The notes beneath the pieces were generated by a model. The model saw only the letters and a program-made list of their open reading frames with translations, was not told where the DNA came from and did no database searches. Positions 1-64,000 of a DNA stretch of 64,000 bases are shown piece after piece (positions within the stretch are counted from its first letter, which is position 1; the number at the start of each line of letters is the position of its first letter). A program made the translations under genes and the position numbers. The DNA comes from Takakia lepidozioides (lineage: Eukaryota > Plantae > Bryophyta): contig CM060732.1 of assembly GCA_030704615.1 (NCBI GenBank), positions 53,196,001 through 53,260,000 on the forward strand, read 5' to 3'.

Positions 1-230
1 ACGGGTCTAATTGCTGGGCAGGTTACACAGAGCAGATTGATGCTTGTGTGAAGGGGTTTCTAGAGGAAGTCTGGAAAGCCCGAACTAATTGTTTATTTGA
101 TGGTATAGTCGCACGACTGGAGTGGGCATCTCACAAAGGTTGTGTTTGTTCCTTCGTGTTCCGCCTAAACTGAGCACGGGGTCTATGGCCAAAAGGCAGA
201 CAACATCTTATGAGCACATTCCTTCACTTT
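1..230 (+). mobile_element. 3' fragment of the RTE-like LINE family, in a GTF3C1 intron
   Basis: Matches 6180-6397 (cacacagcagattgatgcttgtgtgaaggg...ggtctatggcc...acatcttatgagcacatt). Confidence 0.85.
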
Positions 231-474
231 GGAACTCATGCAGCTAAAATAATTTCTTTCTCATTCTTCCTTTTTTTCTCCAGAAAACATACACACAGAG
301 GTAGAAGGAGCTCCTACTGTTTGTCCACAGACAGGTCAATGCACTTAGTCTCCGGCCACTGATACTAAGAATACTCATGCTTCCAGTGGAAATAAACAGT
401 TTCTTCTCTTCTCAGATTAGCATACATACAAAAACACAACTACAGTGTCTCCAAGCTTTTGGATGATGACTTAC

Positions 475-3400
475 TTGTCTAACCCCTCTGACCAGGGAAA
501 CCTTTTTGATCGGGAGGGTTTCAAATTTGTCACAACACTTATATAATTGATGGGATTCTCGTCAGGACCCCTGCCTTCCTCTTCGTCTTCATCACCCTCT
601 TCCTCCTGAAAACCATGGCTGCGGTCCTCTGCATCTCCAGTGTGAAAAGCGTCATTTTCACCTGGACAAAAGTGGAACGGCACCCTGGTGAAGAATCGAT
701 ACCCAAAAAGGTTGATCTCAGCAAAAGCTACCATGAACAGTAAATCTTGTGAAGTCAAGACACAGCAAGGACTGTACTACAGTTTTAAGTTGCTCTTTGC
801 ACAATCAGGTGGATGAAATACATAGGACTCGTATCAAGAGAGAAGATGGAAAGCAAGTGACCATAATAGTTCCTGGCTCATGAAACTACATAGTGAAGGG
901 CCCTTCTGGCGACTACTGCTGAAATGGGCTGCAGCCAAAGTCTGTAATAGCTTTCTGGAGCCAAAATTGTGAAGACAGGTTGACCATTTTACTACAAGGC
1001 TCATGCAGGACAACTCCGGCAGGCTCAGATAGTCGCCGATCATTGAAACTGAGCACAATCTAGCCCCCTTGTGGATAAAAAGAGGGTGAAGAAAGAAACA
1101 TGGACAGACCTAAGGATGCCATTGTTTCCATGGACGCAGACCCAAGCTGCATTTGGCGCTGCCGTTTGTAGGCCTTCACATGGGGAGGTTCAGAGATTGC
1201 TGCAGATGCTACAGCTCGCTTCTTCGAATTAACGTTGGGATTAGGCTTAATACGGTGCCCTCGACTAACAGTAGTCTCATTATCAGTTGTGCCCACATCT
1301 TCTGTCCTTCCCTTCTGCTGAGCTTGAAGACGTGATCTTCGATTCTTCTCATATGACACCCTCAGTACCTGCCAAAAAAGTTCCAAGTAAACTGTTGGTG
1401 TGCAACATGGAATCATGCCATGTGAATCAAACCTCACATACACCAGGATTCGTAGATAATGCACTAAGGGGTACGAGATAGATGGAGTGATATCCTGAGT
1501 ATACAACTCAGTAGAACAAACAGGACAGCTTCCCTTACGCCCAGGAGGGAACAAAACGATAAGATCAGAGTGTTTTTGCCTATCATTCTCCTGGCAAGAA
1601 CCTTGTCTTACCCACTCAATCATCAACAGTTCATATAACTATTTTCATAGCCCACCCTCGACAGGGGAAACTACCCACAAGTAGTAGTGGTTCTTATTTA
1701 CGCTGGCTTTGGCCGGAGTCTACTCTCCCTCTCTCTCTCTACTGAGCGCAGGGTCTATGGCCACAAGGCTACGGCAAACAACGTCTTACGAATACATCTC
1801 TCTCTCCCTGTCCTCTAGGAAGCCTATTGCCATTGGGTGGACTTGATACGGGAGTACATTAATGTCTCTGTGACTAAATCTTGTGACCTCGTGTCTTTGT
1901 TTGTTTCGACCTGAAGCGCTTTGCTCCAGGTAAGGTAGTGCATTGGATTTAGTTGGAAAGCTTGGGGCCTTTCCCTCTTTAGAATATGCCTACACGGGCC
2001 ATTCCCTGCAACTCCCTGGAGTGTGATCTCTGAATGGTAACAAGCACTCCTACCGCTTGGGGGCAGCCCTCCGCCCAAATTGGGCGGTCGTATGCTCTGT
2101 CTAGCATACTCGGCACTTGGGCTGGGGTTGGTTCCTGTGCTTAAACTTATAGCCTGCGACAACAATCAAAATTTTAGCTCCTATCAACATCAACACTCCT
2201 CAGGGTGATTCCTGGGAATTGGTTACTTATGCCAAATCTAGGGCTTCATGTGTAGTTTTTGGGGTGAATCCCAGGATGGACGATGTGTCCTTTAAAACTA
2301 CATGCTCTAGCTTAGGCTTGGATTTCATGGCTAATGGTTCCATCTCGAGACTTGATAACAGGGGTACGTTGAAGGTTGCAATGACCAAAAGTGCTTCTAA
2401 TAGAGTCCCACATCAATTCAATCTCAAAGAAGTTCGTCCCTTGACTGGCTGGAGAGCGGTCTTAGACATTGGTGATTCAACGGGACGCTCTAGGAAGACA
2501 ACCAAGGGCAAGGACTTCAACTTGAGAGTTTCTAAATCGGTTTGATGCTCTGGATGAGGTTGAATCCAAACAGCCAGAAGGACAAGATGCCCCTAAGTGT
2601 ACGGAACCTGAACGTCCTGAATCTGAAGGATTTGGTACTCTGAATGGTTTACCAATCCTCAAGGTTTACACAAGACCAGCAAATTCTATACACGGGGTAA
2701 TTGTCGTCAGATGGACAATCTGTCCCTAAGTGTGCAGAGCCTGAACGTCGTGTAACTGAAGGATTTGGTACTCTGAATGGTTTACCAATCCTCAAAGTCT
2801 ACACAAGACGAGTAAAATCTATACACGGCCCAAGCAGTCAGACGGACAATCTGTCCCTAAGTGTGCGGAGCCTGTACGTCGTGTAACTGAAGGATTTGGT
2901 ACCCTGAATGGTTTACCAATTCTCAAAGTTTACACAAGACGAGCAAAATCTACACACGGGGTAACTGTCACCCCTTTGCAGAACGGTTGGCCGTCCAGGA
3001 GCAATCACAAGCTACCTAGACGACAAACAATTCATATGCAAAGGGCTGGCTTGCGGCTGGGTACTTTCAATTTCTCAGGGCTGACTAACCAAAGGAAACA
3101 CCTCGAAGTGGCACAAGTTCTTCAGGCCAATAACATTCATATTTGTGCTGGTCAGGAGACATGGGAAACTCCGGATAAATTGGTTGGAGATGTCAATGGG
3201 TATAAATGGACGAATAAGATGTGTACTCTCAAGGCAGCCTCTGCCAAACGCGGCCAAAAAGGGGTTGGATTCTTTGTCCGCGATTTCTTGTTTGATAATT
3301 TTGAAATTATCAACAAGGGTTTGAGGTATGAGCATAGTATCTGGCTAAAACTGAATCTGAAGGGCGTGAATACGAAGGACCTCTTTGTGGGTTGTATATA

Positions 3401-6400
3401 CATGCCCACAGAGGGGACCCTTAGTGTTGACGCAGACAAAGCCTTCGAAGATGTAAAGCTGGACTGTGCTTCGTTCCTTGCCAAAGGTCAGGTGGTTCTA
3501 TTGGGTGACTTCAATGAAGATCTGTCCGGTAGGGGTGCCCACTGGCCCCATTTTATTTTTTTGGGTGGTGGCTGACACCTTGGGTTACCTGCTGGATCAC
3601 AACCAAAACATCAGGGGCCTCAGGATCACTAACTACATTACACGACCTAGCCGCAAAGGTCTCCATCAGGACGATATCATTGGGCCTTTTGGTGAGGACA
3701 AGCTGAATTCTAATGGCAGACGGTTAATTAACTGTCTGGAAGAGCTTCAGCTTTTGACCTTGAATAACAGGACAAGAGGTGACCAAGTGCAGTGGACTCG
3801 TGAGAAATCCCAAACTGGAGAACGTTCCATTGTGGACTATATCATAATGGACAAAAATTTGTTTCCCCAGTGTGCCAATGTGTTGGTCGACAGAACTGAT
3901 ATTGGTACCTCTGACCACTTCCTGGTTTGGACTGAGATCAAAAGGTGTTTTCCCAACACCAAGAGATCTGTGAAGTGGCGCATAGAAAAATTCCATAATG
4001 AGGAGGTCAAGGCTGAGTATGTCCAGGCCTTGCAAGAGGCTCTCCCTCATTTTGTCCAATCGCTCCAAGAACTTCAGTCTCGCTCTGACAATGCAAGAAA
4101 TGTTTCAAAGGTTTTGACAATGTCAACCGATGAAGTCACCACTGCACCTTTAGTAGTCTTCAGCGCTTGTACTACTACAGTATCCTTGGCAGAACTTCTA
4201 GGTCTAACAGTGAGGGGTCTTCTGCTGAATGGAGGGACACAGTTGGAAAAACTGTTCCTATGATTCAAAACAGCCCTGATGAACTGGAGTATATTTCAAT
4301 GGCTTATAACGCTCCCATTAGTTCTTCTGAGATTGTGGAAGCAATTGAATATTTAAATGGATATAAAGCTGGTGGACCTGATGGTATTGTCAACGAGCTT
4401 ATCCAGCACGGTGGCGATCCCATGATAGAGGCCCTAGTTCTCCTCTTCAACCTTATCTGGAAGACTGAAATGATCCCCTTTCGCTGGCGACAGGGGGTCA
4501 TTGTCAATCTATACTCTGTCTCAGGGTGACAGAGAAGAACCGGGGAACTACCGTGGCATCACGCTCCTCAATGCTGTTGGTAAGACATTCTGCAGAGTTA
4601 TAAGTACTCGTCTCGAGGCTGATCTGGAGTCTAGAGGTTGTTTCCACGAAGGCCAAGCTGGCTTTCGGCAAAACAGGGGCTGTGTGGATCATATCTTCAC
4701 TCTAAGCCAGATTATCCAGGGAAAGAAAAAAGAAGGGAAACCCACTTATGTTTTTTTCCTGGATGTCAAAAAGGCTTATGACACAGTGTGGAGAGATGGC
4801 CTATGGTTCCGCCTCTGGTCTTGTGGGATCAAGGGAAAGATGTGGAGAGTTGTCCACAACTTGTATGCTCACACCAAAAGCTGTGTCACTGTTAACGGAC
4901 AGAAGTCCAACTTCTTTGACATAGACCAAGGTGTAGCTCAAGGATGTACTCTCTCCCCTCTGCTCTTCAATGTTTTCATCAATCAACTCCTCGAGGATGT
5001 GGAAAGTGAGGGATTTGGGTTAAGGGTGGGTGATACCACCATACCAGCCCTTATGTTTGCGGATGACTTCGCAGGCATAGGGGAGACTCCGACCAATCTC
5101 CAGGAGTTGATTGATTGCGCGAAGAGATACTTTGATCTTTGGGGGCTAGAGGCTAATGTCAGCAAATGTGCAGTGGTAGCATTCAACGACAGAGGAGAGG
5201 GAGGAAGTGATCTTAAGTGGCAGTGGGGTAGCCAAGAGATCCCAGTCCTCCCTTCCTACACTTACCTGAAATTGAGTTTTCCTCCAATTGTAATTGGGAT
5301 GCACATATCCGGAAAGTTGTTCAAACTGGCAAGGGCAAAGCTCTGGGGCTCACTAAATTTTTCCACTGCAGAGGGGTCAACTCTGAGGTTAAGAAAACCA
5401 TGCTTTGTCGCGTTATTAGACCTGCCTTGGAGTACGGATCTGCAATATGGGTTGATAACTCCAACCAAGCTAAGTCTCTAGAATCCATTCAAGTGGGGGT
5501 GCTTACGGAGTGCATGTCGGCATGCTCCAAAACAGCCAATGTGGCTGTTCGGGGTGAGTTTAGCATTCCGTCTGTAAGCTCCCGACGAGATGAATTCAAG
5601 GTCAGATGGTGGGGTCAGCTGCAACATATGTCCAACACCAGATATCCTAAGTTAATCGATTCTATATCTTGGAAACAGGACCGCCCTGTCAAACAGGCTA
5701 AGTCCTGGCAGAAGAGAGTAGAAGAGATTCTCAAGGACCTGGACCTGGAACCGCAAGTATTGACCCTGCTGGCTAAATCTGACTTAGAGGCTGTAGTGTC
5801 CAAAGCCATGAGATTGTCTGATGAAAATGAAGTTAGGCAGAAAACTTCCCTGAACTTGTTTCCAGTCAGTGACATGGGGAGGACATCTTGGATGACCTCA
5901 AGGGTCTACCCACTCTCGGCACTAGACTGAAATTTAAACTCAGGGCAGGAAGCCTACCTTTGAACAGCAAACAGAAGCAGCGAGGAAAGGGAGAGTGCAA
6001 TTGCCCGTTGTGTGGGCAATCTGAAGACAGTACTCATTTTCTGATACACTGTCCGGGGTTCTCTCACCAAAGAGACGCTCTCTTCAAATCTCTCAAGGGA
6101 ATTGTGCCTGTACCTCTGTTTACCAACTTTGAAAGTCTCGAGGCTGAGCCAAAAGCCCAGGCCCTCCTGAGGCCTAGTTATTGGGCAAATCACACACAGC
6201 AGATTGATGCTTGTGTGAAGGGATTTCTAGAGGATATCTGGAAAACCCGGATTAATTCTATATATGAAGGTAAGTCTTACTACCAACGTCAGCCCCTGAC
6301 AGAGGTAGGTTCTGTCCCTTTTGTTTCCGCTCAAACTGGGCGCGGGGTCAATGGCCACAAGGCTACGGCAAACAACGTCTTATGAGTACATTCTCTCGCT

Positions 6401-9400
6401 GGCTTTCGGCGAAACAGGGGCTGCGTGGATCATATCTTCACACTCAGCCAGATTATCCAGGGAAGGAAAAATGAAGGGAAACCCACTTATGTCTTTTTCC
6501 TGGATGTCAAAAAGGCCTATGACACTGTGTGGAGAGACGGTCTATAGCTCCGACTCTGGTCTTCCGGGATCAATGGAAAGATGTGGAGAATGGTCCATAA
6601 CTTGTATGCTCACACTAAAAGCTGTGTCACTGTTAACGGACAGAAGTTTAATTTCTTTGACATAGACCAAGGTATAGCTCAAGGATGTACCCTCTCCCCT
6701 CTGCTCTTCAATGTTTTCATCAATCAACTACTGGAGGATGTGGAAAGTGAGGGATTTGGGTTAAGGGTGGGTAATGCCACCATACCAGCCCTTATGTTTG
6801 CGGATGACTTCGCAGGCAAAGGGGAGACTCCTTCCAACCTCCAGGGGCTGATAGATTGCGCGAAGAGATACTTTGATCTTTGGGTGCTACAGGCCAATGT
6901 CAGTAAATGCGCAGTGGTGGCATTCAACGACCGGGGGGAAGGAGGAGGCGATCTCAAGTGGCAGTGGGGAAGCCAAGAGATCCCTGTTCTCCCCTCCTAC
7001 ACCTACCTTGGCGTTGAGTTTTCCTCCAACTGTAATTGGGAAGCACATATTCAAAGAGTGGTTCAATCTGGCAAACGCAAAGCGCTGGGTCTCCCTAAAT
7101 TTTTCCACTGCAGAGGGATCAACTCTGAAGTCAAAAGAACCATGCTTTGCCGCATTATCAGGCCGGCCTTGGAGTATGCATCTGCTGTATGGGTTGATAC
7201 CTCCAACCAGGCTAAGTCTCTTGAATCCATCCAGGTCGGGGTGCTCAAGGAGTGCATGTCAGCATGCTCCAAAACAGCTAATGTGGCTGTTCGGGGTGGG
7301 TTTGGCATTCCTCCCTTAAGCTCCCAACGCGATGAATTCAAAATCAGATGGTGGGGTCAGCTGCAACGTATGGCTAATACCAGATATCCTAAGTTAATCG
7401 ACTCTATATCTTGGAAGCAGGACCACCCTGTCAAACAGGCTAAATCCTGGCGGAAAAGGGTAGAAGAGATTTTCAAGGATCTGAATCTTAGTCCACTAGC
7501 CATGACCCTGCTGGATAAATCTGGCTTAGAAGCTGAAGTTTCCGAAGCCATGTCTATTGCCAGGAAATTGTCTGAAGAAAATGAAGTTAGGCAGAAAACT
7601 TCCCTGAACCTGTTTCCAGTCTGTGACATGGGTGAGGACGTCATGGATGACCTCAAGGGTCTACCCACCCTCGGCACTAGACTGAAATTCAAACTCAGGG
7701 CGGGTAGCCTACCTTTGAACAACAAACAGTCGCAGAGAGGAAGGGGGATGTAAGTCCCCGTTGTGTGGGCAACCTGAAGACAATATTCACTTCCTGATTC
7801 ATTGTCCTGGGTAGTCTCACCAACGGGACACCCTCTTCAATTCCATCAAGGAAATTGTGCCTGTACCTCTGTGTAACAACTTTGAAAATCTTGAGGCTGA
7901 GCCAAAAGCCCAGGCCCTTTTGGGGTCTAGCTATTGGGCAAATCACACACATCAGATTGATGCTTGTGTGAAGGGATTTCTGGAGGATATCTGGAAGTCT
8001 CGGATCAACTGTTTATTCCAAGGCAAATCATACTACCGGCGTCAGCCCCTGACAAAGGTAGTTTCTGTCCCTTTATGTTCCGCTCAAACTGGGCGCGGGT
8101 CAATGGCCACAAGGCTACGGCAAACAATGTCTTATGAGTACATTCTCTCTCTCTCTCGATAAGTCTTACTGCCGGCGTCAGCCCCCTGACAAAGGTAGGT
8201 TCTGTCCCTTTGTGTTCCGCTCAAACTGGGTGCGGGGTCAATGGCCACAAGGCCACGGCAAACAACGTTTTATGAGTACGTTCTCTCTCTCTCTCTCGCC
8301 TTTCTCTTGATGGTGGATAAGTTTTTGGTAACACCACTCAAGTATCACCTAATCCCATTAGTCCATTAGCCTTCAGAACGGGATAATGGGAAACGGGTTA
8401 GGATTCTCCCTGGGTCCTAACCTAAAGCGTCAGAACCCTATATAGTTCGAAAACCTGGCTGCTCTTCTCATTTGGAAGATGAGCTGAAGAATTCTCAAAT
8501 GTTGGTTGCACTGAAGGAAGATGTTAGGATCTGATCACCAGTGGCAGCCTTGCCATTTGCTGATCCTTTTCACAAGAATACACCTACGGTATCTCTTCGT
8601 ACCTACCTTGAAATAGGTAGATGGCTGCATGAAGTCACTTTGACACTATGACCTCCTAGGGGCACAAGTATGAGCTTTTTGACTCCACAGAACTGCTTTA
8701 AAGAACCAATCCCCTAATTGCTGAGCTATGGCTTGTCTCATAGTGCAATTTTGCCTTCCACATGGACTCTAATAGAAGACTTCCGCTCAAACTGGCGGGG
8801 TCAATGGCCACAAGGCTACGGGAAACAACGTCTTATGAGTACATTCTAATAGAAGACTTATAGCATCAACCTTAGAAGGCTTCTAATCTACTTATGGAAA
8901 CTAAGAAGGACCTTATGATCAAAGCCCGCATAATCACAAACCTGAGTTTTGCATGGAAATAAGTGTTAAATTTGAAGGAGCAGGATCATGTCCAGATGTA
9001 TGATGTCGTCAAACAAAACAGGACTAGATCCAAATGATCCAGGACGGGACAAGTCTTGACATGACTAAATCATACTCTCTCTACCTAAGTAAGTCCCACT
9101 ACCAGAGTGAGCCCCTCACAAAGGTAGTATCTGTTCCCTCTGTTTCCATACAAACTGTGCACAAGGTCTATGGCCATAAGGCTACAGCAAATGACGTCTT
9201 ATAAGTACGTTCTCTCTCCCACTCTATCTCTCTCTCTCTATCTCTCTCTCTCATCCCCTCACAAGCCCAGGCCCTCCTGAGGCCTAGTTTTTGGGCAAAT
9301 CACACACAGCAGATTGATGCTTGTGTGAAGGGATTTCTAGAGGATATCTGGAAAACCCGGATTAATTCTTTATATGGAGGTAAGTCTTACTACCAACGTC

Positions 9401-12400
9401 AGCCCCTGACAGAGGTAGGTTCTGTCCCTTTTGTTCCCGCTCAAACTGGGCGCGGGGTCAATGGCCACAAGGCTACGGCAAACAACGTCTTATGAGTACA
9501 ATCTCTCTCTCTATCTATTTCATTTCATTTCATTTCTCTCTCTCTCCCTTTCTCTTTAGTACTGGGTTGCACAAAAGAAGGTACAACTATTCATAAGAGC
9601 AACTAAGCAAATAAGACTGCTACCTGTTCCAGAGAAAGGTTGAGGTCCTTTGCTATGGCAGCACACTCTGATGGAAGCATTCTGCGATCAATGCCCCCTG
9701 CCTCCACGCGCTTCATGAGCTCCGTGCGTTGTTCCAAACTCATCAATCGTAGTGAAGTCCATGAGCGCAAGCCAAACAGCTTGATACACAAAGAAGTAAC
9801 AATCAGTAACTGTAATTCAGGTAGAATCGATTAGCAGTCAGCGCAGATGATGGCACCATAGTGACACCAGGAAAAATTCATTAATTTATGTGGAAACCCG
9901 CTGTGAATAATTCCACGGGCCAGTTGTAAGGCTGTAAGGAGGAGATCTCTGTCCTCTAAAACCCAAAGACAGAAGGACAGAGAAGAAGAAATACATGACG
10001 CTTATGGACAGAGAGGAAGAAGAAATCTATGATCTCCATGAGAGGCCCAGAGGACCCATCGAACACAGAAGAACAAAAATGAAGGAAAATTACACAAATT
10101 TTGTCTCCCAGAGGTACAAAAAGAAATGAAATGAAATGGTGCTTTATCTCCCAGAGGTACAAAGAGAGAGAGGAAGAAAGAGCTTTTGTAACATACACAG
10201 GGGGCCTGCCCGCCTGGGGCATAAACCAGAACAACAGGAAAAATCACATCAAAGACATCCACAAAAAGAGAGAATGTACTCATAAGCCTTTGTTAGCATT
10301 GCCATAGACCCCACCCCAGTTTGGACAGAAACATAAGGAATAGGCACTACCTTTGTGACGGGCTCCCTCCAGTAGTGTGACTTACCTTGATATAAACAAT
10401 TACTTTGGGCTTTCCAGATATCCTCTAGAAAGCCCTTCACACTAGCATGTGTGTGAGCAGCCCAAACGTCACATCCCAAGAGGGCCAGGGCTTTAGATTC
10501 AGCCTTGAGATTTTGAAAGTTGGTGAACAAAGGTGCAGGAACCATGTTCTCGATGTTCCTGAAGAGGGTCACTCTCTAGTGAGGATACCCCGAACAACGT
10601 ATCAGAAAATGGATATAATATTCAGGTTGCAGGCACATCAGGCAATTACAATCTCCTTTCCCTCTCTGCATCTGTTTATTGTTCAAATGTAGGTTCCCTG
10701 CCCTGAGTTTAAATTTCAGTCAAGTGCCGAGGGTAGTAGGCCCTTCAGATCATCCTTAAGGTCCTTGCATTCAGGGAAGTTTTATGCCTAACTTCATTTT
10801 CATCGGACAGTCTTTGGGCATCAGACATGGCTTAGGACACAACCGCCTCCAGGTCAGTTTCATCCAGTAGGCTCAATTCTTTTGGACTAATATTCAGATA
10901 CTTGAAAATCTCTTCTACCCTTTTCCACCAAGACTATTTAACAGGACGGTCTTGCTTCCATGAAATAGAGTCGGTTATCTAAGGGCATAATCCATGCAAT
11001 TCAACTGACCACACTATCTGACCTTGAATTCATCACGTCGAGAGCTCAAGGGAGGTTATGCCCAACTCATCCCAAACAGCCACATTAGCAGCTCTAGAGC
11101 ACACTAACATGCTTTCTTTGGGAACCACGACCTGAATGGATTCTAGAGATATAGCATGCTTGGAGTTGTCCGCCCACACAGCAGATGCGTACTCCAAGGC
11201 AGGCCTAATAACGTTGCAAAGCAAGGTCCATTTAACTTCAGTATTAATCCCTCTGCAGCGGAAAAATCTAGTGAGTTCCAAAGCTCTGTGTTTAGCTGAT
11301 GAATCACTTTTTGTATACCGTACCTGCCTACAAGTAGAAGGGGAAGTAGAAGAGATGTTCTTCAATTTCAATGTTGTTCCCAGCGCAAGCCGGGCAAGTG
11401 GGTCTCCACGTTGCAGGTTTTCACATCTACGAGAGAGAGAGAGACATGATAAAGAAATATGCCCAGGAGTTAGAGCACAACAGGGCCAGGGATGTAGCCG
11501 CGAGACTTTGAAAGATGGTGAACAGAGGTGCAGGGCCTATGGTCTTGACGTACCTGAAAATGGTTGTTCTCACCCCAGACATTGTATCAAAAAATGGAGA
11601 GGACCTTCAGGCTAGAGAGAGAATAGTATTCGTAAGGCATGGTTTGCCGTAGCCTTGTGGCCAGTAGTCTAGAGAGAGACAGAGAGAATGTACTCATAAG
11701 ACGTTGTTTGCCGTAGCCTAGAGAGACAGAGAGAGACAGAGAGAGACAGAGATAGGGCTTGTCTTGTCATGACAAGAAAGGATCTGTCAAGACTTGACCA
11801 GCTCAGAAAGTTTTTTTTAAAAGAAACAAGACAAAACAGCCTTGCATTGCAAGGCACCATCACCCTTCTCCTAAACACACAGGCTTGCTCCTGATTTGTT
11901 TCACAATTGTGGGTGATTGGGGTGCGTGGTGGGGTTTGTTAGAAACCCTTCAAAATCCCCCACTTTTCTTCATAGTGACAGACATCATACTGAACAATAT
12001 TCGTATTCACTGTACTGTCACACTGGGATTTCCAGAAAGCCGAAATTTGTGCTTTTTAGCATGTCAATGATCTCCAAGTCAGCCTTAACCTTTACTTAAG
12101 CAAACAAGTGCTTTAAGTATGGAGATCTCTGCCACGACATATGTCTGAGCATAGTATTTATCTACAAGGATAATTCAGTCTCATCGAAGTAATGTCAAAA
12201 CGAATACTTCCCTGAAAATCACACGTCTCAAAACTGAGATAAAACCAAGTCTTCCACCATAGCCCAAAAGGGGTGTACTTCCACCTTCAGAGCCTTCTGG
12301 TAACAGATCCCAAGGGCAGATTACTTCCGTAAAATACTTCCCTCAAGGAAACCTGAGGCTGGCGTCAAGCGCTGTGCCATTCTGCTTAGGCAATGGCTGC

Positions 12401-15400
12401 CTCATGTGATAGGTGATTTCTATCATCTATCCAGTGAGTGTGCTCTGTAGCAAAACTTACACAAACAGCTTAGAAATCCATGAAAAGTGAAGGCCCTCAC
12501 CTGCGCCCGTCCCAAAAACCACCACATCCAACGGAATGCGTGTTAGTGAGGATGCGCGAGGTGAGTAGCAGGTCTTCATGCTTGCTATCACTGTCCAACA
12601 TGCATTTCTAAGCAAGTGAAAGATTGCAAGAGTAATAGTAAAAGTGTGATATTGCACAGAACCTTGAAAGTTTGAGGCAGACCAGCTGCGACGCAGCACG
12701 TATTAATTCACGTAACAAGAAGTACTTGCAAAGCACAGGTAAGGGCCAAGTGTAACTTCCTGTTCATGTCAACAGTTGAGCCAAAGCTTCCCTATAACTG
12801 CATAGGAAAGCTCGACCAGCATAATGAAGGCTAGGCTGCGCTAAAATCTTGCTAGCCGCAGCCTTGTTGAAAACTCTTGAAGGCAGAGCTCGGTGAGCTG
12901 TGTGCCCCGACACTGTCGTAGTTTCAGGTAGCAGCTTAAATTGCAGGGTTAGGGTTCTGAAACCCTAAACTTAAACCAGCACATGGGCAATAAATCCCAC
13001 AATGCCCTAGGTCAGGGAATGAATTTTGCAGAAAGTGTCTACTTGTATCACTTTATCCCACCTGGAATATTCTACCCAAGATTAGAGAGAAAGAGAGAGA
13101 GAGAGAGAGACACCTCAGTTGAAATGGATACCACAAGAAAGCTACCTCAGGTACATTGGAGCCCGGGAAGGCACGTCTTGCAATAGTGGGCATGGCCCCA
13201 GAGAAGAAGTACTCAAGCGTTTGCCAGTACGCCTCCAAGCTCTCCTTGGATGTTATGGTGAACTCATGCCTCGCTCTTGGGGTTAAGTCAAATGCATCCA
13301 AACTAAGAGAAGAGAGGGGCTGTGGTGCCGGTTCTTCAATGTAGGGTTGACTTTCCATGGCATAGGTGAGAGAAGCCTCAGGGGCAGACCGAGATGTTCT
13401 CTTCAGTTCTTCGTTTCGGTGTCCAAGTGTGCCACCCCCCATCACTAGGCGAATCAGCTTCATTGCAAAGAATAGGTGAGTCAGCATCAGCACACAAAAA
13501 ATTCACCCCCACAATATTCACCTTCCAGCATATATCCAGAGTAGCCTGAACTCAAGCTTACAACAAATGAGAATGTATGAGAAATCTCAGAGTAGCTTCA
13601 GACAAACAAAATCATCAGGCTATAAAATCACTGGACTACAAGGCTGCCTCTCGTCAGTAACGTCATTAGGGTTGACTATTGTTGACCACTGAACGAGAAG
13701 CTCTCACTACCTTAAGCCTCCGGAGCACATCAATGAGCCAAGATAGGCGGCTACTGCCATTGCTCCCGGTGAGGGCTGAACATTCCTCTTCTGAAAGGTC
13801 ACATAAGCGGAGTGCCTGCCGGCAATATGACTCCAAGTTCTCTATCTTTTTGGTCGACCCCACCACTTGCAGAAACAGCTCCAAAGGCATCGCCTGTATG
13901 CAGTAAGTATGGATCTTAGACTGCAATAATGGCATCTTTCCCGTCACACAACTTCCAGAGAGCAACAGTAGTGACAAAAGTGCATGACAGGAGAACTCAC
14001 CACAATTCAACTGAGTTTACCAGAATCTGTCCATATCAAAGGCATATCTATGTGAGAGCCTAGTACAGTGTGTTAAAAGTGGACACAGACAAAAAAAACG
14101 AGGCAGAAGAAACAAGAAAAAGGAAGGAAACAAAAAGGACATTGTCCCATAACTTCGAGAGTGAAACAAAGAGTACAAGACAAATCAACTGTATCTTGTA
14201 CAACAGTGACCAGCTGTTATAATATAACTCCCCACTGACTTCACCAGTTTCTGACAGAGGGTGCAAACATACCAAGTTCCTGTGTCAACACTGAAGAATC
14301 AGCCACAACAAATTCAAACCATAAAATAAACCACAGGTTTGAAGATATAAAATGTACTCAGAAGACGTTGTTTGCCCTAGCCTTGTGGCCATTTATCCTG
14401 CGCCCAGTTTGAGCGGAACACAAAAGGACAGAAACTACCTTTGTCAGGGGCTGACGCCGGTAGTATGACTTAGCTTGAAACAGGCAATTGATCCGGGTTT
14501 TTCAGATATCGTCTAGAAGTCCCTTCACACAAACATCAATCTGATGTGTGTGATTTGCCCAACAGATTTGAAGATACAGAGAAAGAGAGAGATAATGTAC
14601 TCAGTAGCATTGTTTTCCATAGCCTTATGGCTGTAGGGAGAGAGTGGAGACCTGAGGAACACAAATCAAAGGTGTATATAGGTGTGTCACAAGCCAATAC
14701 CTTTATTGCTGTCGCTAAACCAAAGACCTTGAAACTGCTTGCCTCCACAGCTGCATGTCCCCTACTTTCAACAGCCCTAGGCAACTCATGATCACTGGCA
14801 TCTGAATCGCCACTGACGTAAGACCAAAGAAAGTAGTGAAGCATCCGAACTCGGACCATCTTTGCAGGGATGAACCCGTTCGCTTGCAGGGTCCGCCCTT
14901 TCTCTGCCTCAGTTTCAATTGCCGATGGACTGCCTCTCTTCACCATCCGTGAAGAGGGCATTCGCTTCACTCCTGTTAATACTGGTACAGAGTCTGTGGC
15001 TGTCTTCACTTTTGACAAACCTTGACCCCGACAATTCATGTCATATTTACGGATGCGATCATGGATTTCGGTTAGTAACTCTGGTTCAATCTCCAGAGAG
15101 GGGAGGAGGACGACCTCGCTGGTTCGGCTGCGTCCACAGTTGGTCAGCCCTGGCATATGAAGCAGAATGCACTTGCATCGGCCCTCACGCTGCAGCTTCT
15201 GCAGAACTCGTGTCAGTGTCTTGCGGTCCATCATTGTGCCCTTCCGCTCTTTCTCTGAGTCCTCAAGCCACCTGTGGAGCTCCACCCGTGGAACAAACTT
15301 TTCCTCCTGGCTCCATCCAACGAAGTCATTGCTCAATCTTTCTAAGAACTGTTTTGAACCAGCAAAATCTGCGGTGACTAGGAAAGACATAAATATTGAG

Positions 15401-18400
15401 CCTCAGCATGCAACCGCTCACCTTGCAAGGGAATATAAACAGATTTTGTTACATGCATACCTGATGGGGTCGGAAGAAGTGGAAGAGGAAAAGAGGAGAA
15501 AAGGTGGAGGGAGGAGGTAAAAAAGGAACCTGTAGCCGGTTCAAAATACGAAGCTCCCGCTGAGCACTGGTGGTTGTCAAAGGCGTGGACGAATGCTGTT
15601 GCCCTGACCTGAAGCCCGACAGCGAAGAAGTGGAGCTTTGTATCACCTGAGTTGGAACAGCTGAATGAGCCACAGAAGTTGAAACCTCTTCCATTCTTGT
15701 CAAATCCTCTGCCTCAACCATCTTAGCAGACGACTCATTAAACAAAATCATGGCCCCAGACAAGTTTGATTCGGACAGAGTCTGCCCTTCTTCCACTCCT
15801 GGATTGATCAACTCATTTCCTTCTGTTGGAGTGTCTAATCCCACTTTCCCTTTCTCCTTTGCCTTTCTTGGTTGTGATGCCCTCCGTGCACCTAGTTTAG
15901 CCAACTTTGGGGGCGCAGTTGCAAGAGGTGGCTTTACTGTAGTAGGAGCCAGCAAAGTGATTCAGAACAACGGCAGACAGAAAGTCATCAACAGATGGAG
16001 TGTATATGCAACTGCTTATACTAAACTGCCCATCTGAATATACATTAATGACTGGGAATGCTTGCCAACAAGAACTACCTCAGCTGCCGTTCACAAGTAC
16101 AAGCATTACATCCAAGTGATGGCTGAAACATCTTGCCTCTACCACTCAGTATCTCCACTCCCACAAAAACATTCACTCCAGCCAGACTCATCATAGATAA
16201 GCCTCAAAATGTGCCATAACTGACCCTCCACAAGTAACAACAGCCTCATCAGACAATCTATAATCAATTGATTAAGTTACACACAATCAATATACTAGAT
16301 AGGCCAATCCCTCCCCATACCAAGCGGAAGATCCCTTTGAGGGGTCTGAGTTTCCTGTTTCGTGTACATCACATCTGCTTTGCTGTTTGAGGCAATCGTA
16401 GAATTGAGGACTGTCCTGAGCCGATACAGCATTGATCTCTTGTGGTTCTCAGCCTCCGAGACAACACAACCCTTAGTCAGCATGTTGGTCACTCGGTAGT
16501 AATTGCGTTTGTTGTTGAGCCCAAGGCGTTTCCATAGCTGCACAAACCCAGAAGATGGAATGATGATACATGGCGATACATGATACATGATACAAATTTG
16601 AAACCCTCCCAATCAAAAAGGTTTCCCTGGTCAGAGGGATTAGTTAGACTAGTAAGTCATCCTTCACCAAAAGCATGGACACACTCTAGTTGTGTTTCTA
16701 TACGTATGCTAATCTGAGAAGAGAAGAAACTGTTTATTTCCCCTGGAAGCGTGAATATCCTTAGTACCAGTGGCCGGACACTAAGTGCATTGACCAGTCT
16801 GTGGACAAACAGTAGGAGCTCCGTCTGCCTCTGTGTGTACTTTTTCTGGAGAAACAAAGAAAGACTGAGAAAGAAATTATTTTAACTGCATGACTAATAA
16901 AGATAAAGGGCGAAGCTGGCTCTTACTTGCAAGCACGTGCTTGCAGCAAGCCTTTCGGTTCTATTGGGCGCAGCATGACGAGACATGAAAAGGCCTCCGA
17001 AATGGAAGCCTATTTATCAAGCTAGGAAAAAATATTTGCACTCAAGACATTACCTTTGTGACGGGCTCACTCCAGTCGTGCAACTTTACCTTCAAATAAA
17101 CAACTAGTTCGGGGTTTTCTGACTTCCTCTAGAAACCCCTTCACACAAGCATCAATCTGCTCTGTGTGACCTGCCCAGCAATTAAACCCCAACAGGACCA
17201 AGGCTATAGGCTCAGCCTCAAGATTTTGAAAGTTGGTGAACAGAGGTGGAGGGACTAGGTCCTTGATGGTCCTGAAGAGGGCCACCTTCTGATACCCCAC
17301 ACATTGTATCAGAAAATGGATATTGTCTTCAGGCCGCCTGACCACCGGGGATTGACAATATCCCTTTCCTCTCCGCATCTGTTTTTTGTTCAAAGGTAGA
17401 TTCCCCGCCCCGAGTTTAAATTTCAGTCAAGTGCCAAGGGTAGATAGGCCCTTCAGGTCATTCTTAGGATCCTCACCGATGTCACAAACTGGAAACAAGT
17501 TCATGAAAGAGCCATCACACCCACCGGCTTTATGGCCCTTTAGATATTATAATGCTCATGAGCACATTGTATCCCTTTGCGATATACTCCAATTCATCAG
17601 GGCTATCTTGCCGAGGAAAATCATCATTCCTTAGCAAGCCAAAAACGGTTGAGGCACTCAAGCCACAGCATTCACCTTAAAGCATGTCAGGGGATGCCAT
17701 CCTCAGGGTGCACAGCTCCTGTCGGTGCATCTTATCCACACATTCGCTTGAATGTTGGGAAGGAATGCTGAACCAGATGACCTTACCAATGGAAGGATAC
17801 AGTAGAAGGAACTGTTCCTACGATTTCGGCACAGCCCCTGTTTCTTGGAGGCCTCGCCTTGATGGAAAACACTTCTAGACTCAAAATCATGACTTCTAGG
17901 CTCAATGTGGTTTTACAATGTTCAACTCAAAAAAACCACCCACCTCCATCATGTACAGACCCTCAGGCCCAGAACTGTGAATAAGATCGTAGATCTGATG
18001 GTCCGCAGGAGCCTCAACAACCTGTTCTGTCACTTGTCCACGTTTAGCACCCCGTAATGGAGTTTCCGTTTCTGTTTCGTCATTGCCAGAAGTGAAGGCT
18101 TTTGGGTCAAATGATTTCAGCAAACGGATGCAAGATACAATCTGCATCCATCAGAGTTTCCCATAAACCCCAAATCAAAAACACTACCAGGAAGGTATGA
18201 TTCCACCTGTCACAATACTTCTCTAATCGGTGCAACTACCATAGGCCTCGGCCTTGATACAACCATTTGTAGCACTTCAGAGACCTGTGAGACGCACTCT
18301 CCACAAAAGATGCTACAAAAGGCTAAGCATTACGTGGCTCAAGAGTCATGAGTGCACCAGAAATACAGAGTTTCCGTCTAACTAGGTTAGTTAGACAATG

Positions 18401-21400
18401 GCTCTGGCCTACAAAGTGACCCTAGAGGATGGCCTAGTAAACTTCGCTAGGAAGTCGTGATTGATACTCAACTTCACCCCCAAAGCTACAGCTGGTATCT
18501 TGCCAGCAGATTCATTATTTAATCAGAATCACATCTGAAGGGTTGCATTCAACGTTTAGATTGCAAAACTATACCTGAGACCCAGGTAATCTCACCTTGC
18601 GGTCGATTTGGGCATTGAAAACCTCAACCAAGCCAGCATCATGGAGACGCTTGACCAACTGTGCCACCCAGCTCAAACAATGCCGGCCCAATCAACTGTT
18701 ATTCAGGTAAATTAACACCAGGAGAATCAAAATTGAAACATCCACAATCCAAGGAATCCTAAACTTCACAGAACTGGCAGATACTGTTTCATGAAGATTT
18801 ATTGGTCTCAAAGCAATTTTTTGTGAAGTCTCTATTGAGGAGAAGTGTACAAACCCTGCGCCAGTTTCGGTGACCAAGAGCAAACCGATAGCCCAGACTC
18901 ACTTTCAGGTCTGACACAACCAGCACCTTCACACAACCATATCAAAAGATGTTATTGAACACATCACAAGCTTAACTAGAAGACAAATATGAGAGAGGAA
19001 GGTAATAACACTTTCTCAAAAGAGGACCTCACCTCACTGATAGAATCAGGTCTTGTGCAACAGAAGAGGCATATACTACACCCAGTTGTGTTAATTCCTC
19101 CAATAATGTTACCTGCGGTGATCCGTACTACATTATGGATGTCCTTGCAGGGGAAACTACCTCTTAGGAGCTCCAGTCTGGGCCTTAGGAACACTTCCAT
19201 AACACTTGCACAACTCACAAATGCCCAAGTATTCCTAGAAAGAGACTTTCCCAATTTCTAATGCAAACAGTAAAGATGGAACATCCCCTAATCTACAATG
19301 TGGTTAAAGTCAATCCATGAGGACAGGAGTTTCAAAAGCTTATTGCAAAAATGACTGCAGAGTAGTGAAGAACAATGGCTTTCAATAAAATATTTGACAC
19401 GTCTAGAACTGCATGATTCATGCACGTGCTTAAATCACCACATGATCTTAATGTAGGGGTACCAGAGAATGTAAGCTGACAATTAACAAAACCCCGTTGA
19501 TTTGCATTCTCAAAGGGTGTGTCAGCCTCGTAGTCCTGGGAAAAGGCGTAGAGGTGTGTGAATATAAAATCTATGTTGGGGATTTCCACTGATAGGAGGA
19601 TGAGACCGCCTGTATCCCTCTTGTACAAAGTGCAATTCACAAGTATGAACTGGACATAGAAAATAAGCTGCAAGAATCTTTCAGGGGGCTTTCAGGAATC
19701 TGTACTTGCTTCACGGATGCATTTACTGATACCAACTTATGCCTCCTGCACAGAATCTTGCAAACATGCAACAGCTGGTATCTGACGTTTCACTATATGT
19801 TACAAGGTAAGCAGCTCTGAATGTCTTACCCGCCCATCTGCAGCCTCAAGCCGTTCACATACTTGACCCATTGCTGGAAAATCATCATTAATCAGGAATT
19901 CTCTCCCTTTGTCAATATCTTCCTGTCCATCTGTAAAATCTCCAGAAGCCAAACCAATCGTCTGGGGCAGGTTACTTTTGGATGAACTTGGAATCTCAAA
20001 TCGCTGGTGAGAGGCCAGTGTGAGATCTTTCACATAGCGAGTGAGATGGACCAGATTGGTCGCCACAATAGGGGCATTCTTTCCAGGCTGCTGTGAACCC
20101 CTCTCTGTCTGTGGTGCTTTGGAACGCACAATGGTAGCTTGTCGCACCAGAAGCCCCCGTGCCTCCAAACTTCTTACCACATAAAACATTTTGTTACCAC
20201 CCATCTTGAAGTCTTTGCCAAGCTGGCTCTGTGTTATGCCTTGACTCCTGGGCGCAAAAGAGGGACTGGTGTTTAAAGTGCTCATAATGTCAAAAGAGAA
20301 AAGACAAACAATTTTCTGCTCTTTCAGAGGGTTTTATCACCTCCGCAGGCATAGCATGTGGTCACAGGTGGTCACACAAATGAACCCTTGTGAAGATTAT
20401 TACAACAGCGAAACAACATGTTGCCAAACACCAGGCCTTGAGATTTCCACAAAATAACAGAGGCCATGGTAGAATGGCCCTGCAATGGAATCCCTGGTAA
20501 TTGAGTTACACAATCCAAACCTTGTACACTGACATCCTTGTCTTGGATATACTAGCGAGAGAGCTACCGGCCTAAATAAAGAGGATCCATGGTAAAATAC
20601 CTTTCGTGCCCCCAGATATAGTAACTCCCTACAAAAATACACATAAAACCAAACATTTCTAATCACCCCTAACCATATGAATTGCAAGTCATTCCAGCTT
20701 GAAGCTACTAAAAGAGAAGCTAACACATGTAGTATGGTGAAATAGCTTCAGGTTGCTGTGAAAACTCGCCGAGGAAAAACTTTCTCTGCAAAATCTTTGC
20801 CGTTCCAACGAACAAATTCTGCCAGGAGGGTGCGCTGAAATTCGTCGTACTGACAGTTCTTGCGTCAAAAATATAAGGTAATAGACAAAATCTGACCTAC
20901 CTGACCTACCTGACATTCCGCAGAAGTGTAATCCAAGTTACAGATGCCAACCTGGCTCTAGCAAGGCGCTCAAGTAGTTCGCGTTGGTCTTTGGAGAGAT
21001 GCGCATCGCAGACTTTGAGATCGTACACCCCCCAAGAACTTTCACGTAATCCCTCGGGCGCGAGCACACGTAGCCGGAGCATCTCTGCCTCTTCTACACT
21101 CTGCACTGACGGATGTGAGGGATCCAGAGAGGAGCTGGCGGACAAATCAGGAAGTAAAAGAAGCAGACCCGGGACAGTTAGCAGTTGTTGCCACAGAATC
21201 TGTTTGGCTCGCGCATCCAGATGCATCTCGGCAGCTATCACTGCCCCTTGTAATCGTGCCCACAGGTTTGGCAAGGAACATCCTGCCCCACACGGCACCA
21301 TAAAACTTCTTCATGGCATGTCCAACACATTCCCTAGCACACAAATTCTACCTTTCTCACCGAAATACGCTAAGATATCCAATCTTTTCCCGCTACAAGC

Positions 21401-21575
21401 AACTCTACGGCATCCTCTCTTGCACACCAAAAACCTCAAAACCTGTCTCTAAGATGCGGAAAACAGTTCGAATTCCCCGTCTTGCAACCGACAACTTCCA
21501 CAAAGCAACTCAATACGCACCTTGCGTGCCCTCGGCTGCAATCTCATCCAGCGCAGCCGACACCAATGCATCCAT
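475..21575 (-). CDS. GTF3C1: General transcription factor IIIC subunit 1 (B-block binding subunit), 5' part. At least 14 coding exons; the gene continues beyond the left edge of the window.
   Basis: Exons joined in frame via GT-AG: 21521-21575 (MDALVSAALDEIAAEGTQG), 20952-21282, 19830-20247 (RSQGITQSQLGKDFKMGGNKMFYVVRSLEARGLLVRQ, B-block winged helix), 18855-18926, 18596-18658, 17944-18141, 16321-16537, 15530-15936, 14701-15306 (MDRKTLTRVLQKLQREG...NGFIPAKMVRVRMLH), 13711-13893 (AMPLELFLQVVGS), 13146-13457 (YWQTLEY...AFPGSNVPE), 9624-9779, 1110-1368, 475-661 (KPSRSKRFPWS). Motifs match plant TFIIIC220 from memory. Confidence 0.9.
1815..6397 (+). mobile_element. Near-full-length non-LTR retrotransposon (RTE/RTEX-like LINE), frameshifted
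   Basis: APE endonuclease (GTFNF..QETW..GVGF..LGDFN..IVDYI..SDH, ORFs 2976-4263). RT (KAGGPDGI, NYRGITLL, QAGFR, DVKKAYD, GVAQGCTLSPLLF, MFADD; 4260-5280). C-terminal CPLC..HFLIHC zinc knuckle (~6000-6052). Ends in TACATTCTCTC. The 5' boundary is approximate. Confidence 0.93.
2591..2972 (+). repeat. Three ~130 bp tandem repeats in the LINE 5'/ORF1 region
   Basis: Unit ccctaagtgt...gaaggatttggtactctgaatggtttaccaatcctcaa...tacacggggtaa starts at ~2591, ~2724 and ~2855. Confidence 0.85.
6398..8158 (+). mobile_element. 5'-truncated second LINE copy, inserted directly at the tail of the first
   Basis: Starts gctggctttcggc (equivalent to ~4657 of copy 1). RT ORF 6581-7753. Ends tacattctctctctctc. 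Confidence 0.92.
8159..9545 (+). mobile_element. Cluster of short LINE 3'-end fragments (8159-8297, 8783-8844, ~9085-9250, ~9262-9510)
   Basis: Each ends in ggtcaatggccacaaggctacggcaaacaacgtcttatgagtacattct(ctc)n or a close variant. 8783-8844 is flanked by a 15-bp TSD, tctaatagaagactt. Confidence 0.88.
10265..11755 (-). mobile_element. Older degenerate LINE fragments on the minus strand
   Basis: ORF fragments VKGFLEDIWK and NVIRPALEYASAVW. Terminal motifs at ~10270, ~11620 and ~11680, next to (GA)n. Confidence 0.85.
14350..14665 (-). mobile_element. LINE 3' fragments, minus strand
   Basis: Reverse complement of the LINE terminus (aatgtactcagaagacgttgtttgccctagccttgtggccat...). Confidence 0.8.
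16560..17505 (-). mobile_element. LINE 3' fragment carrying a transduced copy of GTF3C1 intron/exon sequence
   Basis: 17050-17505 is the LINE 3' part. 16592-16893 is the reverse complement of 236-532. It ends in a (TGTATCA)n-like tail at 16560-16594. Confidence 0.8.
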
Positions 21576-23401
21576 GATGCACACAGGCACAAGTTTCTCC
21601 TATGAATCTGATACAGGGACTAGACAAGCTTTCCCGCATCTCCCAAGCAGCTCACGGTCGCCCCCGTCTCGCTGGAATCACAACAAGAAAGTTGAGAAAA
21701 CGTCTCATCAGAGTGGTTTCCTTTCGTCCAACTCGGATGGCGCTGCTTTTGTAATACCTGAGGATGAGGGCTTTTGGATGAATTCCCGTCCTGGATGATG
21801 AATGGATGATTCTTTCTCCCTTGGCACAGGGCTAGTGCTGGGCTCAAATCTTCACGTGCCCGAGCGGGAGGTTACATTCGAGCCAAGAGTGAAAATGAAC
21901 GGGGTGAGAGCTTTTTCTGGGGCGGCATCTTGGTTAGGCGGCCGGCCTCATATTTATATCCGTTTGAATTATATAACTCTATTAGGATACATCTAGACCG
22001 TCCACTTTACACGATGTCCGGTTCGATCTTGTCCTCTTCAAAACAAAAGCTCATTAATAAGGTTTTCAGGCAGAAAATTTACGTGGACAAAAGCTTGGTT
22101 ATAAGTAGGATGGGAGAGGATGAATCGATAGCTCAGGCTGCTAGGAGTGGAGGTAGAATGGTGAGGTTAAAGTGGAATGTTCGGTTAGGGTCAACACAAG
22201 GAACAATGTCTGAGCAGCTAAAAATATCGAGGGACTACGTTTCCTATGGGATCTGTGAAAGACGGGATGCTCAATGCATTTTGGACATGATGAACATAGT
22301 AAAGGAGTACAAATCTTGAGGCAGTTCGGGGAGGAGAGCGATTGCAGAATTGTGAAGATTGCAGTGCAATGGGAGGAATTTTGAAAATTTGATGATGGAG
22401 CATGATCGTCGACAACCGAGTCGGATTCGGAAGCACGCAGCATTTCTTGTTATCTGCAAGTGTTTGTAGAACCTCGAATCCAAGCCAGTAACATTGTTCC
22501 GAGCACACTCGCTTCAAAACAAAATATTAGCCAGTCCGAGGCATTTGATCAAGCGATCCGCATAGAGGAGATCCAGCACGCTTCGGCTGCATAAAACTAT
22601 TTGTAAGATTTGATTAGCAGTTGACGCATTTATTTCACTTTTCGTCCACCGGCCACAAATCCACAATGGTTTTAAAGCGGATTACAAGAGCAAGTACTAC
22701 GGTGGTCTCCAAGCGGATCACAAGAGCAAGTATGTACCTTCGAACTGGAGATGTGATTCTCTTTGTATACCTGGTTTCCGTTCACCCCTCCTTACCCCTC
22801 GTTTGTCTATACAAGGTCTAGACATTCACCGCGACTTGTCTGCTGTCGATCCGTCTCTGTCTTTTTGATGAACAGATTTTGAGGATGCATGAACTTCAAC
22901 CTTTTTCCTCGGTAATCTTTCAGCTCTCTCTTACTTCTCAGTACAGGTTCCAAACGTCACGTGTACATACAGTGAAGGTTATGCATGGCAACGTCACACT
23001 ATCTGTATACTACCGTCTCACTAGTGCAATCATCGCACGCTGTCAAAATCACGTGAAGTCGCCTGTAAATCAGTGGAACCGAAAATTTTGCAGGTCTGAA
23101 CATCCCTGACTGGCATAAAGGCCTTCAAATGACGGATGTGCGTGTTGCCAATGGTAGTGTGCACCCGAACTACTTTCTTTGTTTCATGAGGGCGTGTTTT
23201 GCCTCGAATGCTCAGGAATTTGGTGGACAAATATGTCTGGTTCGTTTTAATGAACATCGTTCAACATGGAACCGTGAAAAAATCTGTCCAGACTAATGTC
23301 AAAGTTGCCTGTCGTTGGAACCTGAGATACAATAACCTTAATGATCTACCTCCATCCAGGCGTGGCAGTGCAGGTTGCTGATAAGCATAGATGTGCTGGT
23401 G

Positions 23402-24616
23402 ATGAATGCAGGACCATGCTGTTCATTACCTGATCATCTGGTAGATATGATATTGGCGAAATTGCCTATCCCCGAGCTTTTCCGCATGCGAGCTGTATGC
23501 AAGAGATGGAACCGCCTCACCCGTTTGCCCAGTTTCCTTGAACTCTATGCGCAGCTACCCCGTGAACATCTCTACTATGTGTATTGCAGATCAAAGGTAG
23601 ATCAGAAGCTCACGAGAGAGGGAAATGGTCCGATGAGGCAGTTGTTTGACGATTTCCGTGGGATACGCGAGTTTTTGGTTCTGTGTCCCTCTACGAACAA
23701 GTGGTACAACATGCCCCTTGATTTCCTACCATTCAAAGTTTTCTACCCAGTTTCCACATCAGCAGGGCTGTTACTTGTTCTCGTCTACAAGGAAAATGGA
23801 GTGATTACTTTAGCAGTGTGCAATCCCCTAACTAAATGTTGGGCCGAGCTACCTCCTTGGAATGATAAACGGAGCACTATTTTGCCAGAGTTTACTGCTC
23901 TTGTCGTGGACAAGATAGAGCATTCGTACATGGTCATTCTCATAGATGGTAAGGCTGATCTTGTAACGCAAGTCTACAACTCATTCACAAAGGCCTGGAA
24001 GAAAACTGACACGTTATGTGCTAGAAGACATCTCCCTTGGTCTGTAATTCAGGTGGTCGAGTCAAATGGAGTCATGTGCTGCCTTGCTAGCGCTGGCACA
24101 CAGATCATGACTTATGATCTTGAGAGAAACATATGGAAGAAGTACTCTTGGCAAGTACCGAAACAACTTCCAAACGGAGAGGTTACGCCAGCTGTGGAGC
24201 GAGAGCCTCTGGGATTGGTGCAAATTGGCGGCCGTCTCTTATTTATCACAGCAATAAGTTGGACGAATGTGCTCGAGATTTGGGAGCTTGATCCAATGTC
24301 AAACTTCTCATGCATCTCCATGGACCAAATTACCTGTGCAGCATCCCCAGACACTCTTCCCCTGGCTAATTTTGTTGCCACAGGTGATTATGAGCTTCTA
24401 AGAGTTGCCCCTCTATACACTGTGGAAGATAGCGAAGCACTTTGCTTTGGGGAAGTTGGATGTGAGGATCCATGGGTCTATGATCTATCAAAAAGGTCAT
24501 GGGTTTCCATGTCCCTTGCACCTGACGCTAAGCAACTGAACACTATGGATCACCATATTCTTGACATCTACTCAACCCAACTAACCATGGAAATGAGACT
24601 AGATATGCCGGTGTAA
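23402..24616 (+). CDS. F-box protein with a kelch-like/FBA-type C-terminal domain; intronless CDS
   Basis: F-box LPDHLVDMILAKLPIPELFRMRAVCKRWN, followed by LAVCNPLTKCWAELPP, TQVYNSFTKAW and YDLERNIW motifs. Confidence 0.9.
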   Translation: MNAGPCCSLPDHLVDMILAKLPIPELFRMRAVCKRWNRLTRLPSFLELYAQLPREHLYYVYCRSKVDQKLTREGNGPMRQLFDDFRGIREFLVLCPSTNKWYNMPLDFLPFKVFYPVSTSAGLLLVLVYKENGVITLAVCNPLTKCWAELPPWNDKRSTILPEFTALVVDKIEHSYMVILIDGKADLVTQVYNSFTKAWKKTDTLCARRHLPWSVIQVVESNGVMCCLASAGTQIMTYDLERNIWKKYSWQVPKQLPNGEVTPAVEREPLGLVQIGGRLLFITAISWTNVLEIWELDPMSNFSCISMDQITCAASPDTLPLANFVATGDYELLRVAPLYTVEDSEALCFGEVGCEDPWVYDLSKRSWVSMSLAPDAKQLNTMDHHILDIYSTQLTMEMRLDMPV

Positions 24617-25354
24617 CTTTCCACCTGGAGCATGGGAGTAAGTCTCTTCTAAGGGCAGCACAGATAACAGCGTGCCCTTGTGTTCGAGCCTATATGGCCG
24701 TACCCCTAACAGTGGAGCACTTGGAGCACCCACGCGAGAGGTATTCTGTATAGAGCTAGTTGTGAGCCTCATTTAGATGGTAGAAATGTACTCAGAAGAC
24801 TTTGTTTGCCATTTCACCTAGTTAGTAGGAAGAGAGACCGAAGTGCGTATACACTGCTCTCAAACTGGTTGGAATACCTGAGAATGTAATGTTCACCAAC
24901 ACTATTACTCTAGGAAGTCTTTCTTCTGCAGTAAATCGTAATTCAGGAGAAATTCAAATAACTGTTCGCGAGTGTGCAGCTCGAGTGCATCCACTGTGAT
25001 CACTAAGCACACACCAGATTACTGGTTCCTGCACAGATGAGCTGTGAATGTGGATCCAACTTCAGACTTTCTCGAGTCCAACCGGTTGCCACAGCGGTGT
25101 AACCCTTTTGTCTCTGAAGTTAGTCGGACAGTTCAATCTAATCAACAGAGAGGAGAAACCATGCTGCTTCAGTCTTTCATATAGCCAGTCAAAAATGTTG
25201 TTGGGCAACAATTTGCTTCAAAGTACCACGCAAGGTCCATCGCAGTCAATGACATGGCAACTACCTGAACGAGCCTTTTTGTAGCTGGTTGTGAGAACTT
25301 CGTGTGAGCTAGTCATGGTGATGATCCCGTTTGACAGATGATCAGAGTATGCCC

Positions 25355-25764
25355 TTAGTTCCACGGCATTTAGAAAGTGGTGAAGACAGTTGGCATCCTG
25401 TGCAACAGTTACAGCCCAACAATCTTTGAGATGAATGTGGTGGGGGGGTGGCACCCACAGCACCATCCAAATGCTCTTGGAGACAAACAAATGTCCCAGA
25501 AGGTATGCTGATAGGCTCAGAAAACCACATTCTCCCTGAGGTTGTAAGGAGAAATACTTTGTGCTCCACCTCCACATCAAGCAATACATGTGTGAGGTAG
25601 GTGGATCCTCAATTTGAGAATGCAATTTATCATCCACATGGAATGCCCTGGTGGTCCACCTCAGAGCCGCAGTGCTCTTGCTCCTTTGTCCTGCATCATC
25701 TCTCTCACCTTGGGTGTATCATCCCACCTGTAGTCGAACAGATGTTTGATAGCAGTGCCATGGA
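25355..25764 (-). pseudogene. Decayed E/E+/DYW remnant of PPR-A
   Basis: Frameshifted pieces RWDDTPKVREMMQDKG, HVDDKLHSQIE, LDVEVEHK and VAQDANCLHHFLN correspond to RWDDKAKVRKMMEDQG, VVDDRSHPQIE, HDLEEEHK and VVRDAYRFHHFQD of the intact paralog. Confidence 0.8.
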
Positions 25765-28700
25765 TCAAACTATGAGGTATTTTGCCACACGTTCTGCTAC
25801 TTTCACATTGCCATGAGTTCTGCATGCACCAAGCAAGGCCCTCCACAAAGCAGCACTTGGTTTAATTGGCATCCTGTTAATGAAGTTCTCTACCTCATTC
25901 CATCGCCCTGCACGACCAAGAAGGCCCACCATGCAGCCAAAATGCTCGGCTGTGGGAGTGAGGCCATGATCTCGATACATGGAATTAAAATAGTGACAAC
26001 CTTCATCCACTAGACCCATATGGTTACACGCAGAAAGAATGCCTGTAAAAGTGATACTGTCTGGCTTGAACCCATCCTGTTGCATTTGTTCCAGTAGTTG
26101 AAGGGCCTTCCTACCATACCCATGCTGAGCATATCCTGCGATCAGGGCGTTCCAGGAGACCACGTTTTGGTGCACCATATTGACAAACACACAACACGCA
26201 TCTTTCATGCTTCCACACTTGGCATACATGTCGACAAGAGTAGTCTCCAGAGTGCTATCTAGCACGAGTCCAACTTTGATGATGTCGGCATGGACCCCTC
26301 TGCCCTTCTCCAGGGCTACCATGCTGGCACAAGCCTTGAGAACAGAAATGAACGTCACCTTGTTGGGCAAAAACCCTTCCCGTACCATTTGCTCATAGAT
26401 CTCGAGAGCCTCCATACCACAACCATGTTGAGCATATCCTGCAATCATTGCACTCCATGAGACCACATCTCGTTCACCCATACTGTTAAACACTGGGTGC
26501 GCATCCTCCATTCTCCCACATTTTGCATACATGTCAACAAGGGCAGTCTCCAGAATAATATCCGGCAGAATTCCGGCTTTTACGATATCAGCATGGACCT
26601 CTTTGCCCACTTTGTGGGCTGCCAGGATGGCACAAGCCTTGAGAACACAGATAAACGTGACCTTGTCGGGTATCACGCCTCCTCGTATCATTTGCTCATA
26701 TATCTTCAAAGCTTCCATACCATACCCATGCTTCCCATATCCTGCCATCATTATTGTCCACGTAAACACATCTCGTTCAGGCATTTTGTCAAATACTATG
26801 CGAGCATCCACCATGCTTCCACACTTAACATACATGTCGACAAGGGTGGTGAGTAGAAAGATATTTGGCTTGAAACCACTTAGGATAATGTGGGTGTGCA
26901 CCTGCTTTCCCATTTCATGGTTTGCAATATTTTTGCATTCCTGCAGGAGACAAACATACGTTTTGGAGTCTGCTGGAATGCCTTGTGTATACAAAATGTG
27001 CAGTGCCAATTTCAGTTGTCCTGCCTTGCATAGTGCCCTCACATCTCCACAATAGGCAGAGGAGTTCTTGATGACTCCATCACCAAATTGTGATTGGCCT
27101 TGCATAATGGCAACTAGTGCTGCTCTCCCCCAAGGAGGGTTTGACCAACCCTTAACCCAATGGGCCCCATTGGTCCACTTCTGTCTGCAGTCTGGAGCAC
27201 TTCGACTTTTCTGTGAAGACCACCGGTGTGCAGGTGAGCAGCCATATTTCTATCAAAGCCCCACATATCACCAGAGCTATAAGGCCGCTTGAATCATAGG
27301 GAATAACCTTGAACAATCACCTTTCAGTAGGAGTGCCATGTGTTTGCAACGAAGAAAAAAACTGTACTTCATTTCAACTGGACAATCCTATCCAGAAAAC
27401 ATCATCACGCCAGTTAAGCACAAGCCTTCTATAAAAACTATTTCAAGCCTTAAATGAAGATAGCCTCACCTTACTCAAAGTGTTGTCCCACCACTGTGAA
27501 GGATCTGAGTAGAACTCCTGCCAAACTTGTGCTTTGCAGTTTTCGTCAGCTGAATGCAAGAAATATGAGCACTTTCCAACTCCCTGGTCTCTGTTAAGGA
27601 ACCGTAGTGCTAAAACACATCTTCAGCAACTCTATTGAGGAATGCTAGTGTTCCATCTCTTTCTCTCTCTATTTGATTCTTGGGGAGGTTTGCAAAGAAG
27701 AGGCTTAATTAGTATGTTCATAATATAATTTGACATCCTTATTAGATATGACATCCCATCCATGACAAATAATCCTGTATGTTAGGAGTGCACACTCGTA
27801 CTAATTTGTGATGTGTGTCTTTCAAAGTCCTGGTAGTGCTTCGAGTTTCTTGAATGCTAAACTAACCACATTCTTAGAGCCTTGTCTTGATCCATAGCTC
27901 CAATATGGTGAGTAAATAATCCCGACCCACCCTCCCTCTTCTTGGTTAGATTTTTGTGGTTTACAAATCTACTTTTCTTAGAATTTTTTTCGCTAGTAAG
28001 TCAGGAAAATTTAAGCAACTCGTACATAGTTTAGTATATGTGCCCTAATACTGCCAGACTGAGAACTGAAAAACTGTAAGGGTCGGTGATGGTGCCTGAA
28101 AAAGCTACGAATGTCCTTCTATGTGAGATCATTTTCAGTTTGATCACAAGCTGTCTAATCTCTCTCTCAAAGGGTCTATGGCCACAAGGCTACAGCAAAC
28201 GTCTTATATGAGCACATTCTCTCTCCACCCAAACTTGGTGTGGGGTCTAGGTCACAAAAATACGGCAAACGTCTTCCGAATACATTCTCTCTACCTTCTT
28301 CCCCCTGCGGTAGTAGGTCAGAGGGATGAGATGAATATATCTGTCCACATCATATGCTTTCCACCACCTAGTTGCCATAGTTCTCGAGTCTGGGGTGAGC
28401 AGAAAGGTAGAGTAAGGACAACCTGAATTCCTTGATTCCACAAAGCTCATTTTGCTCACAACTACCTGTCTCCTGCTTGACAACAGCCCACACGTCAGAT
28501 ACTTCCCACTGGTCTCCAACACCCAGTACTTGCTAATATCTACTACACTGTCCCCACAACCACCCAACCAGAAAAGTGATCAGGACAGTACCCAACTACC
28601 CCTCCCTTCCATTCGAAGTGGTTCTGGCATTCACTCCATGAAATCAAATGTTGGTCCACACAGAATAGCCCTAAGAGGAGCAGGAATGCACCCAATTCAG

Positions 28701-29026
28701 GGGAAGAAGGAAAAGCAGTAACATGTTCTGCCTACCTGTCTGAAAGAGAGACTCCCCATAAAAGCTGCTGAGAGTAGGTAGCATGATATCCAAAGCTCTT
28801 CCTCCTCTAAACTCCTGGATATATGAAGCCCGCTCCTGCACAACTTTTGGTTTAAGATACCCATGTGAGGTTGAAGGACAAAGAAAACGATACTGGTCTT
28901 CGCACCAATGTCGTTTTTGCTACTGCAGCTGTCCTCAACCAGAAATCCTATGACAGAAATTCTGTGCCCTTTCTGCATACGGTGCCCTGCATTCTCAGCC
29001 AGAGCATCCCACATCGCCAATGTGAG
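25765..29026 (-). CDS. Chimeric OSB(OB-fold + PDF motif)-PLS-PPR gene (PPR-A); E domain truncated, possibly a pseudogene
   Basis: Exons ~28736-29026 (LTLAMWDALAENAGHRMQKGHRISVIGFL), 28423-28465 (VVVSKMSFVESRNS), 27470-27549 (QVWQEFYSDPSQWWDNTLSK) and 25765-27210 (KSRSAPDCRQKWTNGAHWVKGWSNPPWG, then PLS triplets). The junctions between these exons are GT-AG and in frame. The acceptor of the OB exon looks damaged. Confidence 0.8.
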
Positions 29027-31457
29027 TGCAGAAGTATGAAGTATGAACATATGAACCCAAGATCATTTCCTGAGAGGCTAAATGTACGCCATCCGTATTG
29101 TTGTTCGACATTCATCTATCTGCAAATTCTCTTCTCCCTCCTCTCTCTGCACACGTGTGCGAGTTCATGTCACTCCCGATGTCATGTTTTGTGAACAACC
29201 TTCAACTTGGCAATCAATCTAAGCTTATGAAGCAAGACGTTTGTTTTGTTTTGTTTTGTTTTGTTTTGTTTTTGTCACGTTGAGATGTCCCAAACCGCGG
29301 GCCCAGCATGGGTGCTTGGTAGGGTTGGAAAGCCCTCGACGAGGAGGGGTGCATGGGCTTAGTCTCACGATTTTTGGACCTGCGGTGTGGGAGATGTGGA
29401 ATTCCAAGTACTTTTGGTCGTGAAAAATAGCAAAAATGGCATTCCTGGGACAATGGTTGGAGCCTCGAGGGGAAAGATATCAAGGGAAAGGTCTCCGGTT
29501 CAAATCTGGTCATAGGCTCTGTGGAAAAAAACTTACTTAGATGACATTGGACACTTGGGGCCAACAGCAAAGGCCACACCGACTTGGTCTCATGATTTTT
29601 GGACTTGCGGTGTGGGAGATGTGGAATTTCAAGTACTTTTGATCCTTGGAAATTCACGAAAAATAGCAAAGTGGGCTTATGGGACGAAGGTTGGAGCCTC
29701 AACAAGATCCGGAGAGAAATCAAGGAAAAATTCATCCGGTTCAAATGTGGTGTGGAAAGAAAATGCATTTAGACTTAGATGACATAGGAGAAGCTTAGAT
29801 GCATATGGGAGGCGCCCTTGGATACATATTGCACTTGGGCTTAGATGACAGCGGACACTTGGGCCTCTACATGGGAGATGCACTTGGAGATATGAATAGA
29901 ACATTGCACTTGGGATTGGGGAAAAATAGCAAAGTGGGCATTCCTAGGAGAATGGTTGGAGCCTTGACGGGAGAGACAACAAGGGAGAGGTCTCCGGTTC
30001 AAATCTGGTCATAGGCTATGTGGAAAAAAAATGATTAGATATGGCTAAATTATTAGACTTAGATGAGAGTGGACACTTGGGCCAACGGCACAGGCTACCC
30101 CAGAGGTCGCACTTGGGCCTCACTTAAGAGACGCACTAGGATATATATGAGATTGGCACTTGGGCTTGGATGACACTGGGCATTTGGGCCAACGGCACAA
30201 GCTACCCTAGAGGTCGCATTTGAGCCTTGTCGTAGGAGACACACTTGAATATATAGGGGATAGCACTTGGAGATATCAAGGGAAAGGTCTCCGGTTCAAA
30301 TCTGGTCATAGGCTCTATGAAAAAAAAATGATTGGGTATGGCTTGCTTCATATATTGATGCACTTGACTTAGATCACACTGGACACTGGGGCCAACGTCA
30401 CAAGCTACCCTAGTCAATACATGAAGCGAGACGTTTGTTTTCTTTGTTTTGTTTTGTAGCGTCGTTGAGATCTCCCAAACCGCGTCCCCAGCCCCGGTGC
30501 TTGGTGCCGTTGGAAAGCCCTCGAGGAGGAGGGGTGCACCGGCTTGGTCTCATGATTTTCGGACAAGCAGTGAGGGAGATGTGGAATTCCAAGTACTTTT
30601 GGTTGTTGAAAATTCACAAAAATATAGCAAAAATGGCAAAGTGGGCATTCCTGGGACAATGGTTGGAGCCTCTACGGAAGAGATGTCAAGGGAAAGGTCT
30701 CCGGTTCAAATCTGGTTGTAGGTTCTGAAATGATTAGATATGGCTTGCTTCATATATTGATGCACTTGGACTTGGATGACATTGGACACTTGGGCCAACG
30801 GCAAAGGCTACCCTAGAGGTTGCATTTGGGCCTCGACATAGGAAACGCACTTTGATACATAGGGTATTGCACTTGGACTTAGACGACACTGGACACTTGG
30901 ACCAACGGCACATGCTACCCTAGTCAATATTTGAAGCGAGACGTTTGTTTTGTTTTGTTTTGTTTTGTTACGTTGAGATGTCTCAAACCGCGAGTCCCCA
31001 GCCCTGGTGCTTGGTCCCGTTGGAAAGCCCTCCGACGAGGAGGGGTGTATGGGCTTGGTCTCAGGATTTTTGGACGTGCAGTGGGGAGATGTGGAATTTC
31101 AAGTACTTTTGATCGCTAGAAATTCACAAAAAATAGCAAAAATGGCAAAGTGGGCATTCATGGGACAATGGTTGGAGCCTCGACGGAGAGATATCAAGGG
31201 ATAGGTCTCCGGTTCAAATCCGGTCGTAGGCTTTGTGGAAAAAAACCTATTTGGATGACATTGGACACTTGGGCCGATGGCAAAGGCTACCCTAGAGGTT
31301 GCATTTGGGCCTCGACATAGGAGACGGACTTTGAGGCACTTGGACTTAGATGACACTGGACACTTGGGCCAACGGCACAAGCTACCCTAGAAAAAAAAAA
31401 ATGATTAGATATGGGATTGCACTTGGACTTAGATGACACTAGACACTTGGGCTTGTA

Positions 31458-33330
31458 CATGGGAGCAGCGTAGCTACGGCGTGAGCCCAGCCCCGTGAGC
31501 TTGGGAACTGAGCTCACGGTTTAGCCGCAAAGCGCGAGCTCAGCTCACGCTTTACGAAGCGTGAGCGTGACATTGATGCGCGAGGAATAGGCCCTATAGG
31601 CGAGAAAGAGGGCCTATCAATAGCGTGGAATAATATGGCTACCATGTAACATGGCTGTCATGGCTGCAAAAAAAGAGGGATAGAAGCATATGGCAAACGT
31701 CAACGGTACAATGATAACCTTTATTTGAATTCATATAAAGAACCTTGCAATGAATTGCAGGCGCAATTGCCCGGTGTGGCACATACTGAAATGTATGTGT
31801 GTCGTACTCGTACAGACATGTCGTGAAAAGCTGGAAGACCAGGGAGGCAAGTTGACATTATCCAAAACTGCTCAAAGAGAAGCAGCTGAAGCATGACGTG
31901 AGGTGTCCCACTGCAGAAGAGTATGAACTTCAGCGTAACCTAATGAGGCTTGATAAATGAATTGGTCTCTCTTGCCGTCGCAGTACATCCTCACAAGATA
32001 TAACGAATATTCCTTCGTACCGGAAGGCAGTAGCCCTTCTGGGTTAAGTGACACCATAAGTTACGTTTGCTTCGGCAACGCGTCCACCTTTTTTTTTTAA
32101 TCCAATATTGATGCTTGCAGGGGACCCACTTCCCTCTCTTCCACAGAGCGCCCTCACGCATGGTTACAAAATCGGGACAAGTACACGCAGGAAGATTGCC
32201 TACTGTAACATGATATTCTTTAATATGAACAACAGAACCGTCAGCCACCAGCGTGTAAATTCTCCCATACCCCGGGGCCGGGACTTCCATAATACGAGTC
32301 ACTTGAGCCTGCATAATTCTGGCTGACTCCATCTTGCAGTTGTGATCTGCACCCAAAGGGATATGGCGCACTGGTTTCCCATCTCGGATTGTTGGGTGGG
32401 AGTCGGCACCGGGTGGAGGAATTGGAGGAATAGAAGGCACATTAATACCCAGGTTGCATGAAGGCACCACCGGAGACCATGGATGATGGAACCCAACCTC
32501 CTCCAGCATGCTAATCTCTGTTGATGACAGCAGATCCCTCAGTGCACCTGTTAAGTGCCCTCGCCATCTTTGCCTAAACCCTAAATCCTGAACCGCAAAT
32601 CCTAATCCTAAATCATAAACCCTAAACTTCATCTAGCAAAAGTGATGAACGTCAACAATTATCATAACTACCCAAATGCCGAAACAGAGCAGAAGTGATG
32701 ATCGTCGACGATCATCACGACATCTACCCACTGCCAAAACAGAGCAGAAGTGATGATTGTTGACGATCATCACTTCTGTTCGGTTTTTTTTTTTTTTCAA
32801 AATACGGGAAAAAAAAAACATCATTGACGATCATCACTTCTGTTCTGTTTTGGCATTGGATAGATGTCATGATGATCTTCGACGATCATCACTTCTGCTC
32901 TGTCTTGACATTTGGGTAGTTGTGATGATCGTCGACGATCATCACTTCTGCTCTGTTTTAGCATTTGGGTAGTTCTGCTAGATGGAGTTTAGGGTTATGA
33001 TTCAGGATTAGGGTTTGCGATTTAGGATTTAGGGTTTAGGGTTAGAGAAGGTGAGAGGGATTGCAGGGTGGGAGGGGATGGAACACACAGTTCGATGCCA
33101 TGGTAATTGCGAAGTTTGCCTCGCGCCGTCTCTCCATCTATCCCTGTCATGTCCGCCATCACCCCTCCATCCCTGCTTATTCACCTCCTTGTCTGTATCG
33201 ATTTGTTTTCTTCTACGATATTATATACATTAATTCCGCGAAAATAAAATCCTCCCACGAAATAAGTCCAGTATGCGTGCAATAATTGTTTGCCGTACCG
33301 TGAGCCTGGCTGGGCTCACAGGCTCCCATG
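31458..33330 (-). mobile_element. Nested TIR DNA transposon with a SWIM zinc-finger ORF remnant
   Basis: Inverted termini catgggagc..gtgagcccagcc..gctcacggt and accgtgagcctggctgggctcacaggctcccatg. ORF 31991-32632 contains CTCPDF...CKH (SWIM). Confidence 0.65.
32572..33043. repeat. Foldback (long inverted repeat) element with telomere-like arms
   Basis: The left arm (CCCTAAA-like) is the reverse complement of the right arm (TTTAGGG-like). Inside are inverted gatcgtcgacgatcatcac repeats around a poly-T/poly-A centre. Confidence 0.85.
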
Positions 33331-34589
33331 CTCAGAATATAGCATTCCCCACATGGGAGATGCACTTGGATACATGAATAAAAGATTGCACTTGGCTTAG
33401 ATTTCAATTCTTCACACATGGGCCAACTGCATAGGCTACACTAGAGGTCGCATTTGGGCCTCGACATAAGAGACCCACGGGATACATAAGAAATTGCACT
33501 TGGGCTTACATTTCAATTCTTCACACATAGGCCTTGACATATGAGATGTTACTTGAATACATAGGGGATTGCACTTGGACTTAGATTTCAATTCTTAACA
33601 CATGGGCCAATGGCACAGGCTACCCTAGGCCTAGATCTCCCAAACAAGAGGGTCTCTAGATACATAGGGGATTGCACTTGGACTGAGATGACACTGGACC
33701 GTTGGGTGAACGGCACAGGCTACCTTAGAGGTCGCACTTGGGCCTCGACATAGGAGATGCAGTGGGATACATAGAAGATCTTACACTTGGGCTTAGATGA
33801 CACTGGACACTTGGGCCTACAGCACAAGCTACCTAGAGGTCGTGCTTGGGCCTCGACATAGGAGACGTAGTGGGATGCATAGAAGATCTTAGACTTGGGC
33901 TTAGATGACAGTGGACACTTGGGCCAACAACACAGACTGCCCTAGAGGTCGCATTTGGACCTCGACATAGGAGACGCACTTGGATACATAGGGAATTGCA
34001 CTTGGACTTAGATGACACTGGACACTTGGGCCAACGGCACAGGCTACCCTATCAAGATCTATAAAGGAAGCCAGTTTGTTTTGTTTTGTTTTGTTTTGTT
34101 TTGTCACGTTAAGATGTCCCAAACCGCAAGGCCCCAACCCTGGTGCTTGGTACCGTTGGAAAGCGATCGACGAGGAGGGGTGCATGGGCTTGGTCTCATG
34201 ATTTTTGGACCTGCGGTGTGGGAGATGTGGAATTCCAAGTACTTTTGGTCGCTGGAAATTCACAAAAAATAGCAAAAATGGCAAAGTATGCATTCCTGGG
34301 ACAATGGTTGGAGCCTCGTCAGGAGAGATATCAAGGGAAAGGTCTCCGGTTCAAATCTGGTCGTAGGCTCTGTGGAAAAAAACTTACTTAGATGACATTG
34401 AACACTTGGGCCAACGGCAAAGGCTACCCTAGAGGTTGCATTTGGGCCTCGACATAAGAGACGCACTCTGATACATAGGGGATTGCACTTGGACTTAGAT
34501 GACACTGGACACTTGGGCCAACGGCACAGGCTACCCTAGTCTGTTTCTATAGTGTCCAGACATGAACTTATTGGAAGAGAGCCCCGCTC

Positions 34590-34830
34590 TCCTTTATATA
34601 CCCTCACAAGGGGGTGGGACCCTTCTAGAAGGCTGCCCTAGATTACACGTCACCCCTAGAAACCACCACATGACACCTGCTTACCCCAATTTGGCGAATG
34701 AACCATCCTTGCTACCTTGCTACCTTGTTGTTTTTTAACCCCTTACCCCTTACATGACAGTTATTAATTCAACTCCTGGTGTAGCTTACTTATACCCCCA
34801 CTTTTTAATTCCTGGACCACCCTCTAATGG
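34590..34830 (+). repeat. Dispersed repeat; second copy at ~41305-41565
   Basis: Shared tttatataccctc...ttctagaag...ccccttacatgac.gtta.taattcaa...gtgtagcttact...ccactttttaattcct.gaccac. Confidence 0.7.
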
Positions 34831-34909
34831 ACAGGGCCCACCCAAACTTGGGCCAAACTTGGGGGTACTTATTGGTAATGGTCTCAAGTCTCAACCACCA
34901 AGGGTTTTT

Positions 34910-35200
34910 GTTGGCCCTGCCCGACAAGGTAGGGACTACGCATCAAGTTGGCCAAAGTGCCCTTAACCTTATATCATGGGTTGTTCCCATGAGACTTAAT
35001 GGGACCATGAAAGTTTTTAGTTCCCAGCTGGGCACATGTTACACTCATTTCTTTATTGGCCCTCCCCGACAAGGTAGGGACTACGCATCAAGTTGGCCAA
35101 AGCACCCTTAACCTTATATCATGGGTTATTCCCATGAGACTTAATGGGAGCATGAAAGTTTTTAGTTCTGACCAGTTGGGCACATGTTACCCTCATTTTT
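34910..35200 (+). repeat. Two ~145 bp tandem repeats
   Basis: ccgacaaggtagggactacgcatcaagttggccaaag...gggcacatgttac occurs twice. Confidence 0.8.
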
Positions 35201-37473
35201 TCGTTTTGTTTTGCCTTGAGCAGTGACTACATTAGTATGCATGCACATGCAGCATGAAGTACGTTAGCTCGAGTGGGTTCTAGCTGGGCACATGCTCCTT
35301 ATGTTTTCAACGTCTTCTATTCATGGCTGATTGTATATGTATATTCATCTATTCATAGATCAAATGACAATATGTGTTTATATCCCAATTGATTAGAGGT
35401 TCCTCATGTGTTCTACTCAGTCCACAATGCCATTTTTGTTTTCTCCTTATTGCCAAAAAGGCAGGTGATAAGTTATGAATGAGGATGACATAATATAATA
35501 TGAAGATATATATGTAATATGCTATAATAAATAGTACATATACTTTCCTATTTTTGTTTTTATTTTAATGATTTTTATTTTTTTGCTTGTAAAAATAGAG
35601 ATCAGTGTCGTATTAGTATATAAGTGAAAGATTGATATGTGCACGGTATATGTACTGCTATTAAATACCAAATTAGTCAACAACACGCTTAAGTGTATGT
35701 CACGCCTTGTTAGCCATAATATCATATCAGTAAAACAATGGCAGGACCTCCATGTATCTCACGCCTTGTTGGCTCTTTTGTAACATGTTCAAGTCTTGGG
35801 AGAAAATGTAGTCAAAGGCTCTTACACCATATCAAGGCTCGGATTGGTGTGTTGTGCTGAGTCATGCCCCTCACTGTCACCTTTTTCTTATGTTTTGCCA
35901 AAGCAAGAGAGCCCATCGCCCATCCAAATTAAAATATATTATTATTTGCCTTAACATAATTCCATAAAACTTCATATCAATAACACAATGGCAGGGCCTT
36001 CGTGTATCTCACGCCTTGTTGTTCTACAAACAAGCGGCAAACATTGAACATCTCCTTGTTGGACTATGTCACTCGTGCCAGAGAGTGTGTAGCTTTCAAT
36101 TGCTAAATTGCTCAAAAGCTACGACCTCATAACAATCCAAAGTCCATTAACAAAGAAGTGAAAATAATGTCCATCTTATCCGGTGAGGAAGCGACTAATG
36201 GTTGTACCCGGCTCAGTCCAAACCCTTGTTTTCCTCAAAAAAATGTTAAAGGAGACGGATTACTCGAATTAAAAGGACATGCCCATTGATTCATGATGGG
36301 TCAAGATGTGTTTTGATTGGTGGCAGCCATTTGGCTTGCTTTCAAGTATCATGGTGGAATTAGAGTATAAATTTAGGGATTTTTGCACTAGGGCCGTGTA
36401 TTTTTTGGTCTAAGTTACATTGGTGTACATTGGTGTGTTCTCTGTTGGATGTGGTGTGCAAAATGTGGCACCAGAGCACACAGCCTAGTGGTTGGGTTTT
36501 TTGTTTGCCTCTGAATTTTGTGTGGCCTTGTGGTACGATGCTCGTTAGGTGGTGGGACCTAGCACCTCAGTAACATAGTAGCCAATTATGTACGTGCGTC
36601 AAGGATTTCAATTTTTTTTGGATTAGGCAATTTACAACTACATCCATGCAAGTAGTTACAGGATTTCCTACATGAAGGTAGTTGCAAAAATAGGGTGACC
36701 ATCAAGTAATCACAAACTACCTCTATATGGAGATAATCTCAAACTACGGCAACCATCAAACCAAGCATCAATGGGAAATGGAACCCATGACCTAAAGGGA
36801 ACAACAAACCACCTCCATGGAGATTGTCTCAAACTACGACAACCACCAAACCAAGCATCAGTGAGGAAGGAAACCCATGACCTCCAAGGGAGCAACAACA
36901 TCCTCTTACCATCAAACTTCATCCTCAACTTTACCACAAACCCATCGTTTATTGGATATATAACAAAAATAGGGTAATATGGAGGGTTTAAATTTGGTGG
37001 GCCTGCTGTCACGTCCGGTCATTACAACAAGGCCACACGAAATTGGGGGGGTTTTGTTTGTGTCTTGTGCATAACCTAGGTCATCTAAGGTGTAATCATT
37101 TGGGATAAAGAGACACTAATGTAATTTACGCTTCCTTTTGGAGTAGTCATTTTTCTTTCTTTAATCTTTATTCATGTGGGTTATCTTTTGACCCATCGCA
37201 TGCTCTTTTTATGCTACATTTTCCCCCAATCAAATATATCTTTGCTCATTTCCAGACAAAAAGAAAATCCCCATCTAGCAGAAAATTAGCCTTTGAATCC
37301 AAAAAAATCATGGTCAATTTTGCAATGTTGGTAGACCCACACTATTAATGTTGATGGAATGTCATGTGAAGTTCTTCATGTTTCAACCTAATATAGACGA
37401 ACTTCAATGTATGTACATAGCAAACGAGGTGGACATAACACACAATGAAGGTCACTTTGCAAAATCCCATTTG

Positions 37474-39985
37474 TGTCACGGACATAGCCCAGAGGAACTT
37501 ACCAGGAGTAAATACCATTAGTTATCAAGTTACCAGAAGTTTATCAAATTATCGAGAGTAACTTGGAAAACTGCTCAAGGAAGCTTCCTTTGGATGAAAC
37601 TTCTCCATCAAGAAACCTTTGTTTAACGTTGGAAACTTCTCCATAAAAAAACCTCCATAGGGGAAGCTTCTAAGGGGAACTTCCTAGTAGCTAGTATATA
37701 TAGAAGGCGAGACTGGACACTCTTCAGTCTCGCCAAACACAAGTTCAAGCCACTCTTGTTTCCAGTCCCAGTACTCCAGTCCAGCTTCCAGTACTCTAGT
37801 CCAATTTCCAGTATCTGGTACTCTAGTCCAGTTCCCAGCATTTCAGTATTCAAGTCGAGTTTCAGTATCTTGTACTCTTGTCCATTGTTATAAAGATCAT
37901 CTTGATTCATGTTTATCCTTGACTTCTTGTCTAGTCTTGTACCTCTAGTCTGATCTCTTGTTTGGGTTCAGTCATGTTCTCGTCCTTGACAATTTGACGA
38001 GACTAAAGTTTGTTCCTTAGCTAGTAAAGATGGAAGGCACATTTACGGAAATGGTCACCACTTTGCAGAGTCTTCAGCTCCAGATGTAAGAACTTCGTAC
38101 CTCTACTGCCCAATTACAAGCTGATCAGTCTCAAGATCTTGGCAACGCTCTCCACAATTTGTAACAACAAATTTCAGAGTTAAAGGAGTCGAACAATGGA
38201 TCTTCAACCGTACGAGCCCCTACTGCAACAGCTCATACTGCAACGGTTCCTCTTCAACAGATTACGAGAGAACCAAAGATCAGCATACCCAAGACATTTG
38301 ATGGGACGAGATCAAGATTTTGCGGTTTTGCTCAATAAGTACGATTGTTCCTACGAGTACATCCGCAACGCTATCCTGATGAAGGTATTCAAATGGGATT
38401 CGTGGGCACATTTCTATCAGACACCACCTTATCTTGGTTTGCACCACTATTAGAAAAAATTCGCATTTACTATACGATTTTGAAACGTTTATGTCCGAGT
38501 TCCCTGTAACGTTTGGAGATAATTATAAAGAGAGAGTTGCAGAGACAAAGATGCGAAATCTTCGACAATGAACACTTCATGCTTTCGTTTGTGCTGCCGA
38601 ATTTCGATAACTTGCGTGCGACCTCGACTGGAATGAGAAGAGCCTGATTAGTCAGTTTCGATGTGGGCTAAAAGATGATGTAAAACATTTGTTGCTGACA
38701 ATGTCAAACGTGAGTACACTAAGCGAATTCATCACCAAAGTCATTGCATGTGATAATCGTTTGTTCGAAAGACGTCAAGAGAAGCGATTTGGATGGTCGA
38801 TGACGCATCATGTCGCTGCTACTACGGCACCAAACACAACGATCCATCAGATATCCGGTAGTGATCCTATGTAGATTGATGCTGTCTGATTTAAGCCATT
38901 GACGCCACAAGAAAAACAAAGACAATGCTCAAATGGATTATGCCTCTATTGCGGAGAAGAAGATCACATAGCAATAAACTTCCTCAACAAGAGCCAATTC
39001 AAAGCTCGAGGCGCAACTCAAGTGTTCAAAACGAAGGTCGTCGGAAAACGAAGATGTCCAGTCACAGTAGGGACCACGCGGCTGGACATCACAAATTCCT
39101 CACCAAAAAAATGTCTCTTTCTACCTCCAGACCCTGCTCCTTGCTTCACAGTTCCGGTAAAAATCAGAGTGCAAAATCAAGATATATCTGTAGAAGTATT
39201 TTTGGATTCAAGGGCTTCAACATATTTTATTGACAATTTTTTTGCGAAGCAACACAATTTAACGTTCGTAAAAAAGAAATTATCGGCCCCCGTTGAAGTC
39301 ACCGATGGACGACCGTTAGCATTAGGAAATGTTGACCATGAAACTCGATCACTTGAAGTAAAGCTTAAAGATCAAGCATCACATATTGTTTTCAATGTCA
39401 TCCAATCTCTAATGAATCATGTGATCCTTGGACTTCCCTGGTTCGTACTTCACAATCCTGACATCGACTGGCGATCGCGAAAAAAAATTGCAAGACAAAA
39501 ATGTAGAAATATTAAAGGTATTCAACCCTTGTTCCTTAGAGCTAGAGCTTTTATGAAAGCTACCAAAAATGATGCGGCATTTACACTTTATGCGACTCCT
39601 ATCAAACCACGACAGACAAAGGTACTTCAATATTACCCACTCAATATCAAGATTTCAATGATGTCTTCGAGAAGAAAAATGCAGACATATTGCCAGAATA
39701 TCGACCTTATGATTGTGCAATTGAGTTACAAGAAGGAACCATTCGGCCCAATCAGTAACTTATCCCAGACGGAGTTGGTTGCATTACGTGAATACATTGA
39801 TGAAAATTTGTCGAAGAACTTCATCCGACACTCAAAATCACCTGCGAGGACGCCCATCTTGTTTGTGAAAAAGAATGACGGAACATTACACATGTGTGTA
39901 GAAGTCTATCGCGGTCTCAACAAAGTCACAATTAAGAATCGTTATCCGTTGCCGTTGATTTCTGGGCTTCTCGATCAGTTGGGAC
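37474..39985 (+). mobile_element. Ty3/gypsy (Tcn1/Tf1-like) LTR retrotransposon: 5' LTR plus degenerate gag-protease-partial RT; 3'-truncated
   Basis: LTR TGTCAC(37474)...TGACA(37991) with TATA at ~37695. Gag from ATG 38030, with stops. CLYCGEEDH knuckle, protease FLDSRAS...ILGLPW, and [17 protein letters not shown]...KNRYPLPLI. Confidence 0.9.
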
Positions 39986-42900
39986 ACGGCCCTATGGACC
40001 GTGATGAGTCCCAAGACTCCCCACGACTCCCACCACGAGATCTCGCCCCAGGGTGAGTCCTATGCCACCCCCACTAAGTCCCGCTAAGCCCCCACCACCC
40101 CTGCCACCCCCACCGCAACCCGGTGTGCGGGGCTCCACCTAGTGAGCGCCTCCGCCTCCTTGTGTGCCTTGGGCACTCAAGGGTGCTTCAACCCCCCATA
40201 CCTATCGCTGCCACTGCCCCCACCACAAGGGCAGCCCCTCTTGTGTCCCGACCCCCTGCCCTCAAGGCAAAGGGCCGCGACACGACGTGTATGGTCTATG
40301 TGGCCCCGACATCAACAAATTTGGAAATCACCCCACCATCCATTTGTTGAAAATAGACAATCTCATTTATAAATATGATGTGGTCCCCACACTTTCAACA
40401 GTGGACTTTCAGCTGATTCATTTCCCTACAAAATGGCATGTCCATGCAGTAGTAGGTACCTAATGTGCGGTTAGAATTTTAAAATTCTAAATTTTCCAAA
40501 ATTTATAAGGTTTTTTTTTGCTCTGGGATCAATTTTTTTCCAAAAGTAAAAAATTGTTGGGCGCTTAAGGATTAATTAGTGGGTGAGCAGACGAAAGTTT
40601 AGGAGAGCATTTAATCAAAAGTGAATATTATGATTTTAAGAGAGAACAATAATTTATATGCTCACACTAATTTATGCACATAGACATTCATTTTCATAAC
40701 TTTTGCACTGGAGTTCGAATCAAAATTAGGTTCGGCATTATGTAGTTCTCCAGCAAACCACACATTACATTGTGTTATGCCTCAACCTATTTCCAATCTT
40801 CACCCAAACCTACATCCAAAGCAATCTTACCAATGCCGAATATACAAAATTCATTGAACCCAAAGATTTGATTACATTTTCATGTTTGAATCTAAGAATT
40901 TTGGCTGCTCACCTTCTCACCACAATTTACTCTCCCCCAAAACATACCGAAAAAAACTCCCAAGTTGAGTGGCATGAGCACTCCCGTTGGCAGAAAAAAA
41001 TACTCTACATATTTTTAGAAAAATTCATATAATTCGTTATGGCAAAACAAAAATGTGCTCTCATTAGAAAAATTGCAGAACTGTTGCAAATTTGAGCCCA
41101 GTACTTACTTCTTTCCATAGACATCCATTGAAAAGAAAAATATTGGCCCTTATCTTTATTCAGCTTGCTGTGCTGTCCTATTAATTAATATACCTATAGT
41201 TTGTGTTTATGTTTTTTTTGGTGGCATGTGCCTGCAGAGCCTACCACTTATTAACTAGTAAGTGATAACTTAGTAAATACTAGTACATAGGCAAGGGCTC
41301 TCATTTATATACCCTCTCAAGGCGGGGGGGCCTTTCTAGAAGCCCGCCAAATCCTCACGCGGTGGGACCCTTCACACATGTGAGCCCCCCTTAGAAACCG
41401 GCATGCCACACCTTCCGCAATTTGCAGCCTGAACCCTCCCCCATTTAATAGCTGTCGGCTTCATGGCTTGTTTTATCTTAACCCCTTACATGACGGTTAC
41501 TAATTCAAGTCGAGGTGTAGCTTACTATATCACCCACTTTTTAATTCCTCGACCACTCTCTAATCCCCACACACCCCTTCAAACCTGGGCCCCTTATTTA
41601 TTCACTCCCTAAACTCTTTGAAGATGGACTCTCTCATACTGAGAATCTAACATGAGATTTTGCTCTATGATAGTTTTACCCATTTTGTACAGTCACCCCA
41701 CTCGGGTCTTTTTATAAAGCTACACAGGATGCCTTCTTAGAAATATGAGAGCAGTCCAGCAGAATTGAAGAAGTCTCGAAAAGACTGAATAAATGTTCCC
41801 GTCACAAGGGGGAGCCGTTGGATAGGATATTTACCCACATTCTTACGAACTGGGAGGGAGAACTCCCTCCCAGGATAAAGGCACAAGGGACTTCAACAGA
41901 TATGCTGCTAAGAAGCCCGTCTGTCGTACGCTGCTATATTCTGAGGCTCACATGCAGGTTCCGATAGCCGAGCCACTGTAGCCATGGCAGCAGCTGTGCC
42001 TACAATCCCACAAGCTTGCCACCTGAATGCTCTCGGCCAGGTAATTCGCGGTCCTGCGCACAATACATCCAAAAAGACTCTCAATCCAGTGCACGACTTG
42101 ACAATTTTCCCAGGTAACTCAGCCCGAAAGAAGAAGCAATAAGAGACGCCTCGACCCTAGAAAAACAAGAAGTTCCAGCAACTACGACAAACTAGAAGGG
42201 AACCACCGCCGAATCATCTACCGTTGGACAGCTCCCAAAGGAAAAGAGGCCCAATGAAGAAGGAGACTGCGACTTGCAGCTCCCAGGATTGCACTAACAC
42301 TGTGACTTCACCTGCCGATCCCTACTTTCCACACCGCCACATAGAAGTATCGTGCGGTTTCACCTAAATCTCACACAATGCCCGAAAGCACCTGAAAACC
42401 TCCTCGCTAGGAATATGGAGGACAGTATGAAGAGAGGAGTGGGAATGAACAGGCACCATAATGAATGGAGCAGAGAGGCCAAGCCACGAAGAAGCCCGCC
42501 ACCCCCCCCGCCACTGCAAAAATACGCATCATACGTGTGCAAGGGATGGCATCCTCTCGCATCAACTCCCCGGTTGATGCACCGAGCCTCTGCCTCAACG
42601 CCATCCCTGCTCGTGCCTTCTCCTCTCACACCTAGAACCCGAAAAGGCACTTTGATAACCCTAAATACATAGGCTATGTACTTTGCCTTCCTGAGAATTC
42701 CTCACTGGGAGAATTGGGTGCTGGATAGATTCTTAGGCCTAATCCAAGTTTCTGAGTACAGTTTAATCTGCAGGACGAGCTGGACTCCTCTACAAGCAGG
42801 TGACATTTGTTTGTGGCCATTTTGCGGATGGGCATCTGGCTGTAGTCAGAGATTGAAGTTGGTTCTCAAAAGAAAACATTTGAGGGATGCTTAGTGAGAG

Positions 42901-43183
42901 GTCCCGCTAGCTATGAGATGTTATTGTTGAGCAGCGATGACGACTGTCTCAGATCGCGGTCGCCCAGTCTGGTGTTAGCTGCATTGGTGGTGTATGCATT
43001 GTCTCTATCTCATCCTCCTCATACAATCTCTCAACCTTTGCGTCAGTCTAGAACTACCATTACTCTTCTAAACCCGGTTAACTGTTTCCAAGTCCCGGAA
43101 AACCACTTCTGAGCTGTCTACCAGCCTGCACTCCGAAACCACTTTTTCTTTCTCCCGATGGATTTCTTCTCGATCTCTACTTC

Positions 43184-43537
43184 ATGCCAATGATCCACAT
43201 CATCTCATTGATAGGATTAGTTTTTATGGCACTGGTAGCCGTAACGCAGCCCATTGAAGGTGTGAACTTTCTAGTTCCTGGCAGTGATCAGAACTGCACA
43301 ATGCCTTCAATTTCCCAAGAGCAAACAGCGCACAGCCTCCCTGCAGATGTGATTCCACCACTCGTTCCATGGAGACGGACTGCACTGACAAAAATCTTGA
43401 ACCAACCCAAGAGGGGATACACAGTAGCAAACATCAGGAACATAACATTGGTACAGACTTTGTCCACAACAAATTTCAAGCCTAAGTTTTCGCTTGAAAG
43501 GGCAGCTGAAGGCATTCTCCGGAACTCCAAACAATGA
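43184..43537 (+). CDS. Possible small secreted protein of unknown function
   Basis: 117-aa ORF with a signal-peptide-like N-terminus (IISLIGLVFMALVAVTQPIEG) and a CT-rich upstream leader. No family recognised. Confidence 0.35.
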   Translation: MPMIHIISLIGLVFMALVAVTQPIEGVNFLVPGSDQNCTMPSISQEQTAHSLPADVIPPLVPWRRTALTKILNQPKRGYTVANIRNITLVQTLSTTNFKPKFSLERAAEGILRNSKQ

Positions 43538-46110
43538 TGGCAATTAGTTGCACAACTCACAGAACCATCTACTACAATTTCAGTACTGAATCTGCTGGAC
43601 TTGAGGATTTTCTACTAAGTGTAAGAACATCTAAAATTCTAGACCCAATGTCGTGTTGATACTAAGGGATGTCATTACCTCTACTGTATGTACTAGAATA
43701 TCAAAGATACTGGAGACACACAATTTCTTGAGTCAAGTAGGCATAACTGAGGTTGACGAAAGATGCAAGTGACGTAACATCCACTCAATCCCATGTTCTT
43801 TTCCCTCCAATCTGAACAAAGTGTGAACTTGGAGTTCACTTCTTAGCATCTCTTCACATCAATTGGTAAAATGTGAAAAACATGTCCTGACCTCTACTTA
43901 CTACCTGTCCCTGATGCATAGTGGTCTTGTACAAACACATGGAAATTCACTAGTATAGGAATTCACAAGTTTGAACGTTGTTCCCAGATTATTGCAAAAA
44001 TCTCACTTGCTCCTTTGATGCACACATCCACAGAAACCTGAGCCAGAAAGGCACTGCTTCAAGGCTCTCAAACTGAATAAAGAGACATCTCTCAAAAGTC
44101 TCCATGTGGCTGAAGCCCCTATTAGACGGAATCAGAATGTTTTCCATGTCCTCACCATCATGCCCGCAGATGCAATATAGTGGTTCTCTTTCTCCCAGCA
44201 GAGGCCATATTTATTGTACACAGGTTGGCATCCATAGTTTGCACTTTAATCTAGTGGCCGGTGTGCTATAGAGAGACTGAACAGAGAAGGGGGAGCATTT
44301 TCCTGCATCCAAGTATAGGGGTAACCTCTGACCTTGCTTATGCCGGGTGGAACTTCAGTAAGAGTGTCAATTCGAAGGTTTTCAACCTGTGCTCCCCAAC
44401 CCCATCACCAGAAAACTTTTAGATCAAAATTGTGTCTATCAGAAAGCTGAACGATGCCAGCCAGAGCCAGCTTGACCCTTGAAGACTTGGATGCCATACA
44501 TCCCAATTTGGTAAGCAATGTGTGCAGCCATGGCTACCATCTACTTTTTGACCACAGTGCCTAACCACTGGCCATCTGTACGAAGCTTTGAGGAAGAGGC
44601 TAGTAAAAAACAATAAACCCAGAGCACCGAACTAAGTAATGTGCTCATCCTACCTTCCCTATGTGTCCATCTCTTTATTCGCCCAGAAACGGTTGGCAAC
44701 TCAGTGTCCAAAGCAGGTTCCCCTTGAGCATCATAGACCCTGCCAAATATATCCTGCAAAATAACCAACCCCTCTCCTTGAACAGATCTACCCATGACTG
44801 AGTGTGGGGAACATAAAGGGTCTCCCTGGATGTACATACATATCTATTTCTAGGACTACAACCCAATCCTTTGGGTTTCATGATGTTGTGAAAACTAAAA
44901 CTTCATCATGTAAACTGAGCAATGGCATTGCTCCCGTGGACTTAAAGAAGGGGTTAGTCAACATGAAATTGAAGAGATGACCATCACTCTGAAGAGGAAT
45001 GAGACCTTGTCAAAGTGAACGTGGGGGAGTGCATGAATGAGGACAAGAAAAGTGGGGAGAGAGAGGGGGATGGAAGAGGCTTCGGAAGAGAAAGTGAGAG
45101 TCACCAAGAGTGGCAGCTAAGTGAGACAAAGTCTAGCATGATCCACATTACTCGCATGGGAAGAGCAGGACTCTACACACCGCATTGTAGACCTGTTGCT
45201 TCGCAGGGTTGGTGGCCTTCCCAGTGATCCGGAAACACCTGGCACCCTATGAAGTGCCCCCAGTTACTGTTGTCTGTCCCTCTGCATCAGGTATTACACA
45301 CCATAACCTACTCAGTTGAGAAAGGATGCAACTCCCTGATGGAACTGATGCAGAACCCAATCTCTCACTCGAGTCTTCCACTATGAGGATCAAAAATGCT
45401 TGGCAGCTTACCTGCACGAGGCCTTCACCCTTAGACAATCCCTCGAGCAATAGTTTTATTTTGGCTCTGGTTTTGTTTCCTCTCTCATGTTTTTTTCCAT
45501 TTTGTCCCATAAGCTCTATGAGCTTTGCACGGACGTTATAAAGTACCATTTCATTTCATTTCATTTCTTCTGAACTCACTGTTGAAGTACATAAGTGCAC
45601 ACACATAGGGTCACGACACCCCAGCTGATCATGTGGCTGCACAGCAATGGTCCAATCATCATGGGCAGAACCCCTGGAGATATATTAAAACCCCAGGATT
45701 TCCACACTTCTCCTGTGAGATTGGTGTATGAAGTCACATCTGATCATCTCAGGCTGTCTAAAACCGCTGGTATGGATTAGAGTTTGCTCAGAAATTTGAT
45801 TAAATTCTTCACATGATCAACACTTAGGCAAAAATACAAATGTCACAATAGGAAATGGGCTGAGCAGAAATTGGCAATGCCCTCAGTTAAGTGTAGAGTG
45901 TAACCACACCAGCACTTCACAGATTCACATGCAAATGCGCAGGCTATCAATAACAAATATTTACTGCCCTGACTTCATCATTTAAACTCTACTTACTTCC
46001 TTGCCAGTGGATGTGCAGACATTGATGTCCTCGCAACATATGAGATGACAAGTGCTGACCTTTTCACACTGAAGTTTGAGGTAGCGCATTGCAAGCATGC
46101 AACAGCAGGT

Positions 46111-48339
46111 TTACCAGTAATCCCCACAGGAACAAACCCCATCTTGGAAGTGGTGGAAGCGGTAGGCATCCCGTACAACAACCATTCGCCCAACGATCTT
46201 TGAGATAACTTTGGTGACAGCGTGGCAGTCACCACAAACTCTAAGGTTCTTGATAACACGGATAGGCATCCCAGGGGATGTGCTGATGAGCCCAAAAGCA
46301 ATAGCAAGCCTCTCACTGTGGTAGCAAAGAGACGATTCCTTGTGCTCCTCCTCCAAATCATGCAATACAAAGGGCGTGTCAGGCACATACCCCCCCACCT
46401 TCATCTGCTCACTCAATCTCTTCAGCTCCATATGGATTTCCTCAATTTGTGGATGTGACCTGTCATCTACAACAAATGTATGTACCAGGTTTTCCACTTC
46501 AATGCAGCTCTGTCCTGGCTCCTTTCTGACTCCTTGGTCCTCCATCATCTTTCTGACCTTCGCTTTATCATCCCACCTGCCAGCTCCAGCATAGACGTTT
46601 GATAGCAGCACATAGGCTGAACTGTTCTTTGGATCACTTTTCAGAATATTATTTGCTGCACGTTCTGCTACTTCCACATTGCCATGAATTCTGCAGGCAC
46701 CAAGCAAGGCTAGCCACACCAAAGCACTTGGTTCCAGTGGCATTTTGTTAACGAGTCCCTCTGCCTCATCTAATTGCCCTGCACGACCAAGAAGGTCTAC
46801 TATACAACCAAAATGCTCCACTGTGGGAGTGAGGCCATAATCTTGACTGATGGAATTAAAATAGTGACACCCTTCATCCACTAGACCGACATGGCTGCAT
46901 GCAGAGAGAACAGACGTAAAATTGATACCATCTGGCTGGAAGCCTTCCTGTTGCATTTCTTCAAATAGTTTAATGGCTTCCCTCCCATACCCGTGCTGAG
47001 CACATCCAGCAATTATGGCACTCCATGATACCACATTTCGTTGTGCCATATTATCAAACACTTGACGTGCATCCTTCATGCTCCCACATTTCGCATACAT
47101 GTCAACAAGAGTATTCTCCAGAGTGATATCTGGCACAATTCCACTCTTGCTGATGTCAGAAAGGACCCTCTTTCCTTTTTCCAGGGCTCCCAGGCTGGCA
47201 CAAGCATTTAGAATGCAAGTGAACGTAACCCTGTTGGGCATCACCCCTTCCCCTTGCATTTGCTTGTAGACCTCAAGAGCCTCCCTACCAAATCCATGCT
47301 CGGCGTAACCTGCAATCATGGCACTCCACGAGACCACATTTCGTTTAGCCATATTGTCAAACACTTGGTGTGCATCCTTCATGCTCCCGCATTTGGCATA
47401 CATGTCCACAAGGGCAGTCTCCAGAATGATATCTGGCTGAATTTTAGCTTTGATGATGTGAGCATGGACTTCTTTGCCCTTTGCAAGGGCTCCTAGGCTG
47501 GCACATGCTTTGACAATACAAGTGAACGTGACTCTGTTGGGCATCATCCCTTCCCGTTGCATTTTCTCATAGATCTCAAAAGCCTCTCTACTACACCCGT
47601 GCTCAGCATATCCTGCAATCATCACACTCCATGAGACTACATTCCGTTTGGACATTTTATCGAACACTTTCCGTGCATCTTTCATGCTTCCGCATTTGGC
47701 ATACATGTCAGCAAGGGCAGACTCCAAAATCATATCTGATGCAACACGCTCTCTGATGAGGTCCGCATGGACTTCTTTGCCCTTGACCAACTCTCCTAGG
47801 CTGGCACACGCGTTGATAACGCAAGTGAATGTGACTCTGTCAGGAGTCAACCCTTCCAATTGCATTTGCTGATAAAGCTGTAAAGCCTCCTTAGCATAGC
47901 CCTGTTTAGCATATCCTGCTATCATTATACTCCACGTAAACATATCTCGTTCAGGCATCTCGTTGAACACTTGGTGTGCATCCACCACACTCCCACACTT
48001 AGCATACATGTTGAGAAGAGTACTGAGCACAAAGATGTTTGGCTTGAATCCAGTCTGGATAATGTGGGCATGCACCTGCTTTCCCTCTGCTAGGGCTCTC
48101 ATTTTAATGCACTCCTGCAAGACACAGACATAAGTATTGGAGTTTGTCTTAGCGCCTTGGTGGTTCAAACTGTATACTGCCTCTTTCAGTCGTTCTGCCT
48201 TACACAGTGTCCTTATCTTCCCACAAGTGCCAGAAGGGACTTTCTTGACTTCATCTCTTGGTCCTGTTTCAAAAGCAGTAGTGATGGTGGAGGTGCTTTT
48301 AGCGTCAACAAACAACTGACCATGATTTAACCCTGCCAT
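46111..48339 (-). CDS. PLS-class PPR protein with E1/E2 and DYW:PG cytidine deaminase domain (organellar C-to-U RNA editing factor; PPR-B)
   Basis: 742-aa ORF with repeated P-L-S triplets, PG box KEPGQSCIEV, HSERLA, CGDCH and terminal CSCGDYW. Confidence 0.96.
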   Translation of the reverse strand: MAGLNHGQLFVDAKSTSTITTAFETGPRDEVKKVPSGTCGKIRTLCKAERLKEAVYSLNHQGAKTNSNTYVCVLQECIKMRALAEGKQVHAHIIQTGFKPNIFVLSTLLNMYAKCGSVVDAHQVFNEMPERDMFTWSIMIAGYAKQGYAKEALQLYQQMQLEGLTPDRVTFTCVINACASLGELVKGKEVHADLIRERVASDMILESALADMYAKCGSMKDARKVFDKMSKRNVVSWSVMIAGYAEHGCSREAFEIYEKMQREGMMPNRVTFTCIVKACASLGALAKGKEVHAHIIKAKIQPDIILETALVDMYAKCGSMKDAHQVFDNMAKRNVVSWSAMIAGYAEHGFGREALEVYKQMQGEGVMPNRVTFTCILNACASLGALEKGKRVLSDISKSGIVPDITLENTLVDMYAKCGSMKDARQVFDNMAQRNVVSWSAIIAGCAQHGYGREAIKLFEEMQQEGFQPDGINFTSVLSACSHVGLVDEGCHYFNSISQDYGLTPTVEHFGCIVDLLGRAGQLDEAEGLVNKMPLEPSALVWLALLGACRIHGNVEVAERAANNILKSDPKNSSAYVLLSNVYAGAGRWDDKAKVRKMMEDQGVRKEPGQSCIEVENLVHTFVVDDRSHPQIEEIHMELKRLSEQMKVGGYVPDTPFVLHDLEEEHKESSLCYHSERLAIAFGLISTSPGMPIRVIKNLRVCGDCHAVTKVISKIVGRMVVVRDAYRFHHFQDGVCSCGDYW

Positions 48340-48539
48340 CCTGCATGAGCCAAGAGTCCTTCAGCTATCAACCCCTGCACACAACTTACATAAAATAAGC
48401 TCTAGACAATTAAAAGAACTATCTCTTCAGGCACACCATGACAACAGTTACCGAACTACTGTAGTTATCTACTTTGGGTATATCTGTTCTGAATGTATCT
48501 GTTTGAGTTGGAACCCTTGAATTATCATCAACACAATAC

Positions 48540-49069
48540 CAGGTGCATTCTCGACTCTGAGCCCCCTGGTATACATGAACACTCTTACCATCAAGAGATC
48601 TGCTCGACCTTGTATCATGGCAACTAGCTCAGCTTTCACCCAAGGAGGGTTTGAGAAATTCTCAATCCAAAGAACCTCCTTTGTGCACTTATATCTGAAA
48701 TCGGGTGATCTTGGACTTCTCTGTGAAAACCGCGTGCAGGCAGCTGAGCAAATAGTGTTAACCACAGGACTGTTTGACCAACAACCAAAGCTCCACAAAC
48801 ACTGCTTCAATTAACAGGCCAGTTTTGAGCAGACCAACCGTAGTTGATTAATCATGGGCTTGGTCAGCCATGAGAACTCCGGGGATGTGTGATTTCCAAG
48901 GACTTTAATTGTCTTGAATCAAGGAAGCTGAAAACCATTGTTCAGCTTACACCATACCAGCTGCACTCAAAAAAAGAGAACCTCACCTTATCAGACCTGT
49001 TGCCGGGCCACCACTGGGAAGGATCTCACATGAATTCCTCCCAGAGCCGTTCTATGCTTGTTGCTTGTC
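48540..49069 (-). pseudogene. Decaying OSB-type PDF-motif exons upstream of PPR-B
   Basis: Exon 48987-49069 reads QATSIERLWEEFM*DPSQWWPGNRSDK. The exon starting at 48720 reads RSPRSPDFRYKCTKEVLWIENFSNPPWVKAEL. Intron position and phase are the same as in PPR-A. Confidence 0.8.
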
Positions 49070-50400
49070 CTGAATGCAAAGACCACTTACATAAAGATCT
49101 TTCACAGCTCCTTATTAAGGGAGTGGGAGCCTGATTGAGGACTCTGACTCTCTCTCTCTCTCCTCCTTAAATGTGTTTCCGTCCAAATTGGGGCACAAGG
49201 CTGCAGCAAACAAAGTCTTCATAACTTACCACTCTCTTTCTCGATCTCTGTCAATTGCCCCACGTCCATAGTATGGACTCCTTTTATCAAAAAGCCATGT
49301 CGCAGCCATGTGTTGCGGCTCTACTGGTTAAAGGACAGGTCACATAATCTACGCCGCCAATGTGATCAACGGTATAACGAGTGTAAAGTGTATCATACGC
49401 TCTTCAGATACGACGGCTACATAACTTAACTTCATCTGTGAGAGGCAAGGCAACATGAATGCATCACAGATGAACCATTTGCAGCTTTGGAAGGTCTGTT
49501 ACTGGACTTGTGATCAAGGGATCTCGGATACCGGAAGAGAAATTGTGAGAGTTGTGATTGTGGGCGTGGATCTGAGCATCGCTAGTGAGAAATGAGAATT
49601 GGGTTTCGTGTGAGCGTGTTTGCGTTTGGAGAAAAATGTGCGCGTGCTTCGGATGATGGTGACGTGATTATTAGGGGAATGTGACAGCCTTCGTCTGTGT
49701 TCAGATCAAGTTGAAGGAACTTGCATTGGGGTTTGCGAACACCTTGCTGAAGACGTGTCTTCGTGTGAGTTCTTGGGCAACTTTGACACCTGCTGCGAGA
49801 GTGCTTAAGGGATTGAGAATGAAAGGAATCTCGACATGGTAGCCAAGCTGATCGAACCGGGAGCATTGGTGTTTATGCATTTCAAGTTGAGGACAAGCCA
49901 AAACGATTATCGTTGAGTTGGGTTGTCACATGTGAACCCTAGTGCATACTAGAGGGGGGGGTGGGTTTGGGGATTTAGTGCTTGATAGAGCGCCAAACCT
50001 TTAGCCTTCCATACCGTCTTTTCATTCGACTGATGTCAATTGCAGAAAGTTCTTTATGGTGGTGTGGAATGCCGACCAACTAATGCAACTGGACCCAGTT
50101 ATGTGTAGCACCAAAGGGTGGGGCATAGAACACAATTGGTGTTGGACATTGCATGTTGGGAGATTTCGAATCTATACAGGTGTTCGTGTAATTGTGAGCC
50201 CGCATGTGTTTTCGGATTAGAACTCTTGTACTTCTTGATATTTCTTGCATGTGTGCTGAGTTACTCATTTTTTGTGGGAAATGCAGTGTTTTCAACTTAT
50301 GCGCACACTTCAGAAATCGGAATTTTGATTTTGACTGCGTTGAATTTGCTGGGCCACCAGTTTAGGATCTCCCCACCAGTTCATCACGTTGATTGTGGCC

Positions 50401-53400
50401 ATGGTTTGGCTTCTAAGAGCTGTCCATGCCTCTCTTGGTGCGCTCCCTTCCTCCCTCTCCTTTCTCCCTTCTTGGGGCTTACTCTGGTGGGCTGGAACTC
50501 CCTAAATGCCCCCTGGAAGTTTAGGAATAAGTACCCCACAGGGTCTGTGTCCTAAAGGATATCTCATAAGCAGCCTTCCCAGGGAACTGCAAATTAGATT
50601 GTCATCATCAATTTCTCTCCCTTGTCTTTGTCTTTATGTCATTTGTGTATCTTTTACAATACCTTCTGCACTATGTTCTAGCTGTAAAGAACAATCTGAT
50701 TGCAAGGGTAACTTCCAGGTGTGTTTGCTGGGAATATGCATGGGTTCTGAGGTTGAATTAATCCTTGTCCGTGGTCCCACTAAAGCATATTTATTTAGCA
50801 ATTCCAGTACCAGAGAACTGACTGGCATTTGCACCCTAAGATCTGAGAAGGGGATCAACTGGAATGATTGGTCCTGTTGAGATGATATGTCTTCTTTGGA
50901 TGCTACGCTTCTGGCATGCTACCCCTTCATTTTTCAGGCACTTTCTTGGCAGGATTGTACTCTGTTGAGAAGACTATTGTCATACACTAACGAATTGAGA
51001 TGCACTTGGGTGGCTGCAGTTCCATCAACATACTATTTCACGTTGCCAGGCATCTACACAGTGGGACGAAAAGGTGAAATGTCTTTTCATTATGGTGAAG
51101 AAGTAATCAGGATGAGCAATAGTCAAGCTGTAGAATATCACCTTGCTGGTGGATTTGAACTTTGGTTGATGCATGTTTATCTAGGTCTATGTGTATACTC
51201 TTGTTCTTTCTTTTAGCTTTGTTACTATTACCTTGCGCACACTTATGGCAAAATACACTGGCACGGAAGGTGTGGCAAGCATCTTCAAAAAGAAATGGGT
51301 GTGCAAATAGACCTTTTCCCAATCCTTTTTCCATCAGTGGTATTTGCATAATTGGGGGATTTATGATGATGATGAAAATGTGCGAATGTGCAGATTGCAG
51401 CATCACTATTCTATCTGACAAGTCCATATCTCGTGTACATGCCCACCTTATCATTGAGGCAGCTAGCACACCAAACAGAGATGTGGAGGAGATCGCTCAA
51501 ATACCACGCATGCCACTGAGAGTCAAGGACCTCTCCAAATTTGGAACATATGTCAACAAGGAAACGGTCTCCACACCTGGTTCTGAAGCTATACTTAAAG
51601 AAGGTGACCTGGTAACCTTTGGGAACAACAAGACTACTTTCAGGTTGGTGAGTAACCTTGGGCCTCCTCCCATGTGTTTCGTAACATGTGCAATGCTAGT
51701 GCATCTTTGGCCTCTACTTGACTTTCTGCTCACAACCTTCATGTCATTCCAAGGATAGCAGTAATGTTGGAGGATCTGCAAATTCTGAGGCTTTCTATAC
51801 CACTCCTTTTTTTTGCAGGGTAGAATTTGTTCCCTTGTATCTGTGTATACCTTCCCCAGCTAACCAAAGCAAAAGAGATGAGGCCTTCAAGGCTGTGGCT
51901 GCCATTGGTGAGCAGGACTTGACCTTGAGGCCTGGTGCAAGGACACAGGCAGGGATATTCTAGGGCTTGCATATTATGATGATGTTGTCATACTTGTGTT
52001 TTCCTCACTGTTGATGTGTTTACTCTCCATCTGCATTCATCTGTGCTTGTCTCAAAGGGCTACCCGGAATTCTCATTAGCTTTTCATTTAAAGCTGTTTA
52101 CTGCAATTTGTTATTAGTTTGGCTTTGAAAGCTTATGTGCTTAGATTGGCACAAAGTTGAATGTGACTAGCTAGCCCAGTGCATTTGTTACTGCTATAAT
52201 CATGTGGAACATTGCAGGGGCTTATGCTGTTGAAAAGTGGAAAGAGGATTGCACACATGTGCTGGTTGAGGAAGGTTTTGCTGTAAATGAGGTAGTCACA
52301 GCAGCTGTCACCTCACGCAAGCCTGTGGTCCAGCTAGATTGGCTCCAGGTCCATTCCCTGCCCCCTTTTTCCATAGAGTTCTATGTGCTTGAGCTCTTGA
52401 CAACTCGAGAAGGATATTGCGTGTAGGACTGTGTCATGTTAGTGTATGTTGATCTATGTAAGCAATAATTTGTGATTGCTCCTGTGCACGAGCAGTTCAT
52501 TTCTGTTTGCTAGTTTCATACCCTGGTAGTTGTGAAACAGAGAACCAGCTCCAGAAGGGTGTACCACCAGAGGTATGCACAAAGGGGTAGGCATTAGTCA
52601 ACTGCATGTCCAGGGCATCTCCAGGTGCCTGTGTTGTTAACAGCAAGGAAGTTTGTAGGGTGGAAGCTGCTCATATGTTTACATTGTTCATCACCGAGTT
52701 GACTCTAGACTTCCGTCGATGCTATCTGAGTCTTCCTCTTGGTTGTCAGGCTATTGTTGCCCAAAGCTCCCCAAGCAATGATCTCCCTTCTTTGTCCAGG
52801 TGAGATGCAAACTCCACACCAATGTAGTCTGGTTTTCGCCACACCCCTGTCACGTCGACACCATGGTCTTCCACCACTTAACACTGGTTACGGCTATAGT
52901 ACAAGGAGGGTATCTTACATAAGCAACTTTGCTTGTTGCTTCAGTAAATATAAATTGTGTACGGAGGAAAGGTATTTATGTCATGGATGTGTATAGAGTG
53001 GCTTTGAGTTTGCGGCGTGCCTACTGATCCCTCTAAACTTCTGACAAAGTGTTGGGGTTCTCAGTTTTCTTCCAACTTTGATGTTTCAAGGGAGGGAGTC
53101 TGCCTTCACTCTCAAGCTTGCAGTACCTCAAGCACGGAAAATCCTGCTGCAGGGCTACACATTCTTCATCGGACCTCTACAGCTAGTAAGAAGCCTACAG
53201 CTTATGGTTGTCACAGAGTGTAGAGAGCATTCTTCACGTGGGAAATGACCATGTCATGTTGTTGACCATGATGGCAGTATGAACATGGGGCCAATCTGGT
53301 TCTTCTCATTGAAGCTGGTGGTGGATGCGTGGAATTAATTTCCAGCAAATCCAACAGCCCTCATGCAGGCAGGCACTGCCACATTGCTCTTGATACTGTT

Positions 53401-55453
53401 TGTCTGTGGCTTTGGATATAGTCTTGGCCTTTTCAGTTGGTTTCTGCTGTTTGAACTTGTCTGTCAAGTCATATAGACAATTTATTAGCTGCATACACAA
53501 TATGGCCCGCTTTAGCTGTGATTGGTGTTAGCGAGATTTTGCCACAAGTAAGGTGATGCAGTCTGTAAATAAGCATGTTTTACATGGCAATATAGTATAG
53601 CTTACCAACTCTACCTTTTCAACCTACCTTCATCTTTAAACAGGGAGTCCTGAGGGTTATACCTGTATCCTACAGAGCTTGAATTATAGGGTGCTTTGCA
53701 GGATCAGGTCAGCAGCTGGTAGTGAAGCCAAGGGATGGCTGGAGTGCAGAAGGCATGAGGGCAGTTGGACACCTGCCGCGCACTACTGAAGAGAAGGTCG
53801 TGGTGGCAGTGCTTACAGGCCACCTTGATGTGGTGGCATTGCAACTTCCTGCCAGTATGTCAGTACTCTTTTGAGTCCCCTGAAGCATTAATTCACACAC
53901 CTGATGAAGATTTCTAAGGTTGTGGTGTGGGGAAGTTGTGACTAGCGCCTTGTGCCTCGTGGCTGGTCAAGCTGGCCACTGCAGCTTCTCTTTGTGGTTC
54001 TTTGAACTATAGGCTTGGAAACTTTTTACATGAGCATGTGCATGGCCTTGTAAGCAGGTCCTGTGGCCAGTGCATCTACGGATGAAACCATGGACGAGGA
54101 GGATGCTGAAGACCTTCATGATACTGCCGCCATGGACCCTCCAAAGGTAGGGCTGGTTGGAACCGTAAATTTTTGTGAGAGAGAGGTACAGTGGGCATGT
54201 GTTCCGTGGGCATGCAGACAGCTCTCCAATTCTCACCAACAATGATTTGCGCGTGCTGGTGTAGATGGTTGATGCAGCTGAACTCCACATTGAGCCGGCA
54301 CAACAAGCTGCTGCACTTACGCCTGCCCCTTTGCAACAGCAAGCCTCCTGGCACTCTGTTACTGGTCATCTCTCTTCACCCGGTTCTTTGGAGGGTAGTC
54401 AAATGTCAGGCAGAAACACAGCGATAGGTGCAGCTGTGAGAAAGGCCAAGCAAGAGCAGTCCAGGGAAGGATTGATGAGGTCACAAGATCTTAGGCCATT
54501 TGCTGGAAGGGAGGGGCGCTTTCTGACAGTGTCAACCCCCCAGGCTGGCATCAAGCAAGAGGCAAGCAACCTTGCTGAAGATGTTGGTGAAACAGTTAAG
54601 GCAGACATTGTCTACAGCAGTGTGTTGATTGCTGTGAAGGATGGAACTGCATCAAGCCCCCAAATAGATGGATTGGGCCCAAATTTCAAGCGCTTTAAAA
54701 AGGTCTGTTTCTCTACTTCTTCTCTTGCAAGCTTGACTTTATGTTCTGATGGAAGGTCAAGTGCTTAAATGAAAGCGGAGATGAGATTTACAGTAGCAGG
54801 TGTCTAGCTGGAATGGAGAAAGGGATGACCTTGTGGTGAATGATCCAGGTTGCAATATATAGTATAGGCTGCTGTTGACAAAGAGGTCCTTTACAGGGGC
54901 TAGGAGCATCGGGCAACAGCTTCACCAGTCTCGTGCCTTTTGCAAAAGAGCCCTACAGGTGAGAGAATCAGAGTTGCCATGGCAGACCAACCTTTGATGG
55001 TTCTGGAACTGCTTCATGTCTTCAAGCTCTTGTTTGCATCAAAGTTGCGCCGAAGAAGCTAGGATGGTCATGTCTTAGGAACGTTTGAGCACTTGAGGCA
55101 ATTGATATGAAGGCCACATGAATGATTGCAGGGAAGCTGACTTTGAAAAAGAAGCAGAGGAGTTCATGCGGGAAGAGCGCAAGCGCAAGGCTGCCGATAA
55201 TCTTGCAGATGACTTGTTCAATGCTGAGCGGGTAAGCTTTGAGTTGTACCCTGGACTACCTACGGTGAGGCTAGTCTCCTAATTCTGTTGAATTGCACAG
55301 CCAGAGCCCTTGAGAATGGGTACCACAATGAAGGCCTTAAACGATTGCTAGAGTAGCATGACAAAATTGTGTGCGTTTGTGTGGCAGCTAAAGCGGCAAA
55401 AAGCAGCTGTACCACAGCCCAGAGGACCTGCCAAGTCTTCTGCTCGCGGATGA
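50401..55453 (+). CDS. NBS1: Nibrin / NBS1 (MRN complex), multi-exon
   Basis: Exons 50401-50437 (MVWLLRAVHASL), 51020-51073 (YYFTLPGIYTVGRK), 51394-51643 (FHA: DKSISRVHAH..VKDLSKFGTYVN), 51819-51907 and 52218-52348 (BRCT: CTHVLV), then further exons. Mre11-binding PNFKRFKK (~54678-54701), ATM-binding ADDLF (~55205), stop at 55451-55453. Confidence 0.93.
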
Positions 55454-56219
55454 GGGACATTGTAGGCGGCTGCAGACTTCTCATGTCATTAGGCCCTTTC
55501 GATGCAGTCCTCTTCAGAGGAGCGTGGCCCAATAGCAAAGATTGTAGCAGCTCACAAGGGATTCTAACAAAAGAAAGAAAAACTGCATTACATCCACAGG
55601 GGTACACCAGGGCCCATGCAACAAAGAACAATGATAGAGAAAGAGACTTCGTGCTGCATTTGCTGGGGACTGTTTCTACTGATAGTGTGTATTGCTGCGG
55701 TATCAGTTGGTCTGATTGCACACAGTTGAGCATTACATCGTTGAGTTCTTGCGACAAGTCTCCTCTTCATTGCCTTCAACACCATGAACAAGGTGCTGTC
55801 GCGAATAGACGACTTGTAACACTTAATGCCACTCTGTGCACTTTTAATTGTCATTTGGCATGCACAGCTCTGCTTACTGGAATTTATCGTTCGTCCTTCA
55901 CCACTTAAAGAGTCACATTCCTACATCAGTAGCTACAGTAAAGCCCAATCTTGCAAAAGGTGGTCAATGAAGAGAATAGTGGATATTATCGACCAAGGCC
56001 GTTATATTAGAGTCACAGACTTCATGGTCATTGGCTGCATGCTGTGTTGCAAACCTGGCTGCAAGGGTAAGTCATCTCTGCAATGACTGCAGGGCACACA
56101 TCCTGTGCTATGTGCAACTACTAAGAAGACAAATATGAGTAAGGAGTTGAGGGACACGGGAAGCACCAAGGGCCTATCATCAAATCTCGATGCATCTTGC
56201 CAGGGGCACGCCAATTTGT

Positions 56220-56314
56220 GTAGGGTGAGGCCCCAGGGCAGCCGCCTTTCTGATATGAGGGGCCGGCACTAGGTGATAGCCAAGTGCCTAGGCCTCCGAG
56301 GGGCCTCACCCTAC
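56220..56314. repeat. Small MITE-like hairpin
   Basis: 15-bp inverted termini gtagggtgaggcccc / ggggcctcaccctac, plus inner ggcact/agtgcc pairing. Confidence 0.55.
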
Positions 56315-57418
56315 GTGAAGAAACAGCAAGGACTTCTATGGCTTTGAGAAGCTAGTTCAGCCCTGTGCATGTCGCTGATCTATCTCGAAGGTTGAATTGT
56401 TACATACTCTGTGGTTCAGGCTGATCGCTAGATAATTACTCTAAGTTGTGGCAAAATTTCAGTACGGTCCCGTTTCGTGCGGTTTGCAACCTGACGAGGG
56501 TCACCTGAATTACACTAAAAGCTGAGTAATAAACACGCTGTCACCTTCGCAATCAGCCAGGCCAACCCTGCTGTCCCTCTAACTTGGGCCCCAAATGATA
56601 TCGTGTTCAATGAGCTTATTAGTGTATACTAACCCGCATACAATTCACTTGGCTTCCCTATCTGGAAGGGACTTCGAACCTCATGAGAACATGATGGATC
56701 TCGCGACCACCACTCCTGCGAATCTGCGCACCTGTTAGAGAAACCAGGTCGCATATTTGTTTTTTTGGCACGAAGCAGATGTCTCGGGCTGAGAGTTCAA
56801 TAGGCCTGTCTAGTAAGCATCTAATACACTCGCTAGTCGCCGGATGAGCAAACTCTCTTTGTAACACCTGGGCTGGATGGACCCTGGTGACTGGATGATG
56901 AATTTGCCCTTAGCTCATTTGCGATGCCGAATACGAAACAACTCGTGGTGAGGAAGGTGGACTCCCTTCAAGAGAAATGTCATCCGAAGTGAACAAGCTG
57001 TTGAACTTGAAATGTCATCCGCAGTGAACAAGCTGTTGAACTTCAGGAACTTTCCAGGGGCCGACATCATGCAGACGACGGTCCTGCAGACCTCATGAAT
57101 ATTGTGTTACACCTTCGTGTCTTATTCGGAACTTTTGTATCAAGCTTAGACGCTTGCACTGTCCTCCAAGGTTCGGGCCCTCAATGACCTGACCCACATC
57201 AATAGTGAGTCTTTCAAGTTTAGATAAACCATTTATTGAACGGATCAGTCGTTTGAACGTGAGTGCAGTAGAATATAGTCCTGAATGCTGGACCTTGCAG
57301 CATTTGTCGATGCAGCTCGGAGTCAGGGGTTGGGTCCAAAGTCCAGGCTACGGTGCTCAAAGTTAAGCTTTGATGGACTTGGACTGGCCACCCGGAAGTC
57401 CAGAAAGAGCACTGAAGC

Positions 57419-58282
57419 TCAGGTCCCCATCGAGTTGTGCCCATTGGAAGGTGAACCTGACCCTGGAGATGATGAACCTTTCGCCAAAGAATTCAATACC
57501 AATTTGTGCATCTTAAGATTGTGTAGATGTCTGGCCTTGGCCTTCGGGAAAGCAATTCCACCAATCTGCTCAGAACCCACCAGTGTGGCGACATCTTTGT
57601 GAAGAATAGAGCAGGATGTCCCTGAACAACGCGGGGATCTGGTCTCCCGCGTTGTGACCTCCCGTAGTTTTTTCTTGTTGTGGATGGGATTGGGACTGCC
57701 AGAGTGAGGCGGCCAAGGTGTTCTCTTCGAAAGAAGAGATCTCCCCAAAGATTGTAACTTCTTTGGGATCATACCACCGTGGGTCGGGGTGCCCTCCGAC
57801 ACTCGAGTGGTTCTCATCTTCTCTGAAAGATCCATGGCAATTTTAACTCTAGTCTCTTCATCTGATCCAGCCGCATAATCTTCATTGATCCAAAACATTG
57901 GCCCCGATTTCTCTGCAACGTACGAGTGCAGACTCTGGGCACCGAGACGAAATGCACCAGCGAGAGTACAAGGCCATGATCTCTGAAACAAATGGGTAGA
58001 AGCTTTCGTTATGACCTGGCTGTCGGGTGAAGAAGATGTCCTTCCCGTTGAGAACACATGCTTCAGCTTCCTTATATCCTCACCGTGCAGCTGATTAAAT
58101 TGATAGCCGTTGTCCAGAGTGTTGTGCAGAAGAAAAGCCGATTGATCAGCTATCCGTGAGGAGCTGGTTTCCAGAAACCGATTGCGCACACAGTAAACAT
58201 CCCTTGGGCAGTAGAGGAGGAGGAGGAGCTGGAACACTCTGAAGGCAGCCCTCACCAATGCTCCTCCGTGGAAGTATTTCAT
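57419..58282 (-). CDS. Secreted precursor with two CLE/IDA-like peptide motifs
   Basis: Hydrophobic signal-like N-terminus (FRVFQLLLLLYC), low-complexity spacer, and motifs KRTPWPPHSGSPNPIHN and KGSSSPGSGSPSNGHN. Confidence 0.65.
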   Translation of the reverse strand: MKYFHGGALVRAAFRVFQLLLLLYCPRDVYCVRNRFLETSSSRIADQSAFLLHNTLDNGYQFNQLHGEDIRKLKHVFSTGRTSSSPDSQVITKASTHLFQRSWPCTLAGAFRLGAQSLHSYVAEKSGPMFWINEDYAAGSDEETRVKIAMDLSEKMRTTRVSEGTPTHGGMIPKKLQSLGRSLLSKRTPWPPHSGSPNPIHNKKKLREVTTRETRSPRCSGTSCSILHKDVATLVGSEQIGGIAFPKAKARHLHNLKMHKLVLNSLAKGSSSPGSGSPSNGHNSMGT

Positions 58283-60034
58283 GTTAAATGCAGACCTTAC
58301 CAGATTCTCTCTCTCCCTCTAGCTCTCACAGTCTCTATTCTGTCAGCGATCACCTCGGGTCCACAAATTCTTGGTACAGCACAGATCTGTAAGTGCACTA
58401 GACTCCCTTTGCAGCTCCTGCAGTTTCTGATCACGATTGCTCTAGAAGTGGTCCCTCGGATCACTGCAGTCTCTCATAAATCTTATAGTGCTGTGCAGGG
58501 CGATGGAAGTCTACGAGAAATGCAAAAAGTTACTCGGAGAAAGACAAGTGAGCTCGTTGACTTCGGCCTCCCGATTTGACGAGCCGCTAGTCACCCAAAA
58601 AAAGATTTTTTATCCCGTGGATGAAGCGCGTAGATGAAACACGTGGATGAAGTGCTGCACCAGTCAGGGCTGCGATCACGGGTCAGCGCTGTGGCGCACC
58701 GGCGGGTCCAGTCACCGGTCACCGGCACACATTCTGGCACGTGTGCCCTCGCAACTAGTCCAAAACACGGAGGGAAGGAAGAAAGCAGTGCAGCAACTGA
58801 GGTCTGTAGTACTTCTTTCATCATTGTCCATTCTTGACTGTGTGGTCTGTAGTACCGTACTGCATGCTCAACCCCTGTATAAAATATTATCCATTATAGT
58901 CGTCGTACCAATGTTTTCGGTGGTGCTTACGATTGTAAGATAATAGCGTCTTCAATTGCAATTGCGTGTGGCGGGGCCTATGTGTAGCAGCCCGGTCGTG
59001 AAGGGTGTGGCGCCCCTATGGGAGGGTCCGCTGCCCCTATCCGTCGGAGGGTCCGCTCCGGCTCGGTCTGCCGGGCAAGCATGTATGCTACGGCCCACAA
59101 AACACACATAAAACATGTAGTGGTAATGCACATGAAACATTAGTTATTTCCAAGGTTTGTAAAAAGTATATGGTAGTGTGGTGGTTGAGAGCAAGGAATA
59201 ATGAGCATGAGGCTAGGTGATCAATTCTTCTCAAGTGGTAATGTGTGTTATTAATTATATATTTTTTGTATAATGGTTCATTCTGAAGTAGTTGTTCTTC
59301 TACGGCGGCGGACCTTCCATAGGACTCGGCACGTAGAGTGGACCCTTCAGCGGACTTGCAGAGTGCACTAGACTGCAGAGTGGAGAGGCGGACTCTGGGT
59401 CCACCGGATCCTCCAGCAGACTCTCAAGAACAGGCTAGATTATCCAGTGGACCCTCCCGCAGACTTTGTGGATGGGCGCGAGGCTTATGAGCTGAACCCA
59501 TAGGCCGTGTTGGCGGGCCCATAGGCGCATTGAAGACACCATTGAAAACGCTATTATCTTAAAATGAGAGTCGTCTTGCAACAATGTTTCATTTTTTTCA
59601 TTTTTTCAAAATCGCTGGCGGGCCGCATTCCACTGCCCATGTGGCCAGAATACGAGGTGGCAGGGCTAGAAAAGTGGCTATATTCCAGGTGGCACATTTT
59701 ACCTGGTCCATGTCTGCAAAAGTAGGCTCCTAATTCTCAACTATTGGTGCTTTTTGGTTGAAATTTTCGGATTTTATCCCCCATAATTCTTTTGAACAAG
59801 TAGCTGACCCACTTTCCAAGTCGAAATCTGGCGATTTTTCGCCAAAAAACAAAAACAATGTCTTGCAACATTATTTTATCTTACAAACTCTCTGGAGTTC
59901 CTTTCACGGATTCCGCATTTAGAATCAGCAGCCCTCTGGCAGGAAGAAGCTCTTGGCAACTAAAACTTTTGCCAGAAAATTCGCCCCAATATGTTGGCGT
60001 AGTATGCCACCAACACTCCTGGGGTGGCACCAAG

Positions 60035-60035
<1 letters not shown>

Positions 60036-60073
<38 letters not shown>

Positions 60074-60089
60074 GCTAGTTATTATTATT
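60036..60089 (+). repeat. (TTA)n microsatellite
   Basis: Direct reading. Confidence 0.95.
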
Positions 60090-61081
60090 GTTAATTGCAC
60101 GCATGCATTAAGTTCTTACATTATTCCTATTATCTTCCTAGCCATTTCACCTTTCTAATAATTGGTAGACTGTATTTAGTATAGACAAACGATATATGGC
60201 AAGTTTATCCAAGTAGAATAAGAACAGAAAGAAACCACAGGAGTCTCTCTAGTCCCTACTTCTGCCTTCATGGCTTTCCACCAGGTTAATTTTTCCTGGT
60301 TTGTCGCTTACCTGTTTTACCAAATAAAATTAAGTGCCTCTGTCCCCTTTCCCAACCCAAAAAAAGAAAAAAAGACAAGCGGGCTCATACAGGATATGAC
60401 GTACGTTGGAAAACAGTCGAGGGTTCGGCCGTATGGAATCCATAACCACAAATTGTGACCCTTCTTTGTCATTTAAGCCCCCCTTAAGGTAGGTCAGGTT
60501 TCTTACTAACCTGGTCTTTAACCTGGATTATACATAAGGTCGAATGAAAACCTGCCACATCATCTATCCAGTGGTGGTGGCCAATTTCTGATTGGAACCA
60601 TCAGAAGTTTTGGAAGTGGACTTTTATATGCTGCCCGATTATACTACACGCACATACCTGGCACAGCCAATTCCCGTTTCCGGTACCACCTGGGCATCCC
60701 ATGTAATTACCTGGCGATTGCCCGGTTGCCACAACGGATGGCCGGGCAGGTCGAAAGTCGAAAGTCGAAAGCTCCGGGCCAGGCCTGGTGGTGGCGTCCC
60801 TTGGTTGTGAGGGTCCAACCCTTGTGCATCCCTACATTGTCGCAGTTGGGGGCCCTGTGCACAGTCACAATATAAATTGAAATGCAGGGGCTAGGGTGGG
60901 AAGAGGTCATTAATGTAGGGAAAAGGTCTTGGTAAAGAATTGGTTGCACCGTTATCTTATCTTTCTGCCGACGTCATTCCATTGGCTCCCTCACATTGTC
61001 TCTATGTTGATCTCTTTTCATTATTAAAGAAGCTGTAAATTAGGTGCCTTGCTCGAGATTTTATTTTTTTTGTGAATGTAC

Positions 61082-61388
61082 CAGTGTTGGGCGGTTATTT
61101 GAATTTCTCTCCAATACCCGGCGGTTACCTATCCGGCTATATGTATATATGACCGGCAGAGGTGAAAAAATGAAGTAACCGGCAGAGGTCACGCATTCAA
61201 ATAACCGAGCAAAAAACCTCTTAAAGAACCGCCCAATACCGCGGTTATTTGATGAAAACTGCCGGTTATTTGAGGTTTTTGCAAGTAACCGTAACCGGCA
61301 GGTTATATCTAGCCATAAAAAATTTAATAACCACAACCGCAGGTTAATAGTTTTCTAAAATTTGAAGCAACCGAACCGCCCAACACTG
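61082..61388. mobile_element. hAT-type MITE
   Basis: TIR cagtgttgggcggtt / aaccgcccaacactg, 8-bp TSD gaatgtac (61074-61081 and 61389-61396), internal aaccg subrepeats. Confidence 0.9.
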
Positions 61389-64000
61389 GAATGTACAACT
61401 GATTATATAGAAAGGGCTTATAATTTCATGTAAGATCCCCTTACGCATGAAACAACCTGAGATTGATGGGGGTGAACGAGGAACCAACATATACCAAGGA
61501 TAATATCAGCTAGACTTTCTTTCCGACCTTGAGAAGGAAGGAATACTCTTGCCTTAAGCAAACATAACTAATTATGGTGCCACCCCAAATGATACCGCCT
61601 TCTGTTTGGAAGGTGGATAGCGGATACCTGTTGCGCGGTTATTTGATTTTTCTGATACAAAGGAGTAATTGTTTCTGGTTTTCTTACACACACTTTGAAG
61701 GGGAAATACTTATTAACCCATCATCAAAGCTTACGGATTTACAATGGATGATGCTGAATTTCTTTGGGGCGGTAGGTGGAGTACTCATTCACGTTGACAT
61801 ACTGTTCATTTTACTGAGTTGAGAATATTATCCAAAGGAAGGCAGGCAGCCTTGTGAACTTATTGGCTCCTCCGTGGACGACAAGGCTACGCATCAATGC
61901 CAAAATCAGTTTGATCATGTTCTGAAACATCACCTCTTTGATTGTAAAAAAAACGATAGTTGTTAAAGCGACCATGGAAGGGGATGAAAGTTTATACAAA
62001 AGTGACATGAGTGCCAACTTTTATGAGTAATTATGGATGAAAGTAGATTTCACAATTGACAAATGAGAAGCCATTATGCAACGAGCTGCTTGTTAATCTA
62101 GGGAGGGAAACAATAAAACCCTCAAGAAAGTCAACTGGTTTTCTTAATTTCTTGGCTGAGGAGACTTTTCCAGTTCTTGAAATTGGGCAACTTCATTGTC
62201 CCGGTTACGACTCTTACAAGGTGTCCACCATCAAAACAAAAAGCACTAGCCAAGGGTTGGGGGCAAGATTGGGTGTTTCAATATGAACGTCATCGGGCAG
62301 TTTTTCAATGATTGTGCATCATGTTATCTATTCAAAATAATTCGTATTTGTCTTAAAACCATCATTTGTAAAAAATTATGCAATGTTTCAACGGGTGAAA
62401 ATAATTTGAGAATTTATCAATTTTTGACCGAGCTATGGACTTTTTTATATACAAAAAACTCCGTGTTTTTCACTAGTCCATAGCATATTGTTTTTTGGGG
62501 TATCATCTTTTACTAAAAAGATATTATACAAACCTGTGATCTAGGATGGCAGGCTAGATGGTATATGGATAAATGGTTGTAAACTCTTAGTTTTGACGTC
62601 TATAATATTTTTCAAATTAAAGATTAAAATTTTAGTAAATAATATATATAATTTTTGGGGTGGAACCCTTTACTAAAGATGTTAAGTATACTAGGGTAGA
62701 GGTATTCTTCATGGCGCAAGAAAATGGGTAAATATAATAATTTTTTGTGCTTTTAACCTATGAGATCATGTAATACCTTAACAGAAAGCTCTTAAGATAA
62801 GACAACTTTTCTTAGTTGAAAGTTAAACGAGATTCTGACTTTATCTGCCATTAAAAGTGGATAGAAGTAGCGGATGTCAATGTGAGCATGTGGCGCACCT
62901 TATTCCTATCATGACTCATTCATATCTCATTCATATCTTTTCTACCCGAGATGGTAACCAAAATTAAAAACCAAAAATACCATTGGAAAGTGCTTAAAGT
63001 GGCCATCTTTTTGTAGTTGGAGCAAATTTCATGAGAGGACATCTTCCTATAGCAATTTAAGGGTAAAACAAGTGCCCCATCATGGCATACAAGATATATT
63101 GCTCGTTTGGTACCTTGGACTTTAACCATTTTAACCATTTTAAGAAATAAAGATATCATTGGAAAGCTCTTGATGAGCCCCAACATTTTGTAGTTGGAAC
63201 AATTTTCAGTAAAGTTCATCTACCTTGGATAATTTGAGTGTAAAGTGATGGATTAAATGGTGTATTGTAGTTCATTCATCTTTGGGTAAGCTTTCTGGCC
63301 TATCATGGCGCACCCCACCGTGACACGTTCCAAAAATGGGCATACTTTCTTGCATATGGGCGTACTTTTGAGCGCCACTATGGGGCACATGTGCCATGAA
63401 CAATGCTTCTACCCTATTATCTAGTTTCCTAAAACACAAATTGAGAATACATATTTAAAAAAAAATCATGGACTTTCATGGACTTGTCAAGTTAAATTAA
63501 ACATAGTGTGAAAATAACTAGAATAAATCTAGTTACTTATATTTAACACTTGGAATTAATTCAAGTGTTAAACCAGATATCAAGATCTAAACTTGATATC
63601 TGAAAGATCTTATTTCTCTCTCGTCGATCGTGCAGCTCATCTCTCTTGAGTTGAGCCTACACGACCGCGAGTGCACCGATGAGAGTAGGATGTTGTGGGG
63701 TGGAGTCCCCATAGCTTGGGGTGTCCTTGGCTCGACCCGTTTTAATGAGTGATTATATTTTGTGTCTGTTTGTCATGATAGTGTGAGTTTAGTTTTCAAT
63801 CATTGTGGCATACTGGTTTATGTGTATGTATGTGTTATGTGGTTTGGACAACGATGTAGTTGTGTAGCGATATGTATGCGCACGACAAACGTTATTATCT
63901 CCTATTTTTGAGACACCCTTGCACTTATCTCCTTTGGGATGAAGTCGTGTATATATATATATATAACGTCTGAAGTTAGCATAAGTAAGATCCTCTTCCC

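Follow-up and report, generated by a model that had tools for sequence, protein, structure and literature searches.

The 64-kb stretch of the Takakia lepidozioides genome analysed here (the window) contains two related PPR genes, referred to as PPR-A and PPR-B, which lie 21 kb apart on the same strand. Directly upstream of the PLS-type PPR array of PPR-B is a module in which two small exons with a phase-0 intron between them encode the PDF motif otherwise found in OSB proteins, and PPR-A carries a homologous module. The coordinates of both genes, of their neighbours and of a LINE-like retroelement are collected in Table 1.

Table 1. Features identified in the window, ordered by position.
Feature	Position	Strand	Remarks
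LINE-like retroelement	2976-7753	plus	Several broken ORFs; Exo_endo_phos and RVT_1 domains
GTF3C1-like extended winged-helix exon	14536-15390	minus	Neighbouring gene
F-box/beta-propeller protein	23375-24616	plus	Neighbouring gene
PPR-A E/DYW remnant	25373-25729	minus	Stops, frame changes and deletions (tblastn of PPR-B C-terminus, blastn)
PPR-A PDF exon 2 and PLS array	25765-27210	minus	Continuous exon; PDC in place of PDF; family profile E = 2.1e-8, 25.9 bits
PPR-A intron inside PDF motif	27211-27469	minus	Position as in PPR-B
PPR-A PDF exon 1	27470-27549	minus	Frame open, motif diverged (VWQEFYSDPSQWWDNTLSK); 35.9 bits against family profile
PPR-B ORF	46111-48339	minus	742 aa; PLS-type PPR array, then E1, E2 and DYW deaminase
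PPR-B-specific segment	48256-48606	minus	351 nt; PPR-A has 15 nt here (27096-27082), between ..MQG and ..DGVIKNSSAYCGDVRALCK
PPR-B PDF exon 2 (second half of motif)	48607-48720	minus	Begins after ttcacag|; same frame as PPR ORF
PPR-B intron inside PDF motif	48721-48986	minus	266 nt, GT..AG, phase 0, after K of WW(D)NRxxK
PPR-B PDF exon 1 (first half of motif)	48987-49069	minus	83 nt; phase-1 acceptor cattcag|GA, donor AAG|gtgagg
In-frame TGA in PPR-B PDF exon 1	49026-49028	minus	At the Ser codon of ..EFFSDPSQWW.., conserved in the family
FHA-domain exon	51162-51758	plus	Transcribed away from PPR-B; leaves ~2 kb upstream of PPR-B for a leader exon

The ORF of PPR-B is unbroken over its whole length. 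Pfam models PPR_2 (E = 9.6e-81), PPR (2.6e-78) and PPR_1 (4.6e-63) each matched it in 8-9 stretches, and E_motif (5.7e-21), Eplus_motif (2.4e-6) and DYW_deaminase (2.4e-42) matched its C-terminus. The DYW region is complete, with the PG box PGQSCIE, the HSE of HSERLA, CGDCH and a terminal DYW. With its PLS array, its E1 and E2 motifs and a DYW deaminase that carries both zinc-binding signatures (HxE and CxDCH), PPR-B resembles the known PLS-class PPR-DYW editing factors such as the DYW proteins of mosses (reviewed in PMC9459714). It differs from them in descending from a gene with a PDF module ahead of the array, a module that is broken in PPR-B. No database record encoding the exact ORF was found, and the closest relatives in the database, 40-57% identical, carry PPR or DYW annotations. 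The ATG at 48339 stands in a good context (A at -3, G at +4). The ~40 residues that separate it from the first repeat include several acidic ones, and inspection revealed no obvious organelle-targeting peptide in them.

The PDF module of PPR-B was compared with a family profile built from 17 PDF motifs of database homologs, which has 14 invariant alignment columns and the consensus ..EQLWQEFFSDPSQWWDNRxxKKxPKxPDFKHKxTxEGLWIxxxxNPxWVKxKMAxM.. The two exons were searched one by one. Exon 1, which reads ..IERLWEEFM*DPSQWWPGNRSDK, scored 30.3 bits with the stop entered as X. Exon 2 reads RSPRSPDFRYK..NPPWVKAELVAMIQG, also given as RSPRSPDFRYKCTKEVLWIENFSNPPWVKAELVAMIQG.. from position 48720, and contains the PDF stretch SPDFRYK..LWIENFSNPPWVKAELVAMIQG; it matched the profile at E = 1.2e-14 in hhalign and with 48.3 bits in hmmsearch, and was matched in tblastn by 80 OSB-like representatives. 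Pfam has no model for the PDF motif and gave no match for exon 2. Together the exons show the signature of an OSB-type PDF motif (~50 residues, Pro-Asp-Phe, flanking W/WW/LW/PxW).

The frame through this motif is nonetheless closed by the TGA in exon 1, a codon that the sequence-only reading had already reported; the matching codon of PPR-A is TCA. In addition, a 3-nt insertion in exon 1 changed the WWDNR of the family to WWPGNR, so that a conserved Asp became Pro-Gly. Two of the 14 invariant residues are thus lost from PPR-B (F9M and D17 to Pro-Gly), besides the stop at the conserved Ser, and all of those in the exon 2 half of the motif are retained, P-D-F included. The codon immediately before the TGA is an ATG, and the pair (49026-49031, minus strand) reads as start-stop. 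If exon 1 lies in a 5' leader this would be a minimal start-stop uORF, probably of accidental origin.

The combination of a PDF module with a PPR-DYW protein is not peculiar to this locus. When the database homologs of PPR-B were ranked, 22 of the top 120 had one to three PDF motifs separating the leader from the PLS array. The species represented are Diphasiastrum complanatum (a clubmoss), Ceratodon purpureus (a moss) and Calypogeia fissa (a liverwort), and JGI proteins are included as well. Searching 1.84 billion representatives with the profile returned 1234 proteins at E <= 1e-3, among them additional PDF-PPR proteins of Diphasiastrum and of five Sphagnum species. Relatives such as Ceratodon purpureus KC19_1G285400, two Calypogeia fissa proteins (P0014 and P0037), Sphagnum fallax BDL97_10G099700 and many O6H91_ genes of D. 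complanatum share with PPR-B the order of leader, PDF, short linker, PLS array, E and DYW, the division of the motif between two exons, and the linker into the ..LCxEGRLKEA.. first repeat. They differ from it in having a frame open through the motif and a leader of 20-150 residues, whereas PPR-B has the TGA, the Pro-Gly replacement and a stop-laden spacer of 336 nt, and only short, acidic or otherwise unconvincing candidates for a leader exon were found in the 2 kb upstream. The remaining 98 of the 120 closest homologs, among them all listed seed-plant matches (Ginkgo, Cryptomeria, Taxus, Pinus, Ilex), are without PDF. Loss of the module is therefore evidently tolerated, and relatives among the editing factors commonly lack it.

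The intron inside the motif bears on the age of this architecture. In PPR-B, PPR-A and the Ceratodon, Calypogeia, Diphasiastrum and Sphagnum genes, the motif is interrupted by a phase-0 intron at one and the same site, following the K of WWDNRxxK, and an acceptor ahead of PDF exon 1 is found at a corresponding place too. In an OSB-like gene of an angiosperm, Kingdonia uniflora, every PDF repeat is split by an intron at that site. The shared intron indicates that the PDF module is an old two-exon unit common to OSB and PPR genes. Taken with the spread of lineages, it also indicates that the PDF-PPR-DYW architecture is older than the split between bryophytes and vascular plants, far before the duplication that gave rise to PPR-A and PPR-B (Ks 0.56 over the array). 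The sequence-only reading had argued that the fusion predates this duplication and represents a family rather than an accident, and the homologs support that claim more strongly than it was made. A literature search, with most subscription journals outside its reach, found no published description of the combination, and PDF-PPR-DYW proteins are apparently an undescribed variant of PPR-DYW editing factors.

Also matched by the profile were proteins 300-500 residues long in which a Pfam SSB domain at the N-terminus is followed by PDF repeats at the C-terminus, which is the architecture of OSB proteins (PMC6963530, PMC4166229). In AtOSB1 the PDF motif on its own binds single-stranded DNA (PMC6963530, PMC4166229). 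By analogy, the module in intact family members probably adds a non-specific affinity for single strands beside the sequence-specific PPR array. A keyword search of the PPR review PMC9459714 returned neither OSB nor single-stranded DNA binding. An AlphaFold model of the motif consists of a helix, short strands and a second helix (mean pLDDT 76.5), and Foldseek found no significant match to it in the PDB (best E 3.7). In Kingdonia, the OSB-like gene is annotated as a protein of 1160 residues with 13 PDF repeats and a weak SSB match near the C-terminus; either the PDF array is exceptionally long or the gene model may be a merged one.

PPR-B shares with OSB genes the same motif of ~50 residues and an internal intron of the same position and phase. 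In OSB proteins, however, an OB fold precedes a C-terminal PDF, whereas in PPR-B the motif is N-terminal to the PPR array and interrupted by a stop, and neither tblastn with 138 OSB-like representatives nor piecewise blastp against the region upstream of PPR-A found an OB fold upstream; PPR-B is therefore not an OSB gene. That the PDF exons belong to another transcript, for example the 3' end of an upstream OSB gene, and stand beside PPR-B by chance appears extremely unlikely. The C-terminal position of PDF motifs in OSB proteins would suit such an arrangement, as would a weak OB-fold-like match 1.3 kb upstream of PPR-A exon 1 (28871-29035, minus strand; tblastn E 7e-5), which reads ..AMWDALAENAGHRMQKGHRISVIGFLV.. 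and may be the OB fold that the sequence-only reading tied to PPR-A. The intact PDF-PPR homologs inspected are without an OB fold. Against a separate transcript, upstream of PPR-B there is no such match, PDF exon 2 and the PPR array form one exon in PPR-A and in all but one of the four homolog genes inspected, and the block duplicated between PPR-A and PPR-B starts exactly at the acceptor of PDF exon 1.

Homology between the PDF exons of the two genes, with the same intron position and phase, had been proposed from the sequence alone, and the significance of their similarity had been named as decisive for that proposal. In blastn, exon 1 aligned at E 6.5e-7 (PPR-A 27559-27449) and exon 2 at E 2e-19 (PPR-A 27240-27098), and splice-site sequences and phases are identical. 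Upstream of exon 1 the two regions share nothing by blastn or piecewise blastp. The array of PPR-A has one PLS triplet fewer than that of PPR-B and ends within the region matching the PPR-B E motif (residues 545-587 of PPR-B), beyond which only the remnant listed in Table 1 remains. The loss of DYW from PPR-A and its preservation in PPR-B, where the PDF is broken, were thus correctly recognised in the sequence-only reading. Its statement that PPR-A keeps the PDF holds for the open frame and fails for the motif. Five of the 14 family-invariant residues are lost from PPR-A (L4V, F9Y, R19T, F30C, which turns P-D-F into P-D-C, and L39H), and over both exons PPR-A scored 62 bits against the family profile and PPR-B 79, compared with 100-122 for intact members, which had themselves helped to build the profile. 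A word-indexed protein search with the PPR-A PDF region, which needs exact 5-mers, gave no match to this diverged motif. A comparison of the two genes gave a Ka/Ks of 0.37 in the PPR array and 0.65 in the PDF exons, and the PDF modules of both copies look released from constraint.

A complementary decay of the two paralogs is accordingly seen in that PPR-A lacks DYW and PPR-B has a broken PDF, but not as a clean reciprocal partition, since both PDF modules are eroding and that of PPR-A is the more eroded. We consider it very unlikely that the copies are subfunctionalising, with PPR-A (PDF and PLS, no DYW) and PPR-B (PLS and DYW, no PDF) splitting the ancestral functions, both being kept for that reason and perhaps acting together. 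Flowering plants are known to have DYW-less PLS proteins that recruit a DYW domain in trans, and this precedent counts for such a division, together with the superficially reciprocal losses and an array of PPR-A that evolves no faster than that of PPR-B. However, the PDF of PPR-A has lost even the F of P-D-F and scores below the broken copy, and nothing ties the products of the two genes together. A shared target is not expected, as the arrays differ by a whole PLS triplet and by a Ka of 0.21. A variant in which PPR-A is a PDF-bearing, DYW-less recognition factor and PPR-B a PDF-less deaminase, retained as a split pair with the ATG-TGA of the relic exons acting as a translational leader, seems just as improbable. 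No result points to subfunctionalisation as it was first suggested, and the decay of PPR-A and PPR-B looks like independent histories rather than a division of labour.

The most conspicuous difference between the two genes is the extra segment between PDF exon 2 and the array of PPR-B, which amounts to a net excess of 336 bases (112 codons) over PPR-A. It contains in-frame stops at 48471, 48450, 48429 and 48363, and it includes the start of the PPR-B ORF, from the ATG at 48339 through codon 28. The sequence-only reading placed an apparent 1-nt frameshift after the motif and repaired it by joining a donor at 48540 to an acceptor at 48340. Both parts of this are wrong: from 48720 to the ATG is 381 nt (127 codons), which leaves PDF exon 2 and the PPR ORF in one frame, and the proposed donor is in phase 1 while the acceptor needs phase 2. 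As the sequence stands, PDF motif and PPR array are not encoded as one polypeptide in PPR-B, given the TGA in exon 1 and, unless they are spliced out, the four stops.

The segment represents an insertion, or else an intron peculiar to this lineage. Signs of a transposon origin of the extra bases were looked for: no second copy was found within the window, and the only feature is an inverted repeat at the edges, too short to demonstrate such an origin. This repeat is a perfect one of 8 nt (ATCTCTTG / CAAGAGAT) at 48253-48260 and 48592-48599; its placement is notable and the signal weak. Two candidate GT..AG pairs would remove the stops in frame. The first joins ATG|GTAAGA at 48589 to cag|TTG at 48315, and the second joins AAG|GTCGAG at 48609 to aaacag|GA at 48263, excising almost exactly the non-homologous part. 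Each pair has one weak partner.

These pairs are central to the possibility that PPR-B is an intact PDF-PPR-DYW gene, in which the TGA would be an assembly or sequencing error or a polymorphic allele and the 336 bases an in-frame, lineage-specific third intron. The undamaged second half of the motif and its frame with the PPR ORF are what such a gene would show, and the Ceratodon homolog also has an intron after PDF exon 2, though at a different position from the PPR-B segment. However, about one third of random donor-acceptor pairs would be in frame by chance, the good donor has only weak, purine-rich acceptors and the good acceptor only weak donors. Exon 1 is moreover damaged beyond the TGA, at the invariant Phe that became Met and at the Asp of WWDNR, and the Ka/Ks of the PDF exons is raised. 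Overall, we regard an intact gene as rather unlikely.

The explanation we favour, with a confidence somewhat above even, is that PPR-B is a partly decayed member of the old land-plant PDF-PPR-DYW family which would now act as a PDF-less editing factor, its PDF exons being relics. Members of this family would be organellar C-to-U editing factors with one to three OSB-type PDF modules between a targeting peptide and the PLS-PPR array. In PPR-B the module appears to have been disabled in three ways, by the nonsense codon in place of Ser, by the change of Asp to Pro-Gly and by the stop-laden bases before the array. Translation would start at the ATG at 48339, within the extra segment, and yield a PLS-E1-E2-DYW protein whose array is predicted to recognise the RNA 5' of a target C, with the DYW domain deaminating that base. 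The transcript would either carry the two PDF exons in its 5' leader or not include them at all. With several independent lesions in the PDF region and none in the 2.2 kb of PPR-DYW sequence, the latter is probably still under selection and translated from this ATG. The divergence of the arrays points the same way, as at the Ks and Ka/Ks given above the ORF would not be expected to stay open unless selected.

Some observations sit less easily with relic exons. The well-kept exon 2 fits recent or continuing use, upstream ATGs in PDF exons within the leader would hinder translation of the main ORF, and neither an obvious targeting peptide nor, in the 2 kb upstream, a convincing first exon was found. 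The last of these would also be seen if PPR-B were a young pseudogene, silenced by the loss of its upstream exons and targeting peptide, with an ORF still open for lack of time. The N-terminus of the ORF derives from inserted, non-homologous sequence and the neighbouring PPR-A is demonstrably decaying, both of which would agree with silencing. The concentration of lesions in the PDF region speaks against this, the catalytic motifs are intact, and changes at array columns conserved in the outgroups are no commoner in PPR-B than in PPR-A (32 vs 39, not significant). A pseudogene thus seems unlikely, if slightly less so than an intact fusion, and a PDF-less editing factor remains our preferred reading of PPR-B.

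As a decaying copy, the locus is not very informative by itself. Its interest lies in the natural experiment it offers on PPR-DYW editors that bear the single-strand-binding PDF module of OSB proteins, with PPR-B suggesting that loss of the module need not damage the editing part. The split-exon structure in mosses, liverworts and a clubmoss, together with the T. lepidozioides genome, dates the architecture, and the motif intron common to OSB genes points to a transfer of the two-exon module between DNA-maintenance and RNA-editing families. If intact members need the module for editing, pairs like PPR-A and PPR-B would offer ready-made PDF-minus and DYW-minus comparisons.

Upstream of PPR-A, the window also contains a complex repeat array (29200-31500 and 33300-34550) with units of ~107 nt and 350-650 nt at 78-97% identity. 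An ORF of 184 aa in this region (29214-29768) was rejected as an exon or gene, being the translated repeat array. A further unit of ~55 nt at 28172-28225 recurs in the window at 179, 1750, 6345, 8097, 8235, 8798, 9165 and 9455.
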